Assembly: GCA_964596395.1 (NCBI GenBank)
Contig: CAZQSY010000001.1
Span: 27,763 to 91,762, forward strand
From: an uncultured Candidatus Saccharibacteria bacterium
Lineage (GTDB): Bacteria; Patescibacteriota; Minisyncoccia; Phycocordibacterales; UBA9973
Direction: 5' to 3'
DNA: 64,000 bases
In this document: piece after piece, positions 1 through 64,000 of the stretch
Numbering within the stretch: the stretch's first letter is position 1
Layout of the letters: each line of letters starts with the position of its first letter
The notes under the pieces: model-generated
What the model saw: only the letters and a program-made list of their open reading frames with translations
Told to the model about the DNA's origin: nothing
Database searches by the model: none
Made by a program: the position numbers and the translations under genes

Positions 1-571
1 CAAGAATCAGAATCAAAGGAAGCACAAAGACGAAATTGTAAAGAATAAGGTAAGCAAAACCCCGCCAGTAGCTTGAATAATCGTGAAGCAGCGACAGCAC
101 AAAAAGATACGGGCCGCCCGTGCAGGGAAACTCGAACATCGCTACTAAGGCGCCAAGCAGGAAAAAACCCGGCACGGAACCCTTGTTGATTACTTTCGCC
201 AGCGTGGCGTGCGTGCTTTCGGGTATTTTCAGTTTTACCGGGAAGTTCGGAAAAAATTCGCCCAATAAATTGATACCGCCGTAGGCAAAAAGTATCGCCG
301 CCCCGACTTTCGCCATTACGTTCGGCGCACCAATCGAAGCGAGCGCGCGAAGCATGCCGAGGCCAATCAGCGTATACACCAGAAATATTGCAAATATATA
401 AACCCCGCCCGAGAGCAGTACAAACTTCCTGTCTTTACCCAAACTGAACAAAAAAGCAATCGTCAAAAAAAGCACCGAAATAGCGCACGGATTTATGCTG
501 TCTATCAGCGCCGAGACAACAATCACCGGCAGAAACCCGCCCGCGCCGAGAGCAAAATATTCTGAAAACAT
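1..571 (-). CDS. CcdA/DsbD-family thiol-disulfide transmembrane electron carrier (partial, runs off window start)
   Basis: Manual translation of minus strand from ATG at 569-571: MFSEYFALGAGGFLPVIVVSALIDSINPCAISV...FEFPCTGGPYLF; paralogous to ORF 15933..16712 (same two conserved Cys motifs PC and FPC(M/T)GGPYL). Confidence 0.6.
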   Translation of the reverse strand, partial: MFSEYFALGAGGFLPVIVVSALIDSINPCAISVLFLTIAFLFSLGKDRKFVLLSGGVYIFAIFLVYTLIGLGMLRALASIGAPNVMAKVGAAILFAYGGINLLGEFFPNFPVKLKIPESTHATLAKVINKGSVPGFFLLGALVAMFEFPCTGGPYLFVLSLLHDYSSYWRGFAYLILYNFVFVLPLILIL

Positions 572-624
572 GCGAGTATAATATCACTTTCCCATAGAAT
601 CATCCAGTCGCCGACAAAGCACCT

Positions 625-1113
625 CTAAAATTTTTCACCTGGTCTTGCTTGTGCCACCGCCTGCCGGATAGCCGCTTCCAGTTTTTCAGGCTCATCGGTT
701 CCTATGCGGTAAATTTTCCCGTCCTTCATGCGAATTTCAACCGCGTCAAAACCGGAAACGTTAAAAATCCACGTCTTCGGCCAAAGCCACAATCGTATGC
801 CCCAACCGTAATACCAGTGATTTTTTACTCTTGTTGCTGACACGATTTCGCTCGTCGCGAATTTTTTGTGAAAAATGCCGTAGCCGAACTTGACCGTCAC
901 ACGCTCCTCATCCACATTGACCGTAAGCGCGCCGAAGGACGAAAGAACGAATAAAATTAACGCCATCACCGAGGTCACGAGTAAATTTGTGCCCGAGTCG
1001 TAAGAAGGCGGCTCAGCTCTCGCCGTAATTTGGACCCACGCGAACAGAACCAGAACAGCCAGCGTGACAAAAACCATCAGATAACCGATTTGTGTGTGGC
1101 GATATGGTTGCAT
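625..1113 (-). CDS. membrane-anchored bacterial PH (bPH_2/YdbT-like) domain protein
   Basis: two N-terminal TM helices followed by ~90 aa soluble domain with W/G-rich bPH-like pattern; weak family assignment. Confidence 0.35.
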   Translation of the reverse strand: MQPYRHTQIGYLMVFVTLAVLVLFAWVQITARAEPPSYDSGTNLLVTSVMALILFVLSSFGALTVNVDEERVTVKFGYGIFHKKFATSEIVSATRVKNHWYYGWGIRLWLWPKTWIFNVSGFDAVEIRMKDGKIYRIGTDEPEKLEAAIRQAVAQARPGEKF

Positions 1114-1130
1114 AATTAGCTAATTATACC

Positions 1131-1154
1131 ACGTCATGATTCGAATAATGACGT
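1131..1154. promoter_or_regulatory. inverted repeat ACGTCAT-N10-ATGACGT downstream of AbrB-like gene
   Basis: seen directly: ccACGTCATgattcgaataATGACGTcc. Confidence 0.3.
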
Positions 1155-1207
1155 CCAAATTTCGATACCTAACACGAATGTTTATAATTGTACGAAAAAC
1201 GATATTC

Positions 1208-1438
1208 TTACTTCTTCCAATCCCTAATTTGCACACCTCCATTGATCTTTTTCACCGAGAGTTTCTGCTTTTCCTTCCAGCCCAGGGATTTCAGAATTTC
1301 CACCGGAATTGAAACAACCAAGCTGGTACTGCCCGATTTCATCAATTTCCTCACGTTTTTATCCTTGTATTTTTTATCCGCCATGATATTATCGCTTATT
1401 TTAATTTTATCCACGTCAGTATTCAAATAATGATTCAA
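1208..1438 (-). CDS. SpoVT/AbrB (MazE-like) family small DNA-binding protein
   Basis: 76 aa; core LMKSGSTSLVVSIPVEILKSLGWKEKQKLSVKKINGGVQIRDWKK matches swapped-hairpin AbrB/MazE fold pattern; paralog at 21080..21259. Confidence 0.5.
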   Translation of the reverse strand: MNHYLNTDVDKIKISDNIMADKKYKDKNVRKLMKSGSTSLVVSIPVEILKSLGWKEKQKLSVKKINGGVQIRDWKK

Positions 1439-1452
1439 ATACTGACGTCTTA
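1417..1452. promoter_or_regulatory. 36-bp palindrome (11-bp arms ACGTCAGTATT / AATACTGACGT) immediately upstream of AbrB-like gene; putative autoregulatory operator
   Basis: seen directly in sequence; shares ACGTCA...TGACGT core with 1131..1154 repeat. Confidence 0.35.
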
Positions 1453-1494
1453 TTTCTCCATCATACCACCAGTCTGACCCTAGCAGAAACTGTT

Positions 1495-2235
1495 TTATCC
1501 TAGGGTAACTAGACTCATTCCCCCGTCAACGGTTAACACCTCGCCACACAGAGCATCATTTTTTGCCAGAAAAACTACCGCATCGGCGATTTCCTCTGGT
1601 TGTATCATTCTTTTTATTAGATGGACCTGCCCTAATCTTTTTTGTTTCTTTGCATTAAGATTATCCCACATGGGAGTTGCCACACGCCCCGGAGCAATAG
1701 CATTAACGAGTATTTTGGGCGCGAGATCTTTGGCTAAATTTTTCGTCCAATTTTCCAGGGCGGCCTTCAGGGCAGAATAGGCGGCGGCGGCTGGTCTACC
1801 GTATCCCAGTCGTCCGTGTATTGAGGAAATATTTACTATTTTCCCCGTCCGCATTAAGGGAAGAACGTACTTGGTTACCATCACAGCGCTTAGAAGGTTG
1901 TTCCGAAAAATACTTTCAAGCACTTTGACATTGGTTGGGTCATCGTTTGCGTCAAAAATCCCTGCGTTATTTACGAGCACATCAAAATGAGAAAATTTCC
2001 GCTTTATCTTCTTAAACATTTCAGCTACTTCTTTTTCGTTGGCAGCATCAGCGCGAATAAGCAAGTTTCCTTTAGAGTAAAGATTGCACTCCCTTAAAGT
2101 TTCTTGAGCAGCTTTACGGTCCGATTTAAAATTGATCACCACCGAAGAACCTTCCTTGGCAAAAACAATGGCAATTGCTTTGCCAATTCCCTTTGAGGCC
2201 CCAGTGACCAGCACAACCTTATTTTTCAGTTCCAT
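1495..2235 (-). CDS. short-chain dehydrogenase/reductase (FabG-like 3-oxoacyl-ACP reductase family)
   Basis: VLVTGASKGIGKAIA Rossmann motif, NNAG, YSALKAAL (YxxxK catalytic); start reset to internal ATG (MELKNKVVLVTG). Confidence 0.75.
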   Translation of the reverse strand: MELKNKVVLVTGASKGIGKAIAIVFAKEGSSVVINFKSDRKAAQETLRECNLYSKGNLLIRADAANEKEVAEMFKKIKRKFSHFDVLVNNAGIFDANDDPTNVKVLESIFRNNLLSAVMVTKYVLPLMRTGKIVNISSIHGRLGYGRPAAAAYSALKAALENWTKNLAKDLAPKILVNAIAPGRVATPMWDNLNAKKQKRLGQVHLIKRMIQPEEIADAVVFLAKNDALCGEVLTVDGGMSLVTLG

Positions 2236-2306
2236 TTTTCCATCATACCACCAAATCCCGCATGCCATCAAACTATCGTACGGAATCCTTGCTTCCATCC
2301 TTCACT

Positions 2307-3431
2307 TTACTGGTATTGTATATATATCGGCTTCGGGGAGAGATTAAGGATTTCAGCCGGTGTCATCAGGCGGGAATCTTTTTCGAGCAGGTCGTTTTTG
2401 TAGAAAAGTTTAAAGCCCGTGAACTGCACCGGCTCTTTGTGGACAAATTGCTTATAGGTATTAATTTTTCTTGCCTGATGCCCCCAGCCATCCATATCCA
2501 TGACAATCTGCGTTTCGGGCAAGGGTTTGATGTTTTGGTAATTCGTAACCATGTTCTGAGTAAAACGGTGTATTACCAAAATTTTCGGCGTAAGCTCGTT
2601 TTCCCTCACGACTCTGGCCAAAAAATCCGCCGCGAAATTTATGTCTTTGGCATCGTACGTCCCGATGACTTTGCCCGGTCTGGCCCCCGTCTTCATTGAA
2701 AATTCCGGGTCAATGCCCAGATGCACGTTCGGAAGCTTAAAATATTTTTCAAGCGGCGGAAGCTCTGCCTCTAAATTTGAAAGCCCGACCTGGATATCCA
2801 AGAAAATAAGCGCACCTATTTTCTCGGCCATTTTGAGAACTTTTTCAATCTCTTTGGCCGGCATGCGCGCCCGGTACTTGCCGTCGGCTCCGGCGCTTCC
2901 TTGCGCCACCACCGCGATATAGTGAAGCGCTGGAGTGGCGGGCGTGCCGGGGTCAGCTAATTTCCATTTTTCAACTTCAGCTTTCAGTTTCGCGAGCATT
3001 TCTTCTTCGGGGTACTCGCCGAGCGCCCCCATCTTCTTGGAAAGCAGATTGCCGTAATAGGCGATAATCCGGGAAAAAGGCAGTATCGCTCCGCCGTTCG
3101 GATAAACCGTTTTCGCCGGCCAGAGATTGGGCTTGGGAGGCAAAAGCGGTATGGGCTCGCCGGTTTTCGGGTCGATTTTGGGCTCTACTGTTTTCGGCGG
3201 CGGGTTGTTGGCCAATTCTAAAAGCTTCGCGTCATAAGCCGTTTTGTCGAGCACGGGCGGAGCGGGTTTTTTCTTTACTTCTTCGGCAATTTTCTTTACT
3301 CCGTTTATCACCTTACTAGAAAACACTTCCGGAATAAAAAAATAAAGCAGGACGATAGATATAAGCAGGAAAAAAAGCAAAAAGAGAGTACCACTTGACG
3401 TACCTTTCTGCTTTGAAAAAATATTCATCAT
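2307..3431 (-). CDS. hypothetical N-terminally anchored, Pro-rich linker protein with C-terminal TIM-barrel-like (possible glycoside hydrolase-like, DUF4015-like) domain
   Basis: TM helix + PPPKTVEPKIDPKTGEP linker + ~250 aa conserved-looking domain; family not securely recognised. Confidence 0.25.
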   Translation of the reverse strand: MMNIFSKQKGTSSGTLFLLFFLLISIVLLYFFIPEVFSSKVINGVKKIAEEVKKKPAPPVLDKTAYDAKLLELANNPPPKTVEPKIDPKTGEPIPLLPPKPNLWPAKTVYPNGGAILPFSRIIAYYGNLLSKKMGALGEYPEEEMLAKLKAEVEKWKLADPGTPATPALHYIAVVAQGSAGADGKYRARMPAKEIEKVLKMAEKIGALIFLDIQVGLSNLEAELPPLEKYFKLPNVHLGIDPEFSMKTGARPGKVIGTYDAKDINFAADFLARVVRENELTPKILVIHRFTQNMVTNYQNIKPLPETQIVMDMDGWGHQARKINTYKQFVHKEPVQFTGFKLFYKNDLLEKDSRLMTPAEILNLSPKPIYIQYQ

Positions 3432-4762
3432 TCGCGGGATTTTGCGAGTCCTATAATTTCTTCAACTGTACTGCCTTTTTTGTAAATTAGCAAATCATCG
3501 GTTGGCTTCTTCCATTCCTCCTGTATCGGGCCGACGATTCTCCAGCTTTCAAGTATCTCTTCACTTGAGGCGAACAAACTATGGTCGGAATTAAACGCGC
3601 TGTACAAAACCTGTTCGTAGGCCTCCGGTAATTTTTCATAATGGTCTTTGAAATGAAAACTCAGAACATGCTGGGAGAGTTCCCGTCCGTAGCCCGGCTT
3701 CTTCGCCCATACGCTGAACTTTATGCCCGCGTCCGGCTGTAAACGCAGCAGAAGTTCATTTGATTCGTGCTCCTCGCTTTTCTTGTAACGTATTTTTATT
3801 TCGGTAAACCTGTCCCGCAGCGCTTTGCCGTGGGTGAGCGCCATCGGCACCCCATGCCATTTCGGGTCGTCAGATTCGAGCTGTACCGACACGAATGTCT
3901 CAACATTTGATTTTTCGTTTCCGACTTCTTGCCTGTATCCTTCATACTGTCCGCGCGCGGCGCGCGCGACTTTCAAATGTTTGAGGGTATCTTGACGGCA
4001 CGAAGAAACCTCAGACAAATCGCACTTCGGGGGCAAATCCATCAGAACAAGCGACAGAAGCTGAAGCAGATGGCTCGGCACATAATCCCGCAAAGCGCCG
4101 GTCTGCTCGTAAAAATGCGCCCTGTTTTCGATACCCAGCTCTTCGCTCGCCGTTACCTCGATATTTTCTATAAATTCATTATTCCAAGTTTTTTTGAAAA
4201 GCGAATTGCCGTCGCGGAAGACAATTATGTTCTGCGCCGCTTCCTTGGCCAGATAGTGGTCTATACGGTAGACCTCTTCGGGTTTGAAATATTTTTCTAT
4301 GTGTTCGATTAAGTCCTTGGCGCTCGCGTAATCTTTCCCGAAAGGTTTTTCTAGAAGAAGTTTGCTTTTTCCGCGCTTCGGCAATCCGGCTTTCCCGATG
4401 CATTCTACTATCCCCTTGCATGCCTCGGGCGGTACGGAAAGATAAAAAATTCTCTGCGCCGGCTGGCCGAAAGATTTTTCAATCCCGTCCAAAACTTCTT
4501 CGAGCTTTCTACAATCTCCTTCTTTCTCGGCATCCAGGCGATGAAGTTCCAAATTTTGCCCGACGAATTTCAAATCGCCAGAAGCACGGCACAGGTCTTC
4601 CGCCGAAAGACCGGTCTTCCTGGTAATTCCCACTATCCGAAAATCCTCGGGAAGCATGCTCGCCTGGTGAATCGCTTCAATGGCCGGCAAAAGGTACCGC
4701 CGAGACAAATCGCCGGAAATTCCGAAGATTATTAAAATTGTTGGTTCTCCTTTGTTTGGCAT
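3428..4762 (-). CDS. zwf: glucose-6-phosphate 1-dehydrogenase
   Basis: N-terminal IFGISGDLSRRYLLPAI and RIDHYLAKE active-site signature (G6PD RIDHYLGKE). Confidence 0.85.
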   Translation of the reverse strand: MPNKGEPTILIIFGISGDLSRRYLLPAIEAIHQASMLPEDFRIVGITRKTGLSAEDLCRASGDLKFVGQNLELHRLDAEKEGDCRKLEEVLDGIEKSFGQPAQRIFYLSVPPEACKGIVECIGKAGLPKRGKSKLLLEKPFGKDYASAKDLIEHIEKYFKPEEVYRIDHYLAKEAAQNIIVFRDGNSLFKKTWNNEFIENIEVTASEELGIENRAHFYEQTGALRDYVPSHLLQLLSLVLMDLPPKCDLSEVSSCRQDTLKHLKVARAARGQYEGYRQEVGNEKSNVETFVSVQLESDDPKWHGVPMALTHGKALRDRFTEIKIRYKKSEEHESNELLLRLQPDAGIKFSVWAKKPGYGRELSQHVLSFHFKDHYEKLPEAYEQVLYSAFNSDHSLFASSEEILESWRIVGPIQEEWKKPTDDLLIYKKGSTVEEIIGLAKSRE

Positions 4763-4765
4763 ATT

Positions 4766-5671
4766 TCACTTTCCGTTTAAATCGTGCCCGCCGAAACCAT
4801 TTCTTATCATGGCAAGCAGTTTGGTGGCAAAATTTACTTCTCCTTTCTGCGAACGCAGACGCACTTCAAAAGACGCTTCTATAGACGGCATTTCCATGCC
4901 CATTTCTTTGGCTGTCTCCAGCGCGAAACGCGTCTCACCCGATTCTTTCACGATACCCTCTATCCCCGCCTGTTCCGGATTTTTTTTCAGAGCATCGCGA
5001 GTAAGCTCGTTTAGCCAGGAAGTAATCACACTGTGGCGCTGCCAAACCTCACCCGCCGAAACTAAATCAAGATTTTTGTACGGCCCTTCTTTCAAAAGGC
5101 GATATCCCTCGGCAAGGGATTCCATCATACCATACTCAATCGCGTTGTGGACCATTTTCACAAAATGGCCGGCGCCACTCTCGCCAAAGTAGTGATACCC
5201 GCCTTCTGGCTTGGCTAATTTTTCCAAAACGGGCTCGATTGTTTTAAATGTTTTTGAGTCGCCGCCCACCATCATAGAGAATCCGTTTTGGTAGCCCCAC
5301 ACCCCGCCGCTCGTCCCGACATCTATCAGGACAGAACCGTTTTCAAAAACCAGCTCTGCTCTTTTTTTGGTCAGGCGAAAATCAGAATTTCCTCCGTCAA
5401 TTAAAATACTTTCTTTGGGCACCAGCTTCAGCCATTCATCCAATTCTTTATCAACCGCTTCCGCCGGCACCATCATCCAGATAATTACCCGCTCTCCTTT
5501 AAACGAGCTTACAACTTCTTCTTTTGAATAAGCCGGTATCATCCCCAAAACCTTCATTTCGTCTATCGGACCCCTGCTCCTATTATGGGCAATCACGGCA
5601 AACCCGCCCTCGTGAAGCTTTTTTGCTATTTGCCCTCCCATTCTGCCCAAACCGGAGATTGCTATCTTCAT
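4766..5671 (-). CDS. gnd: 6-phosphogluconate dehydrogenase (decarboxylating), short YqeC/Gnd-like form
   Basis: MKIAISGLGRMGGQIAKKL NAD(P)-binding start, ~300 aa; operon position between pgl and zwf. Confidence 0.75.
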   Translation of the reverse strand: MKIAISGLGRMGGQIAKKLHEGGFAVIAHNRSRGPIDEMKVLGMIPAYSKEEVVSSFKGERVIIWMMVPAEAVDKELDEWLKLVPKESILIDGGNSDFRLTKKRAELVFENGSVLIDVGTSGGVWGYQNGFSMMVGGDSKTFKTIEPVLEKLAKPEGGYHYFGESGAGHFVKMVHNAIEYGMMESLAEGYRLLKEGPYKNLDLVSAGEVWQRHSVITSWLNELTRDALKKNPEQAGIEGIVKESGETRFALETAKEMGMEMPSIEASFEVRLRSQKGEVNFATKLLAMIRNGFGGHDLNGK

Positions 5672-6318
5672 TTTGAATAAAAAATTGTTAATAATGGAAC
5701 TTTTTTCAAAATTTGCGCCGGCTGCTTCGCGATGTCAATACTTTTTTGTAAATCCTCTAGTGCTTCCCTTTTTTCTTCCCCCCGTGCAAACACCACCGCT
5801 TCATCTAGTTTTTCTATGGCCCTCGGTGTCATTGTAATGCGTGAAAAAGCCGGCGTTTCATAACCGCAAGCGTATTCCTCTGAATATACCGCCGGGCTTT
5901 CGGGCAATATGCCGGCAGTGTGCCCATCCGCGCCGACGCCGAACAACCCAATTTTGTAGTCCGCGAAAGAAAGTTCCTCTTTCAACACTTCGTTGAAATT
6001 TTTGGCCGTAGACGCAAAGTCATCCCCAGTGAGCACGGGAATAATTCTTGCCTGCGGAAAATTAAAACCTTTTGATATGAGCTTGGCAAAATTTGAATCG
6101 GAATGCCCCGGCGGGCCGTATCTTTCGTCGGTTAAAGTCACAGTCAAGTTCTTAAGAGAATGCGCCCGCAAAATTTCGGAAATCCCCGCGCCTACTAGCA
6201 CAGAAGACCCTCCGGTCGCGAAGAACAGAACCTTGTTTCCTTCTTCTAGTTTCTTCAGTATGGAAGAAGCGACAAACTCCGCAGAGTTTTCTAACTTCGG
6301 TATGTTTATGAAATTCAC
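5668..6318 (-). CDS. pgl: 6-phosphogluconolactonase (NagB/DevB family)
   Basis: glucosamine-6-P isomerase/6PGL family pattern FFATGGSS...; overlapping stop/start with gnd. Confidence 0.7.
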   Translation of the reverse strand: MNFINIPKLENSAEFVASSILKKLEEGNKVLFFATGGSSVLVGAGISEILRAHSLKNLTVTLTDERYGPPGHSDSNFAKLISKGFNFPQARIIPVLTGDDFASTAKNFNEVLKEELSFADYKIGLFGVGADGHTAGILPESPAVYSEEYACGYETPAFSRITMTPRAIEKLDEAVVFARGEEKREALEDLQKSIDIAKQPAQILKKVPLLTIFYSK

Positions 6319-6332
6319 TCAAATATTATACA

Positions 6333-7373
6333 CTACAAAGCCATTCCTGTATTTTCCTCTGTTAGTACCCCGCGCTGTTTTGGCAACACTCCGTTTTTTA
6401 AGTCGTCCCCTGCTTCTCTTGTCCCCGCCTCTAGAGACAAACCCAAATCTTCTCTGAAATATGCAATTGTTTTCTTGAGCCCTTCTTCTAGTTTTATCTT
6501 CGGCTCCCAGCCGAGCTTCTCGCGGGCTAAAGATATGTCTGGTTTTCGCCTTTCTGGGTCTCCAGACGGCAAGGGCATCTTCACTATTTCGCTTTTTGAA
6601 CCGGTAAGTCGAATTACTTTTTGCGCCAATTCCGATATGGTAAATTCATCCGGGTTGCCGATATTCACGGGACCATAAAAATTTTCACTTTCCATAAGTT
6701 TTACAAAACCCTCTACCAAATCAGACACATACTGAAAACTCCGGGTCTGCTCTCCTTCGCCGTATATAGTTATTGGTTTGCCCTGCAATGCTTGAACAAT
6801 GAAATTTGAAACCACTCTCCCGTCATCTTTAGACATATACGGCCCGTATGTGTTGAAGATGCGCACAATCCTTATGTCCACCCCGTAAAAACGGCGGTAA
6901 TCGCAAAATAGCGTTTCTGCCGCGCGCTTTCCCTCGTCGTAACAAGCCCTGATGTTTGTCGTGTCCACGTTCCCTCGATAATTTTCCTTCTGCGGATGTT
7001 CCTGCGGATTACCGTAAACCTCGGAGGTGGAGGCCTGAAAAACGCGGGCTCCATGCACCCTTGCGTATTCTAAAACATTCAAACTGCCAAAGATGTTTAT
7101 CTTCATCGTGTTTATCGGGTCTCTCTGGTATTGGGGAGGCGAAGCGGGGCAAGCCAGATTATAAATCTGGTCTACCGACTCATCTAAAGGCAGAGGATTC
7201 ACAATGTCGTGCCCAAAAAATCTAAAATTAGGATGGTCTAAAAATTTTTCTATGTTCCTCTCACTTCCACTCAAAAAATTATCTAAACTTATGACCTCGT
7301 TCCCCTCCTTTAAAAACCTATCAGTGAGATTCGTACCTATAAAGCCCGCTCCGCCGGTTATTAATATTTTCAT
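6333..7373 (-). CDS. NAD-dependent UDP-glucuronate decarboxylase (UDP-xylose synthase)-like extended SDR
   Basis: [16 protein letters not shown], YxxxK in [11 protein letters not shown], strong similarity pattern to UXS family (NTYGPYM...). Confidence 0.65.
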
Positions 7374-7375
7374 GT

Positions 7376-8332
7376 TTATTGTCTAATTAAATTGCCATCT
7401 ACCCTCCAATCAGGCGCGGGTAAATCGGCGCCCCACACACCTTCATGGTCGACGGCATTAAAAAACAGTATCGTCTTTATTAAAGGAAATTCGTCAATAT
7501 CGGAATACATGTCTTCTATCCATGCGGATTTGCGGGCATAATCTCCGGCCACCCCGAGTTCAACTATGTAAAGCGGTTTCATGAGCGGCGACAAGCGACT
7601 GTATTTTTCCTGGACCGATTCTTTAAAAGAACGAGCGTGGCCGTAGTACAAAACGTCAAAATCAGGAAAACTGTAAACCGGGAATCCTACTGAATCCACA
7701 TATTCGTCGCCCGGCCAGTATTCAAGGGCTTTGCCGTCACCGGCCGGGGACCAAACGTAAGATGTATTTTCCGCCAGCTTTCTGCATTCCGACACGAAAT
7801 GTTTATATGCGCCGACAAATTCCGCCGGCTTTCCCCCAGACCAATCGTACCTTACCGTCAGGTCGTGGTCCATCTCGTGCGCAAAAGAAACTTCAACTTT
7901 TCCCGAAACTTTTCCGAATTCAGTGCAGACTTTTTTTATATCCGCATCGTATCTACCCAAAGTTATATCGGTAAAAATTTTTTCCTTCCTCGCCGGTTCC
8001 CGAGCCCACGGCTCTAGAGTAATGAAAAGCGAGCGGTTTCTCTGTTTTGATTCCTCCGCCTTGGCTTGAAAATCAAAAGCGTCAAAATTAATCCAGGAAA
8101 AATAATAGTGGTCTACTGCCAGTCCCGTTTCACCTTTCAGTGTACCTTCATAATCGTAAACTCCATACCTGACTTCCTTTCTCTCACACCAAAAATCCAA
8201 GAAGGCGCAGTTTTCTTTGCCTGATTGCCAGATTAGTGCCTGAGGTATATTTTGAGACCTAGAAAAAAGCAGACATGCGAAAACCGCTAAGATCGCCAGC
8301 AGTATAAAAAAGTAAACATATTTTTTAATCAT
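7376..8332 (-). CDS. glycoside hydrolase, GH26-like (clan GH-A) with N-terminal membrane anchor
   Basis: VSFAHEMD matches GH26 acid/base motif (W-x-R-x-x-HE-x-N); candidate nucleophile in YIVELGVAG. Confidence 0.5.
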
Positions 8333-9920
8333 TGATTTTTATGTCAAAAACTCTTTTTTCTCTGTAATGCTTCGTAACTATGACCCATATGCTTAAGATA
8401 TAGTACAGCACTATAAGGTAAGAAAAATAATAGTAGCCCGCTACTTGTGGGCTGTATTCCGAAAAGTACAATATGGTCAGATAAACTGCGACAAGAACCA
8501 CATATGGATTCAATATACCGAAAGAAAAATCTCTTTCAACCGCTTCTCCCTTCGGGGTAATCATTATTTTGAAATCAGACCCCGAAACCACATCTAGGAT
8601 GGCCATAATAATACCATACATCGCGTATGGCCACCTAACCAACTGAAAAACCGCCACTTCCCAAGAAATTATTTTTGCGTTCTCGGGCCGGAACAGTCCG
8701 TTCCTTTTCAAAAAAAACACTATAAGGAGAACCGAGAAATCTAAAAACAAACTCAGCAACAAGAAAGAGAGGTAAGGTATGCTAACTAAGGGCACGCCTA
8801 AAACTACCGATATGAGAGGCAGAAAAAGCCCCAAAAACATAACGCCCGAAAATAAAGGATACCATAGCTGAGAAAATAAAAACTGAAATCTGAATTTTGG
8901 GGTGAGTTTTTTCCATACTTTCGGCATGAGGGTCAAAAGGAGAACCGTCAAACTTCTAGACCAGCGAAATTCTTGAATCATGCAATCGGAAAAAGTCGCC
9001 GGCCCTTCCCCACGGGCTATGGCGTAAAGCGCGTGCGCGCCCCGCCATCCGGCGGCGTTCAAAAGAAGCGTGGTTGAATGGTCTTCGGCAAATTCAGGCC
9101 CGAGCCCGCCTATCTGTTTTAGCGCTTTTGTTCTGACGGCATAGTGGGAACCGATACAAAGAGGCGCGAAACCATTAGTGTGCCCGGCCTGCAAAGGTCC
9201 GTGCATGATACTTTCGGCGTAAAGTCTTGCTCTGGCGCTCCAACTTTCCTTCTCGTTTAGATTACAAATGCTCGGCGCTGATACATATCCGACCTTATCA
9301 TCGGCAAAAGGCCTGAGTATTTCTTCAAGATAGTTTTTACCGGGAATATGGTCAATGTCAAACTGTACAACTATGTCGTAAAATTCGTACCCATACTTGT
9401 CGTAAAAAAAGGCTAAATTTCCTTCCTTTGAACCTGCGCGTCTGGGCCACCTCGCGTTGTGATATCCTGCGGCATCCTTTCTACAAGAAATTCGCACATT
9501 GTTTTCTTTGCACCACTTTATGGTTTCCGGTACAGGGTTTTCATCGGCCACCCAGGTGTCATGAGGAAACTTTTGCTCAAGACATCCTATGAGGGTTTTT
9601 TTTAGTACCGAAAATGGTTCTGCCGGCGTTTTGGTAACTACCATCGCCACCTTAAATTTCGGTACGGGGAGCTTACTGTCTGCAACTTTCATTCGCGCCA
9701 CAAAATAAAAGAAATAGGCCGGTATAAAATAGTTCCAAAAAATTATGATTGAGTTAAGTACAAGGCCGTAGGCGGTAACAAAGTGCCTTTTCTCGAACCA
9801 CCATAGCGTAAAGAAGGTGAGCAGGAAAAACCAAAAAATAATCAAAAGCAGGAGCGTGCGCTTCTGCCTTGGGTTTAAAACATTCCTGTATATTGAATTA
9901 CTGTCGGCAAATTTTGCCAC
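8325..9920 (-). CDS. processive family-2 glycosyltransferase (cellulose/chitin/hyaluronan-synthase-like, multi-TM)
   Basis: DID...D motifs and QEFRWSRS (QxxRW processivity motif); N- and C-terminal TM helices. Confidence 0.75.
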   Translation of the reverse strand: MAKFADSNSIYRNVLNPRQKRTLLLLIIFWFFLLTFFTLWWFEKRHFVTAYGLVLNSIIIFWNYFIPAYFFYFVARMKVADSKLPVPKFKVAMVVTKTPAEPFSVLKKTLIGCLEQKFPHDTWVADENPVPETIKWCKENNVRISCRKDAAGYHNARWPRRAGSKEGNLAFFYDKYGYEFYDIVVQFDIDHIPGKNYLEEILRPFADDKVGYVSAPSICNLNEKESWSARARLYAESIMHGPLQAGHTNGFAPLCIGSHYAVRTKALKQIGGLGPEFAEDHSTTLLLNAAGWRGAHALYAIARGEGPATFSDCMIQEFRWSRSLTVLLLTLMPKVWKKLTPKFRFQFLFSQLWYPLFSGVMFLGLFLPLISVVLGVPLVSIPYLSFLLLSLFLDFSVLLIVFFLKRNGLFRPENAKIISWEVAVFQLVRWPYAMYGIIMAILDVVSGSDFKIMITPKGEAVERDFSFGILNPYVVLVAVYLTILYFSEYSPQVAGYYYFSYLIVLYYILSIWVIVTKHYREKRVFDIKIND

Positions 9921-9992
9921 CAGAAATTTATACCTGATTTAGAAAAATTTTACAACTTCACGATTATTAGCTAATATGCCTACCAGAAAACT

Positions 9993-11021
9993 ATGAATAA
10001 AAAAATTTTAGTCACCGGAGGTCTAGGATATATCGGCTCACACACAGTAGTGGAATTGCTGAAATCCGGATATTCGGTCCTCGTGGTTGACAACCTCTCA
10101 AATTCAAGCAAAAAGATATTAGAACAAATAGAGAAAATAACCGGCGCAAAACCGGACTTTTTGAACATTGACTTATGCGAAGATTTCTCGGTAAATAAAA
10201 TGGCAGAAAGTAACGGCGACATAACCGACATAATACATTTCGCGGCCTGTAAATATGTGGGAGAATCAGTGCAATCGCCCTTGAAATATTACAAAAAAAA
10301 CCTGTTCCCTTTGGTAAATTTACTCCAAGCGTTTGATGGCAGAAAATTAAACATTGTTTTTTCTTCGTCTTGTACTGTTTACGGCACACCTGACATCTTG
10401 CCTGTGACCGAAAATTCTCCGGTAAAAAGAGCCGAATCGCCTTACGGGAACACCAAACAAATCTGCGAAGAGATACTCACGGACGCTTCAAAAGCGAAAG
10501 AGGAATTAAAAGCGATCTCGTTAAGATACTTCAACCCCATCGGCGCTCATGAATCAGGACTGATCGGCGAATTGCCTTTAGGAAAACCGCAATGTTTAGT
10601 GCCTCTCATAACCCAAAGCGCAGTCGGAAAAATAGGGCCGCTCGTTGTGAACGGCATAGATTACGATACACCCGACGGCAGCCCGGTCCGGGATTATATT
10701 CATGTTGTTGATGTAGCTCAAGCACACCTCAAAGCGATAGAAAGAATTGAGAGCGGGGCTATGCAAAAAAATCACGAGATTATAAACATAGGCACAGGAA
10801 AAGGGACTTCCGTGCTGGAAGCGATAAAAACCTTTGAAAACACAACTGGAGTGAAAGTTGATTACAAAATAGGTCCCCGACGAAAAGGAGATATAGAAAA
10901 ACTATGGGCGGATGTTTCACTTTCGGAGAAAATGCTCGGCTTCAAGGCGCGATACGGCCTGGAAGATATGATGCGATCTGCCTGGAGGTGGGAAAAATAT
11001 CTAATGGAAGAGAATTGGTAA
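9993..11021 (+). CDS. galE: UDP-glucose 4-epimerase
   Basis: MNKKILVTGGLGYIGSHTVVEL, YGNTK (YxxxK), full-length GalE-like. Confidence 0.85.
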   Translation: MNKKILVTGGLGYIGSHTVVELLKSGYSVLVVDNLSNSSKKILEQIEKITGAKPDFLNIDLCEDFSVNKMAESNGDITDIIHFAACKYVGESVQSPLKYYKKNLFPLVNLLQAFDGRKLNIVFSSSCTVYGTPDILPVTENSPVKRAESPYGNTKQICEEILTDASKAKEELKAISLRYFNPIGAHESGLIGELPLGKPQCLVPLITQSAVGKIGPLVVNGIDYDTPDGSPVRDYIHVVDVAQAHLKAIERIESGAMQKNHEIINIGTGKGTSVLEAIKTFENTTGVKVDYKIGPRRKGDIEKLWADVSLSEKMLGFKARYGLEDMMRSAWRWEKYLMEENW

Positions 11022-11023
11022 CT

Positions 11024-11896
11024 TCATTTTTCCGAGGCGGCGCGACTCTTCCAGTCATCCAAAAAAAGCTTTATGTAGTCTCTGATGTCAATTTTCGGTT
11101 TCCAACCAAGAATTTCTCTGGCTAAGGTATCGGTGCATAAAGTTTCTTGCGCCTCTCCTTCCTTATCCGGAGCGTAGATTATCTCCCAATCAAACATGTC
11201 AGCAATTTCTTTTATGGAATAATTCTTGCCTCGGCCAAGTTCGAAAGTATAACCCCAAGCTTGTCTGTCTTTGATGGAAGACAACGCGCTAACTATGTCT
11301 TCGATATGTGTAAAATCTCTGCGTTTACTGCCGTCCCCGTAGATGGTGAGCGGAAGATTTTTCTCCACACACGCTTCCCAAACACCTATCAAAGTCGTAT
11401 AACTTCCCTCCTTGAGCTGATACGGACCATAAACATTATAAAACCTGGCAATCGAAGCTTTGAGCCCGTAGATTTTTTGGAAAAGCGTCATTATCTCTTC
11501 TCCGACATCTTTACTGAATGTGTACGGATTTTTGAATTTTCCAGAGTGATGCGAACTACTGCCCGCGTAAACAAGTGGAATATTATTTTTTGCACAAAAA
11601 TCCGCTATCTTGAGAGTAGCATTGGCGTTAGTGGTAAAATATTCTTCCGGCCGGCTGAAAGAGGGCTGAATGCGAGCAATGGCGGCCAAATGAAATACAA
11701 CGTCAAAATTTCCGTATTTTGAATAATCATTAATCTCTCTTATGTCTGCCCTGACATATTCCGCGCCTTCTTGATGGTTCACCTGAAGGCCTGTAGAGTA
11801 GTTGTCTATAGAAACAACCCTATGCCCTTCCTCTAAGAGCTTAATTATCAAATTAGTTCCTACAAACCCCGCCCCGCCGGTTACAAGGATTTTCAT
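11024..11896 (-). CDS. NAD-dependent epimerase/dehydratase family protein (nucleotide-sugar)
   Basis: MKILVTGGAGFVGTNL Rossmann motif, YxxxK (YTFSKDVGEE). Confidence 0.7.
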   Translation of the reverse strand: MKILVTGGAGFVGTNLIIKLLEEGHRVVSIDNYSTGLQVNHQEGAEYVRADIREINDYSKYGNFDVVFHLAAIARIQPSFSRPEEYFTTNANATLKIADFCAKNNIPLVYAGSSSHHSGKFKNPYTFSKDVGEEIMTLFQKIYGLKASIARFYNVYGPYQLKEGSYTTLIGVWEACVEKNLPLTIYGDGSKRRDFTHIEDIVSALSSIKDRQAWGYTFELGRGKNYSIKEIADMFDWEIIYAPDKEGEAQETLCTDTLAREILGWKPKIDIRDYIKLFLDDWKSRAASEK

Positions 11897-12570
11897 AGTT
11901 TCAAAATTTCTTTTACCTTCTCCACAAGGGCGCTCCTGGCTTCTCCGGAAAAATTGTGGTCGCCGTCAAGATCAAGCATTTGTATTTTCTTGCTTAACCT
12001 ATCCAAATTTGTTTCAGCGAGCACATTGTCTTGTTTTGCCCGAATTGCGATTATTTCCGTGATTTCTGAAAAAGCATTGTACTCCGTGATAATATTCTCT
12101 ACTTTCATCCTCTCCTGCCAATACTCCGCTGGTACCAGTCTCCTTAATCCATACTTTGGGTCTAGCTCTGAAACGCCATTAATATCTATGTGTGTTCCAG
12201 GTTTAGATTTGTATCTGTTTACCGACCTAGTGATATCAAGGTCAAAAGGAGGCGCTAGAAAAATCGCCTTCCTTACTCCTTCCGGCTTTGCCAAAGCCGC
12301 TATTATTGTACCTTGAGAGTGACAAACCAAATCTATTATAGTTTCTGGGTTTTCCTCACGCGTTTTTGTTATTTTTTCCTTCAGCATTTTCACCGCCTTG
12401 CTAAAAGGAACGACTGTCATTATCTTCTTATCCCAATCTATGTCGTTGTAATCAAACAAAAATGAAAGAACTTCGGGCATCGCTTGCGCTATATCCGTGA
12501 ATGTCCCGCAGTCGTCCCGAAGCACCCCGAACCCGTGCGAGAAAATTACAATGTGTTTTTTATTTTGCAT
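11893..12570 (-). CDS. alpha/beta hydrolase (esterase/lipase-like)
   Basis: nucleophile elbow CHSQG (GxSxG), ~225 aa. Confidence 0.5.
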   Translation of the reverse strand: MQNKKHIVIFSHGFGVLRDDCGTFTDIAQAMPEVLSFLFDYNDIDWDKKIMTVVPFSKAVKMLKEKITKTREENPETIIDLVCHSQGTIIAALAKPEGVRKAIFLAPPFDLDITRSVNRYKSKPGTHIDINGVSELDPKYGLRRLVPAEYWQERMKVENIITEYNAFSEITEIIAIRAKQDNVLAETNLDRLSKKIQMLDLDGDHNFSGEARSALVEKVKEILKL

Positions 12571-12573
12571 CTT

Positions 12574-13101
12574 TTACTTCAACGTCAGATTGCGAAACAA
12601 ATCCACAAAGAAATACCCCAAAATCATTAGACTTCCAAAGGGTTTTAGTTTCACGTCTTTTCGATCCTTGGCGACAGATTCATTGAAAGTAAGGGCGCAC
12701 CGGCGAACAATCTCTGGGTCGGATGCCTGCCGCATGCTGACCCCAGCTTTCGCAAACTTTTCGCCGGTTTTACTGAAACAATCAGGATTCTGGGCGCCGA
12801 AAATCACATTTTTTATTCCAGCCTCTATTATCGCGTCAGCGCAACTTTTTAGAGCCGGATTCTGTCTCTCGCAGCACGGCAGGAGCGTGCTGAAAAGAAC
12901 AGCTTCAGAGCTGAAAAGGATTTTTTTCTTTAAAATTTCATCGGTCAAAATTGTCTCAGCGTGATATATACCGTCGTCCGAGTTGGCGGAATACGCAATG
13001 ACATTCCCGTTATCAACCAGACACGCCGAAACAATCCCCTTTGGGTCTTTAGATTTTTTAGCCGTTTCAAATAAAAAGTCAAAAACTTCTTTCTCGTTCA
13101 T
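12574..13101 (-). CDS. cytidine/deoxycytidylate deaminase zinc-binding domain protein
   Basis: HAE ... PCC motif arrangement of CDA fold; spacing atypical so moderate. Confidence 0.4.
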   Translation of the reverse strand: MNEKEVFDFLFETAKKSKDPKGIVSACLVDNGNVIAYSANSDDGIYHAETILTDEILKKKILFSSEAVLFSTLLPCCERQNPALKSCADAIIEAGIKNVIFGAQNPDCFSKTGEKFAKAGVSMRQASDPEIVRRCALTFNESVAKDRKDVKLKPFGSLMILGYFFVDLFRNLTLK

Positions 13102-13125
13102 GCTTCACCATTATAGCACGGATCG

Positions 13126-13509
13126 TCAATTAAAATTCACCCTGAAACTGTACATGCCCATACTACAGGTGCCCTGGAGCGGTTTGCCGGCAATGGGTGT
13201 CCCGATATCAATCTCGGTGTCGCCGGAGGGCGATAAAATCTTCTGAAAGCCGACCGAAGGAATCGAAAGCGCGGATGAACAGTCATACACGCCGTTCGTT
13301 TTCACTATAAGTTTCGTCGGTATACCCGCTTTGGCGTTTGAGACCTGCGGAAAATATCCCCCGCCGGCATTAACCGTAACATATTGCACGCCATCTATTA
13401 TTTCTGAATTTTCCACAGGGCCATCCGTCCCGCCCGCGCCGCCCCAGAAGATGATGGCCACGCCCGCGAGAAGCCCGATGGTTAAGATTACGGAAGTAAT
13501 TTTATTCAT
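13126..13509 (-). CDS. small secreted/anchored protein with Cys/Met motif (GTCSMGMY), possible metal-binding
   Basis: N-terminal TM/signal; overlaps start of HMA-transporter gene (operon). Confidence 0.3.
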   Translation of the reverse strand: MNKITSVILTIGLLAGVAIIFWGGAGGTDGPVENSEIIDGVQYVTVNAGGGYFPQVSNAKAGIPTKLIVKTNGVYDCSSALSIPSVGFQKILSPSGDTEIDIGTPIAGKPLQGTCSMGMYSFRVNFN

Positions 13510-14579
13510 ATGTTGAAAATTGGATTAATTATACCTAAACCCGCCAAACCGGAAAGGAGCGCGAAGAGACCGAGACCCGTCACGAAAACCCCGGCTGATT
13601 TGAAGAAAAGCGGCGCGTGTTTCGAATGCGCGAAAGAAGCCGAACCGAAAGAAAGAAGCGACAAAACGGGCAAGGTTCCCAGAGCGAAAGCCGTCATTAT
13701 AAGAAGACCGGAAAGAAAAGAACCCGAAGAAATCGCCGCGACCTGCATCGACTGGGTGAAACCGCACGGCAGGAAAAACGTGCCGAAACCGACCAATACC
13801 GGGGTAAAAGTTCTGTGTTCTATCTTTCTGAAAAATCCGAAAATCGACGAAGGCAGGGTCAGTTTATTTTTGCGAAAAACGCCGGCCAAATCAAGCCCGA
13901 GAGCAAGCATCATCAGAGAAGCGATTATCCCGAGTATTCCCGTGAAAGTGAAATTTATGCCCACCGCTCCGCCTAGCGCCCCCAGTATTCCGCCCAAGAG
14001 AGCGAAACCGCCCAGCCGGCCGGCATGAAACAGTATAAAATTCTTTTTATCGCTCACATTGTCTTGCGAAACTTTTGCCGAAAGAGAGAGTACCAGACCC
14101 CCGACCACCGCCAGACAACTCGAAACCGAAGCAATCAGACCGATTACGAAACTTGCCGTCGGGGTGGTTTTCCCGCCGATGCCGATATTCAAAATCCCGG
14201 ATTTTTGCAGAACAAAGAAAAGCGCGAGGAGTAAAATTCCCAGAGGCATGGCCAGCCAAATCCCCCCGTTTTCCGATTTTTCCACGACTGCCGCCCTTTC
14301 TAAAGAGAGCGCGTAGCCGTGCTGTTTTATTTTTTGCGAGAGAGAGTCGGCGACTTCCTCTGCGCCAAGGTCGCTTTCAATCTGCACGTCAACCGTTTCC
14401 TTTTTCAAGTCAACTTTTACTTTTTCCACTCCTTCCGCTTCTTTCAAAACATCTTCAATCAAGATTTTGCAAGAAGCGCAATGGGTTCCGGAAACATGAA
14501 ATGTGTGTGTTTTCATAAAATTTTTTAAATACTGAAGTTCGACTTCAGTATTTTTAAATCGGCTCATCCTCGGGCGCAC
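13506..14579 (-). CDS. heavy-metal-associated (HMA) domain fused to DsbD_2/TauE-like multi-TM permease
   Basis: N-terminal HMA fold with GTHCASC metal-binding loop; C-terminal ~250 aa polytopic membrane domain. Confidence 0.55.
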   Translation of the reverse strand: MRPRMSRFKNTEVELQYLKNFMKTHTFHVSGTHCASCKILIEDVLKEAEGVEKVKVDLKKETVDVQIESDLGAEEVADSLSQKIKQHGYALSLERAAVVEKSENGGIWLAMPLGILLLALFFVLQKSGILNIGIGGKTTPTASFVIGLIASVSSCLAVVGGLVLSLSAKVSQDNVSDKKNFILFHAGRLGGFALLGGILGALGGAVGINFTFTGILGIIASLMMLALGLDLAGVFRKNKLTLPSSIFGFFRKIEHRTFTPVLVGFGTFFLPCGFTQSMQVAAISSGSFLSGLLIMTAFALGTLPVLSLLSFGSASFAHSKHAPLFFKSAGVFVTGLGLFALLSGLAGLGIINPIFNI

Positions 14580-15084
14580 GGTTATTGTTCGTCTCTATAA
14601 ACTCCTTGATTTTGTCCTCGTCAATTTCCGAAAGCTTAAGAAGATACCCCCAAGAAGTGAGCGCCACCGGCACGTCCAGATTTTCTCTCGGTAGCATAAT
14701 TTTCTTACCAGAAGCTTTACCAAAAGCGTCTTTGATTCTTTCCACATCTTCCACAGGAAGCCCCTGTTTGTACCAAACCACCGCCGCGCCGTGTTCCATG
14801 CTGTGCAACACTAGTTCATCGGCCACGGGTTCGCCTTTTATTCCCGGCCCCGCCGTACCCACCCAATGCCATCCGGTAGTTGGTGGATTCGAACTGTACG
14901 GTGGGTGCACCTCACTCTCACCGACATGCTTCGCCCCATCGTCGGGCATTTTCTCGCCCATCAAAGGTATGGTTTCCCTTTCCTTTTGTTTGGCGGCGTC
15001 CCGGCCAGAATACCAAACTCCACCTAATATCATCAGTAGAGTCACCAACACAATTCCCACGGTTACTTTGTGTTCCGTTGCCAT
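14554..15084 (-). CDS. DUF3105 family membrane-anchored protein
   Basis: HSMEHGAAVVWY conserved motif typical of DUF3105. Confidence 0.5.
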   Translation of the reverse strand: MATEHKVTVGIVLVTLLMILGGVWYSGRDAAKQKERETIPLMGEKMPDDGAKHVGESEVHPPYSSNPPTTGWHWVGTAGPGIKGEPVADELVLHSMEHGAAVVWYKQGLPVEDVERIKDAFGKASGKKIMLPRENLDVPVALTSWGYLLKLSEIDEDKIKEFIETNNNRAPEDEPI

Positions 15085-15105
15085 TGTTCAATTTTACCCG
15101 ACTGT

Positions 15106-15936
15106 TTAAATTCCGCAACCTGTCCCGCTCTTTTTTTCCTGCGGCTCAACCTGGGACATTACTTTTCTGAATCCCGAAGCGCTGGAATATTCCGCCGAAA
15201 TAACTTCCTTCGGGTCGGCTTTTTCCCAATTTACGCCTTTTTGAGCGAAGAAACTTTTTATCGTTTCATACTGCGACGGGAACCAGTAAGTATTCGCTTC
15301 CAGGGCAGCCCGGTACATTTCTCTCTCGCTCGCGCCTTGTGCAGCCATGAGTTCAAGAAGTCCCAGCATGGCCATGCCATGATTGCAGTCGGGGAAATGA
15401 GTCGGGTTGTCGCAACATGGCCGGTAGATATTCTTAGCAACTTTTTCAACCAAAGCCTGCTGTTCATAAGTTAGTTCTACAAAAGAATGCGCGCCGTAAT
15501 GTTCCATTGCGTCACCCTTCGCGAGCGTCCAGCCGCCGGTGGAGGCAAAATTCCCCGCCTTCGCCAAGGCTTCGGCGGGCAAGCCCGCCCCGCCATACGT
15601 CATCATTGGACCTTCTGTTAGAATTAGATTTTTATTGGCAAGCCCGAAAGCCCAGAGTATGTTGAGCATCATTCCGGAATTTTCTTTGGTAATTATCAGG
15701 TTTTTATTGTTCGTGCCATACAGTAATCTTTTATCCGCTTCGGAAAACCCGCCCCTTTCTCTATACAAACTTTCAAACTTATCTTTGTCGATTACTCCAG
15801 CTTCAACCATTTTCCATCCAAGATCCCCCCAATCAAGCAAGGCATGATTTTCTCGCACCACCGGCGAAAAACCCACAAGTAACACGATCAGAATAATTAG
15901 AGCGGAATACAAAATCTCTTTTATTTTTTCTATCAT
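15106..15936 (-). CDS. hypothetical membrane-anchored protein with conserved Cys/His cluster (PCCDNPTHFPDCNHG)
   Basis: start reset to ATG at 15936 (MIEKIKE...), listed ORF N-terminus overlaps CcdA gene in another frame. Confidence 0.4.
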   Translation of the reverse strand: MIEKIKEILYSALIILIVLLVGFSPVVRENHALLDWGDLGWKMVEAGVIDKDKFESLYRERGGFSEADKRLLYGTNNKNLIITKENSGMMLNILWAFGLANKNLILTEGPMMTYGGAGLPAEALAKAGNFASTGGWTLAKGDAMEHYGAHSFVELTYEQQALVEKVAKNIYRPCCDNPTHFPDCNHGMAMLGLLELMAAQGASEREMYRAALEANTYWFPSQYETIKSFFAQKGVNWEKADPKEVISAEYSSASGFRKVMSQVEPQEKKSGTGCGI

Positions 15937-16712
15937 ATGTAGAAGATTAAGATACCGATAATAATCATGGCGATGCCGGCCCAGAGCCGAAGCCCCGCCA
16001 TGTTTTCGCGTTTCCACGTTCCTACCTTTTCCACCATTTCTTTCTTGGCCGATATTAGTAACACCGCCGCGAGCGGCAAGATGAGAATCAAGTTGTAAAG
16101 CAGCAGGTAGCCGAAACCGGCGAAGTACGTCACCTGGTCGCGTAAGAGTCCTATGACCATCAGGTACGGCCCGCCCATGCATGGAAACTGGCAAATGCCC
16201 ACCAGAAACCCCAACCCGAAGACCGCCGGGAAAGAAGCTTTGTCCATCAGCTTAGCCATCGCGCCATGCATGGCGTCGGGAACTTTCAGCTTGATTGGGA
16301 ATTTCGGAAAGAAACGGTTAAGCAAATTCAAAGTCCCGAAAACAATAAGCATAGTTGCTCCCAGTTTACCCATGAAGTGCGGCGTGTTAAAGATATGCAG
16401 TACTTTCAAGACCCCCAGACCAATCAGGAAATAAGCGATAAATATTCCCACCACATAAGTTCCTCCCAGTTCCAAAATTTTCCTCCGGCTCATTTGTATC
16501 CCGAAAAGAAAAGCAATAGTGATGAGTAAGATTGAAAACGAACACGGGTGCACGCTGTCGAGCAAGGCCGAAACGAGAAGGAGTGGCAAGAGCCATGTGC
16601 CTCCGCGGCTGACCTCCCAGAGCAGAGAAGAAACCGCCGGACTGTTTTTGAGAATCACCAAACCAACGATAGCGGCAATGATGATACTGACAGTAATAAT
16701 TATTTTTTTCAT
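15933..16712 (-). CDS. ccdA: CcdA/DsbD-family cytochrome c-type biogenesis / thiol-disulfide transmembrane protein
   Basis: LLDSVHPCSF and FPCMGGPYL conserved Cys motifs, 6-7 TM. Confidence 0.7.
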   Translation of the reverse strand: MKKIIITVSIIIAAIVGLVILKNSPAVSSLLWEVSRGGTWLLPLLLVSALLDSVHPCSFSILLITIAFLFGIQMSRRKILELGGTYVVGIFIAYFLIGLGVLKVLHIFNTPHFMGKLGATMLIVFGTLNLLNRFFPKFPIKLKVPDAMHGAMAKLMDKASFPAVFGLGFLVGICQFPCMGGPYLMVIGLLRDQVTYFAGFGYLLLYNLILILPLAAVLLISAKKEMVEKVGTWKRENMAGLRLWAGIAMIIIGILIFYI

Positions 16713-16719
16713 GATTTTA

Positions 16720-17253
16720 TTAAGGCGTTACGTTCGCCTTGATTTCTAATTGCAGCACTTCACCGTTCGAATCTTCTAAGAAAACAAACCGGTCGACCAT
16801 GCCGACACCGGCCGGTCCGTGCGCATTCGGATCATACACGACTTCTATATCTCTCGACTCTCCCGCCCTGATTGTCTCGTTCAATCTAGGCACGGAGCTT
16901 CCATGCCCCGGCATACCAAAAGGACCTTTGCGGGTTCCGTCCGGCCGGATGAGGTAAGCTGTCGTGCACATGCAGGAAGTCGTCAGCTTCGAAATTTCGA
17001 CCTCCCCGCTTCCGGCGTTGGTTATTTTGAACACCTTGCTTACATTCCCGTTTTTCATGGAGATCGTTCCGAAGTCGTACAATTTTTCTTCAGTAGTCAA
17101 AACATCGCCCTTTCGTGCTAGATGGAAATTACCCGACGTACTGATGCTGTCTTGCGAATTCACTTTGCTGCCCGGCCTGGCATACAAGAGCAGTCCAGCG
17201 AGAAGCACCACGATAACAATTACAAACGAAAAGATTCTATTTTTGTCTGTCAT
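16720..17253 (-). CDS. DUF1573 domain protein (Ig-like, commonly CcdA-associated)
   Basis: YDFGTI...TNAG..E..I motif pattern; N-terminal TM anchor. Confidence 0.5.
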   Translation of the reverse strand: MTDKNRIFSFVIVIVVLLAGLLLYARPGSKVNSQDSISTSGNFHLARKGDVLTTEEKLYDFGTISMKNGNVSKVFKITNAGSGEVEISKLTTSCMCTTAYLIRPDGTRKGPFGMPGHGSSVPRLNETIRAGESRDIEVVYDPNAHGPAGVGMVDRFVFLEDSNGEVLQLEIKANVTP

Positions 17254-17340
17254 AAATTTTTAACAAAGCAAATAGTAAAAACCCCTGTCAGGGATTTCAG
17301 AAAGACACAGCCAGAGATTTTTACGACAAAAATTCTAGAG

Positions 17341-17754
17341 CTATGTCCGGTGTAAAGGAGAGGGACTATTCTCAAAAAGCGAAAGCCATTTAATGATTTC
17401 GCTTAAGTATTTATGTAAATTATTATTTCTTAGATAAGATATCCTTTTATAAAAATTCCGCGCGAGATTCGAGAAATTAATCTTTTCAAGGAAGTAAAAA
17501 ATTATTCCCAGCGTCAAAATTAAAAACGCGAAAACCGAAGAAGATACGACATTAGAAAATTCCTGCCAGTTATCTATGTGCTTAAAATTGTTCGAACAGA
17601 GCGAAAACGCGCCCTGAGCATAGGGGCAGTTGGCCATGGGCATCTCTGAAGTGTGGCTGAATTGAAGCAAGCCAAATATCCCCGCACTCATGTAAGCGAA
17701 GAAAATCAGAAATCCTAAAAGCTTTATAAAAAATTTCGCTCCGCGTAAATTCAT
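17341..17754 (-). CDS. hypothetical membrane protein
   Basis: 2 TM helices; CPYAQGAFSLC motif; no family recognised. Confidence 0.3.
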   Translation of the reverse strand: MNLRGAKFFIKLLGFLIFFAYMSAGIFGLLQFSHTSEMPMANCPYAQGAFSLCSNNFKHIDNWQEFSNVVSSSVFAFLILTLGIIFYFLEKINFSNLARNFYKRISYLRNNNLHKYLSEIIKWLSLFENSPSPLHRT

Positions 17755-17760
17755 TTTGTT

Positions 17761-17880
17761 ATTTACCGATTTGCTTAATCAGCCAGATGCCAACCAAAAC
17801 GAGGTCCACTAAAAGTATCAAGGCCACGATAGAACCCCAACCTCCTCCCATCATTCCACCATATCCATATCCCATCATAA
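17761..17880 (-). CDS. unannotated 39-aa Gly/Met-rich micropeptide with C-terminal TM helix (MMGYGYGGMMGGGWGSIVALILLVDLVLVGIWLIKQIGK)
   Basis: manual translation; sits between copA and membrane protein; below ORF-track cutoff. Confidence 0.3.
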
Positions 17881-17926
17881 AATGATTTTTAAATTACCCT
17901 TGTTCTTAATCTCGACCTTTATAATT

Positions 17927-20230
17927 TTACAACTTTTTGCCTTTAATGCGAAGCGAATTACCTACCACCGATACGCTAGACATAGCCATAGCGAAGCCGG
18001 CAAACACCGGCGACAAAAGCCAGCCGAAGATTGGATAAAAAATTCCAGAGGCGAGCGGTATGCCGACAATGTTGTAAATGAATGCCCAGAAAAGATTTTG
18101 CTTGATGCCGCGCATAGTCATCTTGGAAAGTTTGATTGCCTTGACTAATTTTGAAATATCGCCATTAAGCAGCGTGATGCCCGCCGATTCGATAGCTACG
18201 TCGGTGCCGGTAGCCATAGCGATGCCGACATCGGCCTGCGCCAAGGCCGGCGCATCATTCACGCCGTCGCCGGCCATCGCCACCACTTTACCCTGCGACT
18301 GCAGCTCTTTTATTTTTTCTAGTTTGTCCTGCGGCAAAACGTGGGCTATCACCTCGTCAATGCCGGCAAGCGAAGCTATGTACTTACCCGCCTTCTCTTC
18401 GTCGCCGGTCAGCATGATTACTTTGATTCCGAGCTTGTGCAAACTCGCCACCGCTTCTTTTGATTCTTTTTTGATTTCATCGGCCACCATCACAAATCCT
18501 AAAATCTTGTCTCGCGCGGCCAGAATAACCGGTGTTTTACCTTGGGTCGTGAAAACATCGAGATTCAAAGACCCAGTCTCCAGACCCAAATCCATAGCCA
18601 GTTTGGCGTTGCCGGCAAAATACTCTATTTCATCTATAATTCCTTTTACACCCTTGCCTTGAATGTTTTCAAATCCGGAAACATCCCTGGCTTCAATATT
18701 TTTTTCTTTGGCATAATTCATAATCGCGCTCGCAATCGGATGCTCGGATTTTTTCTCCAAAGATGCCAGTATCGCGACCAATTCTTCGTCTTTCAAATTT
18801 GAAAAGTTTTTGATGTCCACCAATGTCGGTTTGCCTAAAGTAATAGTGCCGGTCTTATCCACCACCACGGTATCAACCCTGTGAAGTTTTTCCAAAGTCG
18901 CCGCGTCCTTGATTAAAATTCCCTCCCTGGCGCCCTTGCCCACGCCGACGATAATCGCCGTCGGTGTAGCGAGCCCCAAAGCGCACGGACAGGCAATCAC
19001 CAAAATTCCCACAAAAGAAACCAGACCAAAAGAAAGCGCCTGGGAAAAACCGAGATAGCCCGTGCCAAAGATTAGCCAAGACCCAAGAGCAATAAAAGCG
19101 AGCGCCAAAACGACAGGCACAAAGACGCTTGAAATTTTGTCGGCCAAGGCCTGTATCGGCGCTTTGCTTCCCTGCGCTTCTTCTACCATTTTGATTATAT
19201 GGGCGAGCAATGTTTCAGAACCAACCTTGATTGCTTTGAAATTAAACGAACCGGTAGTGTTTATGGTGCCGGCTGTCACGCTGTCGCCCGCCTTTTTATC
19301 GGCCGGCATCGGCTCGCCGGTAACCATTGATTCATCAACGTACGAAGAGCCTTCGGTGATTACGCCGTCAACCGGGATCTTTGCTCCCGGCTTCACAATA
19401 ATCAAATCACCGTGAATTACTTCTTCAATTGGGATTTCAATCTCTTTGCCGCCGCGAATTACTAAAGCTGTCTTGGCTTGCAAATTCAAAAGTTTTTCAA
19501 TCGCGTCGCCGGTTTTTATTTTCGACTTCGCCTCCAAATATTTTCCGAGCGCGATGAAAGTAATCACGATAATCGTCACATCATAATAATTTGCGTCAAC
19601 ATTTATAAACGGCGCGAGTGTTTCTTCAAAAGCCGTGACCGCGAAACTGTACAGATACGCCGCGAGCGTTCCTATGCCTATGAGCGTGTCCATATTGGCA
19701 GCGCCGTGGCGCAGAAAGCGGTAGAAACCGAGAAGGTAGGGCTTGCCCACCACGAAAAGCACATAAGTCGCCATTACCGGCAAAAGATGATGAAAAAATT
19801 CCATCAGAATCGGATTCATCTCTGGCGTAACTTCATACTTTATTAAAATCTCCCAAACCATCACAAGAACGCTTATAACGGCCAGCGGCGCGGCTATATT
19901 TAATTTATTCCGCATATCGGCCAACTCAGCCAGTTTTTCCGTTTTGGACTGGCTCAATCCCAAGTGTGCTTTGTGTTCATTTTCACTCATACTCATTTCT
20001 TCGGCGGTCAAATGAGAAGAAGGGAGGATTAAAGAGTATCCAAACGGCTCTATTTTTTTAGATAAATTTTCGGGGCTAGTCTTTAAATTATCAAAGCTCA
20101 CTTTTACCGATTCCGTGCCGTAGTTCGCTTCCGCTTTTTCCACTCCTTCGGTTTTCTTGAAAGTTCTTTCGATAATTCCGGCACAAGAAGCGCAGTGCAT
20201 ACCTTTTATTTTGTAAGTTTCAGTTTTCAT
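17927..20230 (-). CDS. copA: copper-translocating P1B-type ATPase
   Basis: N-terminal HMA (GMHCASC), CPC (ACPCALG), DKTGT, MLTGD, GDGVNDAPAL. Confidence 0.9.
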   Translation of the reverse strand: MKTETYKIKGMHCASCAGIIERTFKKTEGVEKAEANYGTESVKVSFDNLKTSPENLSKKIEPFGYSLILPSSHLTAEEMSMSENEHKAHLGLSQSKTEKLAELADMRNKLNIAAPLAVISVLVMVWEILIKYEVTPEMNPILMEFFHHLLPVMATYVLFVVGKPYLLGFYRFLRHGAANMDTLIGIGTLAAYLYSFAVTAFEETLAPFINVDANYYDVTIIVITFIALGKYLEAKSKIKTGDAIEKLLNLQAKTALVIRGGKEIEIPIEEVIHGDLIIVKPGAKIPVDGVITEGSSYVDESMVTGEPMPADKKAGDSVTAGTINTTGSFNFKAIKVGSETLLAHIIKMVEEAQGSKAPIQALADKISSVFVPVVLALAFIALGSWLIFGTGYLGFSQALSFGLVSFVGILVIACPCALGLATPTAIIVGVGKGAREGILIKDAATLEKLHRVDTVVVDKTGTITLGKPTLVDIKNFSNLKDEELVAILASLEKKSEHPIASAIMNYAKEKNIEARDVSGFENIQGKGVKGIIDEIEYFAGNAKLAMDLGLETGSLNLDVFTTQGKTPVILAARDKILGFVMVADEIKKESKEAVASLHKLGIKVIMLTGDEEKAGKYIASLAGIDEVIAHVLPQDKLEKIKELQSQGKVVAMAGDGVNDAPALAQADVGIAMATGTDVAIESAGITLLNGDISKLVKAIKLSKMTMRGIKQNLFWAFIYNIVGIPLASGIFYPIFGWLLSPVFAGFAMAMSSVSVVGNSLRIKGKKL

Positions 20231-20237
20231 AAAAATT

Positions 20238-20501
20238 TTACTTGCGCTTTAACTGGTAAACTTTCAAAATTTCCTTAGTGGCTTTGCTCGTCTCGCCGTT
20301 CTTAATCTGATTCACCACGCAATGCCCCAAGTGACCCTCGAGCAGCTGGTCTTCGATATTAGAAAGACCCTGTTTCACGGCTGAAGTTTGGGTGATAATA
20401 TCAACACAGTACGAACCCTTCTCTACCATGCCTTGCAGCCCCCGAACCTGGCCTTCAAGTATTTTTAATCTCCTTAAAATTTTTCCTTTATTTGCTTGCA
20501 T
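20238..20501 (-). CDS. csoR: CsoR/RcnR-family copper-sensing transcriptional repressor
   Basis: 87 aa; Cys (SYCVD) and H-x3-C (GHLGHC) ligand pattern of CsoR. Confidence 0.8.
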   Translation of the reverse strand: MQANKGKILRRLKILEGQVRGLQGMVEKGSYCVDIITQTSAVKQGLSNIEDQLLEGHLGHCVVNQIKNGETSKATKEILKVYQLKRK

Positions 20502-20512
20502 GCCAAAAGTAT

Positions 20513-20530
20513 ATACCCCCCTGGGGGTAT
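20513..20530. promoter_or_regulatory. CsoR-type operator: GC-tract palindrome ATACCCCC-CT-GGGGGTAT
   Basis: perfect 8-bp arms seen in sequence, 12 bp upstream of csoR start; resembles B. subtilis copZA operator TACCC-N-GGGTA. Confidence 0.7.
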
Positions 20531-20633
20531 TGTCAAATAGAGTGTGGAAAACTATTTTTCAATAGCAAAAAATTTCTTCGTAAGCTCAGGATGTTCTTTT
20601 ATCGCCCCGGAATTTAAAACATATTTTGTCATT

Positions 20634-21083
20634 TCATCTAAGACGATTCGTGTCTCTTTTAATTTCTAAAGCTTTCTCGTCGCGCCATTTGAAATAATCT
20701 TTAAGTATTTCTTTGCTATAAAAAGCCAATTCCATTGTGTCTATCTCTTGTTTAGAAAAATACTGCAACTTTTGCCCTTCATGCAATTCAGTTTTTGCAA
20801 TATCCAAATCTATTTTTAAATAGAATACATATTCCGTTTTTTCTTTCCATTTATAAATCTTAAAAATGGGGGCGTCGGAAAATTCTAATTCTATTTCTTC
20901 TTTCATCTCTCTTCTAATGGCTTCAAGTGGGAAAGTTTCATACGGTTCAACTATTCCTCCGGGGATATCCCATTTATTTGGATATGGAATTTCTGGTTTA
21001 TCATCTCTTAATAAGAGCAGTATTTCTCCTTTTGTATTTTCAATTATCAGGCAAACAACTTTTTTCCTGTCTTGCTTTTTCAT
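20634..21083 (-). CDS. NUDIX hydrolase
   Basis: Nudix box GGIVEPYETFPLEAIRREMKEEIELE; track start at 21095 is TTG; internal ATG at 21083 overlaps stop of upstream micro-gene (ATGA). Confidence 0.75.
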   Translation of the reverse strand: MKKQDRKKVVCLIIENTKGEILLLLRDDKPEIPYPNKWDIPGGIVEPYETFPLEAIRREMKEEIELEFSDAPIFKIYKWKEKTEYVFYLKIDLDIAKTELHEGQKLQYFSKQEIDTMELAFYSKEILKDYFKWRDEKALEIKRDTNRLR

Positions 21084-21259
21084 CTTCTTTTCCAATCTTT
21101 CACTAACAATCCGCCTCGGACTTTGACGACAACAACTTTTTGTTTTTCCTTCCAGCCAAGTCCAGCCAAAAAATCTTTTGGTATCGTGACCGCGATAGAA
21201 CCCTTGCCGACTTTTGTCAGCTTGCGAATATTTTTATTAATGAGTTTTTGCGTGGGCAT
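21080..21259 (-). CDS. unannotated 59-aa SpoVT/AbrB (MazE-like) protein, paralog of 1208..1438
   Basis: manual translation MPTQKLINKNIRKLTKVGKGSIAVTIPKDFLAGLGWKEKQKVVVVKVRGGLLVKDWKRR; shares GWKEKQK...DWK with first paralog. Confidence 0.55.
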   Translation of the reverse strand: MPTQKLINKNIRKLTKVGKGSIAVTIPKDFLAGLGWKEKQKVVVVKVRGGLLVKDWKRR

Positions 21260-21261
21260 AT

Positions 21262-21290
21262 GTATGCAAGTAATATATTACGTAATGTAT
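21262..21290. promoter_or_regulatory. tandem 12-bp palindromes GTAATATATTAC / GTAATGTATTAC immediately upstream of AbrB-like micro-gene
   Basis: seen directly. Confidence 0.3.
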
Positions 21291-21405
21291 TACTTACCTT
21301 GATTTTAGCATGAATAAAATTAACTTAATATCAGTAACTTCTACATAACGAGAATCGTTCTCTCTAAATATGTTTGACTAGGCCTTGTGTTTGACTAGGC
21401 CTTGC

Positions 21406-21831
21406 CTAGTAAAAGATTTCAAACGGGTCAAAATTTTCTTTCAGCAGATTCTCGAGAGGTATGAAAAGCGGTCTCGGCAGGTTATCCCATTCAAACCATC
21501 CGAATTCTGTACATTTGTTCGGTTCCATTATACGGGGTTCGCCGCTATCGTAATCGGCGACAACGAACAAAGTCACATAATGCTTGCCTTCTTTGGAAAA
21601 AATGTCATTGGTAAAACACGCCTTTTTAATATTTTTTATCGTTATCCCCATTTCTTCCATCACTTCCCTTCTGGCGCAATCTTCTATACTTTCGCCAAAT
21701 TCCAGATGCCCGCCCGTAAGATTCCAAGTCCCCGCGCCGTGGGACCCTTGACGTTTCCAAAGTAAAACTTTCCCGTCTTTTCTAACCACCACGCCAACTC
21801 CCACCTTCGGTCTCTCTTTTTCGCTTTGCAT
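21406..21831 (-). CDS. NUDIX hydrolase (MutT-like)
   Basis: Nudix box GGHLEFGESIEDCARREVMEEMGI. Confidence 0.75.
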   Translation of the reverse strand: MQSEKERPKVGVGVVVRKDGKVLLWKRQGSHGAGTWNLTGGHLEFGESIEDCARREVMEEMGITIKNIKKACFTNDIFSKEGKHYVTLFVVADYDSGEPRIMEPNKCTEFGWFEWDNLPRPLFIPLENLLKENFDPFEIFY

Positions 21832-21881
21832 AATTAGAATTGTGTTCGACTAATCCTTGCCTAGTAAAAATTTTTCAATTT

Positions 21882-22190
21882 CTACAGCACCGAAGTTAAA
21901 ATTAGGGAGCCGACCGAGAGAACCACAAAGCCGGCGAAGGTGCCGAGGGTTTTGAAAAAGAAAGCGAGCGCTTCACTCTTTCGATTTTCCAGAAAAAGCG
22001 AAAGGGGCTGGTAGAAAAATAATGCCCCCATCAAGGCCGCCGAGAACACCAAGAGGGATAACATGGTGATCGGCATCAAAATCGTTTCTTCTATGCTTGA
22101 ATCTTCAAAAGAACTAAGAGCAAGAACGATAACGATAATGTAGGCCGCCGCAAGCAACGCGTTTAAATATGGATTTTTAAGCATGGGCAT
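21882..22190 (-). CDS. small 3-TM membrane protein, hypothetical
   Basis: hydrophobic profile only. Confidence 0.3.
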   Translation of the reverse strand: MPMLKNPYLNALLAAAYIIVIVLALSSFEDSSIEETILMPITMLSLLVFSAALMGALFFYQPLSLFLENRKSEALAFFFKTLGTFAGFVVLSVGSLILTSVL

Positions 22191-22200
22191 ATTATACCAA

Positions 22201-22238
22201 AAAACACCCCGAATGAAATCGGGGTGTTTTTTTCTAGC
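22201..22238. terminator. bidirectional rho-independent terminator (stem CACCCCGA/TCGGGGTG flanked by A- and T-runs)
   Basis: aaaaaacaccccgaatgaaatcggggtgttttttt. Confidence 0.6.
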
Positions 22239-22548
22239 TGGTTCTTGTAAAACCAGGTTTACATCTTCGCGTTTTCCCCTTCAGTGGGAGTCTGCGGAGT
22301 TGCGGGTTGTCCTCCTGCTGGTGGGGTAGTTGTCGTATCGCCTTCTGCCATAGTGTTTTTGAGTTAACTGACAATAGCACAAAAAAGGTAGACGACTACA
22401 CTACCTAGTTTGTTATCTTTATTATACACGAAAAAGTGAAAAAAACAATAGGAAGCAATGGTTCAATACCTTGAAATCACCCAAGTCAACTGAATCTTTT
22501 TTGGGCCTAATCAGCACTCATCCGTCGCCTTGTTCGCCTATTCGCGCG

Positions 22549-22568
22549 CCTGTCTGCCGGCAGGCAGG
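22549..22568. repeat. 20-nt palindromic repeat CCTGTCTGCCGGCAGGCAGG (1-mismatch copy of the element found at 27766 and 28142)
   Basis: seen directly. Confidence 0.6.
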
Positions 22569-22588
22569 AATTAGAGAATAAACATTTT

Positions 22589-23164
22589 CTAACGAGCTTC
22601 TCCTTCAAAATCAGGCACCACGATACCCCATCGCATACTCGCCGGGTCGAGCTTGAGATAAATGCTTTTGCCCACAGACGGCTCGGCGGTCATCGGCTCC
22701 CCTGCCGCGCGCTCGGCATAATTCACGACAATAACATTCTTGTGCCTCGGGTTTGGGCTCGATTCAATCGTTTGCGGGGCGATACGATCACCCAAAAAGT
22801 AGCCATCCGAACCGGCGTAGCCCTTTCCAGCATCAAGCGCGGCGACCGCGTAATAGAAAACGCCAGAGCCGCCAGTTTCTTGCGTTAGAATAAAAACTGC
22901 GTCTTCTTCGCCGTCATCGTTCAAATCTATCCGCAAATCACTGCCGAAGTAGCGAGTGATAATTTTTGAAGCCGAACCGGGAGCAGATTCCTCTTGCGCA
23001 ACTCCATTTTCAAGCTTTACCCTTTCTCCTTCAATGACATACTCTATATTTTTATAATCGGCCGAGACAGCCGGCTGTCGCTCTTTGTCGGCAAACGAAT
23101 TAAATAAAAGAAAGCTTGTTGCGGCTATAACAACAACGCCTAGGACAAAAAATGGTTTTTTCAT
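22589..23164 (-). CDS. hypothetical secreted/lipoprotein-like protein
   Basis: N-terminal signal/TM; no family recognised. Confidence 0.3.
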   Translation of the reverse strand: MKKPFFVLGVVVIAATSFLLFNSFADKERQPAVSADYKNIEYVIEGERVKLENGVAQEESAPGSASKIITRYFGSDLRIDLNDDGEEDAVFILTQETGGSGVFYYAVAALDAGKGYAGSDGYFLGDRIAPQTIESSPNPRHKNVIVVNYAERAAGEPMTAEPSVGKSIYLKLDPASMRWGIVVPDFEGEAR

Positions 23165-23291
23165 TTTTATATGATAGCAAATTATTATTCTTTATTCTCC
23201 CTTATAGTATTTTCAGATGTGAGAATCTGTGTTTTTTAACTCTTTATATTCAACAAAAAATGTGTTAAGTTAAGGGCGTTGAAACATATTT

Positions 23292-23365
23292 TGCGGGATC
23301 GTCTAAAGGTAGGACGTCGCTCTCTGAAAGCGAAAATTTTGGTTCGATTCCAAGTCCCGCAGCCA
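23292..23365 (+). tRNA. tRNA-Gln (anticodon CUG), CCA encoded
   Basis: hand-folded cloverleaf: U1-A72, G73 discriminator (Gln-like), D 4 bp, anticodon stem TCGCT/AGCGA, loop CUCUGAA, T-loop TTCGATT. Confidence 0.75.
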
Positions 23366-23385
23366 TATTGTATGAATTAAAAAAA

Positions 23386-23409
23386 TAATACGTATTATAA
23401 TACGTATTG
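23386..23409. repeat. tandem duplicate of self-complementary motif ATAATACGTATT between convergent tRNA-Gln and pyrG
   Basis: seen directly; possible AT-rich hairpin terminator. Confidence 0.3.
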
Positions 23410-23477
23410 AAATACTTACATGACCAATATAAATAGAAAGCGGCACGAAAGAAATAAGAGGGCCAAATCCCGGAAAA

Positions 23478-25112
23478 TTACTTCTTCCTTCCCCGGACAG
23501 CTGCTTTAACGAAAGCCAAAAAAAGCGGATGTGGCGCGAGCGGGCGGGATTTAAACTCGGGATGAAACTGGGTGCCGAGGTAAAACGGATGCGTTCTTTT
23601 CGGCAGTTCGGCAATCTCCATCAGCACTCCGTCGGGCGATCGGCCTGAAAAAACGAGCCCCGCTTTTTCCAAGCCCTCCACATAATTGTTGTTTACCTCG
23701 TAGCGATGGCGGTGGCGCTCGGAAATTTTCGCCGATTTGTACGCCCCCTCGGCCACGCTCCCCTTCTTCAAGACAGCCGGGTACGCGCCCAAGCGCATGG
23801 TCGCGCCGTAATTTTTGCTTTTTATTTTTTCCACCTGGTCGGCCATGGTAGAAATCACCGGGTCGGGCGTCTTCGAGTCAAGTTCGGTAGAATTCGCCCG
23901 CTTGAGACCCAGCGCCTCGCGCGCAAAAGCGATGGTCATAATCTGCATGCCGAGACATAGCCCGAAGTAAGGAATCTTTTTCTCGCGGGCGTAACCCGCG
24001 GCTAAAATCATGCCTTCAGTACCTCGCTTGCCGAAACCGCCAGGAACAACAATTCCATCTAAGCCGTCAAGCTCTTTCAAAAGGCCTTTGTTGCCCTCGT
24101 ATTTTTCAGAATCCAGCCACAATATCTCGGCCTTACGGCCGGCGGCCCAGGTGGCGTGATTGATTGACTCAATCACCGAAATGTAAGTATCCTTGCAGGA
24201 TTTGAAATTAAAATATTTCCCGACGATGCCGATACGAACTTTCTTGTCTATCTTTTTTATTTTATTGGTAAGCGCCACCCAATCTTTGAGGTCGCGCTCG
24301 CGCGGTTTAAGCCCCAGCGTCCCAAGCAAGGTGGCGCCCAAATTTTCTTTTTCAAAATTTACCGGCACGTCGTAGATAGAATACACATCGGGCGCCGAGA
24401 TTATCCGCTCTACGGGTATGCTACAAACATTGCTGATAGTCCGCTTTATGTCGGGCGAAGCGGGGCGGTCAGAACGGCAAATTACGAAATCGGGATTCAA
24501 CCCCACAGAATGCAGGTCGATTACCGCGCGCTGGGTCGGCTTTGATTTCTGCTCGCCCAAAAGCGAAGGCGTGGGCAGATAGCTCACCAAGATGATAAAT
24601 ACATCTTCGGGATTTTTTGCCTTCATCATCCGAGCGGCTTCTAGAAAAGGAAAAAGCTGATATTCTCCCACCGTACCGCCGAATTCAACCACCGTTACAT
24701 CTGAATTATTTTTTTTCTGGCAGACATTTATCCTTCTGATTATTTCTTTCGGTATGTCGGGATACACTTCTACGTCTTCGCCGTCGTATTCGAGATTGCG
24801 CTCGCGGCGGATCACCTCGGCATAGACCTGGCCGGTAGTAATGTAATCATCCCGGGTGCAAACCTGCCCGGTAAAGCGCTCATAATTGCCCAAGTCCTGG
24901 TCGGCTTCGATACCGTCTTCGCCCACAAAAACCTCGCCGTGTTCAGCCGGCCGTATGGTGCCGGCGTCGATATTCACGTACATATCGGCTTTTAAATTAG
25001 CAACACGATATCCGCGTGACTGTATGATTTTTCCGATAGAGGCCGCGGTCACTCCCTTCCCCACAGAAGACATAACTCCTCCCACCACAAAAATGTATTT
25101 TGCTTTTGACAT
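23478..25112 (-). CDS. pyrG: CTP synthase
   Basis: KYIFVVGGVMSSVGKG N-terminus, GLCLGMQ glutamine amidotransferase Cys motif. Confidence 0.9.
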   Translation of the reverse strand: MSKAKYIFVVGGVMSSVGKGVTAASIGKIIQSRGYRVANLKADMYVNIDAGTIRPAEHGEVFVGEDGIEADQDLGNYERFTGQVCTRDDYITTGQVYAEVIRRERNLEYDGEDVEVYPDIPKEIIRRINVCQKKNNSDVTVVEFGGTVGEYQLFPFLEAARMMKAKNPEDVFIILVSYLPTPSLLGEQKSKPTQRAVIDLHSVGLNPDFVICRSDRPASPDIKRTISNVCSIPVERIISAPDVYSIYDVPVNFEKENLGATLLGTLGLKPRERDLKDWVALTNKIKKIDKKVRIGIVGKYFNFKSCKDTYISVIESINHATWAAGRKAEILWLDSEKYEGNKGLLKELDGLDGIVVPGGFGKRGTEGMILAAGYAREKKIPYFGLCLGMQIMTIAFAREALGLKRANSTELDSKTPDPVISTMADQVEKIKSKNYGATMRLGAYPAVLKKGSVAEGAYKSAKISERHRHRYEVNNNYVEGLEKAGLVFSGRSPDGVLMEIAELPKRTHPFYLGTQFHPEFKSRPLAPHPLFLAFVKAAVRGRKK

Positions 25113-25136
25113 GCAGGATTTGGTTAATTCTTAATC

Positions 25137-26069
25137 TTACTTGTTCAGGTACTTCCTCACCGCTATAAAACTTGAAATCATTCCCAGCACCACTCCGGAC
25201 AACAAAAGTATCACGATAAACTGCAGAAGATTATCGGTGTAGTAGGCGTACAAGTCAAGCCCCAGGAAGTTTCCCAAATTCGAGCTCAGATACGCCGTGG
25301 CCGGCAGAAACAGCACCAAGGCGAAGGCGGTGGCAATAATTCCGTAGATTGCGCCCTCTACCATAAAAGGCCCCCGTACGCGCATTTTTGAGGCCCCCAC
25401 CAGGCGCATGACGCTGATTTCCTCCCGCGCGATAAAAATCGTCAAGCGAATGGTATTGAATGTGATTACCACGGAAACGATAATCAGCAGAAAAGTGAGT
25501 ATCAGCCCCAATTTCTGCGCTCCGCCGATAATATTGCTCAAACGGTCTATCACCAGCTTGTTTTGGTGATAGTTCACCTTGTCTACGATTGAAGAATAGC
25601 CCGAAGAAAGCGCGCTGTCTTCTTTCATAAAATTCGCGATGCTTTCGTACTGCGAAACTTCTTTGGCTTTCACATTAAGGTATGCCCCCAAAGGGTTTTC
25701 ATTTATCTCGTCGAGCGCCGCGATGGTGGGATAATCGTTTTTATGCCGTTCGCGGAAAAGCGCCAAAGCTTCTTCGGCCCCGACGTAAGTTATCTTGTCG
25801 ACTTCGGGCAGTTTCTCTAGGGATTCTTTGAGCGAGAGTATGCGGTTCTCGGGCGCGCCTACCACAAAGTAGATCGTCACGTCCACTTTTTCTTTTATTT
25901 CAAAAAGGGCATTGTTTAGTACCGCGCTCAAAAGAAGGATGGCGCCGATGACAGAAAGAGTAATGGTGACCACCAGCACGGCCGCCCAAGAAGTAGCCCC
26001 GGTGCGCCCGAAATTTACAAAGCCGGCTTTTATTATTCTTCTAAATTCTGTCATTTTGCGATGGCTCAT
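25137..26069 (-). CDS. ftsX: cell division ABC transporter permease FtsX
   Basis: 4 TM with large first periplasmic loop, adjacent to ftsE. Confidence 0.75.
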   Translation of the reverse strand: MSHRKMTEFRRIIKAGFVNFGRTGATSWAAVLVVTITLSVIGAILLLSAVLNNALFEIKEKVDVTIYFVVGAPENRILSLKESLEKLPEVDKITYVGAEEALALFRERHKNDYPTIAALDEINENPLGAYLNVKAKEVSQYESIANFMKEDSALSSGYSSIVDKVNYHQNKLVIDRLSNIIGGAQKLGLILTFLLIIVSVVITFNTIRLTIFIAREEISVMRLVGASKMRVRGPFMVEGAIYGIIATAFALVLFLPATAYLSSNLGNFLGLDLYAYYTDNLLQFIVILLLSGVVLGMISSFIAVRKYLNK

Positions 26070-26749
26070 TATATAACATACTTCCCGTTCTTGTCATCAC
26101 GCACTATTTTGCCTCTTTCCATGGTAATCACCCGCTTGCCGACGGCCTCGACTACCCCTTTGTTGTGAGTCGTCAGAATCACAGTCGTGCCGAGGTCGTT
26201 TATTTTTTTCAGAATTTGGATAATCTCGTGGGCGTTTATGGCATCGAGGTTGCCGGTCGGCTCGTCGGCTATGATGAGTTCGGGCTGATTGATAATCGCG
26301 CGGGCAATGGCCAGGCGCTGCTGTTCCCCGCCCGACATCTCGTAAGGAAAGTGCCCCGTCTTGGCCGACAAATCCACCAGCTCAAGCACGTGCGGCACAT
26401 CCATCTCTATCTCGTCGTTTTTCTTGCCCACCGCTTCCATAGCGAAAGCGATATTTTCATAAGCGGTCTTGTTCGGAAGCAGGCGGAAATCCTGAAAGAC
26501 CACCCCGATTCTCTGGCGAAGTTTGGTGAGCTCGTTACCCCGAAGCTTCGGCACATTCACGGATTCAAAAAAAACCGTCCCCTCGGTCGGGACATCTTCG
26601 GCCAGAATCATTTTTACCAGCGTGGTCTTGCCGGCGCCCGAGTGGCCCACCACCGATACGAATTCTCCCGACGTGACTGTGAGCGTCACATCCTGTAAAG
26701 CCACCGAGTTCTTGTTGTATATCTTCGAAACGTTGTTAAAGTAAATCAC
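26069..26749 (-). CDS. ftsE: cell division ATP-binding protein FtsE
   Basis: Walker A GHSGAGKTT, ABC signature LSGGEQQR, Walker B IIADEPT. Confidence 0.85.
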   Translation of the reverse strand: MIYFNNVSKIYNKNSVALQDVTLTVTSGEFVSVVGHSGAGKTTLVKMILAEDVPTEGTVFFESVNVPKLRGNELTKLRQRIGVVFQDFRLLPNKTAYENIAFAMEAVGKKNDEIEMDVPHVLELVDLSAKTGHFPYEMSGGEQQRLAIARAIINQPELIIADEPTGNLDAINAHEIIQILKKINDLGTTVILTTHNKGVVEAVGKRVITMERGKIVRDDKNGKYVI

Positions 26750-26761
26750 CTAAGCATTTTA

Positions 26762-27670
26762 TCATAATCCCTTCTCTGCCGCACCCCGTCGTTCGCGAAC
26801 GACGGGGTCTATGAATAAATCAAGGTCGCCGTTTAATACTTCGTCCACTTTGGCCGTCTCGGCGAGGGTTCGGTGGTCTTTGACCATTTTGTACGGGTGT
26901 AGGACGTACGAGCGAATTTGGTTCCCCCATTCAATCTCGGTATTTTTGAGCTTCATGCTCTCTTCAACGCTTTTTTCTTTCTCTTCGGCAAGCTTGAAAA
27001 TCTTGGCACGCAATATCGCCATCGCCCTTTCCCTATTCTGCTCTTGGCTGCGCTCGCCGGTCGCGTGCACCGAAATATTCGTGGGTATGTGCACCAGCCG
27101 CACAGCCGTTTCTCTTTTATTCACATTCTGCCCGCCCGGGCCGCCCGACCGGGAATATTCTATCTTTATGTCGGCCGGGTTTATGACGATATCTTTTTCT
27201 TCCAGCTTTGAAAATTTAGGCAAAACCTCTACCAGCGCGAAAGAAGTGTGGCGCAATTTTTTGGCATTGAAAGGCGAAATCCGCACCAACCGGTGCACGC
27301 CGGATTCTTTTTTCAGCTCTCCATAAACCCCCCTGCCGTCGATTTCAAAAGAGACATTGCGAAAGCCCCCGTGGTCGTTTTTGTTTTCATGAATGAAAGA
27401 AATCTGCCGGTTCTTTCGGTCGGCATGCTTCATATACATCTCCAAAAGCATCCTGGCAAAATCTTCGGCGTCGTCTCCCCCAGCCCCGGCGACAATGGTG
27501 ATAATCGCGCTGCCGCGGTCGTATTTACCCAGGCCCTCTCTTTTGCCTTTCAACTCGGCGATTTTCTTGAGCACCTCCTGCGCGTGATTCTTATCCTTCC
27601 AGAAATCCATTCCAACTGTTTCGGCCTCGAGGTTGGCTATTTCTTTTTCAATTTCTTCTTTGTGTTCCAT
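26762..27670 (-). CDS. prfB: peptide chain release factor 2 (short N-terminus, no programmed frameshift)
   Basis: SPF motif (ISPFNAKK) and GGQ in SGGPGGQNVNK; start abuts tRNA-Thr. Confidence 0.8.
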   Translation of the reverse strand: MEHKEEIEKEIANLEAETVGMDFWKDKNHAQEVLKKIAELKGKREGLGKYDRGSAIITIVAGAGGDDAEDFARMLLEMYMKHADRKNRQISFIHENKNDHGGFRNVSFEIDGRGVYGELKKESGVHRLVRISPFNAKKLRHTSFALVEVLPKFSKLEEKDIVINPADIKIEYSRSGGPGGQNVNKRETAVRLVHIPTNISVHATGERSQEQNRERAMAILRAKIFKLAEEKEKSVEESMKLKNTEIEWGNQIRSYVLHPYKMVKDHRTLAETAKVDEVLNGDLDLFIDPVVRERRGAAEKGL

Positions 27671-27671
27671 G

Positions 27672-27744
27672 AGCCGCCCCCGAGGATCGAACTCGGGACC
27701 CCAGCTTTACGAAAGCTGTGCTCTACCAACTGAGCTAGGGCGGC
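27672..27744 (-). tRNA. tRNA-Thr (anticodon CGU), no encoded CCA
   Basis: hand-folded: GCCGCCC acceptor, anticodon stem CAGCT/AGCTG loop TTCGTAA, T-loop TTCGATC. Confidence 0.75.
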
Positions 27745-27757
27745 TTGTTTTTCCCCT

Positions 27758-27806
27758 CTGTGCTCCCTGCCTGCCGGCAGGCAGGTACCAACTGAGCTAG
27801 GGCGGC
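27758..27806 (-). repeat. truncated copy of tRNA-Thr(CGU) nt 1-29 with 20-nt palindrome CCTGCCTGCCGGCAGGCAGG (27766..27785) inserted in the D-loop
   Basis: rc reads GCCGCCCTAGCTCAGTTGGTA-[palindrome]-GAGCACAG then diverges; identical to 5' of adjacent tRNA. Confidence 0.7.
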
Positions 27807-27810
27807 AGGA

Positions 27811-27886
27811 TGGAGCCGTTGATCGGGATTGAACCGATGACCTCGTCATTACCAATGACGTGCTCTACCAACTGAGCTACAACGGC
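27811..27886 (-). tRNA. tRNA-Thr (anticodon GGU), CCA encoded
   Basis: hand-folded 76-nt cloverleaf; anticodon stem CGTCA/TGACG loop TTGGTAA. Confidence 0.8.
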
Positions 27887-28131
27887 AATTTACTTTTCAA
27901 AAACTCTTTTCCCGTGCCTGACTTAAGATATCTCTCCTTAACCCTGCAATTAATGCGACTTCCACATTCTCCGTGATACAAAACTTTCCACGGCCTAAAT
28001 CCTTTAGTGGAAAAGACTCTGCCTAAATTATGATCCAAAAGTCTTTTGGAAAGATTCTGCGTCATGCCCACGTAAACCCTATTCTGTTTGTTGAACAAGG
28101 CGTAAACTAGCATTTTCAAATTATATACCAT
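27877..28131 (-). CDS. small GIY-YIG nuclease superfamily protein (YhbQ/UPF0213-like)
   Basis: VYALFNKQNRVYVGMTQNL...R...E GIY-YIG-type pattern; start reset to ATG 28131; 3' end overlaps tRNA-Thr(GGU) 5' end by ~10 nt. Confidence 0.55.
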   Translation of the reverse strand: MVYNLKMLVYALFNKQNRVYVGMTQNLSKRLLDHNLGRVFSTKGFRPWKVLYHGECGSRINCRVKERYLKSGTGKEFLKSKLPL

Positions 28132-28132
28132 G

Positions 28133-28182
28133 GACGTGCTCCCTGCCTGCCGGCAGGCAGGTACCAACTGAGCTACAACGGC
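28133..28182 (-). repeat. truncated copy of tRNA-Thr(GGU) nt 1-30 with the same 20-nt palindrome (28142..28161) inserted in the D-loop
   Basis: rc reads GCCGTTGTAGCTCAGTTGGTA-[palindrome]-GAGCACGTC then ATG of GIY-YIG gene. Confidence 0.7.
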
Positions 28183-28279
28183 TTATTGAAAAATCAAAAG
28201 AACAAGGAAATACTACTATAATTCGCTTGTTTTTTCAATGAATTCTTGCGCGACTTAGTGAAAGAGGCTAAAACTGTGA

Positions 28280-28675
28280 TTACTTCAGAATATCATTTTT
28301 CCCATTTGAATAACCCTCAATTATCCCAACTTCTTCATTATTTAAGTATTCTATATCATTAGAAACTACAGCTTTCTCAAATAGAATCTTAGAGTAAAGT
28401 CGTGGAGCATTTTCTCCGCGAGATAATGTTATATGAGGATATTTATTTTTAGATTTTGGATTCTCAACAAGAAGGTCATCGCCAAATTCATCCCATGCCC
28501 GTCCAATTATTTTTATGTTATATTCTTTTCCTATTTCTATTCCATCCAAATTTTCTGGCTCAAATTCTATTGTAGAATGATGCCCAAAGATATTTTTATG
28601 TTTTGGAGGAAATCTTTTTAATAAGTCTTGGATATCTTTAACAAACAAAGCCATAAATCTCACATTTTGATTCAT
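28280..28675 (-). CDS. putative 2H phosphoesterase superfamily protein (LigT/CPDase-like)
   Basis: two H-x-T/S-x motifs (HSTI, HITL) at appropriate spacing; weak. Confidence 0.3.
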   Translation of the reverse strand: MNQNVRFMALFVKDIQDLLKRFPPKHKNIFGHHSTIEFEPENLDGIEIGKEYNIKIIGRAWDEFGDDLLVENPKSKNKYPHITLSRGENAPRLYSKILFEKAVVSNDIEYLNNEEVGIIEGYSNGKNDILK

Positions 28676-29088
28676 AAAATGATTATATCAGTTCTTCCAT
28701 CCAATCAGTAGCAACAAAAAGAACCATATTTCGATGACTCTTTTTCTTGCGGAGTTATTAAACGAAGCTCAAACCTATTTTATTAAAAATTCGGCAGAAG
28801 TGTCAAATCCAAATTCGGCGAAAACTTTTTCATATCATTTATTTTATAAAAAATTGTAATGATTTATATATCTCTACGGCTCTACTTGAGTTAAGCGTTT
28901 TTACTGGTCGAAATCTTATTAAATAAGCGATTGGAACAAAAATATATGAACAAAAATATAGAGGAGAAAACAGAAGATACCACACCAAGTACGCCGAGTG
29001 CGCCTCCGGCTCCGAAACCACCCATGAAATAGTTAAGGTGGGGAAATTGAAGTTTATTAACTAATTATTAACTAATGTATTAAAAAGT

Positions 29089-31080
29089 ATGAAAAAAATA
29101 ATTAAAAAAATAGCGCTCTTGGCAGTACTGATGCTACCTCTAGGGATAGCTCTACCTGCACTGGCAGTAGTGGGTGCCACTTGGAACACGACGGGTAGTT
29201 ATGTAGTAAATATGAACTATCTCGGTACCGATTATGCTCACGACATGAATTTAGTTCAGGATGGCCTGGGAAACTTGACCGGTAACGGCGGTTCACCTTC
29301 GCTATCAAATGTTTACACATGGACAATCACATCTGGAACTGTTTCAGGAAATTCAGTTGATTTTCTTGCTAACTACACAGCGACTCCGGACGCAGTGACT
29401 CCCCAAACAGTGCTTCATGTGCTAGCTACGATAGCTTTAGATGGAACAATGTCTGGAACATGGTCTGACAACTATCAAGGAGGTGAGAGAACTGGCACAC
29501 TTACTACGGTAAGCGGTGCAGCGGTCCCGCTTGGCTCTCTGTCGGCTGAGGACTTTGGTGTCGTAAATTATGACACAGGTCTCGGCATGCTCAAGGGTTA
29601 CAGCGCGGGATTTGGACTCACAGATGCCACGTTTGCTGGCGCAACTTCTGTAGTTGTAAAGTTATATTCTGCCGAAAATGCTTTACTGCAAACCAACACA
29701 GCAATCTTTCCGAAGTTCAATACAGACATAACCGGGACACAATTCTCTTCCCCATTTGACGTCTCTGGAAATTTCGACTACGCCACAGATGGATATTGGG
29801 CGAATGTTAGAGAAACACAATTCGGACAAAGCACTCCCGCTACTCGTGTAGTGGCGACTGTCACACTGGCAAACGGTAAAATAGTAACTGCTGAAAACAC
29901 CAATATGGTGGGTGATGCTACTACTATCTACCCTGTAATAATTACCCCGACAGATTCCACAGTCCACATCTTCAAATTAATCGACGGTGTACAGGCGACG
30001 ACAGCCAACGCAAATAGCGTTAGCTTCCCGATGTTTACTTCTACTTACAATGCGCCGTTTACTCTCGGCCCAGGCGGCTGGACGACCGGTGACATTGATT
30101 ACGAGGCCTCAACTTCTCCAATGGCTTTGGGGTCGTCTTATAGCGCCAATGAAGTTCTCACCACCCCTCTCGTCGGTACCACTTGTGATGCAGACCATAC
30201 ATATTCTCTGATTGGGTACGGAGTCGGTAACACACTCCCAGAAGCTGTCGCGGCTACCCCGAGTATCACTACCCCAAGCTTTACCAACCTGCAAGGAGAC
30301 AAATACATAGTTGTGAGAAACCATAAATGCGAGACGACAACTCCTCCGACAACAGAAACAGGACACATAATCATCGCAAAATCAACACTTCCGAACAACA
30401 CCCAGGACTTCTTATTTACCAACAATTTTGAGAATGGTAACCCTGCGACTTTCAGTTTGGATGATGACGGCGATGCCACATTGTCAAACATGCGCGATTC
30501 TGTAGTACTTGCCGGCACATACTCCGTTTCTGAAACTGAAGTAACCGGATGGTCTTCGGTCTCGGCAACTTGTTCTGACGGTAGCCCGGTAAGTGCTATT
30601 GTTGTCTCTGCCGGCGAAACGGTTGTTTGTATGTTCATTAACGCTAAAACAGCACCGGCATCTCCGAGCATTAGCGGCATGAAATACAATGACCTTAATC
30701 GAAACGGCAAGAAAGATACCAATGAACCGGGTCTTTCTGGGTGGGTTATTAAACTAAAAGGTAATAACACTGTTGTTTCCACAACAACTGATGCGAACGG
30801 TAACTACGACTTTGTCAACATTACTCCTGGAACATACAAAGTGCGCGAAGTTCACAAAAATGGATGGAAACGTATGAGCAAGAACCCAAAAAATATTGTT
30901 ATTTCTGCCGATTCTGTTGTCACCGGTGTCAACTTTGGAAATGCGAAGAAACAAAAGTATGAAAAAGAAGACAGCGAACAAGACGACAATCGTAACGAAC
31001 AAAGCGGAAATTATTTTGGAAATCATGGAAGGAGCAACTATGAAAGAGACCAAAATAGAAAGGACCACAGCAATAGATAA
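29089..31080 (+). CDS. secreted cell-surface protein with C-terminal SdrD-B/Cna-B-like domain and charged tail
   Basis: signal peptide; C-terminal GMKYNDLNRNGKKDTNEPGLSGWVIKL...TTTDANGNYDF...GTYKV pattern. Confidence 0.5.
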   Translation: MKKIIKKIALLAVLMLPLGIALPALAVVGATWNTTGSYVVNMNYLGTDYAHDMNLVQDGLGNLTGNGGSPSLSNVYTWTITSGTVSGNSVDFLANYTATPDAVTPQTVLHVLATIALDGTMSGTWSDNYQGGERTGTLTTVSGAAVPLGSLSAEDFGVVNYDTGLGMLKGYSAGFGLTDATFAGATSVVVKLYSAENALLQTNTAIFPKFNTDITGTQFSSPFDVSGNFDYATDGYWANVRETQFGQSTPATRVVATVTLANGKIVTAENTNMVGDATTIYPVIITPTDSTVHIFKLIDGVQATTANANSVSFPMFTSTYNAPFTLGPGGWTTGDIDYEASTSPMALGSSYSANEVLTTPLVGTTCDADHTYSLIGYGVGNTLPEAVAATPSITTPSFTNLQGDKYIVVRNHKCETTTPPTTETGHIIIAKSTLPNNTQDFLFTNNFENGNPATFSLDDDGDATLSNMRDSVVLAGTYSVSETEVTGWSSVSATCSDGSPVSAIVVSAGETVVCMFINAKTAPASPSISGMKYNDLNRNGKKDTNEPGLSGWVIKLKGNNTVVSTTTDANGNYDFVNITPGTYKVREVHKNGWKRMSKNPKNIVISADSVVTGVNFGNAKKQKYEKEDSEQDDNRNEQSGNYFGNHGRSNYERDQNRKDHSNR

Positions 31081-31094
31081 AAGGTAATAAAATA

Positions 31095-31128
31095 CATCTC
31101 AAAGTATTTTACAAAATCACCCTGCCTC
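31095..31128 (+). terminator. rho-independent terminator (ATCACCC...GGGTGAT + T8)
   Basis: seen directly after stop of 29089..31080. Confidence 0.6.
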
Positions 31129-31173
31129 TAGTGGGGTGATTTTTTTTAAAAGAGAGCAGAAACCCGCGAACGG

Positions 31174-31764
31174 TTGTCATGCTTTCCGAACCCCGACGGC
31201 TCCATATATATGAAGAGACCTGTGACAACAATCATGCACGTATCGCTTATGCTCATATCTGTCGCGCTATTTCCCCTTACTTCGTCTGCGATTATTGTGG
31301 ATTATCCCGAGAGTGAATACGGCAGCATATACAAATATAATGCCTTGGAAAATAAAAATCTTTTTGTTTATGCAAAAAACGAAACAACCGCCTCTATAGA
31401 AAAAACACTTCCGCCTGCACAAGAGACAAACCTCGACATAGAAAAATTGAAAGACATCACTAAAAAACAAGCTGACTCTATAAAACAATCCGAGGATTCT
31501 ATGAGAATTGTGGGGAATAAAAGCGGCATGAAAAGATTCTTGGTTGGCGACAATTTAGGCACACTTAAATTCCAAATGGTTCAAATGAAAGACCAAAGAT
31601 ATAATTTAAACATCCTGTTGTCAAAAACAGATTCTGCTGATATTAAAACTCAAATAAATAGTCAAATAGAAACCCTGATTAGAGAAGAAAAAAAGGTCGA
31701 AAATTTTATCCTTCAGACTGAGAGCAAATTCAGTTTATTCGGTTGGTTAATAGCTTCAATTTAA
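31174..31764 (+). CDS. hypothetical secreted protein
   Basis: signal peptide-like N-terminus; no family recognised. Confidence 0.3.
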   Translation: MSCFPNPDGSIYMKRPVTTIMHVSLMLISVALFPLTSSAIIVDYPESEYGSIYKYNALENKNLFVYAKNETTASIEKTLPPAQETNLDIEKLKDITKKQADSIKQSEDSMRIVGNKSGMKRFLVGDNLGTLKFQMVQMKDQRYNLNILLSKTDSADIKTQINSQIETLIREEKKVENFILQTESKFSLFGWLIASI

Positions 31765-31768
31765 ATTT

Positions 31769-31918
31769 ATGATTACAACTATAGCAGTGGTGTTAGTAAT
31801 TCTTTGGCTTCTCGGTATGGTATCTTCCTATACAATGGGAGGGTTCATACACATACTCCTGGTAATCGCGATAATCTTCGCCCTCACCAGAGTAATCCGA
31901 GGCAGAAAAATATTATAG
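31769..31918 (+). CDS. unannotated 49-aa lmo0937-family small membrane protein (MITTIAVVLVILWLLGMVSSYTMGGFIHILLVIAIIFALTRVIRGRKIL)
   Basis: manual translation; matches the conserved ILWLLG...GG.IHILLVIA pattern of this widespread ~45-aa family. Confidence 0.55.
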   Translation: MITTIAVVLVILWLLGMVSSYTMGGFIHILLVIAIIFALTRVIRGRKIL

Positions 31919-31979
31919 AATCGTATTAGACCCACTACACCCGTAAAATTTTGGGCTTTTTTCAGTTTTAAAAATCTTG

Positions 31980-32266
31980 CGCGGCTGAAGGGTGCTGACC
32001 CCTCGACCTCTCCCGTGCACTTATCCTATATTTTCATAAAGGCGTGGACTATATCTTCGCCGTGTCCCGTAAAAACGGAATTTAGGCGCTTTGGTATCTA
32101 GTCTCTACGGAGCCCCCGCTAAGGCGGGGTTCCCACGGTGTTCGCGTGCTCCGACACGAGGTCGGAGTTTAGCCTTCACCGTTATCCCAAAGAGTTTCAA
32201 TCCGCCCTTTCGGCGGAAAGCTGCAGTAATCTACAGGGGAGTGCTCTACCGTTGAGCTACAGCCGC
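31980..32266 (-). tRNA. tRNA-Asp (anticodon GUC; loop CUGUCAC) interrupted in the anticodon loop by a ~215-nt group I intron; mature 73 nt, no encoded CCA, non-canonical T-loop (GTCAGCA)
   Basis: perfect 7-bp acceptor GCGGCTG/CAGCCGC, D-arm GCTC-AACGGTA-GAGC, anticodon stem CTCCC/GGGAG split ~215 nt apart; G73 discriminator; alternative exon boundary would give UGC but G3-C70 argues against Ala. Confidence 0.6.
32018..32232 (-). ncRNA. group I self-splicing intron (boundaries +/-3 nt)
   Basis: conserved S element AAGAUAUAGUCC and R-like GUAGAGACUAGAUAC giving P7 GACUA/UAGUC; 5' exon ends in U, intron ends in G. Confidence 0.65.
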
Positions 32267-32878
32267 GTGTATGTATTTTTCAAACACATTTTTCTTCCTT
32301 TTCAGAAACAATCTTGATGTGCCGAGCTTATTATACATAAAATAATACAATTTCAAAGCGTCTGAGGTGCTGTACTGCAATCTGGAAAAATCTTTCTTTT
32401 TTGACCTATAAACACAGCCACCTCGCAAACCAAGCGCGCGAAGCTTTATGTATAAGCTGCGCATGAAGTCGTGCGACCCCGAAGTGAAGGCCAGCTGTAA
32501 AACCTTGTGTTTAGTTTTCCTGTTCTTGTGGACTTCCCCGGACCAAATATTCCCATCACCATCAAAGTAACCCCTCACAAAATGAGGCGTGTATTTCAAA
32601 GGTATGCGCGGAATTTTCAGGTATTTAGTTTTTCTCTCCCCGAAACCAATTTCTCGCAAATCGTCACACATTTCCTTGCTGCCAATCTGGATCCTGTATT
32701 TGGTACTCTCCCCGATTTTGGAAGACAAACGTACGCTGATTTTATGTTCAGACCTCAAAGCCTTCTTAATACTTTCTAAGAGTTTTTTGTCGCTAATCTG
32801 TATGCACCAAAATTGCCCGCCGCGTTTATTCACAGTTATGTATCCATCGGCGGCAAAAAAACCTAAAACGTACGCCAT
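32246..32878 (-). CDS. LAGLIDADG homing endonuclease (two-motif, single-chain)
   Basis: LGFFAADGYI and RGYFDGDGNI motifs; start reset to ATG 32878 (listed N-terminus is antisense translation of tRNA-Met); stop overlaps 5' exon of intron-containing tRNA. Confidence 0.7.
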   Translation of the reverse strand: MAYVLGFFAADGYITVNKRGGQFWCIQISDKKLLESIKKALRSEHKISVRLSSKIGESTKYRIQIGSKEMCDDLREIGFGERKTKYLKIPRIPLKYTPHFVRGYFDGDGNIWSGEVHKNRKTKHKVLQLAFTSGSHDFMRSLYIKLRALGLRGGCVYRSKKKDFSRLQYSTSDALKLYYFMYNKLGTSRLFLKRKKNVFEKYIHAAVAQR

Positions 32879-32991
32879 CTTCGGAGTCCATCTCTTAAAG
32901 AAATTCTTGTTGATTTTTATATGCACCGGCACAAATATATTATATCTAGTGACAGGATAATATACTAACCGTGCTGGGGAAAAAATTGCTG

Positions 32992-33067
32992 TGGTGTCGG
33001 GGGTGGGAATCGAACCCACGACCCTGGGCTTATGAGTCCCATGCTCTACCGACTGAGCTACCCCGAC
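32992..33067 (-). tRNA. tRNA-Met/Ile2 (anticodon CAU), CCA encoded
   Basis: hand-folded: GTCGGGG acceptor, D GCTC/GAGC, loop CTCATAA, T-loop TTCGATT. Confidence 0.7.
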
Positions 33068-33186
33068 ATAAGGTGGAGAATAGCATATTTCCAATCTTTT
33101 TCAAATTTGCAATTTTCTTTAATTAAGTTAGTATGTTAGGTACGAGCAGGCACGCTGCGCCAGATGGTTTGCCGTCTTAAAATTAT

Positions 33187-33257
33187 AGCGGGGTAGAGAA
33201 GAGGCATCTCGTAAGGCTCATAACCTTAAGACTCTGGTTCGATTCCAGACCCCGCAA
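33187..33257 (+). tRNA. second tRNA with CAU anticodon (Met/initiator/Ile2 undetermined), A1-A72 mismatch, no CCA
   Basis: hand-folded: (A)GCGGGG/CCCCGC(A), D GAGA/TCTC, anticodon stem TAAGG/CCTTA loop CTCATAA, T-loop TTCGATT. Confidence 0.55.
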
Positions 33258-33352
33258 CAAGCAAATTGATTTGCTTTTGCGCCGATTTTGCGGGTTAGCA
33301 AAAATGGCCGTTGCTAAGCAAAGCGAGGCAGGCCATAGGGGCGACAAGCAAA

Positions 33353-34000
33353 TTAAATATATCCAAACTCGGCGAAAATGTTTTCGTACAAGCTGATTAC
33401 CCTTCTCGTTTCATGCTGAGAAAGGCTGAAGTCCGAGCCCTCATGCGCTATTTTGTTGCGTACGTTGTGCGCGTCCCAGGCCAGGTCTAAGGTGCGAAAA
33501 CTCTCCCGGTCAGCCATTTTCAGTTTGTCCCCGACCGTGTCGCCTTTGAAGCCGCGCTCGTTTAGAAGGTCGTAAAGCATTAAATCTGCTTCAATCACGG
33601 CGAGCCGCCAGTCGTTCTCGCTCACCGAAAAAGCGTAATCCAAGACCTTCTTCCAGCGCGGATTTTTGAACACTCCCTCCTCCCGCGCTTTTTTCTCACG
33701 CAAGGCCTGGTTGTGTTTGTATTCCTCGAGTTCGTGGTGCAGATGCGCGTGCTCCTTTTTCCTAATTTCAAACATCCTGACCGTGGTGTAAATGATAACC
33801 GCGATGAAGAAGAGGGATAAGACAGTCATAACCGTATATATGCCGTGCAATGTTTCCCTGGTAAAGATAGCGCCGGCAATATCCGACAGAATGCCGTAAA
33901 GATATCCCGGGTTGAAAAATTTTGAATCCAAAAAAGAACCTTCAAGGTAGGGGCTCGTCTTTGAGAGGGTTTCAGCGGCATAAACGTACATAGCGCTCAC
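33353..34000 (-). CDS. membrane-anchored hypothetical protein with C-terminal HEPN-like domain (R-x4-H: VRNKIAHEG)
   Basis: one TM helix then soluble domain; HEPN assignment from motif only. Confidence 0.3.
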   Translation of the reverse strand: MSAMYVYAAETLSKTSPYLEGSFLDSKFFNPGYLYGILSDIAGAIFTRETLHGIYTVMTVLSLFFIAVIIYTTVRMFEIRKKEHAHLHHELEEYKHNQALREKKAREEGVFKNPRWKKVLDYAFSVSENDWRLAVIEADLMLYDLLNERGFKGDTVGDKLKMADRESFRTLDLAWDAHNVRNKIAHEGSDFSLSQHETRRVISLYENIFAEFGYI

Positions 34001-35463
34001 TTATTATCCCGCAAATCTTCTTCTATGGCAAACAAAGACATGTCTTTCGCATAAGGGGCGGTGAATTCGACGCCGAAAGGCAGGCCGTCTTTCGAGAAAC
34101 CAGAGGGAACAGAAATCGAGGGCAGGCCGGCTAAATTCGCTGAAACCGTAAAAATATCCGAGAGATACATCTGCACCGGGTCTTTCTTTTCGCCCAGCTT
34201 GAAAGCGGTCGTGGGCGTGGTGGGGGTCATCACAAAACCAACCTCTTTGTAAATTGTTTCGTACTCTTTCATGATTTCGCGGCGCACTTTCCAGGCCTGG
34301 TTGTAATAAGCATCGTAGTAGCCGTGTAAAAGAACATACGCGCCCAAAATCACTCTCCTTCTGGTTTCCCGCCCGAAACCGGTTGACCGGCTTTTTTTCA
34401 TGACTTCAAAAATATTGTGACCTTCCTGCCTCAACCCGTAACGCATGCCTTCTAGACGAGCTAGATTAGTAGAAACCTCAGCCGGCAGAATTATATAGTA
34501 GGCCGGCAGAGAATATTTCAGATACGGCATTGAAACGTCTTTCGTCTCATAACCCTTGGCGCGCAATTTTTCCAGCGTTTCTTCAAAATTTTTCAAAACC
34601 TCCGGGTCGACACCCTCTTTCAAAAAATCACGCGGGATGCCGATGACAGAGGCGGAGGAGGGCAAGGATTTTTGAGCGTCTGGTTGAGCCCCGGAGGGGC
34701 GACCCGAGGACCGAAAAAATCCTTGCCCTCCGGAGCTTACATCAATAGACGTCGCGTCCATCTCGTCTTTGCCTACGATGCATTCGTAAATTATTTTCGC
34801 GTCTTCGGATGTTTTAGCGAGCGGCCCTATCTGGTCGAGCGAAGAAGACAAAGCGGTAAGGCCGCGCCGCGATACGGCACCGTAGGTCGGCTTCATACCG
34901 ACAATCCCGCAGAAAGCCGCCGGCTGGCGGATTGATCCGCCGGTGTCGGAACCCAAAGCTCCGAGCGCCATGCCGGCGGCCACCGCCGCGGCCGAACCGC
35001 CCGAAGAACCACCGGGCACCCGGGAAGGGTCGAGAGGATTTCTGGCCGGACCATAAGCAGAATTCTCGGTCGAAGAACCCATGGCGAATTCATCCATATT
35101 CGTACGGCCGATGAAAACCGCGCCGGCCTCTTTTAGTTTTTCTATCACAAAAGCGTCATAGCTCGCCGTATAATTTTCGAGAATCTTGGAAGCAGAGCTC
35201 GTTTTTCGGCCGGTTATCAAGATGTTGTCTTTGACGGCAAGCGGTATGCCGGTAAGCAGCGCGCCTCTGCCTGCTTTTATCATTTCGTCGGAACGTTTCG
35301 CCTGTTCCAGCACGTCATCGAAAACCTCCAGGAAAATATTCAGTTCCTTGTTTTTTGCTTCAATATTTTTTAGGCAGGCCGAAACCAAGTCAACCGAAGT
35401 CAGCTTGCCCTCGCGCATCATTTTACCCGCCGCGGAAATTGTCAGACCCTTAACGTCAATCAT
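33997..35463 (-). CDS. gatA: Glu-tRNA(Gln)/Asp-tRNA(Asn) amidotransferase subunit A
   Basis: amidase signature GGSSGGSAAAVAAG, Ser-cisSer-Lys triad context; contains low-complexity insertion. Confidence 0.85.
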   Translation of the reverse strand: MIDVKGLTISAAGKMMREGKLTSVDLVSACLKNIEAKNKELNIFLEVFDDVLEQAKRSDEMIKAGRGALLTGIPLAVKDNILITGRKTSSASKILENYTASYDAFVIEKLKEAGAVFIGRTNMDEFAMGSSTENSAYGPARNPLDPSRVPGGSSGGSAAAVAAGMALGALGSDTGGSIRQPAAFCGIVGMKPTYGAVSRRGLTALSSSLDQIGPLAKTSEDAKIIYECIVGKDEMDATSIDVSSGGQGFFRSSGRPSGAQPDAQKSLPSSASVIGIPRDFLKEGVDPEVLKNFEETLEKLRAKGYETKDVSMPYLKYSLPAYYIILPAEVSTNLARLEGMRYGLRQEGHNIFEVMKKSRSTGFGRETRRRVILGAYVLLHGYYDAYYNQAWKVRREIMKEYETIYKEVGFVMTPTTPTTAFKLGEKKDPVQMYLSDIFTVSANLAGLPSISVPSGFSKDGLPFGVEFTAPYAKDMSLFAIEEDLRDNK

Positions 35464-35768
35464 AGAATCTTCTTTACCTTCAGGAAAACACCCCCGCCGG
35501 ACGGAGAAGCGGGCTCCCGGTCGGGGAATTGCTTCAGGAGAAGGTCGCGGGAAAATGTTTCCTCCCCCGCCCCTTCTTCACGGGGCAAATCTTCGCGCAG
35601 ATTATTTTTGTTCACGTACTCTACTTCCGAATCCGCCACCTTGAGGTCGCTGATTTGTCTGACATACGCCAAAATGCCGTCTAGGTCTTCGAGCAGACCC
35701 TCTTTTTCGGGCTGAGTCAGTTCAATTTTTGAAATTTCCGCCAGATTTTCAATATCTTTTATCTGCAT
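35460..35768 (-). CDS. gatC: amidotransferase subunit C
   Basis: ~100 aa, LAxLxL...E..L motif, overlapping start of gatA. Confidence 0.7.
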   Translation of the reverse strand: MQIKDIENLAEISKIELTQPEKEGLLEDLDGILAYVRQISDLKVADSEVEYVNKNNLREDLPREEGAGEETFSRDLLLKQFPDREPASPSGGGVFLKVKKIL

Positions 35769-35823
35769 GGCAAAAGTATAGCAGAAACACGTAAAAAACA
35801 GAAAACAACTTATGTTTTTTACA

Positions 35824-36714
35824 TTAACCCTCTAAAAGCGCTTTTATCCTGTCTTCTACGTGCGGATGTGTGGAGAAAAGACCGGAAATTTTGCGACTAA
35901 GCGCATTTCGGTCACCAAAAGGATTGGCAATAAAAAGATGGGCCGTGGCCTTGTGCGCGTGCGCGAGCCGGGCCGAATTGTCGGAAATTTTCCTAAGCGC
36001 GCTCGCCAGCCCTTCCGGATATCTGGTGATGAGAGCCCCCGAAGCGTCGGCTAAAAATTCTCTCTTGCGGGAAACCGCCAGCTGGATAAGCGTGGCGAAA
36101 ATGGGAGCTAGGATAGTCAGAGCTATGCCGACGAGCATGAAAACGCCATTTCCCTTCTCTCTGTCCCGATGCCCACCAAAAAGAGTGCTTCGCAGAAAAA
36201 AATCGGCGGCAATCGAAATGAATCCGGCCAGTACCACCGCCACAGTGGAAATCAAAATATCGCGATTGCCGATATGCGAAAGTTCGTGCGCTATGACCCC
36301 CTCGAGCTCGGTCTTGTCTAAAACTCTGAGAAGGCCGGTAGTTACCCCTACCACCGCGTGTTCTTTGTTTCGGCCGGTGGCGAAAGCGTTCGGCGCGCTG
36401 TCTTCAATCAGGAAAAGCCGGGGCATCGGCAGGCCGGCGGTAATGGCGAGATTCTGTACGATGTTCCAAAGCTCCGGGCTCTCTTCTCTTTTTAATTCGC
36501 GGGCATGGCTCAACCTGAGCGCTATTTTGTCGGAGAACCAGTAACTCGCGATATTCATGATGATGCTGAAAAGTACGAAGAAATACAAAATGCTTGAATC
36601 GCCGTAGTATTGCGAAAAGAAAAAACCGATGGCGATTACCAGCGCGCAAAACCCGCTCATCAGAAACCAGGTCTTCCAAATATTTTTTGACTGCTGTGTG
36701 TATAGCGTGGCCAT
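35824..36714 (-). CDS. htpX: zinc metalloprotease HtpX (M48)
   Basis: HELSHIGNRD HExxH motif, 4 TM. Confidence 0.85.
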   Translation of the reverse strand: MATLYTQQSKNIWKTWFLMSGFCALVIAIGFFFSQYYGDSSILYFFVLFSIIMNIASYWFSDKIALRLSHARELKREESPELWNIVQNLAITAGLPMPRLFLIEDSAPNAFATGRNKEHAVVGVTTGLLRVLDKTELEGVIAHELSHIGNRDILISTVAVVLAGFISIAADFFLRSTLFGGHRDREKGNGVFMLVGIALTILAPIFATLIQLAVSRKREFLADASGALITRYPEGLASALRKISDNSARLAHAHKATAHLFIANPFGDRNALSRKISGLFSTHPHVEDRIKALLEG

Positions 36715-36715
36715 G

Positions 36716-37180
36716 CTATTCCATTATTGTGACGGGTATCAGGATAGACTTGTCGTTTTCTGGCAAACCGGAAGCGTTATCGTTATGAATCTCGATATAA
36801 GCCGGCCCCGGAGGCAATTCGCGAAAATCCAGCGAACCTGCAAAAGAAACCGGGCCGGCAGTCATCCAATCAGCAGTCGCCTCGGCATTCCCCGCCTTCA
36901 ATAAATTTCGGTCTCCGTTTAAAATATTCACCAAGATATTCGCTTCGAAGAAATATCCTCCCTGCAACACACCCTGAAACGGCAGAATCCCGCCAACTTT
37001 TTGCCCCGGCGCAATCGAAAAAGAAACAATGTCCTCTTTATTTCCTAAAACACGCGAAGGAAATATCTCAGGTCCGTCAGGCGTCAAAGGAGGCGATATT
37101 TTTTCCCGCGTCAAAAAAATCGCGAGTGTTACACCGGCTATTACGATTACAAGCAAAAGTAATTTCCCAAATTTAGTCAT
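36716..37180 (-). CDS. secreted protein with Gmad2-like immunoglobulin-like domain
   Basis: signal anchor + pattern GGYFFEANILVNIL...G...A; moderate. Confidence 0.35.
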   Translation of the reverse strand: MTKFGKLLLLVIVIAGVTLAIFLTREKISPPLTPDGPEIFPSRVLGNKEDIVSFSIAPGQKVGGILPFQGVLQGGYFFEANILVNILNGDRNLLKAGNAEATADWMTAGPVSFAGSLDFRELPPGPAYIEIHNDNASGLPENDKSILIPVTIME

Positions 37181-37407
37181 AATTGTTCCAATATTTTCTC
37201 AAACTCCTCCCATGAAATCCCTAATACATCCAGATTGTTTTTCACGATGAACTACGGAAGCGGGTTATCCAGCGGAACGATAATTGGTCTAATCAAATCT
37301 CCACGTGAGTAAACAAAATGGTCACCTTTGATTCGTACGAGCGAGCATCCCACATAACTCAAAAATTTTCTGAATTTCTTAGGGGTTATGCTTTGCTTTT
37401 TAGACAT
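37177..37407 (-). pseudogene. hicA: hicA-family mRNA-interferase toxin gene interrupted by in-frame TAG (codon 52, + coords 37252..37254)
   Basis: manual translation MSKKQSITPKKFRKFLSYVGCSLVRIKGDHFVYSRGDLIRPIIVPLDNPLP*FIVKNNLDVLGISWEEFEKILEQL; HicA pattern (GxxxxRxxGSHxxY...G..TVP.H...L..GTL..IL.QAGL); ATG overlaps hicB stop. Confidence 0.6.
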
Positions 37408-37678
37408 AGCACAAATCCATCGACTGGACGTAATTCGAAATAACAGTAGAAGGCTCCCAATTTGATTTTATTCTACGCCAGCCAAGATTAACAAGTACTT
37501 TGTCCAAAGTCACCATGCGCGTAAGCTCTCCAAAAAAAACTTCAACCGCCTCTCCAAAACATGATTGGACTTTATGGTACGTTTTTGCGGAAGTAGAAAG
37601 GTCAAGAGCCGGGCCGTATGCAACATAGCTCTTGCCTTCCTTTAAAACAGTAACCGGCAAATTTACCTTGGGATTCAA
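37400..37678 (-). CDS. hicB: HicB-family antitoxin-like protein (UPF0150 fold, no obvious DNA-binding extension)
   Basis: VTVLKEGKSYVAYGPALDLSTSAKTYHKVQSCFGEAVEVFF matches HicB N-domain pattern. Confidence 0.5.
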   Translation of the reverse strand: MNPKVNLPVTVLKEGKSYVAYGPALDLSTSAKTYHKVQSCFGEAVEVFFGELTRMVTLDKVLVNLGWRRIKSNWEPSTVISNYVQSMDLCYV

Positions 37679-37750
37679 TTTTTAAATAACTTATCCATTC
37701 TACTAAATTAAAACGGAAAAAACAAACTTACCTATCATTGATTTCTAATT

Positions 37751-38371
37751 TCAGTATGGTTTTTCGTTGGGGGGAAAAAGATCAAAGTACTTCTTTGGGA
37801 TATGATGCCATTGAAACCATACAAATTCCCTGCCCTGAATTTCGAAAGCTATACCATACAAATAAGATTCTGGAATTATTATTTGTGGACGAGAATAGTT
37901 GCCATAACTAATATGATTTTTCCAAACATCTAGACGCATAACGCGAAAGTTTTTACCCCTCAAAATTTCCTTCGCGTTCGGAAACCTGTCTAGTAGGTCC
38001 ATGTCAGAGATTGCACCTAAAATATCTATCCCTTCCCTGGGTATACCCTTGAAATCTTTCTTGAATGAATCAAGCCACTCTTTCCCTTGCACCGAAGGGA
38101 AATTAAGGAATGCATAATAAAGTTTTAAGGCTTCCTGTTTTACAAGATCTCTATCGTAATCTTTGTGCTGATATTTTAACAAAAACTGGTCTCTAACTTT
38201 TTCGAAATTAACAACGAGACTATCCTGAGCTACTTCAGTTTTTCTACTTTTAAAGCTCTCTTCCTCTTGAGATTTCTGTGCCAACACACCTTTATTTACT
38301 GTCCCGATACTAAGCCCCAAGGATGTAGCACCTATTATGAGTTTTTCTAGAAATTTACTTTCCATTATCAC
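37751..38371 (-). CDS. hypothetical secreted protein
   Basis: signal anchor; no family recognised. Confidence 0.3.
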   Translation of the reverse strand: MIMESKFLEKLIIGATSLGLSIGTVNKGVLAQKSQEEESFKSRKTEVAQDSLVVNFEKVRDQFLLKYQHKDYDRDLVKQEALKLYYAFLNFPSVQGKEWLDSFKKDFKGIPREGIDILGAISDMDLLDRFPNAKEILRGKNFRVMRLDVWKNHISYGNYSRPQIIIPESYLYGIAFEIQGREFVWFQWHHIPKKYFDLFPPNEKPY

Positions 38372-38380
38372 ATGCCATAG

Positions 38381-38944
38381 CTAAAACTTCACTTCTACCG
38401 GATTCTGTGCGGCGTCGGCGTCGGGCAAGTCGAAGAGGTCCATTTTATTGAATCCAAAAATTCCGGCAATCAGGTTGTTCGGGAAACTTTCAACCGAGGT
38501 GTTCAAGTCGCGCACGTTTGCGTTGTAAAACCGGCGGGCCGCCTGAATTTTGTTTTCTGTATCCGAAAGCTCGCTCTGCAAGGCCAGGAAATTCTGGTTC
38601 GCCTTTAAATCAGGATAGGCCTCGGAAAGCGCGAAGATTGACTTCAGCGCTCCAGAGAGCATATTCTCGGCTTCGGCGTGGGCCTGGGTCGGGCCTTGCG
38701 CGCTCATGGCGGCACTGCGGGCTTTGGTCACATTCTCAAAAGCCGAAGATTCGTGGGTAGCGTAACCCTTGACGGTATTTACTAAATTGGGAATAAGGTC
38801 GTAACGGCGCTTGAGCTGAACCTCTATGTCGGCCCAGGCCTCTTTGGCACGGTTTACCATGCGCACGAAACCGTTATAGGCGAAAATCGCCCACAACACA
38901 ACAACGCCCAAAATAATATAAATGTATTTCATGGGATTAATCAT
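38381..38944 (-). CDS. lemA: LemA family protein
   Basis: N-terminal TM + WADIEVQLKRRYDLIPNLV LemA signature. Confidence 0.8.
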   Translation of the reverse strand: MINPMKYIYIILGVVVLWAIFAYNGFVRMVNRAKEAWADIEVQLKRRYDLIPNLVNTVKGYATHESSAFENVTKARSAAMSAQGPTQAHAEAENMLSGALKSIFALSEAYPDLKANQNFLALQSELSDTENKIQAARRFYNANVRDLNTSVESFPNNLIAGIFGFNKMDLFDLPDADAAQNPVEVKF

Positions 38945-38954
38945 ACCACAAAAA

Positions 38955-39848
38955 TTACTTTTTGTTCTGTATATCCTCTGCCATCACGAGCAGAGGAGAG
39001 GCAAGAAAGATAGAAGAATACGTGCCGAAGAACATGCCGACTGTGAGCATCAAGGCGAAATATTTGGTTGATTCCGGCCCGAAAAAGAAAAGCGAAAGCA
39101 GAACGATAATGACGGTAACCGAAGTGAAAATAGAACGCATGAACGATTGGTCTAAACTCCTACCCACGTTTTCGTAAAAAGCAAGCTTCGTTTCTCCTTT
39201 CAAATTTTCCCTGATTCTGTCAAAGATTACGATTGTGTCTGAGACCGAAAGTCCGAGTATGGTAAGGCAAGCGACGACAAAAAGAGTGTCTATTTCTGCG
39301 CCGTAAAAATAGCTCAAAGCCGAGAAAATCCCGACCGGAATCATAACATCATGGAGTAGTGCTATCACCGCGATGACTCCGTACTTCCACGAAGACACGG
39401 GACGAGAAACATGCCTGAAGGCGAAAGCGATAAACGCGATTATGGCAAGGGATACCAGAGCGATGGCAACGAATGCCTTTCGTGAAAGTTCGCGGCCGAC
39501 CGAAGGACCAATCGAGTTGAATCCTTTTTCTTCTAACGGGTTTTTCCCGTCCATTGAAAGCGCCTTCAAAAGCTCTGCATGCTTTGCTTCGTCAATCTCT
39601 GGAGATTTTATTATGTACCCCCGCTCCCCCGTCGGCTGAACCAAAACCGAACCGAGCATGAGGGGTTTTAATGATTCTTCAAGTACTTTTTGTTCGGGCC
39701 GGGTTTCTTTGTATTCTACTTCTGTCAGAGCCCCGCCTTTGAATTCAATATTTAAGCGCGGCTTGAACAAGAAAATTGAAACAATCGAAAGGAGCACCAG
39801 CGCCACGGAAATGCTTATGAATATTTTTTTGTGTTTTACAATAAACAT
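38955..39848 (-). CDS. secF: protein-export membrane protein SecF
   Basis: 6 TM, adjacent to secD, family pattern. Confidence 0.8.
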   Translation of the reverse strand: MFIVKHKKIFISISVALVLLSIVSIFLFKPRLNIEFKGGALTEVEYKETRPEQKVLEESLKPLMLGSVLVQPTGERGYIIKSPEIDEAKHAELLKALSMDGKNPLEEKGFNSIGPSVGRELSRKAFVAIALVSLAIIAFIAFAFRHVSRPVSSWKYGVIAVIALLHDVMIPVGIFSALSYFYGAEIDTLFVVACLTILGLSVSDTIVIFDRIRENLKGETKLAFYENVGRSLDQSFMRSIFTSVTVIIVLLSLFFFGPESTKYFALMLTVGMFFGTYSSIFLASPLLVMAEDIQNKK

Positions 39849-39849
39849 G

Positions 39850-41220
39850 TTATTTATTCAATCCGCTTGAAAAAAGAAATCTAGCGACCTTGTTTTCTCC
39901 CACGAACACGAAGCCCGAGAGAAACACTTTGGAAATTAAGATGGCCGAGAACATCGACACCAAGACACCCATACCGAGTACCAGAGCGAAACCTTTGATA
40001 AGCGGAGTGCCGAACCAAAACAATATCAGGGCCGAAATAATGGTGGACAAATTCGAATCCCGAATCGAATTCCATGCCCGGTGAAAACCGGCCGAAACCG
40101 AATCAACAATCGTTCGCCCGGAACGCATTTCTTCTTTCATTCTTTCAAAAATAAGAATGTTCGCGTCTACCGCGATACCGATTGAGATAATAAACCCGGC
40201 AATTCCGGCCGCCGTCAGAGTCACGGGCATAAGTTTGAACAACGCCAGCATGATTATGACGTACATGAAAAGCGCCAGCACCGCCACGAATCCCGGCAAG
40301 CGATACCAAAGCAAGAGAAACAGCGCCACCGCCATAAAACCAACAATCGCGGCTTTGACTCCGGCCGCCACGGCCGTCTCGCCCAATATCGCGCCGATGG
40401 TCTGCCGGGAAAGCAGCGTAATCGGCACCGGTAATGCCCCGGAATTCAATCTGCCAACGAGCTGTTTGCCTTCGCTCGGAGTAAAGTTTCCGGAAATCAC
40501 CGCCTGCCCGCTCGGTATTTCTTCGCGCACCACGGGCGTAGAAATCGGCGCGCCGTCAAGGTAAATCGCCACCATCTTCCCGATGTTTTTCTTGGTAATG
40601 TCGGCGAAAAGTTTGGTTCCCGTATCGTCAAACTGCAAACTTACTGTCGGCTCATTAGTCGTCGGGTCAAAGACAAGCGCTGCTTTTTTCAAATATCTTC
40701 CGGTGAGCTCTGTGGAAACAAACTGAGGCCCAACATCCAAACTCACCTGTCCTTCCGCATTTACTTTCGCTTTCTGCGGAGTTCCTTCCGGCGCTTCAAC
40801 TTTAAATTCCAAGAGCGGGGTCTGCCCTATCATCTCGGTTGCCTTTTCTACATCGGTTACGCCCGGCAAATCAACAATCAGCTGTTCCTCGCCGCCCGAG
40901 ACGAAACTCGCGCTCTGCACATGCACCACCGGCTCGGAAACGCCAAAGAGGTTTACCCGGCGCTCAATCACGTCGCGCAGGGCATCCATCGAAGAAGACA
41001 CTTCGCCCGAAGGCACTTGGGAAACATCCGCCTTGTACACCAAGTGGCTACCTCCCGAAAGGTCGAGCCCCAAATGAAACGGGTGATTTTTGAAAAATGA
41101 AGCGGCGTTCTCGAAACTCTTATTTAGTTTCGGTTCGGACTTAACCACAAAAAAGGCCACCATTGACCCGAGCGCGAGCACTATCAGCATAGAAACTACC
41201 TTTTTCCACATAGACACCAA
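39850..41220 (-). CDS. secD: protein-export membrane protein SecD
   Basis: large periplasmic domain + C-terminal 6 TM, family pattern. Confidence 0.8.
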   Translation of the reverse strand: MVSMWKKVVSMLIVLALGSMVAFFVVKSEPKLNKSFENAASFFKNHPFHLGLDLSGGSHLVYKADVSQVPSGEVSSSMDALRDVIERRVNLFGVSEPVVHVQSASFVSGGEEQLIVDLPGVTDVEKATEMIGQTPLLEFKVEAPEGTPQKAKVNAEGQVSLDVGPQFVSTELTGRYLKKAALVFDPTTNEPTVSLQFDDTGTKLFADITKKNIGKMVAIYLDGAPISTPVVREEIPSGQAVISGNFTPSEGKQLVGRLNSGALPVPITLLSRQTIGAILGETAVAAGVKAAIVGFMAVALFLLLWYRLPGFVAVLALFMYVIIMLALFKLMPVTLTAAGIAGFIISIGIAVDANILIFERMKEEMRSGRTIVDSVSAGFHRAWNSIRDSNLSTIISALILFWFGTPLIKGFALVLGMGVLVSMFSAILISKVFLSGFVFVGENKVARFLFSSGLNK

Positions 41221-41268
41221 ACATTCTACACTTTTATCTTAAAAAAGCAAAAAGAAAAGAACGTGAGA

Positions 41269-41811
41269 TTATTTTCGAGTACAGTAATTGTAAAAATGCC
41301 TGACGACAATCGATACCAGCGCGCCTAGAGCTAAACCGGTCAAAATATCAATCGGAAAATGAACGCCAGCGGCTATGCGAGCCACGCCTATAATGAGAGC
41401 AAAAATTCCGAAAACGTAGCCGACTTTTTTATTGTAAAAATATAAGGCGACAGCCAGGGCGGAGAAAAAAACCGCGTGCCCCGACGGAAAAGCGTAGCCG
41501 CTCTCGTAAAAAAGCGGAGTAACGCCGAAAAAATCAAAGGGCCTCTCTGCCTGAAAAACAAGTTTCAGAACATGCACCAAAAACCAGGCGGAAAACGCGG
41601 ACAAAAAGACGAGAAAAAAATCTCTTATCTTCTGCCTAAAACCTGGCTTGGCGGTTAAACCGCCAAGCGGCGCGTTTTTGAAAATCAAAAACAAAATCGC
41701 CAAGAATACAACAGCGTAAGGCAAAAAGTTAGCCAAAAAAATTACCATTGCGTCTCCGAGTTCAGACCGGTGCGCCAGATTATAAAAAAAATAAAAAATA
41801 TTTTCGTTCAT
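41269..41811 (-). CDS. PAP2-family phosphatase (undecaprenyl-diphosphatase/BcrC-like)
   Basis: PSGHA and SR...H motifs in multi-TM protein. Confidence 0.65.
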   Translation of the reverse strand: MNENIFYFFYNLAHRSELGDAMVIFLANFLPYAVVFLAILFLIFKNAPLGGLTAKPGFRQKIRDFFLVFLSAFSAWFLVHVLKLVFQAERPFDFFGVTPLFYESGYAFPSGHAVFFSALAVALYFYNKKVGYVFGIFALIIGVARIAAGVHFPIDILTGLALGALVSIVVRHFYNYCTRK

Positions 41812-42653
41812 GTTGTTTTATTCTTCGCCGTTTGCAAAACGTTTCTAAGGAGCATGGCCACCGTCACCGGCCCGACGCCGCCCGGAACCGGCGAGACATA
41901 CCCAGCCACGCCCTTTACCGAATCCATATCCACATCTCCCGCTATCCCCCCTTCCGACTCGGATGTGCCGGCGTCTATCAGCACGGCTCCCTTTTTTATC
42001 ATATCCCCTTTTATGTATCCGGGCTTGCCGATGCCGGAAATTATAACATCCGCCTGTTTGATTATTTCCTCTTTGTCTGGCGTATTACTGCCGACAATCT
42101 GCGGCTCATGCCCCCGAAATTTAAGCAAAGCGGCTACGGGCTTACCCACAAGCTCTCCCTGACCCAATACAACTATGTTCTTCCGAAGAGACGGCGGGAG
42201 ACCTAGACCCAAAGAATCAAGTAAATAGATGCAGGCCAGCGCGGCGGGTGAAGCGGCGACGCCTTTACCGCTGTAAAATTTTTCCTTGGCGGATGTAGAA
42301 AGGCAATCAACATCGAGCGCCGGGTCGATTGCGTCAAGCACTTTCTGCCGGTCGATATGCGGCGGTAGCGGCAGCTGCACGATTACCCCGCACATGTTCG
42401 GCACTTCGTTTAATTTTTTTATGCTTTCAGCCAATTCCAGGGAATCTGCGGAAGCGGGAAAGCGGGCTTCGTGAAATTTCACCCCGACCGACTCGGCCGC
42501 TTTCGCTTTCGTCTTGACGTACTGCATAGAAGACGGGTCTTCACCCACCAAAACATCGCAAAAAACCGGTGCGAACGGCAGAATCGTAACTTCTTTTTTT
42601 AGTTCCGCCAAAATTCCATCCCTGATTTTTCTGCCGTCGATTATCTGCATCAA
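41808..42653 (-). CDS. folD: bifunctional methylenetetrahydrofolate dehydrogenase/cyclohydrolase
   Basis: N-terminal IIDGRKI...VLVGEDPSSMQYVKTK and C-terminal GGVGP(V/M)T motifs. Confidence 0.85.
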   Translation of the reverse strand: MMQIIDGRKIRDGILAELKKEVTILPFAPVFCDVLVGEDPSSMQYVKTKAKAAESVGVKFHEARFPASADSLELAESIKKLNEVPNMCGVIVQLPLPPHIDRQKVLDAIDPALDVDCLSTSAKEKFYSGKGVAASPAALACIYLLDSLGLGLPPSLRKNIVVLGQGELVGKPVAALLKFRGHEPQIVGSNTPDKEEIIKQADVIISGIGKPGYIKGDMIKKGAVLIDAGTSESEGGIAGDVDMDSVKGVAGYVSPVPGGVGPVTVAMLLRNVLQTAKNKTT

Positions 42654-42819
42654 ACCACTATAATATCTTTTGCGTCTTTCCGCAAAACCTTACAGCTCGA
42701 GCGGCAGCATACTTTTGCGAGCTGGTCTGGTTGAGGCCGTACCTTTAAAGACCGGCTGCGCGGCCGACCCGAAGACCCGAGCAAAAGCATGCTGCCGCGA
42801 AGGTGATTATAAAAAGATT

Positions 42820-43950
42820 TCACGCCCCCAAAAACTCGTGCTTCGTGTCATCCCGATGCGCAGGTCTCGCGTACCGACGCATGTTCATCAATATGCCCAG
42901 CCCGGCAAATTCGGCCACTAGATGCGAACCGCCGTAACTCATAAAAGGAAGCGGAATCCCGGTAATCGGCATAAGCCCTATGTTCATACCCACGTTTACA
43001 AGTATGTGGCTCATCAGAAAAACGGCCAGGCCCGAGGCGAAAAGCATTTCAAAATTAGACGACCCCAAAGCGGCGGCGGAAAGAATCCTCCAAATCACCA
43101 GGGCAAAAAACAAAAGCACTAGGAACGAGCCCACCAAGCCCCATTCTTCGGCAAAAGCCGCAAAGATGAAATCGGTCTCGGGTTCGGGCAGAAATTTGAG
43201 CCGCGACTGCGTGCCAAAACCGAGACCTTTACCCAAGACCTGGCCGGAACCCACGGCAATGGTCGATTGAAACGCGTTATATCCCGAATCGTGGATATCC
43301 GCCAGCGGATTTATGAAACTCACGATACGGGCTTTCTGATAAGGAGCAAAAACAAAATACCACATGACGATGAAAACAAGCGCGCCCGACAAGAAAACAA
43401 GCAGAAGGTGTGTCTTGGAAATTCCCGAAACCAGCACCATCCCGAGCCAAATCAAAAAAATTACGATGGCCGAACCAAAATCCGGCTGCAACAAGACCAA
43501 TAAGAAAGGCACAAACATGTAAAAACCGGATATGAATATGTGCTTTATGTCTTTTATTTCCACGTGCCGGCGCGAGAAATATTTTGAAAAAATCAAAACT
43601 AGGGCAAGCTTCATCAGGTCGCCGGGCTGAAAAGAAAAAAGACCGAAAGAAAACCAGCTCTGCACTCCCCTGGTGGTATTGCCGAAAAGAAGCAAAGCCA
43701 CGAGGAGTAGGGCGAGCGTGACAAACAATACAACCAGCACATCAGTACGGCGCAGAAAACCAAAGTCGATTTTCGAGAAAACAAAGAAAACAGCGAAGGC
43801 GACCGCTATCCACACAAGTTGGCGGCTGAAAAAATTCACGGAACCCTCTTCGGGCGTGAATGACTTCATGGTGAAAAGCCCCGCCAGAAGAATCGGCACG
43901 ATAAAAAAAACCAAAAGCCAATCAATTTTTCCGGAGATTTTTTCAATCAT
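42820..43950 (-). CDS. SEDS-family peptidoglycan glycosyltransferase (FtsW/RodA)
   Basis: 10 TM, conserved FtsW/RodA C-terminal region. Confidence 0.8.
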   Translation of the reverse strand: MIEKISGKIDWLLVFFIVPILLAGLFTMKSFTPEEGSVNFFSRQLVWIAVAFAVFFVFSKIDFGFLRRTDVLVVLFVTLALLLVALLLFGNTTRGVQSWFSFGLFSFQPGDLMKLALVLIFSKYFSRRHVEIKDIKHIFISGFYMFVPFLLVLLQPDFGSAIVIFLIWLGMVLVSGISKTHLLLVFLSGALVFIVMWYFVFAPYQKARIVSFINPLADIHDSGYNAFQSTIAVGSGQVLGKGLGFGTQSRLKFLPEPETDFIFAAFAEEWGLVGSFLVLLFFALVIWRILSAAALGSSNFEMLFASGLAVFLMSHILVNVGMNIGLMPITGIPLPFMSYGGSHLVAEFAGLGILMNMRRYARPAHRDDTKHEFLGA

Positions 43951-43951
43951 T

Positions 43952-44734
43952 TCAAAGAAGTTTTATCGAGAAAATATCGTATATCGGAATTATTTCTTTC
44001 TCCACTATGTTTTCTGTCATCGGTTCGGGCCAGGTGAAAACAATCTCTTTCTCTTCTTCACCTTTCATCTCTTCCAGATAAGTCCGGCTCACGTTCACGA
44101 CGTTGCCCTTGTCGTCGCGCAAGAGCACTACCGCGCCCACCTCCGACACGGAGAACAAAGAATTGTTTCTAAGCGTTGCGTAAAGGCGCGGCGAAGTATC
44201 CTGGTTCACAAAGTTTACGTTTGAAACAGTGATTCTACGCTCGCGGAGCCGCTCGGCGGGCGCCGCAAACCACTGCGGTGCCTCGGTGAATTCAAAGATG
44301 GTAAACACCGGCACGGAACTTCCTAAATTCACCGCCGCCTCAAAAACAACGAACTTGCCTCCGGGCGGGATAAAGGTCTGCCCATCTCGCTTGCCGATAT
44401 ACAGGTTGTCTTTGTCGTAAAAACGAAAACGGTATCCGATACTCCGTACCGCTGCGCCGCGGTTATAGTTTTCTAAATACGCCACCGCGTTGTAGCGCCC
44501 AGACACCACACGAAACGTGCGCGACCAAAGCACCGAAATTTTATCCGCCTCAAAAGAGCACACGCGAGCGCACATGCCACCGCAATCCACTCCCGTTTCG
44601 TCTCCGTTCATCCTACCGTCCGTGCAAGTCGGTTCTTTGTTTAGATAAGGAGAAATAAAAAGATACCCCGCCGCCGCGAGAAACGCGGCGAAAATACCGG
44701 TGTACAAAAGCTGCCTCCTTAAGGCCCAATTCAT
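43952..44734 (-). CDS. hypothetical membrane-anchored protein with Cys-rich N-terminal module (CTDGRMNGDETGVDCGGMCARVC)
   Basis: no family recognised. Confidence 0.3.
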   Translation of the reverse strand: MNWALRRQLLYTGIFAAFLAAAGYLFISPYLNKEPTCTDGRMNGDETGVDCGGMCARVCSFEADKISVLWSRTFRVVSGRYNAVAYLENYNRGAAVRSIGYRFRFYDKDNLYIGKRDGQTFIPPGGKFVVFEAAVNLGSSVPVFTIFEFTEAPQWFAAPAERLRERRITVSNVNFVNQDTSPRLYATLRNNSLFSVSEVGAVVLLRDDKGNVVNVSRTYLEEMKGEEEKEIVFTWPEPMTENIVEKEIIPIYDIFSIKLL

Positions 44735-44881
44735 GGGGATATTGTAGCATAAAAACTTGTCGAAGGCGTATCTTTTTTAGGGGGTTTGGCGAGCGACGGC
44801 GAGCCAATTTCAGGAATTTTTAAGCTTCAAAAATTCCGTACCCTAAAAAAGGTACGCCGAGAAAAAGTTTTTATAAAAAAA

Positions 44882-46555
44882 CTAAATGGCGTCCAGTTCA
44901 ATCGAGAATACCGACCCGCGGCCATCTTCTTTATTCGGCTCCATCCAGACGCGCCCTTTGTGCGCCTGTATAATCATCCGCACCGAGTATAGGCCGTAGC
45001 CGGTAGAATCAACGTTAACTTTTACCGACTCTTTGCCCCGGCCGCCTTCGGTGAATAGATTTTTCTTGTCCTCTTCCGAAACGCCGATGCCGGTGTCTTT
45101 TACGTAAAAGATTACTTTCTTCTGCTTGCCGTCGGGCGAAATATTTTTCTTGAGCCCCACCGTCACCTTGCCCGAAGGGGTGTAGCGAATGGCATTCTCA
45201 ATCAAATTATTCAGTGCTTCTTTCAGCCAGAAAGAGTCCCCCGAAACGGAACAAGCATCGTCATCAATCTTGGTTTCTACCTGCAGCCCCCTTGATTCGG
45301 CTGAAATTTTCTTCTCGGCCACTGTGCGCAGGACCATCTGTTTGAAATCAAGCGGCTGCATTTCGTATTTCACCGTTCCTTTCTCTAGATTCGCGGCGTT
45401 TAACACCAGGTCAACCGTTTCGATGCCCATGTTGTCTGACTCCAAGCCCTGCTCTACCACTTTTTTCGCTTCTGGCGTTATCACGCCGAACATGCCTTCT
45501 AAAAGACCGCTGAAAACATATTTTGACCGCGTAAACGACCCCTTGACCTTATGCGTCACCAAGTGCACCAGCGATTCCCTCTGCTTCAACAGGTCCTGCA
45601 AATCCGCATTGAGCTTTGCGAGTTCTTCCTTTTGCTGGATTTCTTTTTTGACACCCTTTATCAATAAATAACCAGCCACTAAAACCAATCCTAGGGTAGA
45701 AACAGCTACCCACCGCACATTTTCAATATTGCGGATGAAGATAATGCCTAAGATGGAAATGGCAAGAGCGAACACCAGTACTTGCGCACCTATCAGTTTA
45801 GCATTGAAAGTTTTGAATTTAACAATAAGGTAAGCAAGAAAAACCGTCAGAATAGGCATAGAGAACAACCCCACTTGGGCTAACGTCCAGTTTTCGGTAA
45901 AACTTCCAATAATGTTTCCAGAAACAAAGGCCAACAAGAATAAAGTTACCCCGGCAGTAATCAGAATTATCTGTCTTTTCATTACAGCATCTGCTTTAAC
46001 GTATTTTCGGAAAGCAAAGTCCAATATCCACAATAGGTAAAAAATTTCAATAAAATAAATGTAGTAAGTGGCAATTGGACCTTCTACGGGCTCTCGGTAG
46101 CAATTCGTCAAATCGAAACCGACTAATACCAACTTGGTCGGGAGAAGAATAATTATTGGTAAAAGAAGGGAAAATATACCAACTTTTTTCCTGAAACTTA
46201 TATCCCGTTTCTCCACAAAAACGCTCACAAAGTATACCGACAAAGCATAGATAAGCGGCTCAGCCACTAAAATCATGCCCCAAAAAAACATAATAAGAGA
46301 AGGTTTCTCGTTCGCCCATAAAATCAAGTCAAAGAAAACCCATAGAGCAAACGCCAACATAATCAAGAAGAGCAATCGGTTCACAAGCTCTTTTCGGTTT
46401 TGAAAAAAAACAAAGAATCCTACCGCCACAGCCAAAACCAACGACAACATATGGGAGTAGTAGATGAGTGGGCCAAACACGTTAGCAGAAAAAACAAGAA
46501 ACCGGGCGGTATCCCATTCGCACATCGCTATGAAATCACTAATGACAGTTTCCAT
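44882..46555 (-). CDS. sensor histidine kinase with ~8-TM sensor domain (no adjacent response regulator)
   Basis: H-box HLVTHKVKG, N-box, G-box DTGIGV; HATPase_c. Confidence 0.75.
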   Translation of the reverse strand: METVISDFIAMCEWDTARFLVFSANVFGPLIYYSHMLSLVLAVAVGFFVFFQNRKELVNRLLFLIMLAFALWVFFDLILWANEKPSLIMFFWGMILVAEPLIYALSVYFVSVFVEKRDISFRKKVGIFSLLLPIIILLPTKLVLVGFDLTNCYREPVEGPIATYYIYFIEIFYLLWILDFAFRKYVKADAVMKRQIILITAGVTLFLLAFVSGNIIGSFTENWTLAQVGLFSMPILTVFLAYLIVKFKTFNAKLIGAQVLVFALAISILGIIFIRNIENVRWVAVSTLGLVLVAGYLLIKGVKKEIQQKEELAKLNADLQDLLKQRESLVHLVTHKVKGSFTRSKYVFSGLLEGMFGVITPEAKKVVEQGLESDNMGIETVDLVLNAANLEKGTVKYEMQPLDFKQMVLRTVAEKKISAESRGLQVETKIDDDACSVSGDSFWLKEALNNLIENAIRYTPSGKVTVGLKKNISPDGKQKKVIFYVKDTGIGVSEEDKKNLFTEGGRGKESVKVNVDSTGYGLYSVRMIIQAHKGRVWMEPNKEDGRGSVFSIELDAI

Positions 46556-46720
46556 GATTATTCTTCAAGTAAAGTTTCGTAAAACGTCTCTTCGTCAGTA
46601 AAAAAATCAAAGTCCCTTATGACTACATAGCGGTAATAAGCAACAACGATAGAAATCATTATGATAAAAGCAAACACCGAGAAAAAAGCCCTGGATTTTC
46701 GCTCAACTATCATGCTTGTA

Positions 46721-47272
46721 TTATACACGGAAATCTTTTTTAATAAAATCAACCCAAGTTTTCTTGAAATCTTTATAGCTCTTGAAGTTTTCCCTATTGA
46801 ATTTCCTAAAAACCTCTTTGTAATAAGGTGTGGAACGGTTACAATACCGAGCGAAAAATTTCTTAGGTAAAAACTGGATGGACTGTACTGTCTTTCGACA
46901 ATTTTTCTCTCCGCAACTGCAGTGAAAACGCCAAAAAATATCAGCTTCATAAAAAGAATAATCCGAAGTAATTTCTTCTCCTTTTTTTATATTCTGCAAA
47001 GACACGATCTTATTCTTTTCAGTAAACATTGAATTGGGATTACAGGAGTGGTTGAGGTAAGGCCCGAGGCCTTTGGGGTGAATCCAGGTATTTTTATCGA
47101 CACCATACAGGTTATAACTTATAGTATCTGCTATTTTCTGACTAGTAATCAAAAACTTTACTTTTTTTCCCTGTACTGTAAAAATCTTTTCTCCCTTTTT
47201 TATATCTTTGCGGGCTAAAACACCTTTGCCATGTACTTTGCTTTTACCAATATATGCCTTATTCATGCTCAT
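46721..47272 (-). CDS. SET-domain protein (putative lysine methyltransferase) with post-SET Cys cluster
   Basis: NHSCNPN and C-terminal CSCGEKNC. Confidence 0.65.
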   Translation of the reverse strand: MSMNKAYIGKSKVHGKGVLARKDIKKGEKIFTVQGKKVKFLITSQKIADTISYNLYGVDKNTWIHPKGLGPYLNHSCNPNSMFTEKNKIVSLQNIKKGEEITSDYSFYEADIFWRFHCSCGEKNCRKTVQSIQFLPKKFFARYCNRSTPYYKEVFRKFNRENFKSYKDFKKTWVDFIKKDFRV

Positions 47273-47898
47273 TGATGCTTGGAGAGAAAGCTTATATCTC
47301 TTATAATGTTCTTCTTTCGAAGCAAAAGTATGAAAATTATGATGAGATCCGAAACAAGCATGTAAATCGGATACACTAAAATGGCGAAGGAGAAGCGTTC
47401 TACCGCAAACATATTCAAGCTATCTGCCACGCCGGTGCCAAACCACGCCCAGAAATCTTCCCCTTCCGGCCGCAGAAAGGATTTTTTAATGGTCGGCACA
47501 ATAGCAAAAGAATCAATCACCAGGTTGGTAACCAGGGCTACCACAGGGTTATCAAACACAATCCATAAAACAATACTTATCACTGCGCCCAAAAAACAAA
47601 AAAGGTCAGTACGGTCCTCCATACTTCCTTCTCCGTACTTCATCGACAGTAAAGCTATCAGGAATGGTCCCAGAAATTCCACATACGGCACCCATACTGT
47701 ATTCTCAGCTCCAGAAGAATCATAACTTAGCGCCAACACCAGCCCCATAAAGGCCCAAACCCACCAGGTAACCCTGTTGGGTTTTGACCCGCCCTTAAAT
47801 ATAGAAATTATATAAACAATATAAGCGAAGAATGCTATCGCGCCTGCCACAATTCCCAGAACTGATTTCGTATCGCCGAGAAAAATCAAGTCCAACAT
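47269..47898 (-). CDS. hypothetical polytopic membrane protein
   Basis: 6 TM profile only. Confidence 0.3.
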   Translation of the reverse strand: MLDLIFLGDTKSVLGIVAGAIAFFAYIVYIISIFKGGSKPNRVTWWVWAFMGLVLALSYDSSGAENTVWVPYVEFLGPFLIALLSMKYGEGSMEDRTDLFCFLGAVISIVLWIVFDNPVVALVTNLVIDSFAIVPTIKKSFLRPEGEDFWAWFGTGVADSLNMFAVERFSFAILVYPIYMLVSDLIIIFILLLRKKNIIRDISFLSKHQ

Positions 47899-48179
47899 AT
47901 TTCCTGTATTATATCACGAATATTTTATAATGTAAAGCCGTTGCGCCTTAATTGCCTGATAATTAAGCCGAAAAAAGTCCAACCCAAAAAACAAAAAACC
48001 ACCTTGCAGGTAGTTTTTCACAGGTGCTATTTCATCATTCCCCACGCCGCGGGGGCGCAGTTCTTTCATTATCGGCAAGAAAAGTTTTTCTGGTCTACGG
48101 AAAAAAACTTTCATTCTTTATCTTAAATCATATCATACTGCTTGAGTATAGCAAGACCGAATTTTAAATCAAAACCCCG

Positions 48180-48300
48180 AATTTGCCGTATTAACTTCGG
48201 TAAAGGAGAAAGTCGTGGAATTGCCTGACTGGTCTTCGGCGGTGCAGGACGTTAACCCGCAAACAGAATTTAGTGACTGGTCAAGACTGTCTGTAGCCAG
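48180..48300 (-). other. in-frame fragment homologous to C-terminal region of giant protein 49750..53607 (LATDSLDQSLNSVCGLTSCTAEDQSGNS vs SATDNLDQSLNPVCGLTSCTAEDQSGNT)
   Basis: manual translation and DNA alignment to 50078..50165. Confidence 0.55.
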
Positions 48301-48602
48301 GAAGACGATGGAAAGGGTACCTGACCCCCTTATCCCCTTTCACTCCCCAATCTTCCCATAAAATATTTCTAATCCCTAGGCATCGCCGTTATTCGCGCCA
48401 ATTGGGATGGTTTTGATGAAAGCGCCGGTTGTATTGTATTGGTAGATCTTTTTGTCTTCTTCATCGACCACGAAATAGTTGGTACCGTCAAATGCTACCC
48501 CTTCGGGGTCACCGTTTGATGGGTTAAGCTTGAACGACTTCTGAAATGCTTTAGTCACGAGGTCATAAAGATACACTAAGCGATCGGCTTCGTCATTTTT
48601 TA

Positions 48603-49048
<446 letters not shown>

Positions 49049-49084
49049 AATAATAAATCATTTAATAATTTGCCTTAACGAAGC

Positions 49085-49309
49085 CTTTATCGGTTGTAAT
49101 GCTCATAGTCGCTATTCCACTAACATACTTTTTCGAAACCACGGTTTTTCCGTCAGAAGAAAAGAGCCGTATTTCCGATTTGTCAGCGGTTGGATTATAG
49201 TGGACAGCGACAATTTTCTTGTCGTTCTGAAGAAAGGTTTGAATCAGTTGGGTAATGGCCGTGTCCTGATGTTCATACTCTACTGAAAGAATGCTCTTGG
49301 AAACTGCCG

Positions 49310-49320
<11 letters not shown>
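49085..49320 (-). other. promoterless, in-frame ~88-codon copy of the C-terminus of the giant protein (…KSILSVEYEHQDTAITQLIQTFLQNDKKIVAVHYNPTADKSEIRLFSSDGKTVVSKKYVSGIATMSITTDKGFVKANY*), candidate silent cassette
   Basis: ~85-90% nt identity to 49775..50010; no frameshifts; preceded by stop of small gene. Confidence 0.6.
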
Positions 49321-49735
<415 letters not shown>

Positions 49736-49749
49736 AATAAATAAATCAT

Positions 49750-52700
49750 TTAATAATTCACCTTAACGATACCTTTATCGGTTGTAATATTTATGGTGGT
49801 CACCCCAGTTGTGTACTTTTTCGAAACCACGGTTTTTCCATCAGAAGAAAAGAGCCGTATTTCCGATTTGTCAGCGGTTGGATTATAGTGGACAGCGACA
49901 ATTTTCTTGTCGTTCTGAAGAAAGGTTTGAATCAGTTGGGTGATAGTTCCTCCTTCATGTTCATACTCTACTGAAAGAACGCTCTTAGGAAGAGCTGTTA
50001 TTGTACCACCATATGCGATTTGGGTCATCTTCACCTTGTGCACATCCTCATCCTCTTGACGAGTAAAGAAGAGAGCCGTGGTATTGCCTGATTGATCTTC
50101 GGCGGTGCAGGACGTTAGCCCGCAAACGGGGTTCAATGATTGGTCGAGATTGTCTGTAGCTGAAAAGATAAAGCTCTCAGATGACGTATCGTAGTAAAAT
50201 GCAAACTCGGGAGGAGTTGCGTCATATACAGTCACGCCGCCGGGCGTGGCTTGGAGGGTTTTATCAATTAAGCCATCTCCGTTTTGGTCAATTTGAAGCT
50301 CTGCGGCCGAAACTACGAAATTTGGAACGACTTCTATGTTGGCAACAGTAGAGTCGGAACTAGGAATACCTTGAAAAGAGGTGAACTCGGTTATAGTGTT
50401 GCCTTGTCGTTTTTCAACATCCAAAGAGAAATTCCCCTCTTCATAACCCTGCAGTTTTAGAGTATACGCAATATCGTCAGGAGCTGAGATGAACTGAACA
50501 TCTCCAATTTGTCTGAAAGTGACATTGGGGATTTCTTCTCTGACTTCATCGGTAATCGGATCTCGTCCTGTGTATCTACCTTGCAAATCTGTGATACCAA
50601 GAGTAAGTGGTGAGTGGAGGGTGTAGTGCAAACGGGTTTTATTTGATTCTAAAGTGGAGTCATCGTTCAGCACAATATTATCTGGGTCAGTAGAAGAATC
50701 CTCATCCTCAATTTTGGATTGCAAAAAAGTACGTAAATTCAATATCTCCATTATATTTCTATGAACCCTATCAGGTGAATTATCTTCATTATACCTCTCT
50801 AGGTTCACCCACCATCTTTCAATATTAGGATTACTGTCTGACATCCATAAAGCACTCGGTGTGACTACTGTACCGTCGCCGTCAACAATGAAACGTGGTG
50901 TATAAGAAAGATACTCTACGCCATTTTTGTCTCTGTAAGTTTTGTAATCCAACCCTGCGAGAGTTTCTTCTCCCCATCCTGCCACTTGTATAACCTCAGT
51001 ATCCGAATGTGGTTGCCAAGAATCAAGCACCTGGTGAACATTTTTCGCTTCTTCATATAAATATGAATTTCCGATATTTGGATGAGTAGTATCATTGAAA
51101 GATGGCTCACTTCTACCATCGCTCCCCAAAATGTAATTTTCAAGTTCGTTTTCATCAGATACAAAAAAACTATACTGAGACAACTGCGGGTTGAAAAACG
51201 GCTTATTTTCGAAAGAAATGAGTTTGTCTACCGCAAAACCAGGATCAACCGTAGTGAAGTAACCAGCAGAAGGAAGTAAATTGTAAACCGCCGGCATATT
51301 TTCTGAAAGTTGGCGTGACCTATCGGCATTCATAATAAAACCACGTCCAAGTTCATTGCCATGAAGTAATGCAGTCATCGCATCCGGTGTACCTACCTGC
51401 GGTACCGCGACAAAAATAATTTTGTCTATCTTTTCGTAAAGGGAATTATTGGTGTCTTTTAATTTTTGGACTAAGGCTTTCGCCACCAAACCTCCGTTGG
51501 AGTGAGTAATAATAATCACTTTTCCATTCCTAGAACTTGCCTGCAATTCCTCTAACTTCTTCAGAACAAAAGACTGCGAAAAATCTTGCGAATTCGTGAA
51601 AGACAAATTACCATCTGTTCCGACCGCGCCATTTGTAATAACATCATCAAGCGAAAGCCGCCAGTCATACGGAATGAAAGCATAATCTTCGATGATTTTA
51701 TCTTCCTCTTTCCATTTTTTAAGATTGTCAAGAAATGATTGATAAATATTAGCGCTAAAAACATCGTCGATTATTCCAGTCTCATCTCCATCACCATCTA
51801 ATCTCTGTGTATCATTTTTAGTATAAACATTATTTACGCTTTTTCCCTGAGTATCAAGTGTAAGGCGCGTATGGTCAGTATCACTCGTAGACACCCACAA
51901 CTCATTGTCTGAAGCTCCATCTTGTTCATACAATCTAGAACCCATAATCCCCGGCAAGAAAAGAATATTTGAAAAACAATCAACGGCGCAAGAAGGATTA
52001 GAAGCATTAATCACCACTGTCCCATCCTCTGCTGCTGGAGCGCAACCGTAAAAGCAATACACGCCGGCCTTCGCCGTGGCTGTGCCGGAAAAAGAGGAAT
52101 CTTCGTAGTATATGGCGATGCGTCCGCCTCCGCCGGCGATTCCCGCGAAGGGCCAAGAAGTACCACCACCATCTGCCTTAAAAACCCCTGCGCCACTTAA
52201 ATTGCCAGCGGTGACATAAATACTACCTCCACTTCCCCGCTCTAATGAATTCACCGTACCAGTCGCCGTGTCTGCTACAGAACTTGCGGTAATTAATCCG
52301 TCGTTTTGCAAATTATTTTCCGCAATAATGCGAATAGCGCCGCCGCCCCGAATGCTGTCTCCTCGGCCGCTGCCAAAATCAGTCGGCGCTTCGGCGGAGC
52401 CGTAGACCGGTTTGGCAGGCGCTCCCCCGCCTTTACCGCCATAGCTGGCGCCGGCGGTGTTTTCCGTAACCGGAGTACCCGGACCGCGGACATACCCTTT
52501 GCCGTTTGCGGAAATTCTAGAGCCCTGCTCGATAAAAATATCGGGGATTTCTAAAAAAATAGTGCGCTCTGGTAAAACTGTTATAGTAGAAGATCCCTTT
52601 AGCGCCAGAGAATCCGCGTGAATTGTTTCTTGTCCGGACAAAGTAAATACCGAGGCGCCGTCTATTAAAATGTTCTGTGCTGTAACATCCGCGCCTGATC

Positions 52701-53607
52701 CCATACTCACTACTGATTTATCCGATATAAAAATATCATTTAATGTAAATGGGCTATCGCTGGCGAGAAATTTCCATGAAGAATCCACTGATAAATTATT
52801 ATTTGCCGTGTCAAAAAATCCCGCCGTTCCGTCTTGAGCGCAGGTCTGAGAAAATCCATCGTAACTTCCACAACCCCCTTTGACCTCCACGGTGCCGGTC
52901 ATGAAAGACGTGGCAAAGTAAATGGCGATGCGTCCGCCGCTGCCGCTGCCGCACGTTTGAGAACAGCTAACATCGAGTCCGCCGCCGTTAGCTTGCCACA
53001 CCCCGCTCCCGGTTAAATCGTTAACGGTTACATATATGCTACCGCCACTGGAACTCCGGTCTCCGTTGGCAGAAATTCTGCCGTTATTGTCAATGGAATC
53101 CGCAGTTATCCAAAGGGCCCCGCCTCCGCGGTTGTTGCCGGTGCCTCTGCCACTGCCTAAATCTTTCGGGTAAACGGCACTTCCGTAATAATAATTTGCG
53201 CCGCCAAAGGGCGTGTCGGGAGCGCCGGGACCGTATACATACCCTTGCCGGTCTGCGGAAAGGACGGCCCCATTTTCAACCGTGATATTTTCGGCATTTA
53301 TTTTTACTCCTTTGAAATCCTCCGGGGAATTTAGGTCGCCTTTTAAGGTGAGCACCGCGTTATTGGTTACGGTAAGATTATTGAAATTATATTCGCCGGC
53401 GGGTAACGTAGCGTTTATAGTCATCACAACATCGGTCTCATCGCTGTCGTCAATGCCGTTTTGATTTAGGTCGGACTGCAAAACCGCGGCTTCTGCCGAA
53501 TAAGCAGAGGTTAAAAAATAAAGTAAGAAAACAAACGTTCCTAATTTCAGTAAAACTTTAAATTGGCGGAGATTCGGTATCATCTGGAAATCCTCTAATT
53601 GACGCAC
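49750..53607 (-). CDS. 1285-aa secreted giant protein: signal peptide, Gly-rich parallel beta-helix-like repeats, central alpha/beta-hydrolase (lipase-like, THSNGG nucleophile elbow), C-terminal beta-rich domains
   Basis: repeated GGG(A/R)I..I motifs in N-terminal half; GHSxGG-type motif VIIITHSNGGLVAKAL; domain boundaries inferred. Confidence 0.5.
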   Translation of the reverse strand: MRQLEDFQMIPNLRQFKVLLKLGTFVFLLYFLTSAYSAEAAVLQSDLNQNGIDDSDETDVVMTINATLPAGEYNFNNLTVTNNAVLTLKGDLNSPEDFKGVKINAENITVENGAVLSADRQGYVYGPGAPDTPFGGANYYYGSAVYPKDLGSGRGTGNNRGGGALWITADSIDNNGRISANGDRSSSGGSIYVTVNDLTGSGVWQANGGGLDVSCSQTCGSGSGGRIAIYFATSFMTGTVEVKGGCGSYDGFSQTCAQDGTAGFFDTANNNLSVDSSWKFLASDSPFTLNDIFISDKSVVSMGSGADVTAQNILIDGASVFTLSGQETIHADSLALKGSSTITVLPERTIFLEIPDIFIEQGSRISANGKGYVRGPGTPVTENTAGASYGGKGGGAPAKPVYGSAEAPTDFGSGRGDSIRGGGAIRIIAENNLQNDGLITASSVADTATGTVNSLERGSGGSIYVTAGNLSGAGVFKADGGGTSWPFAGIAGGGGRIAIYYEDSSFSGTATAKAGVYCFYGCAPAAEDGTVVINASNPSCAVDCFSNILFLPGIMGSRLYEQDGASDNELWVSTSDTDHTRLTLDTQGKSVNNVYTKNDTQRLDGDGDETGIIDDVFSANIYQSFLDNLKKWKEEDKIIEDYAFIPYDWRLSLDDVITNGAVGTDGNLSFTNSQDFSQSFVLKKLEELQASSRNGKVIIITHSNGGLVAKALVQKLKDTNNSLYEKIDKIIFVAVPQVGTPDAMTALLHGNELGRGFIMNADRSRQLSENMPAVYNLLPSAGYFTTVDPGFAVDKLISFENKPFFNPQLSQYSFFVSDENELENYILGSDGRSEPSFNDTTHPNIGNSYLYEEAKNVHQVLDSWQPHSDTEVIQVAGWGEETLAGLDYKTYRDKNGVEYLSYTPRFIVDGDGTVVTPSALWMSDSNPNIERWWVNLERYNEDNSPDRVHRNIMEILNLRTFLQSKIEDEDSSTDPDNIVLNDDSTLESNKTRLHYTLHSPLTLGITDLQGRYTGRDPITDEVREEIPNVTFRQIGDVQFISAPDDIAYTLKLQGYEEGNFSLDVEKRQGNTITEFTSFQGIPSSDSTVANIEVVPNFVVSAAELQIDQNGDGLIDKTLQATPGGVTVYDATPPEFAFYYDTSSESFIFSATDNLDQSLNPVCGLTSCTAEDQSGNTTALFFTRQEDEDVHKVKMTQIAYGGTITALPKSVLSVEYEHEGGTITQLIQTFLQNDKKIVAVHYNPTADKSEIRLFSSDGKTVVSKKYTTGVTTINITTDKGIVKVNY

Positions 53608-53682
53608 CTAAATTATATTACCGCCGCAGATTCCTTGAAGAAGAAAGATGTGGATAACTATCAGCGTGAAATCGAGTATTGC

Positions 53683-55161
53683 TTACACTAAGTGATTATA
53701 ATAGCGACGGTCATCGGCATTAGAGAAAACTCCGTTGTCCAGCGCCTCTTTGATTTCTCTCATACCGTCAAGGACAGTGACTTTCGGGCGAAATCCAAGT
53801 TCACGCTCTATTTTTTTGAATTTCACTTTGTAACTGCGCTGGTCGGTGACAGTACCCAATGTTTCAATCTGTACATCGGGAAAAACTTCTTTTACCAATT
53901 CCCCGAGGTCTGATATAAGATAATTTCCCGTGCCGCCGCCGACATTGAATACCCTTCCGCCCACAAGAGCAAGAGGCGCTTCGAGAACCGCGAGTACTGC
54001 CCTTACCACATCGCTCACATGTATCAAAGGCCGCCATTGATTTCCTCCAAAAATAGTAATCTTTTTTTCAAAATACGCCTTCTTGGTAAAAATATTCACT
54101 ACCAAATCAAAACGCATCCGACCTGAGAGCCCAAAAACGGTAGAGAGGCGAAGTATCGTGGGAGAAAATTTTTCGTCGGCCAAGCGGATAATGTCGCGCT
54201 CAGCATAAATTTTAGTTTCCCCATAAAAATCCACGGGGTTAAGGGGCGAGTGTTCGTCTACTTCATCTTCATTATCGGATTTTCCGTACGCGCTACATGT
54301 TGAAAAATAAATAAAACGCTTAACACCGTATGCTTTGGATATTTTTGCCACATTGACCGCCCCTAAATAATTCGTCCTAATGGCAAGGTCCTTGTTCGCA
54401 GAACACGCGGCCTCCCCGACGATAGCCGCCATGTGTACTACAGTATCAACATCAACCATATTCCGCTCTAAAAAAGCCGTATCCAAAATATCACCCTTGA
54501 TAACTTGAAGGCGGGGCGAGGAATTGAATTCAGCAAGCGATTCACCGCCAAAAAGCATTTTGTCATAAACTTTTACCAGATAACCCTTTTTTAAAAGTTC
54601 GCCCACCAGCATTGACCCGATGTATCCAGCGCCACCCGTTATCAGCACGGTTTGTATTTTTGCGCCGTTTAAAAATTTAGAAGTTAGGGGAAAAAGCATC
54701 TGCTCTTTCCCCATGCGAAACACTTCAGGATTGCCGCGCATAATCTGCCAATATATTCTCTTAGAAAAACGCAGGGTCCCGGTAAACAAAAAAAGGAGCA
54801 TGAGGTAGATAAAAATGACAGAACGAGGAAATTCTTGGAGCGGCGGCGTGCCACGAAAAAGAAAAAGCCCGGTACCGAGGATAAATACAGAGACAAAAAC
54901 TCCTTTTGCGATAGCAGGAAGGTCAGTCAAGCTTATAAAAGAATGGGGAAAACGATAGAGCCGAAAAAAACTGAATACGAGAGGAGTTACGACTAGCGCC
55001 GCAGTCATAAACCACAGAAATCCATCAAAACGGATTGACGGAATGGAACCATCAAAACGGATTAAGAATGCCAGGTATGCTGAAAGCGCAACAAGAACAA
55101 GGTCGCATAAAACTAGGATGAGCGCTTTCGGTTTTTTTAAAAAAGATACGAATTTATTCAT
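53683..55161 (-). CDS. membrane-anchored NAD-dependent nucleotide-sugar epimerase/dehydratase (CapD/WbpM-like architecture)
   Basis: 4 N-terminal TM + VLITGGAGYIGSML Rossmann + YxxxK (YGETKIYAE). Confidence 0.65.
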   Translation of the reverse strand: MNKFVSFLKKPKALILVLCDLVLVALSAYLAFLIRFDGSIPSIRFDGFLWFMTAALVVTPLVFSFFRLYRFPHSFISLTDLPAIAKGVFVSVFILGTGLFLFRGTPPLQEFPRSVIFIYLMLLFLFTGTLRFSKRIYWQIMRGNPEVFRMGKEQMLFPLTSKFLNGAKIQTVLITGGAGYIGSMLVGELLKKGYLVKVYDKMLFGGESLAEFNSSPRLQVIKGDILDTAFLERNMVDVDTVVHMAAIVGEAACSANKDLAIRTNYLGAVNVAKISKAYGVKRFIYFSTCSAYGKSDNEDEVDEHSPLNPVDFYGETKIYAERDIIRLADEKFSPTILRLSTVFGLSGRMRFDLVVNIFTKKAYFEKKITIFGGNQWRPLIHVSDVVRAVLAVLEAPLALVGGRVFNVGGGTGNYLISDLGELVKEVFPDVQIETLGTVTDQRSYKVKFKKIERELGFRPKVTVLDGMREIKEALDNGVFSNADDRRYYNHLV

Positions 55162-56290
55162 GAAAAAATCCCTCTATCTCTTTTGCCATAAAATTCATTT
55201 CTTTTTTTGTGAGTGTTGGAAACATCGGCAAGGTAAGAACTTCTTCTGAGATTTTTTCCGTCACGGGTAGATGCCCTTTTTTGAATCCCTGAGATTTATA
55301 AAATTGAGACAAGTGCACCGGCGGAAAATACACTTTTGCCATGATGCCTTTTTCGTTTAAGTATTTCTGCAAAGCGTCTCGCTTGTTCTTACCTCCTTTA
55401 ATCCGCACGATGTACATTTGAAAAATGTGGCGATACCCTGCTGGCTCCGCCGGCACTGAAATTTCTCTCACATTCTTAAGCTGCCGCGACAAGTAAGCCG
55501 CATTTTTTCTGCGGATGGCAATTAACTTCTCAATCTTTCTAAGTTGGGTGCGCCCAAGCGCGGCAAGAATGTTTGAAAGCCTAAAACCATACCCGAGCTG
55601 TATATAATCCAGATATTCGGCGGTTTTAAAATAATCCTTGGTATCGGCCCTGCCATGGGAGCGAAGAAGCTTCAACTGTTCGTATACGTCTTGAGAGTCG
55701 GTAACAATGACGCCACCTTCGCCAGTACTGATGATTTTTGGAGCGCATAAGCTAATCATTCCCGCGTGTCCAAAAGAACCGACCTTCTTGCCTTTAACCG
55801 TCGAGCCAAGGGATTCGGCGGCATCCTCAATAAGAAATAATTTATGTTTCTCCGCTACCCTCTTCAGCTCTAAAATATTTTTGCAAGCAAGCCCTCCGAT
55901 ATGAACAGGGATGATAGCTTTGGTTTTTTTAGTAATTTTTCGTTCCACATCTTTATAATCCAACCCGAGAGTCTCTCGTTCAATTTCGGCAAAGACCGGT
56001 TTTGCCCCCACAAAAACGACAGCATTCACCGTTGAAATAAAGGTAAATGAAGGCACTATAACTTCATCTCCTTTCCCTATACCCAGCGCAAGCAAGAGCG
56101 CGTGCAGAGCCGAAGTACCAGAGCTGAAAGTGACTGCGTACTTTGTTCCCGTGTATTTTGCGAGTTCCCGCTCAAAAAGGGCAACGTCATCTCCGGTTGC
56201 CCAATTCATCCCGCTTTTTATAATTTGAGATACGACCTTGACATCGTTGCTGTCAGAATACAATTTAAATAAAGGAATTTTCCAAGCCAT
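55154..56290 (-). CDS. DegT/DnrJ/EryC1/StrS-family PLP-dependent sugar aminotransferase
   Basis: family-wide pattern, conserved Lys region; overlapping start with upstream gene. Confidence 0.75.
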   Translation of the reverse strand: MAWKIPLFKLYSDSNDVKVVSQIIKSGMNWATGDDVALFERELAKYTGTKYAVTFSSGTSALHALLLALGIGKGDEVIVPSFTFISTVNAVVFVGAKPVFAEIERETLGLDYKDVERKITKKTKAIIPVHIGGLACKNILELKRVAEKHKLFLIEDAAESLGSTVKGKKVGSFGHAGMISLCAPKIISTGEGGVIVTDSQDVYEQLKLLRSHGRADTKDYFKTAEYLDYIQLGYGFRLSNILAALGRTQLRKIEKLIAIRRKNAAYLSRQLKNVREISVPAEPAGYRHIFQMYIVRIKGGKNKRDALQKYLNEKGIMAKVYFPPVHLSQFYKSQGFKKGHLPVTEKISEEVLTLPMFPTLTKKEMNFMAKEIEGFFHE

Positions 56291-56353
56291 AAATAAAATC
56301 GGTAATATTTATATTAGATCATTATTCTGTAATTAGCAACGCGCTTTTATTCA

Positions 56354-57172
56354 CTAAGAAACCTTAGTACCATAAAGTCCCTCCTTTAATTGAGCGTATC
56401 CCCCTAGTTCGGACTCAACTCGTTTTTGATAGCCATCGGTTTTAAAAAATTTTTCTATTATATTTTCATAATGAGAAATATTTTTTAATATATCTTCGGC
56501 CGCAACAAATTCAACTTGCAAATTTTTAATTTTCTCAAAAAACTCTTTTTTTGTTAGAGACAGGGATCCAAAATACTCGTTTAGTTTATCGTCTATGTTT
56601 CTAAGTCGTTCACCATAGAGGGCTTCATCGGCGAGAGTTTCGTAAAAAGCGCGCGCTCGCGGAATATGGTAGCCATTTGTAACAACAACAATTTTTTTAA
56701 AGTTATTTTCATGGGCAACTTTTGCAAGACTGATAAACTCCTGAAGGGTGGTGAACGGCTCCTTCATCTTGATGATCGTTTCTTCCGGCACCCCATGTCT
56801 TTGAAGAAATTGCGCGCCAACATCTGCTTCTAATGGTCCGTCTGGATATAATCCAGTGTGAGTACCAGTCGTTAACATTCTTACTTTTTCTTCCGCTTTT
56901 TTAAAAATATACTTATAGATTCGCACTCCCGCAATAAAACGGGCCTTTCCCCCAGTGACACCGTGAGTATCCCCCTCGGTAAGTCCTGCCAGGTCGTAAA
57001 AAATTTTTGATCCCCGTTCTTTTTTTGTTATATCTCCACCAAGCACCAGGACAGCATCTGGCTTAAATACAGAAACTTCCTCAATAGTGGAAAGCCCATG
57101 CATTTCTCCCATAAACTGTTCCCGGTACCTTTCTTTTAATACTTTAATATCAATCTGTACTGGTTCTTCCAT
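56354..57172 (-). CDS. DUF218 (YdcF/SanA/ElyC-like) domain protein
   Basis: VVVTNGYHIPRA motif. Confidence 0.55.
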   Translation of the reverse strand: MEEPVQIDIKVLKERYREQFMGEMHGLSTIEEVSVFKPDAVLVLGGDITKKERGSKIFYDLAGLTEGDTHGVTGGKARFIAGVRIYKYIFKKAEEKVRMLTTGTHTGLYPDGPLEADVGAQFLQRHGVPEETIIKMKEPFTTLQEFISLAKVAHENNFKKIVVVTNGYHIPRARAFYETLADEALYGERLRNIDDKLNEYFGSLSLTKKEFFEKIKNLQVEFVAAEDILKNISHYENIIEKFFKTDGYQKRVESELGGYAQLKEGLYGTKVS

Positions 57173-57265
57173 GTTATGCTATTCTACACATTTAGTTAAT
57201 ATATTTGCAATTAAGTCGGTCGTGTAAAGGTTCTACTGTTGTAAAACTAATCCTTTCACTTATTA

Positions 57266-58198
57266 CTAAAGAACCAAAAAAACACCGAGAGCAATAGAGA
57301 GGAGCTGGACGATTCCAAATACTAAAAGAACCTTGCGTGAAGAATACCCTGCTTGAAGCATTCGATCGAAGGCATGCCCTCTGTCGCCTAAAAATGGAGA
57401 GGACCCGCTCAATATCCTCCTAATAATGCTAAACATGGCTTCAAAAATAGGCATACCAATCAAGAATATGGCTCCGAGAGAACCTAAGGGGGACGCAAGC
57501 TGGGGTAAAAATAGAGTTAGCATGGCCAGAATTGCACCCAGCATATAGGCCCCGGAATCCCCCATGAATATTGAAGCAGGGGGAAAGTTGTAAATGAGAA
57601 ATCCTAATGTCGCTGCCAGTAAACATAGAGATAACACTAAAGGGAGAAGCTGCCCGCCGGCGAAAAATACTATTGCAAACCCGATAGCCGAAACTAACGT
57701 TAACATACCCGCCAGGCCGTCCATACCGTCTTCAAAATTGATTGTGTTGGCAACTACGAAGATGGCTCCAAACGATACAAAAATTGAAGGCAGAAACGAA
57801 ATAAAGAAGTTGGGAACTATGCCCGCTCGCGCGAGTATGACTGCTACGACCAGGCAAAGAGCAATCATCAAGAGAGTTTTCAACCCGGGTCTGCGGTCCT
57901 TAATATGCTTCCACTTCCAATCATCAAAAAAGCCGAAAGCAAAGATAATAGTAATCCCGGACATAATACCAAGGGTTGCGGTTAAATAATCTTTTTCCAG
58001 AGAAATTAGGAAAATTAAGCTTGCGAGGATCCCCAGGAACATTGCCAAGCCGCCCAGGAACGGCGTCGGCGATTTATGTATTTTCAATTCGTCTCCTTCA
58101 AACGGGTCAAATATTTTGTGCCGTTTCGCAAAAGCGGTAAGAAGCGGCGTAGCAATGAGAGTGACTACAAATGATATTAGGGCGATGTATATTGGCAT
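57266..58198 (-). CDS. polyprenyl-phosphate N-acetylhexosamine-1-phosphate transferase (WecA/TagO/MraY family, GT4 fold family 'glycosyltransferase 4')
   Basis: 10 TM; NFEDGMDGLAG motif. Confidence 0.75.
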   Translation of the reverse strand: MPIYIALISFVVTLIATPLLTAFAKRHKIFDPFEGDELKIHKSPTPFLGGLAMFLGILASLIFLISLEKDYLTATLGIMSGITIIFAFGFFDDWKWKHIKDRRPGLKTLLMIALCLVVAVILARAGIVPNFFISFLPSIFVSFGAIFVVANTINFEDGMDGLAGMLTLVSAIGFAIVFFAGGQLLPLVLSLCLLAATLGFLIYNFPPASIFMGDSGAYMLGAILAMLTLFLPQLASPLGSLGAIFLIGMPIFEAMFSIIRRILSGSSPFLGDRGHAFDRMLQAGYSSRKVLLVFGIVQLLSIALGVFLVL

Positions 58199-58273
58199 GG
58201 GTATGATTTTAGATTATTTTATAAGTAACTCAATCTTACCACAGGGTTAAGTTGTTGCAAAAATTCTATTTTA

Positions 58274-59059
58274 TTGAATAATAAACTCATGAAAGAGGGA
58301 AACTTTTCAGGGATAATAGAAAAAACTAAATCATTTCTTGCCCCAACTACGGTGGTTGAAAAATTAATCAATGAGAAGTGGTTTGAGAATATGCCAAAAG
58401 CTGATGTAGCTATCATACTCGGGTCGGTTAATAAAAAATCAAGATTAACTATAGATTGTAAAATACGCACGATGGCTGCGGAGTGGTTACTCCATAAAGA
58501 AAAAGTAGAACAAATCATAACGACCGGCGGCAAATGGCCTGGCGCTGGTGATGATAAATCCTCATCGGCTGAGCTGGAAAAAGAATATTTAATAAAAAGA
58601 TTGGGAGTCAGGGAGGAATATATAATCGAAGAACCGGGCAAATCATCCACAAGCACGATTGAGAACTTTGAAAAAATTCTAGACGTACTGAAAGGCAAGA
58701 GATCTGTAATGATAGTCTCAAACGGTTATCACTTGTTTAGGGCAGAATCGGATCTTATAAGGATTTTAAAGGAAAATGAAATGGAATATATCCAGGTACG
58801 TAGCATGCCTGCTGAATTAATATTACTAATAAAATTGAAAACAATGCTTCCCAGAGATGATAAAATTAGAGTTAATCAAAAATTGAATAAGATTATTGAA
58901 CATTATGACATCACAAAAAAAGCGATAGACGAGCATTTCTGGAAAGCTTTAAAGCGTTTGGTGTTAGAGACGGGTGGTTTATTCCTTAACGAGTATGCTA
59001 GAAGAAGAGCAGAACAAAGGAAGAAAACCGGTAGACCAAGTTTACTTGGTGGTGAATGA
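58274..59059 (+). CDS. DUF218 (YdcF/SanA-like) domain protein
   Basis: IMIVSNGYHLFRA motif. Confidence 0.5.
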   Translation: MNNKLMKEGNFSGIIEKTKSFLAPTTVVEKLINEKWFENMPKADVAIILGSVNKKSRLTIDCKIRTMAAEWLLHKEKVEQIITTGGKWPGAGDDKSSSAELEKEYLIKRLGVREEYIIEEPGKSSTSTIENFEKILDVLKGKRSVMIVSNGYHLFRAESDLIRILKENEMEYIQVRSMPAELILLIKLKTMLPRDDKIRVNQKLNKIIEHYDITKKAIDEHFWKALKRLVLETGGLFLNEYARRRAEQRKKTGRPSLLGGE

Positions 59060-59121
59060 ATAAAGTAGCCAAGAAAAATGGATAAACTGTATCGTTTTTT
59101 GAAAAAATAAAAACTGCTCAA

Positions 59122-59709
59122 CTAATTGATTTTGTATATGTAAACCCTGGAAGGTTCTTTGCCGTGTACGGTAATATTCGTCGCGAATTCAAAACCATTT
59201 TTTTCATAGAACCTAATCGCTTGTTTTAGTTCCTCTCCGACAACCAACTTGAACTCTTTAACTCCTAGCCTTTTCATTTCAGCAATAAACATTTGAAGTA
59301 TCTGCCCGCCCAATCCGCCACCTTGCGACTCCTTCCGAACGGCTGCAACCAAAAGCTCCGCGCTAGGCAACGCGCTGCTTTTCTTGGGATAAAGCAAATT
59401 TTCAATAATCCGGCGCACAGTGCGAAAATTCAAAAGTCTCGGCAAAAGATATATACCGGCCCTCAAAAAATATTTTGACAGAAAATACTTATAGAACGCG
59501 TTTAGACTTATTGTACCCGTGATAAACCCGATAACTTTCCCTCCCTCTTCGGCGACTACGCATATACCTCCGTCAAACCTTATTAGCGCTTCATAAAACC
59601 TCTCCAAGAATGATAAGGGCAGGGAGCTTAAGAAGCCCTTCCCGATTTCTTGTTGGTGAATCAGGGCAATTTGCCTAGCTTCTTCTTTGTTCGCAAGACG
59701 GATATTCAT
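59122..59709 (-). CDS. GNAT family N-acetyltransferase
   Basis: acetyl-CoA binding QGGGLGGQIL (Q/R-x-x-G-x-G/A). Confidence 0.65.
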   Translation of the reverse strand: MNIRLANKEEARQIALIHQQEIGKGFLSSLPLSFLERFYEALIRFDGGICVVAEEGGKVIGFITGTISLNAFYKYFLSKYFLRAGIYLLPRLLNFRTVRRIIENLLYPKKSSALPSAELLVAAVRKESQGGGLGGQILQMFIAEMKRLGVKEFKLVVGEELKQAIRFYEKNGFEFATNITVHGKEPSRVYIYKIN

Positions 59710-59712
59710 AAT

Positions 59713-60522
59713 TTATACAACCTTATAAAGATAATGGTTAGTCAGGTGGATGACAAACCCGTATTTTTGATATAACTTGTTGGCCGCTTCCCTCTTTGGA
59801 TTGGTGGTAAGCTCTATCATCTCGCAACCATCTGCTTTTGCCTGCTGTATCACATTATCAAGAATTTTATAACCCAAACCCTTTCCTCGCTGAGATTCAT
59901 CTACAATCATGTCTTCTATTACTGCTTGCTTTCGCAGAAGCGTCTGACGAGGAAAAGCCCAGCCCATGCCGACTAAAACGCCATTGTCATATTCGGTGGC
60001 CAAATACCCTTCCAGCACGGCCTTATATAAACTATACTCTTTCACTTCGGCTGAAGGGTCAAGCTGTTTGACCAGTTCTCTCACTCTATCTAAGTCAAAT
60101 GTAAATTTCTCTTTCACAAACTTGAGTATATCCATGTTTGAATCAAACGCCACGCTTTCAATCTCTTTGAGAGGCACCCATTCAAAAGCGGAATTTTCCT
60201 CATTCAGTTTAATTTCTCCTTCGATCTCAACCAAGAAAGCATGGGACGTAATCGGAATGTCCCCGCCTTTCCATTGTCCGTAACCAGGAAAATCTTTTAT
60301 ATGCGTAACTTTCCCCCCTACGCCCAATTCTTCTTTCAATTCCCTTAACATGCTCTGTTCTGGTGTTTCCATTTCCTGCATAAATCCTCCGGGAATATCC
60401 CACATGCCTTTAAACGGTTCTTCATTTCTTTTCAAAACAAGCAATTTGCCGTTTTGAATGATTACAGCCGTGGCGCACCCTTTCGGATTTCTAAAACTAC
60501 ACAATTCGCAATCAGATGACAT
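59713..60522 (-). CDS. NUDIX hydrolase - GNAT acetyltransferase fusion protein
   Basis: N-terminal Nudix box GGFMQEMETPEQSMLRELKEELGV; C-terminal QRGKGLGYKIL GNAT motif. Confidence 0.65.
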   Translation of the reverse strand: MSSDCELCSFRNPKGCATAVIIQNGKLLVLKRNEEPFKGMWDIPGGFMQEMETPEQSMLRELKEELGVGGKVTHIKDFPGYGQWKGGDIPITSHAFLVEIEGEIKLNEENSAFEWVPLKEIESVAFDSNMDILKFVKEKFTFDLDRVRELVKQLDPSAEVKEYSLYKAVLEGYLATEYDNGVLVGMGWAFPRQTLLRKQAVIEDMIVDESQRGKGLGYKILDNVIQQAKADGCEMIELTTNPKREAANKLYQKYGFVIHLTNHYLYKVV

Positions 60523-60627
60523 AATAATTATTTATCTTTTTAACTCTTAATAATCCTTAAATTATCACTATACTTTATATCATAATACATAATATAAAAC
60601 TAGAACCTATATGGTATAGTTTTAACC

Positions 60628-61416
60628 ATGAATCTTATAGACACCTTGCAAAAACTTGAACCTGTTTTTATCCAAGCAGGACAACTTGCGTTAAAAATGC
60701 AAAAAGGTGTCGGTTATCATAATAAATTGAATACCGGCGATAGTGGAACGGATATAGTCACAGAAGCGGATTTTTCGGTGCAGGAACTCTTGTTGCAAAA
60801 AATGTCCGAGACAGACCTGATTAACTGCCGATTGCTAGCCGAAGAGAAAACCGAATCTGCTAAACTTTTTAACGAGAAAGGCAAACATTATTTGAGCATA
60901 GACCCGATAGACGATACCGCTATTTATGCCAAAGGGAATAAACATTTCAGCACAATTATTTCTTTGCACGACGGTAAAAAATTTCTCTATATGTTCGTAT
61001 ATTTTCCTGCGTGGGAATGGACACATAAGATGGTAAATAGCAGATGCTCTGTGTCGGGCAAAACACCAGACCTTCCTTCGAGCATCCAAGACACTGTTGT
61101 CTTCTGGTCTGGCAATCCACAACAAAATATACCAAAGGATGTTTTAGATAAATTAAACGAGAAGGGTATAAAGTTTGTCCTTGTTAGAGATGTGAATTTA
61201 GATGTCGGCAGTATCGGCATGTTTGCGTCTGGCAAAGTTGCTGGTGTTTACCAGGAAGACCCTAATACTTATGATGGCTTAGTAGAGATGAACATAGCTT
61301 TATCCAAGGGGCTAGAAGTACATTCAAGCAATTTTGACCTTGCCGATATAAAGACAAGGGAACAAGGTTTATATTATTCCGGCTGGTATTTAGCGCTAAA
61401 CATCCCGCTTGATTAA
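60628..61416 (+). CDS. inositol-monophosphatase/CysQ-family phosphatase-like protein
   Basis: VTEAD and LSIDPIDDT motifs (IMPase DPIDGT-like). Confidence 0.5.
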   Translation: MNLIDTLQKLEPVFIQAGQLALKMQKGVGYHNKLNTGDSGTDIVTEADFSVQELLLQKMSETDLINCRLLAEEKTESAKLFNEKGKHYLSIDPIDDTAIYAKGNKHFSTIISLHDGKKFLYMFVYFPAWEWTHKMVNSRCSVSGKTPDLPSSIQDTVVFWSGNPQQNIPKDVLDKLNEKGIKFVLVRDVNLDVGSIGMFASGKVAGVYQEDPNTYDGLVEMNIALSKGLEVHSSNFDLADIKTREQGLYYSGWYLALNIPLD

Positions 61417-62577
61417 ATTGGCTTGAACCAATTTCTTATATTCCCTTTCCAATCGCTCAAACACAAAACGCTCGTCAAATTCTGTCTCCATTTTTTTTCT
61501 GCCTGCCTCGCCCAAGAGCTTTGCGTCTTTTGGATGCTCCAACATCCAAATAAGCGCCTCGGCAAGCAAATCTCCATTTTTGTGCGGAACAAGTATGCCG
61601 GTTACCCCGTCATCCACCGCCTCACGGCACCCACGGACATTTGTGGAAACAACAGGAAGCTCCATTGCCGAGGCTTCTAAAATTGAGGTGCCAATCCCTT
61701 CTCTCCATGAGGGAAGAGTAAAAATATCCATGAGCGGAAGGATTTCGTCAACATCTGTTCTTTCCCCTAAAAAAAGAGCGTTGTTCTGGATTCCAAATTT
61801 CCCCACGATGTCAGGATGAAACCCGTCTTTCTTTTCTGGCTCAAAGAATCCGACGGATAGAAGTATCGCGTCCGGGAATTTTACAATAACTTTCTTCATT
61901 GCTTCAAAAAGCTGAAAATACCCTTTCTCCTCTACTAATCTGGCCATAACCCCAATTACGGGAACTCCATTGGGAATCCCGAGCTCTTTCTTTTTGCTAA
62001 CTATAAATTCTTCAGAAAATCTCTTTGGGTTAAATTTATCAAGATTAACCCATCCGCCGAAATATTTCATTTTACTGATAGGCATAATGTGTTCCCGCTC
62101 TGCTGTAGCCATATCTTCTTTATTCACCGAGAAAACCAAGTGCGCGTTCCAAGCAACTGTGCGCTCCATCCACATAAAAATATGCTTGGGAAGCCAGGAA
62201 GAATTTTCATGAAAATAAAAACCGTGATTGGTGTGAATTATAATAGGGACACGAGCCAACCTAGCCGCGAGCGTCCCTAAAAGTCCAGCCTTCGGCGTAT
62301 GAGTGTGTACTATGTCGGGTTTTTGTTCGCGAAGATATTTTACAAGCCGCACAAGAGACACAAAATCTTTGAGCGGAGTAATACGGCGCGTCATAGAAAT
62401 TTGTTTTACTCTGATACCTGACCGTTCAATATCAGAGACCCAAGGTCCAGGCGAACAAATAGTAGAAACATCATAATCTTTGCTTTTTAGAAAGAGCAAC
62501 TGATTAATCATTAAAAATCTGATGGCTAAATCAACCGTCGTAATGTGAAATACTTTGACTTTGGGTTTTGTTTGCAT
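61396..62577 (-). CDS. GT4-family (RfaB-like) glycosyltransferase
   Basis: C-terminal E-x7-E region EGIGTSILEASAMELPVVST. Confidence 0.7.
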   Translation of the reverse strand: MQTKPKVKVFHITTVDLAIRFLMINQLLFLKSKDYDVSTICSPGPWVSDIERSGIRVKQISMTRRITPLKDFVSLVRLVKYLREQKPDIVHTHTPKAGLLGTLAARLARVPIIIHTNHGFYFHENSSWLPKHIFMWMERTVAWNAHLVFSVNKEDMATAEREHIMPISKMKYFGGWVNLDKFNPKRFSEEFIVSKKKELGIPNGVPVIGVMARLVEEKGYFQLFEAMKKVIVKFPDAILLSVGFFEPEKKDGFHPDIVGKFGIQNNALFLGERTDVDEILPLMDIFTLPSWREGIGTSILEASAMELPVVSTNVRGCREAVDDGVTGILVPHKNGDLLAEALIWMLEHPKDAKLLGEAGRKKMETEFDERFVFERLEREYKKLVQANLIKRDV

Positions 62578-62582
62578 TGATT

Positions 62583-63398
62583 TTAATCTATTCTTTTAAA
62601 CCAAACATCGCCCTGGTAAGGCGAACTTTCTTTAAATTTCTCAACAGAAAAACCCCTATTCGTTAGAAAACTTCTTAAATATTTTCCACTATTCTCGTGC
62701 TGATTTAAGTGATTATGATATTCCATCCTGATTTCTTTAATTCTTTTAAAATAAACATCCGGCAGGTTATACAAAATCTCGTATTCCGCGCCTTCGCAAT
62801 CTATCTTTAGAATATCACATTTATTTATTTTATTTTCATCAAAAATATCTTTTAGAGAAATACAGCTGACTTCCAAAAAACTTTGTTCATCTGCCTTCTT
62901 TAAATCACCATACAAAGCATTAAAGGGCGAGCTTTCCACTGGTAAAAACGAGTGAAAGGGCGACTGACCCAAATATAACTTTCTTTTCTCCCGCTTAGCT
63001 CCCACACTAAGATTAAAAACGAGGACCCTGTTCTCTAATTTATTAAGTTTAATATTTTCTTCCAGCAGGCGAAAATTGTTCGGCATTGGTTCATAGCTGT
63101 AAACAATATTGTTTTTACCGGCAGAAAATATTGAGAAAACTCCTATATTTGCTCCAACATCTATTACAACAGAATTATCGGGGATGTCACCGTAATCTTT
63201 TTTGATAAAAATTACAGCGACAGTAGCGGTACTAACAGAATCAGGGGTTTTTATCCTAATGCCGTTTCTGAAAATATATTCGACGGCCGTATTTGTAAAA
63301 TGAGCGTAATTCAATAAAAAAACCGACCAATTTTTAATTTTGAAAATGATTGTCGGTAGATATCTTAGGTAAATTATTATTTTAATAATTTTTCTCAT
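62583..63398 (-). CDS. FkbM-family SAM-dependent methyltransferase
   Basis: IDVGANIGVFSIFSA motif I. Confidence 0.65.
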   Translation of the reverse strand: MRKIIKIIIYLRYLPTIIFKIKNWSVFLLNYAHFTNTAVEYIFRNGIRIKTPDSVSTATVAVIFIKKDYGDIPDNSVVIDVGANIGVFSIFSAGKNNIVYSYEPMPNNFRLLEENIKLNKLENRVLVFNLSVGAKREKRKLYLGQSPFHSFLPVESSPFNALYGDLKKADEQSFLEVSCISLKDIFDENKINKCDILKIDCEGAEYEILYNLPDVYFKRIKEIRMEYHNHLNQHENSGKYLRSFLTNRGFSVEKFKESSPYQGDVWFKRID

Positions 63399-64000
63399 TT
63401 TAAGAACAGCTTCTTCAGTTTAATAAAAACGGGACTAACGCGATATTTGATGGGGATAAAAGAAAACAAATAAGAAAGCCATCCGAGCATGTACCCTTTC
63501 CAAAAATTGGGAAAATCATCTTTATATCTATGCCTTGCAACTATCGCCAGCCAAAGATGGTGACGCATATTTTTGCTGGAGCGCCCCCTGCTTGAAAAAA
63601 TAGAACTCACAAAATATTCTTGAAAGTTGTAATATTTTCCCGTCTTGCCCAGCTTCATCCATAATTCCCAATCCTGGGTGTAATCAAACTCTTCATCATA
63701 GCCCCCAACACTTTCCCAATCCTTTTTTCTAAAAACAGCTGCAACATGCACAATAGGGTCTGTAATAAGCATCTTATTCCTGATGGCCTCATCGGTTTCG
63801 GGGAAAAGCTGCCTAGATATTTCATTGTAATCGATATCGACTCGAATGATACCTCCACCGACTACCGCATATTCAGGGTGTTTGTTTAAAAACTCTATTT
63901 GTTTCAGTAACTTTGCTTTATCTATCCAAACGTCATCGTCGTCGATTCTCGCAATATATTCCCCTTTGGCCTCCCTGATACCCTTATTTAAGGAACGGAC
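63395..64000 (-). CDS. family-2 glycosyltransferase (partial; N-terminus beyond window end)
   Basis: in-frame continuation upstream of listed ORF: ...KGIREAKGEYIARIDDDDVW... (DxD region). Confidence 0.65.
   Translation of the reverse strand, partial: VRSLNKGIREAKGEYIARIDDDDVWIDKAKLLKQIEFLNKHPEYAVVGGGIIRVDIDYNEISRQLFPETDEAIRNKMLITDPIVHVAAVFRKKDWESVGGYDEEFDYTQDWELWMKLGKTGKYYNFQEYFVSSIFSSRGRSSKNMRHHLWLAIVARHRYKDDFPNFWKGYMLGWLSYLFSFIPIKYRVSPVFIKLKKLFLK

Follow-up and report, generated by a model that had tools for sequence, protein, structure and literature searches.

A probable APS-type exopolysaccharide synthase module in a Patescibacteria bacterium, related to the rhizobial uxs1-uxe-apsS-apsE genes

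[quoted passage not shown] In these passages, the product is reported as arabinose-containing and not as xylose-containing (PMC7902896, PMC9495663), the APS-minus genotype is a uxs1-uxe deletion (PMC13438883), and Uxe interconverts UDP-Xyl and UDP-Ara as well as UDP-Glc and UDP-Gal (PMC9938287). On pSymB of Sinorhizobium meliloti 1021, six ORFs occur in the order UXS, GalE-like, GT2, DUF995, GH26-like and DUF995, adjoined by an AraC-type gene. The pSymB genes (apsS, apsE, apsH1/apsH2) were assigned by ORF position and Pfam, with an annotated R. leguminosarum plasmid also used, and the uxs1 coordinates given in the cited part of PMC13438883 agree with this assignment. Another rhizobial BcsA-like GT2, BgsA (bgsBA, mixed-linkage beta-glucan), likewise makes a Congo-red-binding exopolysaccharide; c-di-GMP is bound by the C-terminal domain of BgsA itself, and BgsB is its partner (PMC9495663, PMC13438883).

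The window analyzed here is a stretch of 64,000 nucleotides from a Patescibacteria (Paceibacteria-like) bacterium, a placement based on homologues of its CTP synthase, whereas rhizobial APS is alphaproteobacterial. The five ORFs that the earlier note had placed within 6333-11896 are all present, and we consider it probable that they form an APS-type synthase-dependent exopolysaccharide module, the counterpart of rhizobial uxs1-uxe-apsS-apsE. On the minus strand, an ApsS-like processive GT2 (531 aa; 8325-9920) is followed by a predicted membrane-anchored GH26-fold glycanase (318 aa; 7376-8332) and a UDP-glucuronate decarboxylase/UDP-xylose synthase, UXS (346 aa; 6333-7373). A GalE-type UDP-hexose/UDP-pentose 4-epimerase (342 aa; 9993-11021, plus strand) is divergent from the GT2 gene, with a 72-nt spacer between them, and a third extended-SDR nucleotide-sugar epimerase/dehydratase (290 aa) lies at 11024-11896 on the minus strand. 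The GT2 and GH26-like ORFs share 8 nt, the GH26-like ATG being located within ...AATGATTAA, and the gap between the GH26 stop codon and the UXS start is 2 nt. Given that genes are packed tightly across the whole window, with pentose-phosphate-pathway genes directly following UXS without a break, adjacency by itself is weak evidence. A promoter/terminator scan of positions 1000-13200 gave counts close to those expected from shuffled sequence (24 versus 18.5 and 22 versus 14.7) and delineated no operon boundaries. A 225-aa alpha/beta-hydrolase (11893-12570), located upstream of the 290-aa SDR, has a counterpart in no related locus and was excluded from the module.

The GT2 matches the Pfam families Glyco_trans_2_3, Glyco_tranf_2_3 and Glyco_transf_21, whereas the NCBIfam CelA domain scores 71 bits, under its cutoff. 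The BcsA structures 4hg6 and 4p00 match it with E of 1e-17, with the DxD, ED, QxxRW and VTxK motifs aligned: D188xD190, E279-D280 (a TED-like AED), Q316EFRW320 and the gating-loop-like I454-T-P-K457, respectively. Invariant columns in both alignments (A1 and A2) add to this evidence. The comparison of a structural model with BcsA that had been suggested for this protein yielded an AF2 model with pLDDT of 93.1, the best fold match of which is E. coli BcsA (TMq 0.71; 0.65-0.71 to BcsA). The identification of a membrane-integrated, BcsA-like processive synthase is thus supported by Pfam, by the 4hg6 motif alignment and by the model, in agreement with the earlier note. The processivity hallmark on which that note relied needs qualification: QEFRWSRS is indeed present (residues 316-323), but its R is atypical because nearly all family members, including the rhizobial synthase with its QEFQW, carry QEFQWSRS. 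The likeness to BcsA also has limits in that identity is only 18-20% and there is no PilZ domain by Pfam, the protein ending at residue 531 after the last TM helix. Neither a BcsB partner nor a GH8 BcsZ turned up when neighbouring ORFs were scanned with Pfam.

A presumably extracytoplasmic endoglycanase accompanies the synthase, as in the BcsA/BcsZ pair, but in the window it is a GH26 enzyme whereas bcs operons have GH8 (BcsZ), and the window cluster, unlike bcs operons, encodes UDP-pentose enzymes. The Pfam GH26 match is marginal (24.4 bits versus a cutoff of 20.2) and covers only a partial stretch of the protein, although both the window hydrolase and the S. meliloti GH26-like ORF exceed the cutoff. 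A family profile searched against the PDB retrieved GH26 chains only (34), led by CtLic26A, the lichenase domain of Clostridium thermocellum endoglucanase H, at 1.4e-32; the single sequence matches the same protein (8e-8; about 22% identity). CtLic26A, the closest solved relative, also leads the fold matches of the AF2 model (pLDDT 87.6; TM 0.76), with beta-1,3-xylanases after it, and Foldseek ranks 1-11 are GH26 catalytic domains throughout, in the (beta/alpha)8 clan GH-A fold. The FAHEMD motif occupies residues 150-155; H152, the acid/base E153 and the nucleophile E258 align to the catalytic positions of CtLic26A and are invariant in 11 homologues (alignment A3) collected by a word-indexed search. 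Assignment of the hydrolase to GH26 is supported by these results, and the overlapping GT2-hydrolase pair described in the earlier note holds. Within GH26, the affinities of the hydrolase are with the branch of the lichenase and the beta-1,3-xylanases and not with that of the mannanases. CtLic26A is secreted, cellulosomal and degradative, whereas the window hydrolase has a TM helix at its N-terminus (residues 3-25), which would anchor it in the membrane, and is genetically coupled to a synthase.

The flanking enzymes are of the kinds that had been proposed. The decarboxylase is a genuine UXS: it matches human UXS1 structures (4gll, 2b69) over residues 2-311 (E of 1.8e-113, 382 bits), its STSEVYG and YDEGKR catalytic motifs align with those of hUXS1, and it is about 60% identical to the human enzyme and 60% to S. 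meliloti Uxs1. A UDP-pentose supply is plausibly linked to the synthase. The GalE-type protein scores 369 bits against TIGR01179 (cutoff 262) and is the best match of S. meliloti Uxe in the window (39%, 206 bits, versus 84 bits for the 290-aa SDR); judged by its sequence, it is a candidate Uxe equivalent (UDP-Xyl to UDP-L-Ara and back). The 290-aa SDR belongs to Pfam Epimerase (E of 1.6e-41), contains the Rossmann GGAGFVG and YxxxK motifs, and has UDP-glucose 4-epimerases as its best PDB matches (7ys8, 4zrm; 1e-31). A UDP-glucose dehydrogenase, for which a search had been advised, was not found among the window ORFs of at least 350 aa and the other window ORFs scanned.

Four of the five proteins are homologous to proteins of the S. 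meliloti APS operon: Uxs1 (60%), Uxe (39%), ApsS (49-50%) and the GH26-like ORF (28%) are reciprocal matches, and the best window match of each S. meliloti protein falls within 6333-11021. The reciprocal best match of the GT2 is the ORF that occupies the apsS position on pSymB (49% identity over 513 aa, E of 3e-176), and the hydrolase corresponds to the operon's fifth gene in S. meliloti, apsE by position (L091:7923-8900; E of 2e-39). The GT2 and hydrolase genes annotated in R. leguminosarum share 8 nt, as in the window. The two clusters also differ. In the window, the order is GT2, GH26, UXS, with GalE divergent, whereas the rhizobial order is uxs1-uxe-apsS-...-apsE; the divergent gene in the rhizobial operon is CuxR, the AraC-type c-di-GMP-responsive activator, which has no tblastn match in the window. 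Neither of the two S. meliloti DUF995 ORFs (apsH1/apsH2 positions) matched the window in tblastn at E of 1e-3. The 290-aa SDR is an addition without a counterpart in the rhizobial operon, and the window GT2 is about 120 aa shorter than the rhizobial synthase, lacking its N- and C-terminal extensions. Being the counterpart of an operon already described in rhizobia, the module is not a new kind of system, nor is the arrangement without precedent in bacteria.

The association of these genes exceeds chance. Among the loci found with the GT2 and searched with tblastn for the hydrolase, a GH26-like gene is located near the GT2 in 77 of 81, spanning seven bacterial groups, and in Taylorbacteria the two are fused into a single protein; the proposed logic of a synthase with a cognate hydrolase, analogous to BcsA/BcsZ, is borne out by this linkage. 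In the closest relative (L085/L086), all five genes are found together in a changed order and with different flanks (identities: GT2 71%, UXS 77%, GalE 72%, GH26 59%, 290-aa SDR 77%), the 290-aa SDR orthologue adjoining the GH26 gene. The divergent GalE-GT2 arrangement recurs in L085 and in the Saccharibacteria locus L003. The four functions shared with the S. meliloti operon also lie together in some 45 rhizobial loci. Both the window and L085, like 48 of 50 alphaproteobacterial loci, have a GalE-type epimerase alongside UXS. Of 55 proteobacterial loci, 48 have UXS close to the GT2, versus none of 26 loci of other phyla (within 8 kb); the family as a whole therefore does not require UDP-pentose genes in cis.

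Under the APS-type reading, UDP-glucuronate produced by a dehydrogenase encoded elsewhere would be decarboxylated by UXS to UDP-xylose, part or all of which would be 4-epimerized to UDP-L-arabinopyranose by the GalE-type enzyme or possibly by the 290-aa SDR. The GT2 would polymerize the UDP-sugar at the cytoplasmic face and thread the chain through its own transmembrane channel, and the GH26-fold enzyme, anchored by its one N-terminal helix with the barrel outside the membrane, may trim or release the chain. In the cellulose system, BcsZ trims or releases the chain. Because the rhizobial product is described as arabinose-containing and Uxe makes UDP-Ara, arabinose, with or without xylose, is a likelier guess than xylan. 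We infer from these comparisons which sugar is used (arabinose and/or xylose), how it is linked, how the hydrolase is oriented in the membrane and what the polymer does (matrix or attachment); taking ApsS itself to be the arabinose transferase would go beyond the rhizobial description of an "arabinose-containing" product. CtLic26A, to which the hydrolase is closest among solved structures, cleaves beta-glucan (lichenan), which speaks against a pentose polymer.

Two other polymers appear unlikely but deserve consideration. The first is a beta-xylan, with UDP-xylose polymerized directly by the inverting GT2, the GH26-like enzyme acting as a xylanase and the epimerases serving other glycans; this would fit the close translational coupling of UXS to the GT2-GH26 pair and the next relatives of the hydrolase after the lichenase, the beta-1,3- and mixed-linkage xylanases 2ddx (3.6e-14) and 7xjr. 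The nearly constant company of a GalE-type epimerase and UXS in the alphaproteobacterial loci, in the window and in L085 argues against it, as does the rhizobial product, in which the cited passages name arabinose and not xylose. The second, which we also judge improbable, is a beta-glucan (cellulose or mixed-linkage) with the lichenase-like GH26 as the BcsZ analogue, the SDR genes being neighbours through genome compaction and feeding unrelated glycans. The nearest solved relatives of both proteins (CtLic26A and cellulose synthases), the JGI label "cellulose synthase (UDP-forming)" on many homologues, the lack of UXS in all 26 non-proteobacterial loci and the gapless, co-directional gene array of the window are compatible with this scenario. 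Against it, the five genes remain grouped in L085/L086 despite their changed order and different flanks, and the four functions are clustered in the rhizobial loci; the low identity of the GT2 to BcsA, its lack of PilZ and the lack of BcsB among the neighbouring ORFs scanned also count against a beta-glucan, and in the cited part of PMC13438883 it is deletion of uxs1-uxe that serves to abolish the rhizobial polymer.

Alpha-L-arabinopyranose and beta-D-galactopyranose have the same ring stereochemistry, and the synthase may therefore accept UDP-Gal. A galactose-type or mixed Gal/Ara polymer, for which UDP-Gal from GalE would be used besides or instead of UDP-L-Ara, is nonetheless quite unlikely in our estimate. 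A GalE-like gene adjoins the GT2 in the absence of UXS in L003 and in the cyanobacterial loci L014 and L021, rhizobial Uxe is bifunctional according to the cited passages (PMC9938287), and GH53 beta-1,4-galactanases occupy ranks 12-13 among the fold matches of the hydrolase; yet UXS would be superfluous in such a module and is kept there, and the GH53 matches to the predicted structure all rank below every GH26 entry. A beta-mannan or glucomannan made with a GH26 mannanase, a polymer that the earlier note had entertained, was rejected as extremely improbable: most characterized GH26 enzymes are mannanases, but these are the weakest GH26 profile matches to the hydrolase (about 1e-6 versus 1e-32 for the lichenase), the flanking enzymes are all UDP-sugar enzymes, and no GDP-mannose pathway gene is present among the window ORFs scanned. 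One homologue of the hydrolase carries the automatic label "beta-mannanase".

If the APS-type reading is correct, the five-gene block would be a self-contained pentose-polymer factory in a reduced-genome bacterium, operating without periplasmic DUF995 proteins, a c-di-GMP regulator or outer-membrane parts. It would then offer a convenient minimal system for learning what the ApsS family polymerizes and a route to the structure of rhizobial APS, described in the cited passages only as "arabinose-containing". More tentatively, as a possibility that we rate well short of probable, ApsS and GH26 could constitute a very widespread two-gene module with its own QEFQW signature and a structurally undefined polymer, which in the window is accompanied by a UDP-pentose supply in cis. 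Given the completeness of this supply, it could be the cleanest minimal system for a processive bacterial pentosan synthase; the pentosan might be an alpha-L-arabinopyranan or a beta-xylan and might serve attachment of an ultra-small episymbiont to its host. The APS-type synthase/GH26 pair is not confined to rhizobia: it is found in Patescibacteria, Bacteroidota, Planctomycetota, Cyanobacteria, Verrucomicrobiota and Beta/Gammaproteobacteria, and relatives occur in at least 540 stretches of species-representative genomes and as several thousand homologous proteins in public collections.

The synthase encoded at 8325-9920 on the minus strand is a 531-aa GT2 glycosyltransferase with matches to the Pfam families Glyco_trans_2_3, Glyco_tranf_2_3 and Glyco_transf_21. 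It scores 71 bits against the NCBIfam cellulose-synthase domain model, far under the model cutoff, and matches structures of the Rhodobacter cellulose synthase BcsA in a search of PDB sequences (E 1e-17); D188xD190, E279-D280, Q316EFRW320 and I454-T-P-K457 align with the BcsA DxD, TED and QRGRW motifs and the gating-loop VTxK, respectively. The structure prediction that the earlier note proposed for comparison with BcsA yielded a confident AlphaFold2 model (input of 58 homologues; pLDDT 93.1, pTM 0.91), which among PDB folds most resembles BcsA of E. coli and Rhodobacter (TMq 0.65-0.71); plant CesA and hyaluronan synthases come next. Given that the model stops after the last transmembrane helix, the PilZ domain is absent. 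The QEFRWSRS motif, taken in that note as the mark of processivity, is indeed present (QEFRW at 8961-8975, residues 316-320), but its arginine is atypical: QEFQW[S/A]RS occurs in 99 of the 120 retrieved homologues and accounts for 83 of the 85 motif occurrences in the fetched loci (L003-L091), and QEFRWSRS is confined to the window and to L085/L086, which is its closest relative. The Arg of QxxRW is not a feature of this family, in which the general motif is QEFQWSRS; R322, at position +2 from the Trp, is conserved at 90% or more.

The hydrolase gene (7376-8332, minus strand; 318 aa) begins 8 nt ahead of the GT2 stop codon. Its Pfam GH26 match is marginal and partial (24.4 bits, cutoff 20.2). 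Despite this, the GH26 assignment is robust because the single sequence matches the GH26 lichenase CtLic26A at 8e-8, all 34 PDB sequences matched by a profile of 11 homologues belong to GH26 (CtLic26A at 1.4e-32, beta-1,3-xylanase at 3.6e-14 and mannanases at only about 1e-6), and the AlphaFold2 model is a TIM barrel (pLDDT 87.6) with CtLic26A ranked first by fold (TMt 0.76), ahead of beta-1,3- and mixed-linkage xylanases. H152-E153, within the FAHEMD motif singled out previously, and E258 are invariant in the homologue alignment and align with the catalytic acid/base and the nucleophile of CtLic26A. Residues 3-25 form one helix with Lys-Lys just before it, so that the enzyme is predicted to have an N-in anchor and a barrel outside the membrane.

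The sugar-nucleotide enzymes reported beside this pair are likewise upheld. The UXS gene (6333-7373, minus strand) starts 2 nt past the hydrolase stop, and its product matches human UXS1 (E 1.8e-113) over residues 2-311 with conserved catalytic motifs; the GalE-family gene (9993-11021, plus strand) encodes a bona fide member of TIGR01179 (369 bits); and the 290-aa extended SDR (11024-11896) is closest to UDP-glucose 4-epimerases. The evidence on the five ORFs (Pfam/NCBIfam, PDB, AlphaFold2 and catalytic residues) thus bears out the original observation on every point. A source of UDP-GlcA is absent among the Pfam-scanned ORFs of the window. Three oxidative pentose-phosphate genes on the minus strand, with overlaps or 3-14-nt spacers, run on from UXS uninterrupted: 6-phosphogluconolactonase (5668-6318), directly after UXS, 6-phosphogluconate dehydrogenase (4766-5671) and glucose-6-phosphate dehydrogenase (3428-4762). 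The last of these overlaps by 4 nt a gene (2307-3431, minus strand) for a protein of 374 aa that has a hydrophobic segment at its N terminus and no match in Pfam, NCBIfam or PDB sequences. At the other end, the gene for a 225-aa alpha/beta-hydrolase (11893-12570, minus strand; weak Pfam matches to Tle3 and Palm_thioest) shares 4 nt with the start of the 290-aa SDR gene; none of the related loci contains a counterpart, so it probably lies outside the module.

The gene set is real and belongs to the synthase-dependent exopolysaccharide systems of the APS (rhizobial arabinose-containing polysaccharide) type, with a putative product. In an annotated R. leguminosarum plasmid, the order is a divergent AraC-family regulator, UDP-glucuronic acid decarboxylase, GalE, GT2, glycosyl hydrolase and DUF995, and the hydrolase overlaps the GT2 by 8 nt, as in the window. 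The ORFs of S. meliloti 1021 pSymB encode an AraC-type protein, UXS (348 aa), GalE-like (328 aa), GT2 (651 aa), DUF995 (204 aa), GH26-like (325 aa) and DUF995 (170 aa) proteins, in agreement with the published uxs1 coordinates (PMC13438883). Reciprocal matches link Uxs1 to the window UXS (60% identity), Uxe to the GalE-family protein and not to the 290-aa SDR (39%), ApsS to the GT2 (49-50% over about 500 aa), and the GH26-like ORF to the hydrolase (28%, E 2e-39). In contrast, tblastn of the S. meliloti ORFs found no window counterpart of DUF995 or of the regulator CuxR, and the window has the additional SDR; the novelty of the module is limited to its host, minimal composition and extra SDR. 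The polymer whose production the APS operon directs is described as a cryptic 'arabinose-containing polysaccharide' that binds Congo red and is induced by c-di-GMP (PMC7902896, PMC9495663); a uxs1-uxe deletion serves as the APS-minus genotype (PMC13438883), and Uxe is reported to interconvert UDP-Xyl/UDP-Ara as well as UDP-Glc/UDP-Gal (PMC9938287).

Homologues of the GT2 number in the thousands at about 50% identity (2811 with E <= 1e-5 among 8000 candidates). In species-representative genomes, at least 540 stretches encode a relative; their sources are Patescibacteria, Bacteroidota, Planctomycetota, Cyanobacteria, Verrucomicrobiota and Beta/Gammaproteobacteria, but mostly Rhizobiales. When the window proteins were compared by tblastn with 81 non-redundant loci, a GH26-like gene was found in the flanks of the GT2 in 77, and in 69 loci on the same strand downstream of it. 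In one Candidatus Taylorbacteria genome (L001, 10001-12643; P0118), the two are fused into an 880-aa protein, the linker being the hydrolase's own N-terminal hydrophobic segment, with no sugar-nucleotide genes within 10 kb. Given this co-location and the fusion, the synthase and hydrolase form a conserved core, which bears out the suggested analogy to synthases paired with cognate hydrolases. A UXS gene (at least 300 bits, within 8 kb of the GT2) is present in 48 of 55 proteobacterial loci as against none of 26 from other phyla, and a GalE-like gene is distributed in the same way, apart from a few exceptions (L003, L014 and L021). One locus labelled Bacillus subtilis strain SK6B4 (JAHREI010000003.1) carries a rhizobial-type UXS, GalE-like, GT2 and GH26-like set (UXS 58%, GT2 46%), and we suspect a contaminated or mislabelled assembly.

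Because the window is a compact, almost gapless minus-strand array, adjacency of UXS is by itself weak evidence of linkage. The decisive evidence for linkage in this organism comes from L085/L086, a JGI metagenome contig with all five genes (identities: UXS 77%, GalE 72%, GT2 71%, GH26 59%, 290-aa SDR 77%) in a different order, UXS lying beside GalE on the other side of the GT2 and the SDR being convergent after GH26, and with different immediate flanks (RF-1, FtsE/X, CTP synthase), the pentose-phosphate genes not being beside the module. That the five genes have stayed together despite rearrangement points to a functional module. The genes adjoining it (L085 3507-7743: CTP synthase, FtsX, FtsE, peptide-chain release factor) have ORFs of similar length in the window about 12 kb from the module (23478-27670; only CTP synthase is Pfam-confirmed), which suggests local rearrangement between related genomes. 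The CTP synthase of the window shares about 80% identity with Candidatus Paceibacterota/Nomurabacteria proteins and the nearest GT2 homologues come from Patescibacteria MAGs; judging from these sequences, the host is a CPR/Patescibacteria bacterium.

In the route that we infer, UDP-GlcA from a source outside the window would be decarboxylated by UXS to UDP-Xyl, which the GalE-type enzyme or possibly the extra SDR would 4-epimerise to UDP-L-Ara; the chain would be polymerised and exported by the BcsA-like GT2 and trimmed or released by the anchored GH26 enzyme. An inverting GT2 would make alpha-L-arabinopyranosyl or beta-D-xylosyl linkages, and such equatorial linkages are cleaved by enzymes of clan GH-A, e.g., GH26. 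Direct synthesis of beta-xylan is the first alternative to this pentose route. A beta-glucan product would fit the lichenase-like nearest neighbour of the hydrolase and the many loci that lack UXS, and a galactose-type polymer is a further alternative. Mannan, one of the polymers put forward in the earlier note, is essentially excluded by the remote mannanase scores in the profile search.

The window contains a second glycan gene cluster (53683-63398), which encodes a 492-aa protein whose C-terminal SDR epimerase/dehydratase domain is preceded by an N-terminal extension of 170 aa, together with a DegT-type aminotransferase, DUF218, a PF00953 polyprenyl-phosphate sugar-phosphate transferase, a GT4-type glycosyltransferase and an FkbM methyltransferase. 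A 1285-aa protein (49750-53607, minus strand) has an LCAT-like lipase/acyltransferase domain (residues 620-821) as its sole recognisable part. A metal-handling cluster (13126-20230) includes, at 13506-14579, an HMA domain fused with a DsbD_2 membrane domain and, at 17927-20230, a 767-aa ORF that, from reading of the sequence alone, is a putative heavy-metal P-type ATPase, with several small membrane proteins without Pfam matches encoded between them.

Follow-up and report, generated by a model that had tools for sequence, protein, structure and literature searches.

A copper-linked envelope reductase has its precedent in the Scs systems of Salmonella, Proteus, and Caulobacter (ScsB-ScsC/ScsD), in which exofacial Cys proteins, supplied with reductant by a membrane protein of the DsbD superfamily, bind Cu(I), repair copper-oxidized thiols, or both (PMC3322552, PMC10907172, PMC8900818). 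In the thioreduction branch of cytochrome c maturation, reductant passes from CcdA or DsbD through CcmG or ResA to CcmH. Copper excess releases the repressor CsoR, which in Firmicutes and Actinobacteria is encoded in CsoR-CopA(-CopZ) operons. Finally, in MerP-MerT(-MerA) a chain of Cys pairs runs over an exofacial protein, transmembrane (TM) helices, and a cytoplasmic HMA domain.

We analyzed a 64,000-nucleotide stretch of DNA (the window) from an uncultured, tiny CPR bacterium. The first-pass annotation had picked out six tightly packed minus-strand genes as a thiol-redox and metal-handling island upstream of the copper module, and all six open reading frames are present, with the HMA-DsbD_2 fusion, DUF3105, membrane-anchored Cys-cluster, and DUF1573 proteins that it named (Table 1). 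The placement does not hold, as on the coding strand the genes lie 3' of csoR and copA. Rather than a separate island, they appear from their sequence to close a copper-controlled export operon, forming the 3' portion of the csoR-copA string, which lies behind a strong predicted promoter with a putative CsoR operator. The reading we prefer, with confidence that is about evenly balanced, is that this distal part of a single CsoR-controlled operon encodes a copper-induced exofacial thiol/Cu(I) relay with CcdA-fed reductant.

TABLE 1 Coordinates of the predicted features within the window
Feature	Position	Strand	Basis or description
Promoter, TTGACA-17-TATACT	20508..20536	-	11/12 match, best in 12000-21500
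CsoR-type operator palindrome, ATACCCCCAGGGGGGTAT	20513-20530	-	Between -35 and -10 elements
csoR	20238..20501	-	Trns_repr_metal, 85.3 bits; copper-sensing repressor
copA	17927..20230	-	P1B-type Cu(I)-exporting ATPase, single N-terminal HMA domain; E1-E2_ATPase (196 bits), Hydrolase, HMA
39-aa ORF, unannotated	17759..17878	-	MMGYGYGGMMGGGWG, then one TM helix; read from sequence
TM137	17341..17754	-	137-aa two-TM Cys/His protein; outward loop
Hairpin with weak T tail	17278-17298		Between TM137 and DUF1573
DUF1573 protein	16720..17253	-	PF07610, 48.3 bits; N-terminal anchor and Ig-like domain; SCMCT
CcdA-like, divergent membrane protein	15933..16712	-	hhalign against CcdA 5VKV
CysX (Cys-cluster protein)	15106..15936	-	Anchored, exofacial; C-terminal domain CcmH-like
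DUF3105 protein	14554..15084	-	PF11303, 86.4 bits; anchored
HMA-DsbD_2 fusion	13506..14516 (or to 14579)	-	PF00403, 46.6 bits; PF13386, 101 bits
Cupredoxin-like protein, membrane-anchored	13126..13509	-	Cupredoxin_1, 21.4 bits, below cut-off
Second CcdA paralog, cut by window edge (190/231 aa)	1..571	-	DsbD_TM, 24 bits on fragment

The operon order is csoR, copA, a small ORF, TM137, DUF1573, CcdA-like, CysX, DUF3105, HMA-DsbD_2, and cupredoxin-like; the small ORF, which is Met/Gly rich, and TM137 are extra members between copA and DUF1573. All ten genes lie on one strand, with intergenic gaps of at most 172 bp and two 4-nt overlaps, one between the stop of the CcdA-like gene and the start of CysX and the other between the HMA-DsbD_2 and cupredoxin-like genes (start/stop). 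Cotranscription past copA is probable, although the hairpin with its weak T tail between TM137 and DUF1573 speaks against it. The operator palindrome is perfect, occurs once in the window, and ends 12 bp from the csoR ATG; about 27 related loci have TACCCC-N3-5-GGGGTA in front of csoR, at a distance of 15 to 38 bp, mostly 25 to 28 bp. Cys32, His57, and Cys61 of CsoR have the spacing of the C-H-C set of Cu(I) ligands, and the CopA translation carries the transmembrane Cu(I) motifs CPC, YN, and MxxSS. The locus shares with the CsoR-CopA(-CopZ) operons a C-H-C CsoR, a P1B-1 CopA, and an operator, GC rich and of the form TACCC..GGGTA, that overlaps the promoter, whereas CopZ is absent and there are eight further genes, most of them for exofacial or membrane Cys proteins.

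CysX is anchored by a TM helix at its N terminus and carries the Cys-cluster motif PCCDNPTHFPDCNHG. It matches no family in Pfam or NCBIfam and does not reach the Pfam CcmH model; by fold and by profile it is a CcmH homolog, an undescribed relative of this cytochrome c maturation protein. The first-pass annotation missed the homology. Invariant residues are R170-P-C-C173, N175, D181-C-N-H-G185, and C272, the last on a flexible tail, and the invariant Cys cluster occupies the CcmH active-site position in the helix 1-helix 2 loop. The canonical CcmH CxxC spacing is missing, since RPCC..DCNH and a C-terminal Cys take the place of LRCxxC, and roughly 120 aa at the N terminus form an additional domain. 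CysX also occurs fused to CxxC membrane domains; like the CcmH-DUF1573 fusion beside a CysX homolog in L088, this backs the proposed links between the components.

The CcdA-like protein fails the Pfam DsbD_TM cut-off, with only weak SfLAP, ArsG, and DsbD matches, but a profile of 23 orthologs aligns with the solved Thermus thermophilus CcdA structure 5VKV over 184 columns (hhalign probability, 94.3%; E = 9.6e-8), with both catalytic Cys aligned. The protein has an extra N-terminal TM helix, NPC and CxFPC motifs in separate TM helices, and three invariant Cys residues (C57, C174, and C178). The DUF1573 protein has an invariant TSCMCT motif (CxC), conserved across 63 sequences, plus an invariant His145, and a weak additional match to the selenoprotein OS_HP2; DUF1573 selenoprotein forms carrying UGC are described, with Sec and Cys forms at the CxC motif (PMC9312934). 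TM137, without a match in Pfam or NCBIfam, has conserved Cys43, Cys53, and His59 in a loop predicted to face outward. By topology prediction the Cys motifs face outward, in keeping with the extracytoplasmic system that had been suggested.

To place these genes in context, we compared 80 loci, not a random sample but those most closely related to this CysX, and made counts in the 45 related loci of CPR bacteria that have 5 kb or more on each side. CopA or CsoR lies within 7 kb of CysX in 42 of the 45, a DsbD-superfamily membrane protein (CcdA-like or DsbD_TM) is near CysX in 41, TM137 in 35, and DUF1573 in 34. The conserved core is TM137, DUF1573, CcdA-like, and CysX. DUF1573 precedes CcdA-like or DsbD_TM in most related loci, and the TM137 family, found in 50 of the 80, usually stands directly before DUF1573. 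In 8 related loci the 39-aa ORF keeps its position (62 to 71% identity), and in a ninth (L028) it lies elsewhere; related loci also carry Met/Gly-rich SHOCT proteins resembling it. Because the arrangement recurs across dozens of CPR genomes, it is far beyond chance, and this conserved synteny bears out the grouping as a thiol-redox and metal-handling set.

A closer look at the slot upstream of CysX shows DUF1573 and CcdA-like in 38 loci and, in 15, a bona fide DsbD_TM protein (41.5 bits) accompanied by Redoxin or DUF1573; CcdA-like and DsbD_TM are mutually exclusive. This replacement implies a shared function of the two modules, DUF1573 standing in for a thioredoxin (Trx)-fold partner; no Trx-fold protein is found in the operon in the window. 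In 12 loci, Trx-like CxxC proteins lie between CcdA-like and CysX. These observations bear on a Mer-like relay in which the CcdA-like (NPC/CxFPC) and DsbD_2 (SxC/LPC) proteins would be Cu(I) permeases and the exofacial Cys proteins metallochaperones, with no thioredoxin-driven reduction. In favor of such a relay, DsbD_2 is fused to a metal-binding HMA rather than a thioredoxin-like domain, and the extra invariant Cys of the CcdA-like protein creates a membrane CxxxC that would also suit Cu(I) binding. The ArsG match is to a permease and SfLAP is of the same superfamily, while vicinal CC pairs, which typically ligate metals, are present in both CysX and the c7 protein. As in MerP-MerT(-MerA), Cys pairs follow one another from exofacial protein to TM helices to a cytoplasmic HMA domain, which here weakly matches MerP/MerTP; in contrast to Mer, the fold is DsbD_2, not MerT, MerA and MerR are missing, and the context is CsoR/CopA. 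We nevertheless consider a purely metal-passing relay unlikely: both catalytic Cys align with those of an electron transporter, CysX descends from a thiol oxidoreductase family, and the filling of the slot by DsbD_TM with a thioredoxin-fold Redoxin, like the Trx-like CxxC proteins, marks a reductase pathway.

The first-pass annotation had read the genes as an extracytoplasmic disulfide-reduction or metal-reduction system of unknown substrate; as a general envelope disulfide reduction system, it would be unrelated to copper and beside the cop genes by chance. CcdA, CcmH-like, and Cys proteins are indeed generic thiol-redox parts, and a second CcdA paralog exists outside a copper context (full-length P0397, 231 aa, carrying PF02683). 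This paralog, counted earlier with the set, is part of a different module; in the related locus L085 the genes after its ortholog encode a CC-tail protein and an anchored, Trx-like protein with WCSHC. The close linkage of CysX to CopA/CsoR makes chance proximity quite improbable, as does the position of csoR immediately before CysX in several loci (L025, L030, and L063) and the recurrence of CopG, HMA, and SHOCT/Met-rich proteins. Among copper-linked thiol proteins, DsbA-like and Trx-like ones recur alongside CopG/DUF411. Given the CopA/CsoR linkage and the promoter with its CsoR operator, copper, or thiols that bind it or are damaged by it, is almost certainly the substrate.

The resemblance to the CcdA-CcmG-CcmH branch is close, with a CcdA homolog followed by a CcmH-homologous domain bearing its Cys motif in the same loop and, in related loci, the inserted Trx-like protein. 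Cytochrome c maturation, surviving as a remnant or in variant form, with CcdA and the CcmH-like protein reducing apocytochrome CXXCH, would account for this homology; pipelines label orthologs "cytochrome c biogenesis protein CcdA," and CcmF-CcmH follows a few genes after CysX and a CcdA-like gene in L082. Yet the window and 1.05 Mb of related CPR loci show neither the WWD heme-handling motif nor a credible CXXCH protein or cytochrome c, in line with the earlier expectation; the single CXXCH is in an alternative reading frame of a 376-aa ORF carrying an FtsW/RodA Pfam domain. With the canonical CxxC replaced, the linkage being to CopA/CsoR, and Patescibacteria MAGs lacking electron transport complexes (PMC8672522), this reading is barely credible.

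The remaining genes, two of them headline items of the first-pass annotation, are accessory: HMA-DsbD_2 is found in 13 and DUF3105 in 7 of the 45 loci. HMA-DsbD_2 joins a cytoplasmic CxxC metal-binding domain to a six-TM domain with conserved Cys134, Cys251 (LPCGFTQSMQ), and Met257; its most likely start is the ATG at 14516, the point from which orthologs are conserved. An HMA plus DsbD-like membrane protein (COG2836) was previously inferred in the CsoR meta-regulon (PMC4938975). The DUF3105 protein, for which sequence searches found no PDB relative, has no Cys but conserved His53, -60, -73, -94, and -98 and LHSMEHG, containing the HxxEHG noted before. The sixth gene, left unnamed in the first pass, encodes a membrane-anchored cupredoxin-like protein (E = 2.7e-4; the Cupredoxin_1 cut-off is 27 bits) with conserved Cys77, Cys115, Met117, and Met119; it always follows HMA-DsbD_2 and is present in 11 of the 45 loci.

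That the operon ends with a conserved Cys2Met2 protein raises cuproprotein maturation, in which DUF1573, CcdA-like, and CysX would reduce the metal-site Cys of an exported cupredoxin-type protein and pass on Cu(I) delivered by CopA. Parallels are TlpA, Sco, and PCuAC for CuA and CutF for CutO. In L088, CysX is followed by a CcmH-DUF1573 fusion, two DUF1573 proteins, PCYCGC, two COX2-type cupredoxins, and a Fer4_5 protein. In non-CPR loci, CysX adjoins COX2-type cupredoxins, CcmF/CcmH, and cytochrome c, neighbors that suit cuproprotein assembly no less than detoxification. There is a precedent for an exported cuproenzyme whose maturation depends on CopA (PMC8456105). Against this, the cupredoxin-like gene is far rarer than the near-universal CysX-CopA linkage, CsoR control points toward detoxification, and respiratory complexes are generally missing in Patescibacteria (PMC8672522), so that we regard maturation as a tentative, somewhat doubtful explanation.

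For the copper-induced relay, we infer the direction of electron flow, the binding of Cu(I), and a role in detoxification. A rise in cytoplasmic Cu(I) would take CsoR off its operator and the whole gene string would be expressed, with CopA exporting Cu(I) to the external face of the membrane. There the TM137 loop, the DUF1573 CxC, and CysX, through its Cys3-His site and the Cys on its tail, may capture Cu(I) and/or undo copper-catalyzed disulfides. The CcdA-like protein would take reductant from thioredoxin in the cytoplasm and deliver it on the other side of the membrane, first to DUF1573 and then to CysX, the logic of the CcdA-to-CcmG-to-CcmH branch redirected to copper, without heme-handling proteins or c-type cytochromes seen here and with copper genes as neighbors. 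HMA-DsbD_2 and the cupredoxin-like protein would form an accessory second metal-handling pair and DUF3105 an accessory His-rich exofacial protein. The relay would be functionally analogous to copper-induced Scs, with a DsbD-superfamily protein proposed to supply exofacial Cys proteins in the same way. It differs in lacking the ScsB domain architecture and thioredoxin-fold ScsC/ScsD, its partners being DUF1573 (Ig-like, CxC) and a CcmH-like protein, in its CsoR regulation within a copA operon, and in its host, a CPR bacterium rather than a proteobacterium. For such a cell, CcdA-fed reductant would keep exofacial thiols reduced in oxidizing, copper-rich surroundings.

By its nearest homologs, the window belongs to a Patescibacteria (CPR) genome of the Nomurabacteria/Paceibacterota type. 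Every gene from position 13126 to position 20536 lies on the minus strand. The string that runs from csoR to a cupredoxin-like gene has intergenic gaps of at most 172 bp, and there are 4-nt overlaps between the CcdA-like gene and the gene for a Cys-cluster protein (CysX) and between the HMA-DsbD_2 and cupredoxin-like genes. The first-pass annotation had described a thiol-redox and metal-handling island in this region, and the Pfam matches and ORF positions establish that the genes it named are correct. HMA plus DsbD_2, DUF3105, DUF1573, CopA, and CsoR all exceed their Pfam cut-offs, and CysX and TM137, a two-helix membrane protein, have zero matches in Pfam or NCBIfam. The island had been placed upstream of the copper module; on the coding strand, its genes sit downstream of csoR-copA, and two members, TM137 and a 39-aa ORF, had been overlooked.

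Genes and other features of the window, with features of three other loci (L082, L085, and L088) in locus positions
Feature	Position	Strand	Remark
NUDIX-like ORF, second	21406-21831	-	
NUDIX-like ORF, first	20634-21095	-	confirmed by Pfam
Promoter match	20536-20508	-	TTGACA-17-TATACT
csoR	20238-20501	-	first in transcription order
copA	17927-20230	-	second in transcription order
39-aa Met/Gly-rich ORF	17759-17878	-	between copA and TM137; previously unannotated
TM137	17341-17754	-	before DUF1573 gene; 137 aa, two TM
Hairpin	17278-17298	-	between TM137 and DUF1573
DUF1573	16720-17253	-	between TM137 and CcdA-like
CcdA-like	15933-16712	-	before CysX
CysX	15106-15936	-	before DUF3105
DUF3105	14554-15084	-	between CysX and HMA-DsbD_2
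HMA-DsbD_2	13506-14516	-	before cupredoxin-like gene
Cupredoxin-like	13126-13509	-	last in transcription order
Second CcdA, fragment	1-571	-	cut by window edge
Second CcdA with 6PGL, 6PGD, G6PD	1-6318	-	
SdrD_B/SpaA protein	29089-31080	+	663 aa
L085, second CcdA with 6PGL, 6PGD, G6PD	1-6686		
L088, CcmH-DUF1573 fusion	1987-2817		
L082, long CysX form with CcmF and CcmH	5481-12928		

CsoR scores 85.3 bits against PF02583 and carries C32, H57, and C61 as Cu(I) ligands, at spacings of 25 and 4 residues. The best promoter match within 12000-21500 precedes csoR, and a perfect palindrome, ATACCCCCAGGGGGGTAT, lies between its -35 and -10 hexamers, 12 bp before the csoR start. This operator palindrome is present in a single copy in the window, where a second operator was not found. 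In about 27 related loci, the repeat TACCCC-N3-5-GGGGTA stands 15 to 38 bp (mostly 25 to 28 bp) before csoR, and in a few loci it precedes copA or TM137. CopA has the CPC, YN, and MxxSS motifs, read in translation, and an N-terminal HMA domain by Pfam, which makes it a P1B-1 ATPase. The C-H-C ligand set, the inverted-repeat operator, and the P1B-1 ATPase are those of a CsoR-regulated copper efflux operon. From the same-strand packing and short gaps, we infer that the distal genes are co-transcribed with csoR-copA and derepressed by copper. The hairpin, with a 9-bp stem and a weak T tail, could act as a partial terminator or attenuator giving two levels of operon expression. Immediately beyond the csoR promoter, on its upstream side, are the two NUDIX-like ORFs, of which Pfam confirmed only the first.

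A word-indexed search with CysX returned more than 6800 homologs at an E value of ≤1e-3, the 120 best of those listed sharing 56 to 67% identity with the query, and an exhaustive profile search gave 667 clusters at 50% identity; none of the homologs and clusters found has a family assignment. The family counts thousands of proteins from many CPR lineages, with identities of 53 to 67% among the nearest relatives listed. Across 180 sequences, 150 of them divergent representatives, the invariant residues are W93, S130-T-G-G-W134, R170-P-C-C173, N175, D181-C-N-H-G185, W216, and C272 near the C-terminus. The AlphaFold model (pLDDT 79.5; residues 151-260 mostly >90, in blocks of 83 to 97) predicts the three-helix bundle of the CcmH periplasmic domain, with C272 on a disordered C-terminal tail. 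CysX does not match Pfam CcmH (PF03918) even at an E value of 10, a profile sequence search of the PDB gave nothing meaningful, and a whole-chain Foldseek search of the PDB gave no significant match, CcmH ranking 50th with a probability of 0.54. With hhalign, a 30-sequence CysX profile found the right register on two CcmH sequences without significance. With a 163-sequence profile of the C-terminal domain, the comparison with three CcmH sequences scored 82% (E value, 1e-5) and that with four scored 92.6% (E value, 4.6e-7), in the register of the fold match; significance thus required both greater diversity in the CysX profile and additional CcmH sequences.

The Cys cluster of CysX occupies the CcmH active-site loop, with a spacing of RPCC..DCNH versus RCPxC..DSN. 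The LRCxxC motif of the helix 1-helix 2 loop is absent, and R-P-C-C-x-N ... D-C-N-H-G is found instead; the second CcmH Cys aligns with C173 and the first with R170. In long forms of CysX, the fusion partner is either a multi-TM domain with a membrane CxxC or a 4-TM CxxC protein that is a separate gene in CPR loci. We conclude that CysX is probably an undescribed, widespread CcmH-derived family. The literature searched contained nothing on CysX and described no CcmH-type domain outside cytochrome c maturation.

The CcdA-like protein has no match to Pfam DsbD_TM (PF02683), and its only hit, to SfLAP, reaches 24.1 bits where the cut-off is 35; among 23 orthologs, 7 matched DsbD_TM and 16 matched SfLAP at an E value of ≤0.01. 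The 23-ortholog profile aligned by hhalign with Thermus thermophilus CcdA (5VKV) at 94.3% (E value, 9.6e-8; 184 columns), NPC falling on the SPC of 5VKV and FPC on its TPC. Among these orthologs, P56-C57 and P177-C178 are invariant or near-invariant, and Cys57, Cys174, and Cys178 are invariant. Six-TM core homology to a solved CcdA, with a Pro-Cys pair in each of core TM helices 1 and 4, identifies the protein as a divergent CcdA homolog. A profile sequence search of the PDB gave nothing meaningful, and the AlphaFold model (pLDDT 46.7), built on a shallow alignment of homologs 76 to 82% identical, was too poor for use. Genomic context, namely, Trx-like and Redoxin partners in related loci, points to putative electron transfer in which cytoplasmic thioredoxin would be the donor and an exofacial thiol protein the acceptor. 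The extra Cys174 makes a CxxxC, so that a metal-binding role is possible. Many orthologs are named "cytochrome c biogenesis protein CcdA" by NCBI and JGI, a label that is probably misleading, since no cytochrome c machinery was seen in the labelled organisms.

The second CcdA reported at the window edge proved to be the more ordinary of the two: the fragment scores 24 bits against the DsbD_TM cut-off of 27.1, and the full-length protein (P0397) has PF02683 on record. In L085, from a relative, a CC-tail protein and then an anchored Trx-like protein with WCSHC come after its ortholog. In both the window and L085, this CcdA lies just downstream of 6PGL, 6PGD, and G6PD. The NADPH that these oxidative pentose-phosphate enzymes produce is the reductant on which thioredoxin and CcdA ultimately draw; the repeated arrangement may reflect function or synteny alone.

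CysX loci were scanned with one genome per species, which gave at least 580 confirmed loci. The best 80 of these, all from CPR lineages, form the synteny sample. In 45 loci, CysX is flanked on each side by 5 kb or more; within 7 kb of it in these loci, CopA or CsoR was found in 42 and a CcdA-like or DsbD_TM protein in 41, followed by TM137 (35/45), DUF1573 (34/45), HMA-DsbD_2 (13/45), the cupredoxin-like protein (11/45), and DUF3105 (7/45). In some loci (L025, L030, and L063), CysX comes immediately after csoR. The slot directly upstream of CysX is filled by DUF1573 plus the CcdA-like protein in 38 loci and, alternatively, in 15 loci by another DsbD_TM protein, which is Pfam-positive, has vicinal CC pairs, and is accompanied by AhpC/TSA-Redoxin or DUF1573. 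The two arrangements are mutually exclusive and were never seen together. Between the CcdA-like gene and CysX, a Trx-like CxxC, CC-tail, or 4-TM CxxC protein is a frequent insert, and CopG/DUF411, DsbA-like, DUF5676, and SHOCT proteins recur in CysX loci. This modular, mutually exclusive pattern provides the strongest argument that CysX, in a copper locus, is served by a module for reductant supply made up of the membrane protein and the exofacial protein paired with it. The earlier interpretation is partly supported, with conserved linkage and predicted outward Cys motifs standing; a generic reductase with no copper connection is poorly supported.

More unannotated families recur among the genes that flank CysX in L001-L080. 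One, of 149 aa with four TM helices, has CxxC and a C-terminal CC (29 loci); a second TM protein, also of 149 aa, has SCC(A/T)H, and a third protein, of 153 aa, has GGHH (17 loci each); a fourth, soluble and of 174 aa, has a DCC end (14 loci). DUF5676 flanks CysX in 16. A tblastn search of plasmids with HMA-DsbD_2 gave no match, and the neighbourhoods of P0200, P0217, and P0272 were uninformative.

The check for cytochrome c machinery proposed in the first-pass annotation was run on the window and 1.05 Mb of related loci, and none was seen: both the WWD heme-handling motif and any credible CXXCH protein are absent from these sequences. The sole CXXCH in the window falls in an alternative reading frame of a 376-aa ORF with an FtsW/RodA Pfam domain. 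Patescibacteria MAGs are generally without electron-transport complexes (PMC8672522). With neither WWD nor a credible CXXCH protein in the window and these loci, there is no sign of CysX working with a CcmF heme lyase on c-type apocytochromes; cytochrome c maturation was rejected on these grounds, and a remnant of that pathway is a poorly supported reading.

The only link seen between the CysX module and true cytochrome c maturation genes is the non-CPR locus L082 (GC, 65%). There, CcmF and CcmH come directly after a group made up of a long CysX, the c9 and c8 protein families, and a CcdA-like protein (417 aa; E value, 9e-61 to that of the window); farther upstream are a divergent HMA protein and a CcdA of the ordinary type. 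In another locus, L088, the gene directly 3' of the CysX homolog encodes a TM anchor, a Pfam-positive CcmH domain, and a DUF1573 domain in one protein. The unusual motif of its CcmH domain, RCPCCENNIGECTC, is intermediate (RCPCCEN..EC) between the CcmH and CysX types, and the TSCMCT of its DUF1573 domain is identical to the motif of the window DUF1573 protein. After this fusion come two more DUF1573 genes, PCYCGC, two COX2-type cupredoxins (one with cytochrome c as a fusion partner), and a Fer4_5 protein.

The other operon members carry conserved Cys, His, or Met residues. DUF1573 has an invariant CxC and His145; its selenoprotein forms have UGC at the CxC motif (PMC9312934), which marks this motif as redox-active or metal-binding. 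In TM137, the loop that joins the two helices has conserved Cys43, Cys53, and His59, and the Lys/Arg-rich tail of the protein predicts that this loop faces outward. DUF3105 has zero Cys and five conserved His, and its HxxEH is reminiscent of inverted zinc-peptidase motifs; sequence searches of the PDB with DUF3105 and DUF1573 gave nothing meaningful. HMA-DsbD_2, both domains of which exceed their cut-offs (46.6 versus 24.8 and 101 versus 24.9 bits), conserves the HMA CxxC, Cys134, Cys251, and Met257. For the membrane proteins, a Mer-like relay of metal, with no electron transfer, is possible. A topology check had also been proposed, and simple hydropathy analysis, as distinct from a dedicated predictor, agrees with outward-facing motifs: every single-pass protein is anchored at its N-terminus, which should leave its Cys/His motifs on the outside, and the HMA domain, being without a signal sequence, should be cytoplasmic.

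The cupredoxin-like protein conserves Cys77, Cys115, Met117, and Met119, has no conserved His, and reaches 21.4 bits for Cupredoxin_1 against a cut-off of 27. That its gene closes the operon, and that non-CPR loci have CysX among COX2-type cupredoxins, PCYCGC, and a Fer4_5 protein, favors the main rival explanation, cuproprotein maturation instead of detoxification; CsoR control and the rarity of the cupredoxin-like gene argue against it.

The 39-aa ORF encodes MMGYGYGGMMGGGWG and one TM helix. At 62 to 71% identity, it is conserved in eight related loci at the same place and in a ninth (L028) at a different one. It is a possible Met-rich micro-protein for Cu(I) binding, similar in style to small SHOCT proteins that other loci encode. 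Outside the operon, the 663-aa protein with SdrD_B/SpaA prealbumin-like domains is probably a surface adhesin or of pilin type.

The best-supported reading is a copper-induced exofacial thiol/Cu(I) relay, and we infer its steps beyond homology, topology, and gene linkage. CopA would export Cu(I), and the outward-facing Cys/His proteins would bind the exported Cu(I) and/or undo copper-catalysed disulfides. The CcdA homolog would keep these proteins reduced via DUF1573 and the CcmH-like CysX, with a Trx or Redoxin partner in place of DUF1573 in other genomes. The logic is that of the CcdA to CcmG to CcmH pathway, here redirected to copper. The resemblance to the Scs system is functional only (PMC3322552, PMC10907172, PMC8900818), as the operon has neither an ScsB-type DsbD with N-terminal domains nor a thioredoxin-fold ScsC or ScsD.

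A broader proposal, toward which we lean slightly less than against, is that a hitherto unrecognised copper-specific thiol relay of CPR and some respiring bacteria, from a divergent CcdA to DUF1573 and CysX, descends from cytochrome c thioreduction and serves as the main extracytoplasmic copper-handling system of the cytochrome-free organisms among them. Cu(I) or copper-site cysteines, not apocytochrome, would then be the targets of the invariant Cys3-His site of CysX and of its C-terminal arm with a Cys. Operons for copper export and envelope reductases linked to copper are already known, and the parts used here are new; the literature searched contained no description of a CsoR/CopA/CcdA-like/CysX system. 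If true, the broader proposal would give a first function to DUF1573 and to several thousand unannotated CysX proteins; the relay model, if it holds, would give testable functions to several domains of unknown function. It would also show redox parts of cytochrome maturation redeployed to metal handling and explain how minimal, respiration-free bacteria protect their surface thiols from copper.

Follow-up and report, generated by a model that had tools for sequence, protein, structure and literature searches.

A GIY-YIG mini-nuclease gene between a palindrome-split tRNA-Thr fragment and an intact tRNA-Thr gene, and the recurrence of this layout with many tRNAs

The analyzed DNA (hereafter the window) is a 64,000-nt stretch of a contig of an uncultured Candidatus Saccharibacteria bacterium. 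Its minus strand carries two intact tRNA-Thr genes, two dead fragments corresponding to the 5' ends of these genes, and a small gene for a GIY-YIG nuclease, and each fragment is interrupted by the same 20-nt sequence, designated P (Table 1). An earlier reading made from the sequence only had proposed that each tRNA-Thr gene is preceded by a truncated copy of its own 5' end bearing a 20-nt palindrome, and alignment of the minus strand confirmed this. P (CCTGCCTGCCGGCAGGCAGG) is a perfect palindrome and splits both fragments after nt 21. The part of the GGU fragment ahead of P (28182-28162) is identical to nt 1-21 of tRNA-Thr(GGU) (21/21), and the part behind it (28141-28126; GAGCACGTCCATGGTA) matches nt 22-37 at 14 of 16 positions and includes the anticodon. 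The CGU fragment is identical to nt 1-21 of tRNA-Thr(CGU) ahead of P (27806-27786) and continues behind it with GAGCACAG (27765-27758), equal to nt 22-29. The sequence-only reading had let both fragments end at nt 29 or 30, which is right for the CGU fragment and too short for the GGU fragment; it had also placed a nuclease gene between fragment and tRNA, which holds for GGU, whereas the CGU pair is separated only by a spacer. This spacer (AGGGGAAAAACAA) may be a native leader, given its resemblance to the leaders of two related loci (L157 and L158).

Table 1. Features of the tRNA-Thr locus and palindrome copies in the window.
Feature	Position	Strand	Remarks
Solo P variant CCTGTCTGCCGGCAGGCAGG, 1 mismatch	22549..22568	n/a	not tRNA
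Intact tRNA-Thr(CGU)	27671..27744	-	ARAGORN; Rfam tRNA, 63.8 bits
Spacer AGGGGAAAAACAA, 13 nt, CGU fragment to intact tRNA-Thr(CGU)	27745..27757	-	
Dead partial copy of tRNA-Thr(CGU), 5' end (nt 1-21, then P, then nt 22-29)	27758..27806	-	
P copy 1, CCTGCCTGCCGGCAGGCAGG	27766..27785	n/a	
Intact tRNA-Thr(GGU)	27811..27886	-	ARAGORN; Rfam
GIY-YIG nuclease gene, 78 aa (MLVYALF...KLPL), single domain, UPF0213/YhbQ-like	27877..28113	-	
Dead partial copy of tRNA-Thr(GGU), 5' end (nt 1-21, then P, then nt 22-37 at 14/16)	28126..28182	-	
P copy 2	28142..28161	n/a	
Promoter-like TTGAAA-N17-TAGTAT, 27 nt 5' of GGU fragment	28210..28238	-	consensus match

Four bases separate the intact tRNA-Thr(GGU) gene from the CGU fragment. 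ARAGORN and Rfam called only the two intact tRNA-Thr genes and neither fragment as a tRNA, no Rfam family other than tRNA matched the fragment and nuclease region, and no intron model of Rfam matched between 27000 and 29000 even at E≤10. The RNA hairpin of P has a folding energy of -13.9 kcal/mol. Besides its two exact copies, the window contains one copy with a single mismatch, located 20 nt past the stop codon of an unrelated ORF (22589-23164, minus strand), and no match to P was found in any of 100 shuffles of the window.

The nuclease ORF matches the Pfam GIY-YIG family (PF01541; E = 7.6e-12, 45.8 bits against a cut-off of 22.6). Alignments showed that the family-invariant residues Y4, Y14, R24, H28 and E60 are all kept. 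Among proteins of solved structure, the nearest in sequence are EF2693 and BH0048 of UPF0213 (PDB 1ywl and 1zg2; E~1e-7), followed by Slx1. UPF0213/YhbQ proteins have the same size and the same single domain as the window nuclease; we know of no palindrome or tRNA linkage described for them. With 78-79 aa, the nuclease consists of the catalytic domain only, and a separate DNA-binding domain is missing. Its stop codon TAG (27879-27877) coincides with nt 8-10 of tRNA-Thr(GGU), in agreement with the overlap noticed earlier. The start had been placed 2 nt past the fragment. The first ATG, at 28131 (84-aa form, P0001), lies within the fragment, and the alignment of orthologues puts the predicted true start at the second ATG, at 28113. 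Directly 3' of the GGU fragment stands TATAAT-N6-ATG. Pairwise dN/dS among orthologues is 0.04-0.13 with saturated dS, and this purifying selection indicates that the gene is maintained. The promoter-like element TTGAAA-N17-TAGTAT has a consensus score not above that of shuffles; TTGCAA-N17-TAGTAT occupies the equivalent position in the alignment of L157 and L159. It is probably the native tRNA promoter, now driving the fragment, the nuclease gene and the tRNA.

Orthologues of the window nuclease (64-78% identity) were found at four loci of its own lineage (L156-L159), all at tRNA-Thr genes and three of them adjoining prfB, which also neighbors the window locus. In L157 and L159 the junction follows tRNA nt 37, as in the window, and the fragments contain an additional degenerate palindrome at nt 7|8. 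In L158 and L156 a functional tRNA-Thr(GGU) has an altered D arm and P-bearing fragments flank the ORF on both sides; L156 also holds a dead tRNA-Thr(CGU) of nearly full length whose D loop contains P, and in L158 a variant tRNA is inserted 6 nt past P. The layout of L158 can be derived from that of the window by recombination between an intact GGU tRNA and a CGU fragment. Recombination between tRNA pieces in L156-L159 implies that the two fragments of the window are not simply two independent hits. As to the earlier alternative, that the pattern arose twice or is maintained by gene conversion, the locus is better described as a rearranging one. P is exact over the same divergence at which the synonymous sites of these ORFs are saturated, which argues that P is under constraint or keeps being renewed. 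The relatives yielded no empty tRNA-Thr site, and the prfB relatives examined have no tRNAs upstream of prfB. One relative with a close prfB homologue (L242) carries another small GIY-YIG gene (3144-3404) downstream of prfB, beside a MazE-like gene, at a site different from that of the window.

The search of other genomes for the 20-mer and for 5' fragments of tRNAs, as suggested with the earlier reading, revealed the same layout with many tRNAs. In 80 metagenomic loci, sampled solely by similarity to the window nuclease, a P-like site (at most 3 edits from P) lies upstream of the nuclease in 43, 26 of them exact; the distance to the start of the domain is mostly 42-90 nt and reaches 238 nt in a few loci. 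A tRNA follows immediately downstream in 40 loci, its first nucleotide lying -22 to +47 nt from the stop codon, which falls within the tRNA in 27 of these 40 ORFs. Both elements occur together at 31 of the 80 loci. We distinguished 37 instances of P within a 5' fragment of the cognate downstream tRNA, representing the Asn, Arg, Leu, Phe, Lys, Thr and Gly families, while the Met-linked loci have variant palindromes only, the Met group with a P variant of its own. The fragment reaches nt +1 in 34 of the 37 instances. P follows nt 9-10 (n = 5), 14-15 (n = 7), 20-24 (n = 22), or 31, 39 and 55 (n = 1 each), and the fragments end between nt 15 and 74, 4-35 nt past P. In single-cassette instances, 222-283 nt separate the fragment end from the intact tRNA, i.e., the length of the ORF; the gap is longer with tandem cassettes and shorter where no ORF intervenes. 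No recombinase gene was found between the tRNA repeats, the gap (about 240 nt) holding the ORF only.

Individual loci illustrate the range of this arrangement: (i) tRNA-Lys nt 1-22, P, nt 23-30, a GIY-YIG ORF and an intact tRNA-Lys (L037); (ii) tRNA-Gly nt 1-31, P, nt 32-46, a frameshifted ORF and an intact tRNA-Gly (L106); (iii) the layout of the window with tRNA-Leu (L118); (iv) the same layout on a viral contig (L152); and (v) fragment-P-ORF units in tandem (L206 and L232). Loci lacking an exact P have slipped, nested or collapsed forms of it, or other GC-rich hairpins, in the fragment, and some fragments hold two or three palindromes. The duplicated part is mostly the 5' end of the tRNA. 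Two loci (L182 and L183) show a mirror form, in which an intact tRNA-Arg and the ORF are followed by a 3' fragment whose T loop contains P; P therefore follows the partial tRNA copy and not the start of the ORF. Homology between tRNA copies extends 0-6 nt upstream of +1. A fragment edge at +1 produced from mature tRNA by RNA-templated repair was considered and judged unlikely, as homology often continues for 1-6 nt upstream of +1 and the mirror form has a 3' fragment.

At one locus (L060), about 36 nt separate P from the ORF within an hsdS gene, with no duplication; this arrangement indicates that they are separate insertions with target sequence between them. In the same locus (3780-4300, a type I restriction S-subunit gene), a 714-aa frame is open throughout and spans P, the displaced target piece and the nuclease domain.

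A neighbor-joining tree of 88 GIY-YIG domains comprised two clades. The first (P clade) is tRNA-linked and bears P, with groups corresponding to Leu, Thr, Asn with Phe, Met and several Arg tRNAs; a P-like site occurs in 43 of its approximately 55 loci, compared with none of approximately 25 loci of the sister (Q) clade. Q-clade loci (L222, L224, L227, L229, L231, L233 and L238; also L190, L196, L199, L202, L221 and L235) have neither P nor a tRNA. Their ORF is located between the inverted repeats ACCCCGTTAGA and TAACGGGGT, in the order ACCCCGTTAGA(N8-15)ATG ... TAACGGGGT with the stop codon within the right arm, or, alternatively, is preceded by CCCCGTTAGAGATCACAAGTC at a host ORF's 3' end. 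The type of palindrome is thus specific to the nuclease clade. Evidence of this kind, a pairing of clade and repeat, is also what tied REPs to RAYTs.

The nuclease family as a whole is large, with 3200 clusters (at 50% identity) matching at E≤1e-3. Among its 150 best representatives, 13 contain translated P within called N- or C-terminal extensions; gene callers extend such ORFs through P and tRNA sequence. A coding role for P, read in frame as PACRQAG, was suggested by six early cases and rejected, since P is not in this frame in L157 and L159 and occurs translated in all three frames among the family representatives.

P is also widely dispersed. An exact copy was found in at least 120 stretches of a species-representative genome collection, where about one is expected by chance, and in 35 stretches of viral contigs. 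Among the matches listed are Patescibacteria, Bacteroidota, Omnitrophota, Planctomycetota, Proteobacteria, Bdellovibrionota and others, including isolate genomes of Winogradskyella, Flagellimonas, Longitalea and Flavivirga. About 90% of the copies are unrelated to tRNAs and mostly flanked by unrelated intergenic DNA; a tRNA-derived context was recognized at about 16 of 163 unique P sites vs. 4 of 155 control sites. The sequence-only reading had allowed that the 20-mer might prove to be a generic REP-like repeat with many copies away from tRNAs. This is half borne out by the preponderance of non-tRNA copies, but P is enriched in tRNA pieces and, as described above, bound to one nuclease clade.

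Comparison of filled and empty sites showed that P is a discrete 20-bp insertion. In a phage locus (L145), P forms a clean 20-bp insertion in the variable loop of a tRNA-Met-like gene, and two orthologous loci (L250 and L251) are empty, the pair showing no duplication. ARAGORN calls this interrupted gene (L145, 2239-2330) as a tRNA, taking P for an intron, and such calls could enter databases as intron-containing tRNAs. In L122, P is accompanied by a 12-nt deletion starting 2 nt from it. For two viral solo copies, no relatives were found to supply empty sites. P prefers A before it (position -1) and T after it, with no other flank preference, and no consistent target-site duplication or target motif beyond the A at -1 was detected. 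As regards MITE traits, P consists wholly of inverted repeat, and about 80% of 164 P sites have no flush direct repeat. At 7 of these 164 sites (control 0.2%), P is bordered by flush direct repeats of 7 nt or more, often within short tandem repeats. Many solo copies are placed at unit boundaries of 7-14-nt tandem repeats (L101, L082, L129, L058, L050, L121, L144 and L142), which yields flush direct repeats on both sides of P. P can nest at the center of another P, and its CCTG units vary in number, i.e., undergo slippage.

An intact nuclease ORF lies 27-45 nt from P at 5 of 164 sites, and about 97% of the solo sites have no GIY-YIG ORF within 330 nt. The idea that solo copies are decayed cassettes was rejected, as no remnant stands beside 159 of 164 sites and only L083 retains the first 7 codons. 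No Pfam family is enriched among 150 ORFs neighboring P, and P-rich viral contigs contain no nuclease gene in the parts examined; for both reasons, a larger gene tied to P was also dismissed. A pre-existing hairpin-loop preference of P was set aside because enrichment is weak (10% vs. 3.7%). Phage contigs with 3-6 exact copies include L141, L148 and L149 (one 29.5-kb IMG/VR contig), L127, and L121/L150, and several phage copies are embedded in longer repeats. In L024 (100-520), P adjoins a duplicated region with a ribosome-binding site and ATG, whose two copies enclose an unrelated, non-GIY-YIG ORF of 86 aa.

The layout thus occurs repeatedly, at many different tRNAs; nuclease lineages correspond to tRNA families, and the ORF is under purifying selection. 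We give about even chances to the view that the window contains one complete and one ORF-less copy of a three-part selfish module, composed of (i) a minimal GIY-YIG gene (encoding ~79 aa) placed 5' of a tRNA, (ii) a duplicated piece of that tRNA, and (iii) P within the piece. The best reading of these sequences would be a tRNA-targeted, homing-type mini-nuclease cassette together with a trans-mobilized palindrome, comparable to REP/RAYT. The nuclease would break the DNA of a tRNA gene, and through break repair the cassette would home from one copy of a given tRNA to another, the fragment upstream and the intact tRNA downstream acting as portable homology arms, so that the host would always keep one working tRNA. 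Such homing with tRNA pieces could explain why the nucleases group by tRNA family, why the fragments are preserved and why an intact tRNA is always present. The duplicated piece (about nt +1 to nt 15-74) would be left upstream, behind the native tRNA promoter, from which the cassette may be transcribed: no more than 10-42 nt lie between P and the ATG, and in most loci this interval contains neither a -10 box nor a Shine-Dalgarno sequence. P is most likely the DNA site of the P-clade nuclease and would be multiplied in trans, as REPs are by RAYT. Within tRNA sequence it might survive only in the redundant partial copy, where it would also break up a direct repeat that could otherwise delete the cassette. 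A counterpoint to homing is that the intact tRNA beside the gene does not differ in sequence from the presumed target. Further points against this reading are the small size of the protein (79 aa) with its missing DNA-binding domain, the roughly 97% of solo P sites that have no GIY-YIG ORF nearby, the P-rich viral contigs with no nuclease gene in the parts examined, the inconsistency of target-site duplications, and the failure to find an empty tRNA-Thr site in relatives.

The sequence-only reading had offered two options, the footprint of a tRNA-targeting homing nuclease and a small palindromic insertion element aimed at tRNA D-loops. Each option holds in part, and the two are linked; the layout is recurrent, selection on the nuclease gene is purifying, and P acts as a discrete 20-bp insertion. 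In a fuller form, which we put forward tentatively, the nuclease and P would constitute a new nuclease-palindrome selfish pair and a non-HUH analogue of REP/RAYT, with the 20-bp P inserted or multiplied in trans, the gene nesting at tRNAs while regenerating the intact tRNA, and a spread across phyla that would take in Patescibacteria, Bacteroidota, Planctomycetota, Omnitrophota, Proteobacteria and their phages.

Somewhat unlikely, in our estimation, is an independent P, a miniature palindromic element moved by host replication or repair, or by another enzyme, which gathers in harmless dead tRNA fragments left by an unrelated GIY-YIG homing cassette. The many copies away from tRNAs and from nuclease genes, the phage contigs bearing P with no nuclease in the parts examined, the nesting and CCTG slippage, and the lack of an enriched neighbor family would all fit an element of this kind. 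Against it, nearly all P-clade loci have one to three palindromes within a fragment of 30-40 nt, which amounts to a very large local enrichment, P is missing from the sister clade, which has its own motif, and conservation at 20 of 20 positions across phyla, where synonymous sites are saturated, points to sequence-specific recognition by a protein.

Still less probable is that P is a homing site, which the nuclease binds and beside which it cuts, a few to ~35 nt away, with the ORF or a replacement tRNA captured at the break and solo copies serving as empty landing pads. Such cutting would agree with the fragment ends 4-35 nt after P, the deletion in L122, the tRNA inserted 6 nt past P in L158, the P and ORF spaced by ~36 nt in hsdS with no duplication, and the nesting of P at the center of P. 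It would nevertheless require a prior insertion of P in a single-copy tRNA, which would be lethal; P stays intact beside the ORF, so that the carrier allele would still be cut; and a single domain of 79 aa is unlikely to reach so far from its binding site.

A host-beneficial regulatory leader, in which the fragment and hairpin would govern how the tRNA operon transcript is processed or how stable it is, with a domesticated nuclease, has very little probability. The promoter, fragment and ORF do form one conserved unit in the window, L157 and L159, and the ORF is under purifying selection, but the arrangement is patchy and rearranged among close relatives, frameshifted, tandem and degenerate copies exist, the module also occurs in hsdS and phage tRNAs, and no Rfam family matches it. 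An assembly or library artefact, e.g., an adapter junction, would suit a perfect palindrome found mostly in metagenome-assembled genomes, but is practically discounted by the copies in isolate genomes (of the four genera named above) and from many independent projects, by orthologous copies with point mutations and indels, and by the consistent placement relative to tRNA and ORF.

The preferred reading, of a homing-type cassette with a trans-mobilized palindrome, was compared with known systems. Free-standing GIY-YIG homing genes such as segB, in a tRNA gene cluster of phage T4, encode Seg proteins of more than 200 aa with a DNA-binding domain. They share with the present module the position beside or between tRNA genes, the sporadic and apparently selfish occurrence, and a probable spread by break repair with co-conversion of flanks; unlike it, they are not known to leave a duplicated tRNA fragment or to have an associated palindrome, whereas the gene described here encodes ~79 aa and ends in a tRNA. 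With regard to such homing genes, the locus differs among L156-L159 and the ORF has tRNA pieces on both sides; a clean empty allele of tRNA-Thr did not come to light, and the separate DNA-binding domain is lacking. In Allomyces atp6, a mobile GIY-YIG/LAGLIDADG ORF of fungal mitochondria reportedly carries a replacement gene end and leaves a duplicated pseudo-end. Here too, insertion of an ORF goes along with a partly duplicated target gene and one intact copy remains, but the mitochondrial cases concern protein-coding genes, 3' ends and organelles and are not known to have a constant palindrome in the displaced piece. A group I intron-encoded endonuclease does not fit, as no intron model matched and a complete tRNA follows the ORF; nor does an integrase-type tRNA island, given the lack of a tyrosine or serine recombinase and the duplication of the 5' end in most cases.

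RAYT transposases have the HUH/Y1 fold, and their REPs are lineage-specific. The likeness to REP/RAYT lies in the dispersed solo palindromes, the small gene flanked by a palindrome and the pairing of protein clades with repeat types; in contrast, the fold is that of GIY-YIG, one and the same 20-mer occurs in different phyla and in phages, and the gene is associated with tRNA genes. Cyanobacterial small dispersed repeats are another comparison, which Elhai is said to have described in 2008. Palindromic GC clusters of yeast mitochondria are very short, GC-rich mobile palindromes (PMC4478555). Like P, these clusters and repeats nest, merge and transfer horizontally; they differ in having no known linked nuclease gene, other hosts and no known tRNA-fragment context.

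In the literature searched we found no published description of the 20-mer or of the module, related work being only mitochondrial and on phages. The parts (a homing-type nuclease gene, a partly duplicated target and a short mobile palindrome) are of known kinds, and their combination and cross-phylum reach appear to be undescribed. If the proposal is correct, a nuclease of 79 aa and a palindrome of 20 bp would rank with the smallest known systems of selfish DNA, and would show how a parasite can occupy an essential single-copy tRNA gene without killing its host. It would also account for the identity of the 20-mer across distant phyla and phages, and give a role to part of the large, uncharacterized UPF0213/YhbQ-like GIY-YIG family. 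A sequence-specific mini-nuclease with a defined 20-bp site would possibly be a useful tool.

The window contains a further tRNA-associated locus (32025-33067, minus strand), in which tRNA-Met(CAT) is followed by a free-standing LAGLIDADG ORF (~32246-32875), whose end runs into a tRNA 5' half (GCGGCTGTAGCTCAACGGTAGAGCACTCCCCTGTAG). Directly after it comes a group I intron-like RNA (Rfam RF00028, 32025-32242; 33.6 bits, below the gathering score, E = 2e-6). Judging from this order of elements, the region is probably an intron-split tRNA missed by ARAGORN.

Follow-up and report, generated by a model that had tools for sequence, protein, structure and literature searches.

The genes considered here lie on the minus strand of a 64,000-nucleotide stretch of DNA (the window) and comprise, in the order in which that strand is read, a tRNA-Met(CAU) gene found by the tRNA search (32992..33067), a free-standing gene for a double-motif LAGLIDADG protein (32932..32246), and a tRNA-Asp gene interrupted in its anticodon loop by a 215-nt group I intron that carries no open reading frame (32232..32018). 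The LAGLIDADG gene is not part of the intron. The surroundings are chromosomal (gatA, prfA, ftsX), and a phage origin was rejected on this context and on a megablast of positions 30000-35000 against phage records, which returned nothing. A promoter-like site stands before tRNA-Met (33104..33077) as a consensus match only, and since a scan for promoters and terminators gave counts that were not above those of shuffles, it is a guess that the nuclease gene is transcribed together with tRNA-Met and tRNA-Asp.

The 5′ exon of the tRNA-Asp gene (nucleotides 1-35, at 32266..32233) reads GCGGCUG-UA-GCUC-AACGGUA-GAGC-A-CUCCC-CUGU and supplies the 5′ strand of the acceptor stem, the D-arm, the 5′ strand of the anticodon stem and the loop bases C32, U33, G34 and U35. 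The 3′ exon (32017..31980) reads CAC-GGGAG-AGGUC-GAGGG-GUCAGCA-CCCUU-CAGCCGC-G and supplies C36, A37 and C38, the 3′ strand of the anticodon stem, the variable loop, the T-arm, the 3′ strand of the acceptor stem and G73. G1 falls at 32266 and the discriminator G73 at 31980, and CCA is not encoded in the gene. An earlier note on this DNA had described the same stems and exon halves, with a 5′ exon ending in U and an intervening segment ending in G, and on a minus-strand reading its features are correct to the base: U35 is followed by 215 nt that end in G at 32018. The identity rules for tRNA-Ala and tRNA-Asp, and the roles of the individual tRNA-Asp identity elements, are established knowledge; removal of the intron leaves a cloverleaf with the anticodon GUC in which G73, C38 and G10 are all present.

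When 32018..32232 is removed and the exons are joined, ARAGORN at its default settings accepts the product and calls it tRNA-Asp(gtc), and when introns are allowed at a relaxed threshold (-ps90, 90% score) it reports the interrupted gene as tRNA-Asp(gtc) i(35,215). The interrupted gene is missed by default ARAGORN and by Rfam at the gathering score, which find just five other tRNAs in the window. Neither program finds a second tRNA-Asp within these 64 kb; one without an intron could lie elsewhere in the genome.

The intron begins AGAUUACUGCAG and ends AUAAGUG, with omega-G at 32018, and is inserted between anticodon positions 35 and 36 (CUGU/...G/CAC). The Rfam covariance model Intron_gpI (RF00028) aligns to it over its full length, model positions 1-253 corresponding to 32242..32025, with E = 8e-7 when a 651-nt region is searched and 8e-5 for the whole window, in which this is the sole such match. 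The covariance hit that the earlier note had looked to as a check is therefore present in its full extent, but its score of 33.6 bits is under the Rfam gathering score of 50 bits, and for that reason standard annotation misses the intron. The published survey of such introns likewise used an E-value cut-off and not the gathering score (PMC13011429). The precursor has a minimum free energy z-score of -4.71, and none of 200 shuffles folds as well. The R-like element GUAGAGACUAGAUAC and the S element AAGAUAUAGUCC are both in the sequence, and the P7 helix that they had been said to form, GACUA (32103..32099) with UAGUC (32051..32047), aligns to the Rfam core.

Homologous loci were gathered with an exact 24-nt core pattern, which gave seven loci in species-representative genomes, and with a 16-nt core pattern, which gave 120 metagenome loci. 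All seven genome loci are in Saccharibacteria, Parcubacteria, Paceibacterota or Patescibacteria MAGs, and the window has synteny in common with such Patescibacteria-type MAGs. The intron sits in tRNA-Asp(GUC) at five of the seven and at the other two in a tRNA with a CUGU/UAA loop, which is tRNA-Asn(GUU) although ARAGORN gives it as Thr(UGU) with the intron at 33/34. For comparison we used only a hand-checked tRNA-Asp set, made up of the window, 18 loci from the two pattern scans, 3 found via protein look-ups, and three published tRNA-Asp precursors (Table S3 of PMC13011429). The terminal G is present in 25 of 25 compared introns.

The alignment holds 21 precursors, and the structure tested against it was written from the window sequence as four tRNA stems, P1-P6, P6a, the P7 pseudoknot, P8 and P9. 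Across its 68 pairs (1428 cells), 96.3% are standard pairs, against 38-49% in controls in which the 3′ partners were slid by 1-3 columns; 36 of the 68 pairs show compensatory change on both sides, and 0 of 500 shuffles match any of the observed measures. All four tRNA stems covary. RNAalifold, which was given no structure and for which pseudoknots are not possible, recovers the cloverleaf, P1-P6, P5a, P6a, P8 with its distal stem, P9 and P9.0. The 21 precursors support both the cloverleaf and the foldable P1-P9 core, and relatives of the window carry at the same syntenic position, after the LAGLIDADG gene, an intron-less tRNA-Asp(GUC) with a contiguous CCUGUCACGG (L131/L132, L134, L137), so that the loop predicted for the spliced product, CUGUCAC, is the loop that these orthologs have.

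Within the intron, P1 (32221..32236) pairs the exon bases CUGU and the intron bases AG (32236..32231) with the guide CUGCAG (32226..32221). Its U35·G wobble, which marks the 5′ splice site, is present in 21 of 21 homologs, and the first intron pair covaries between A-U, C-G and G-C. P2 (32201..32217) is a hairpin of UCCGCC with GGCGGA under a GAAA-type loop, with compensatory change at 6 of 6 pairs. The 5′ strand of P3, CUUUGG (32187..32192), pairs with CCAAAG (32094..32089) in every homolog, with covariation at 4 of 6 pairs, and P3 crosses P7 to form the core pseudoknot. The segment 32135..32182 holds P4 (ACGGUG/CACCGU), P5 (GC/GC within GCUAAA...CACGC) and P5a (CUCCGAC/GUCGGAG), the last of which covaries and is recovered by RNAalifold, and P6 (GG/CC) and P6a (CCCCGC/GCGGGG) follow at 32109..32134 on the same two lines of evidence. 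In most homologs the P5 motif is GCUAAG...UAUGC in the alignment, and L2 and L9 are GAAA loops, which is similar to the way in which other small group I introns combine GAAA loops with an 11-nt tetraloop receptor.

The two strands of P7, GACUA in the R element region and UAGUC in the S element, are 100% paired and invariant in 21 of 21, which makes P7 the most conserved part of the intron, as expected of the guanosine site, and for the same reason uninformative about pairing. P8 (CGCC/GGCG) and a distal hairpin (CCGU/ACGG) occupy 32058..32088; 3 of the 4 basal pairs covary, and the distal stem is recovered by RNAalifold. P9.0 (32019..32045) pairs AC (32045..32044) with GU (32020..32019) around P9, CCUUUAU-GAAA-AUAUAGG (32042..32025), and here 6 of 7 P9 pairs covary and P9.0 changes from C-G to U-A in 3 sequences in the RNAalifold result. 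The helices P3, P4, P5, P6, P8 and P9 show compensatory changes and have 89-100% of their cells paired, and the catalytic core of P7, J8/7 and J6/7 is invariant. The window intron has no visible P7.1/P7.2 insertion between the 3′ strand of P3 and P8 and no convincing P10, since the 3′ exon CAC(G) could pair with the guide only by reusing the wobble G.

Introns of this kind have been described. Nakagawa et al. [quoted passage not shown] One tRNA-Asn and one tRNA-Asp intron (GCA_001029755.1) self-spliced in vitro in experiments that included the sequencing of the junctions and a control with omega-G changed to C. Of 28 introns at 35/36, 25 were classed as IA, and no Patescibacteria tRNA intron belonged to IC, the subgroup that accounts for about 81% of bacterial tRNA introns, none of those from Patescibacteria. 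The failure of annotation tools that we see here, tRNAscan-SE and tFind missing such genes, and mis-calls as Ala or Thr were reported there as well (PMC13011429).

The window intron has in common with this class its host tRNA, its site, the CUGU/GCAG P1 with U35·G, the lack of an ORF, a length of about 200 nt and its core sequences. Over aligned columns it is 85%, 72% and 67% identical to the three published tRNA-Asp introns, the highest value being to GCA_023898525.1 (Paceibacteria) and the lowest to the intron spliced in vitro. It comes from another genome and its sequence matches none of the three tRNA-Asp cases, and its lineage differs further in a GUCAGCA T-loop and in the adjoining free-standing LAGLIDADG gene, neither of which is mentioned in PMC13011429. 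Sequence comparison places it in a class that has already been described, as an additional example and not a discovery, and the statement in the earlier note that an Asp host would be unusual is outdated: its novelty fails because introns at 35/36 in tRNA-Asp(GUC) and tRNA-Asn(GUU) of Patescibacteria were already in print in 2025-2026. The classical tRNA introns lie elsewhere in the anticodon loop, at 34/35 in tRNA-Leu(UAA) of cyanobacteria and plastids, at 33/34 in tRNA-fMet, and at 36/37 in tRNA-Arg(CCU) of Agrobacterium and tRNA-Ile(CAU) of Azoarcus. With these the window class shares small size, a self-splicing and mostly ORF-less intron in the anticodon loop, a U paired to G, omega-G and GAAA loops in L2 and L9, and from them it differs in the 35/36 site and in a host anticodon family of GUN.

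We put at roughly 0.93 the probability that the genome is one of the Patescibacteria (CPR) and that its tRNA-Asp(GUC) gene is split between U35 and C36 by a group I intron of 215 nt without an ORF, a reading that the earlier note had largely anticipated and that now has behind it the covariance match, covariation in 21 homologs, intron-less orthologs and the splicing of a published homolog. Catalysis by the window copy itself we infer by analogy, GTP-dependent splicing having been shown for a homolog at the same site. If the window copy behaves in the same way, C32 U33 G34 U35 at the end of the exon would pair, along with the two bases that open the intron, with the guide CUGCAG to form P1, with U35·G as the 5′ splice-site mark, while the P3-P8 and P4-P6 domains would fold round the P3/P7 pseudoknot. 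Exogenous guanosine bound at P7 would attack after U35; P9.0 would next bring the terminal G (32018) into that site, and the 3′-OH released on U35 would attack after this G. The joining of CUGU to CAC would restore the anticodon loop CUGUCAC, and the tRNA would be finished by RNase P and by CCA addition, which is needed because CCA is not encoded.

The LAGLIDADG gene encodes 228 amino acids from a GTG start at 32932, placed by comparison with homologs, and its stop codon is a TAG at 32248..32246 inside the D-arm of tRNA-Asp, the gene having no stop codon of its own. Its score with Pfam PF14528 (LAGLIDADG_3) is 47.6 bits, where the cut-off is 22.5. The motifs LGFFAADGY and RGYFDGDGN are invariant in 13 homologs, as are D29 and D126, and mean column identity is 68%; a database search found 2075 relatives, the best 120 of which are 57-72% identical. 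A search of the PDB by sequence gave no match for the protein. Its AlphaFold model (pLDDT 78) is matched by Foldseek to I-Tsp061I (2dch), I-AniI (1p8k), the I-OnuI family and the bI3 maturase (2ab5), with E values of 1e-9 to 6e-8 and TM scores of 0.57-0.66. Like it, these proteins carry an acidic residue on each of two LAGLIDADG helices, but identity to them is only 12-19%, and they are intron-encoded whereas the window gene is free-standing and ends inside a tRNA gene.

Apart from the Microgenomatia-type loci L074 and L103 there are 17 tRNA-Asp intron loci, and 16 of these have the gene, whole or as a remnant, on their upstream side. None of about 90 loci with the same intron family in other tRNAs has it there. 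Sampling from the protein instead of the intron, all 9 contexts put the gene immediately before tRNA-Asp, with the intron in 6 (L128, L130, L133, L135, L136, L138) and without it in the 3 intron-less contexts named above. In many Patescibacteria the gene stands intact and conserved between tRNA-Met and tRNA-Asp. The lengths of this spacer can be arranged as stages of decay, from 725 nt in the window, where the gene is intact, to 573, 501, 392, 174 and 109 nt; a C-terminal remnant adjoins the tRNA in four of the five shorter spacers, and none is detectable in that of 573 nt (L012). Most relatives of the ORF end in RL and a stop, CGG-CUG-UAG, which are tRNA nucleotides 2-10 with U8-A9-G10 serving as TAG. 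In its divergence from the window copy the LAGLIDADG protein, at 41-68% identity, is much like the adjacent gatA, at 49-55%. PMC13011429 makes no mention of this gene, and a literature search for such a gene in Patescibacteria found nothing.

We read it as a putative free-standing gene of the homing-endonuclease type that has been attached to the 5′ flank of tRNA-Asp for a long time and is decaying in some lineages. Several observations point indirectly towards homing, namely the recurrent insertion point, the shrinkage of the spacer with remnants, and the case of L137, where a duplicated piece of the tRNA 5′ end closes the ORF, with an intact tRNA about 70 nt further on. Free-standing nucleases are known beside conserved genes in other systems, such as the seg and mob genes of phage T4 and F-CphI next to psbA (PMC2790892, PMC6083498, PMC3984707), and the comparison applies to the LAGLIDADG gene only. 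Like these, it stands outside introns and beside a highly conserved target, with presence/absence and decay polymorphism and at a distance from an ORF-less intron suited to co-conversion; unlike them, it would be a LAGLIDADG enzyme in a bacterial chromosome, and it occurs also beside intron-less alleles.

How such a gene might bear on the intron can be considered at several levels of commitment. The end of the gene is about 35 bp from the intron site, so conversion tracts would carry both, and co-conversion of the intron is possible. The more specific suggestion that the protein is an active homing endonuclease directed at the 5′ flank of tRNA-Asp, whose gene-conversion tracts drag along the ORF-less intron 35 bp away, we hold only tentatively and think somewhat doubtful. 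RNase P processing of tRNA-Asp might also limit expression of the nuclease by taking the stop codon off its mRNA.

Collaborative homing in the strict sense would have the nuclease cut intron-less tRNA-Asp at the insertion site itself, with the intron protecting its carrier. The concept is established in phages (PMC3984707, PMC6083498, PMC2790892), and the near-exclusive association of the gene with tRNA-Asp introns outside the Microgenomatia type, together with the short distance between gene end and intron site, is what such an arrangement would produce. Intact genes nevertheless stand beside intron-less tRNA-Asp in three of the nine protein-sampled contexts, with an anticodon arm that is almost identical to that of the spliced window sequence (in L131, CUCCCCUGUCACGGGAG), and under this model a genome of this kind would cleave itself. 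On this ground the strict form was rejected as unsupported, and we regard it as unlikely.

A role of the adjacent protein as a maturase that is needed for splicing in vivo, or that helps it, as with I-AniI or bI3, would be compatible with the reading of an interrupted tRNA-Asp, and the gene directly abuts tRNA-Asp, is about as conserved as the neighbouring gatA, and has a predicted fold whose top matches include the bifunctional I-AniI and the bI3 maturase. The distribution of the two elements speaks against this in both directions, since the same gene occurs beside intron-less tRNA-Asp (L131/L132, L134, L137) and introns persist where the gene is a remnant or undetectable (L001, L004, L075, L116, L012). 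No LAGLIDADG match lies upstream of L074 or L103, two loci with exons of the published Microgenomatia type, the published Microgenomatia homolog self-splices without protein (PMC13011429), and both catalytic Asp residues are kept, as expected for a nuclease. A role as maturase therefore seems to us quite improbable.

The T-loop of the window tRNA, GUCAGCA, was also flagged in the earlier note, and its departure from the canonical form is real: U55, C56 and A57 are kept, but G54 and G58 stand in place of the canonical T54 and A58. The same loop recurs in at least eight other loci (L001, L004, L012, L067, L130, L133, L135, L136), always in tRNA-Asp with the acceptor strand GCGGCUG. Because the anticodon stem and the T stem of these copies differ from one another in a compensatory manner, the loop is maintained and not a product of decay. 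A literature search on G54/G58 T-loops found nothing specific, and the conserved loop departs from a feature that nearly all tRNAs share.

This bears on whether the gene could be dead, a disrupted tRNA in which the intron is a decaying relic that has lost splicing. The sub-threshold Rfam score, the failure of default ARAGORN to find the interrupted gene, and a T-loop that could in principle mean an impaired tRNA would all fit such a relic, but compensatory changes across the 21 loci keep every tRNA stem and nearly every intron helix, the catalytic core is invariant, the odd T-loop is conserved in at least nine loci whose T and anticodon stems covary, and the 64-kb window has no other tRNA-Asp. 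We consider it very improbable that the gene is a relic.

The host could also be read as tRNA-Ala(UGC), which would move the splice site two bases upstream, to 33/34 (CU/...G/UGCAC), because a GU dinucleotide is repeated at both boundaries so that both splits fit the rule of U before and G at the end, because ARAGORN gives one homolog (L073) as Ala(tgc) and ARAGORN and tFind label some homologs so, and because the same mis-calls are reported in PMC13011429; it was rejected and is scarcely credible, since the U·G wobble of P1 involves U35, U33 being paired with A, all 21 precursors have G-C at 3:70 so that the Ala determinant G3:U70 is absent, the discriminator is G73, the intron-less orthologs at the same locus read CUGUCAC, and the sequenced RT-PCR junction of the spliced homolog is 35/36 (PMC13011429).

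With the tRNA-Asp(GUC) reading retained, the locus adds for annotation another tRNA-Asp that default tRNA searches and Rfam at the gathering score leave uncalled, and genome completeness and decoding capacity are therefore under-estimated. The intron itself teaches little that is new: that such introns exist, sit at this site and self-splice has been published, and it brings a further lineage to them. The interest is mainly in the nuclease gene next door and the unusual T-loop, neither of which we found in the literature searched. The published survey concluded that tRNA introns in Patescibacteria are mostly without homing endonucleases and so move rarely (PMC13011429). A LAGLIDADG gene that lies 35 bp from the intron site, widespread and variously decayed, is a candidate vehicle that this survey did not consider, and if the gene does encode an active nuclease that targets the 5′ flank of tRNA-Asp, this would explain the spread of tRNA-Asp introns that have no homing endonuclease gene of their own, as well as the GIY-YIG genes that collect in the same tRNA cluster.

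The core of the group I intron in the window's tRNA-Asp(GUC) gene recurs in other tRNAs at the homologous loci (L-numbers) collected from other genomes and metagenomes by intron-core pattern scans or LAGLIDADG protein look-ups. In L003, L005 and many of L008-L127, it is hosted by tRNA-Asn(GUU) at site 35/36, a gene that ARAGORN, when it bears the intron, labels as Thr(tgt) i33 and sometimes as Asp; by ARAGORN's calls, tRNAs for Tyr, Phe, Leu(taa), Ser and His would be further hosts. Some introns with this core in the L003, L005 and L008-L127 set reach 500-850 nt and may contain ORFs. At L116, a 248-nt intron lies in a tRNA-Met(CAU) gene adjoining the tRNA-Asp locus (segment positions 181..500, complement; 33/34 by ARAGORN), and two intron-containing tRNA genes therefore stand less than 600 nt apart.

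The T-loop of the window tRNA-Asp, GUCAGCA (31988..31994, minus strand), is non-canonical, with G at positions 54 and 58 rather than T54 and A58. The remaining window tRNAs have canonical T-loops. The same loop is found in tRNA-Asp at L001, L004, L012, L067, L130, L133, L135 and L136, kept within one lineage alongside compensatory stem changes. The hexamer CUGUAG occurs twice here on the window minus strand, as the P1 5' strand (32231..32236) and at tRNA positions 5-10 (32257..32262), where it spans the acceptor stem through G10. In principle, this second copy offers the internal guide another place to pair, but its presence is probably a coincidence.

Comparison of the window (26762..35463, minus strand) with L128, L131 and L134-L138 reveals a deeply conserved gene order of gatA, an ORF of about 200 aa, 2 tRNA-Met genes, LAGLIDADG, tRNA-Asp, 2 tRNA-Thr genes, prfA and ftsE/ftsX. 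tRNA-Asp and the tRNA-Thr pair are not adjacent in the window: between them lies a 4-kb insert that includes a gene for a surface protein of SdrD/SpaA-like type (29089..31080, plus strand). In the window tRNA-Met(CAU) at 33187..33258 (plus strand), the acceptor stem is topped by an A1/A72 mismatch, and the other CAU tRNA (32992..33067, minus strand) has a paired 1:72 and a GGG/CCC anticodon stem. Small GIY-YIG-domain ORFs lie between the two tRNA-Met genes, just 5' of the LAGLIDADG gene, at L131 (2059..2280) and L138 (1075..1380).

Between tRNA-Met and tRNA-Asp, the window encodes an intact, free-standing double-motif LAGLIDADG protein of 228 aa (32246..32932, minus strand), with its stop codon inside the tRNA-Asp D-arm. 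In many Patescibacteria, a LAGLIDADG gene again lies immediately 5' of tRNA-Asp, whether the intron is present or absent, and at some loci it is reduced to C-terminal remnants; we found no description of this arrangement in the literature searched. At L137 (about 2160..2330), the LAGLIDADG ORF terminates in a second, partial copy of the tRNA-Asp 5' end (GCAGTCGTAGCT), and an intact tRNA-Asp that lacks the intron lies some 70 nt further on. This layout looks like a scar that recombination or nuclease-cassette insertion would leave. The tRNA-Met/tRNA-Asp cluster seems to gather nuclease genes from more than one family.
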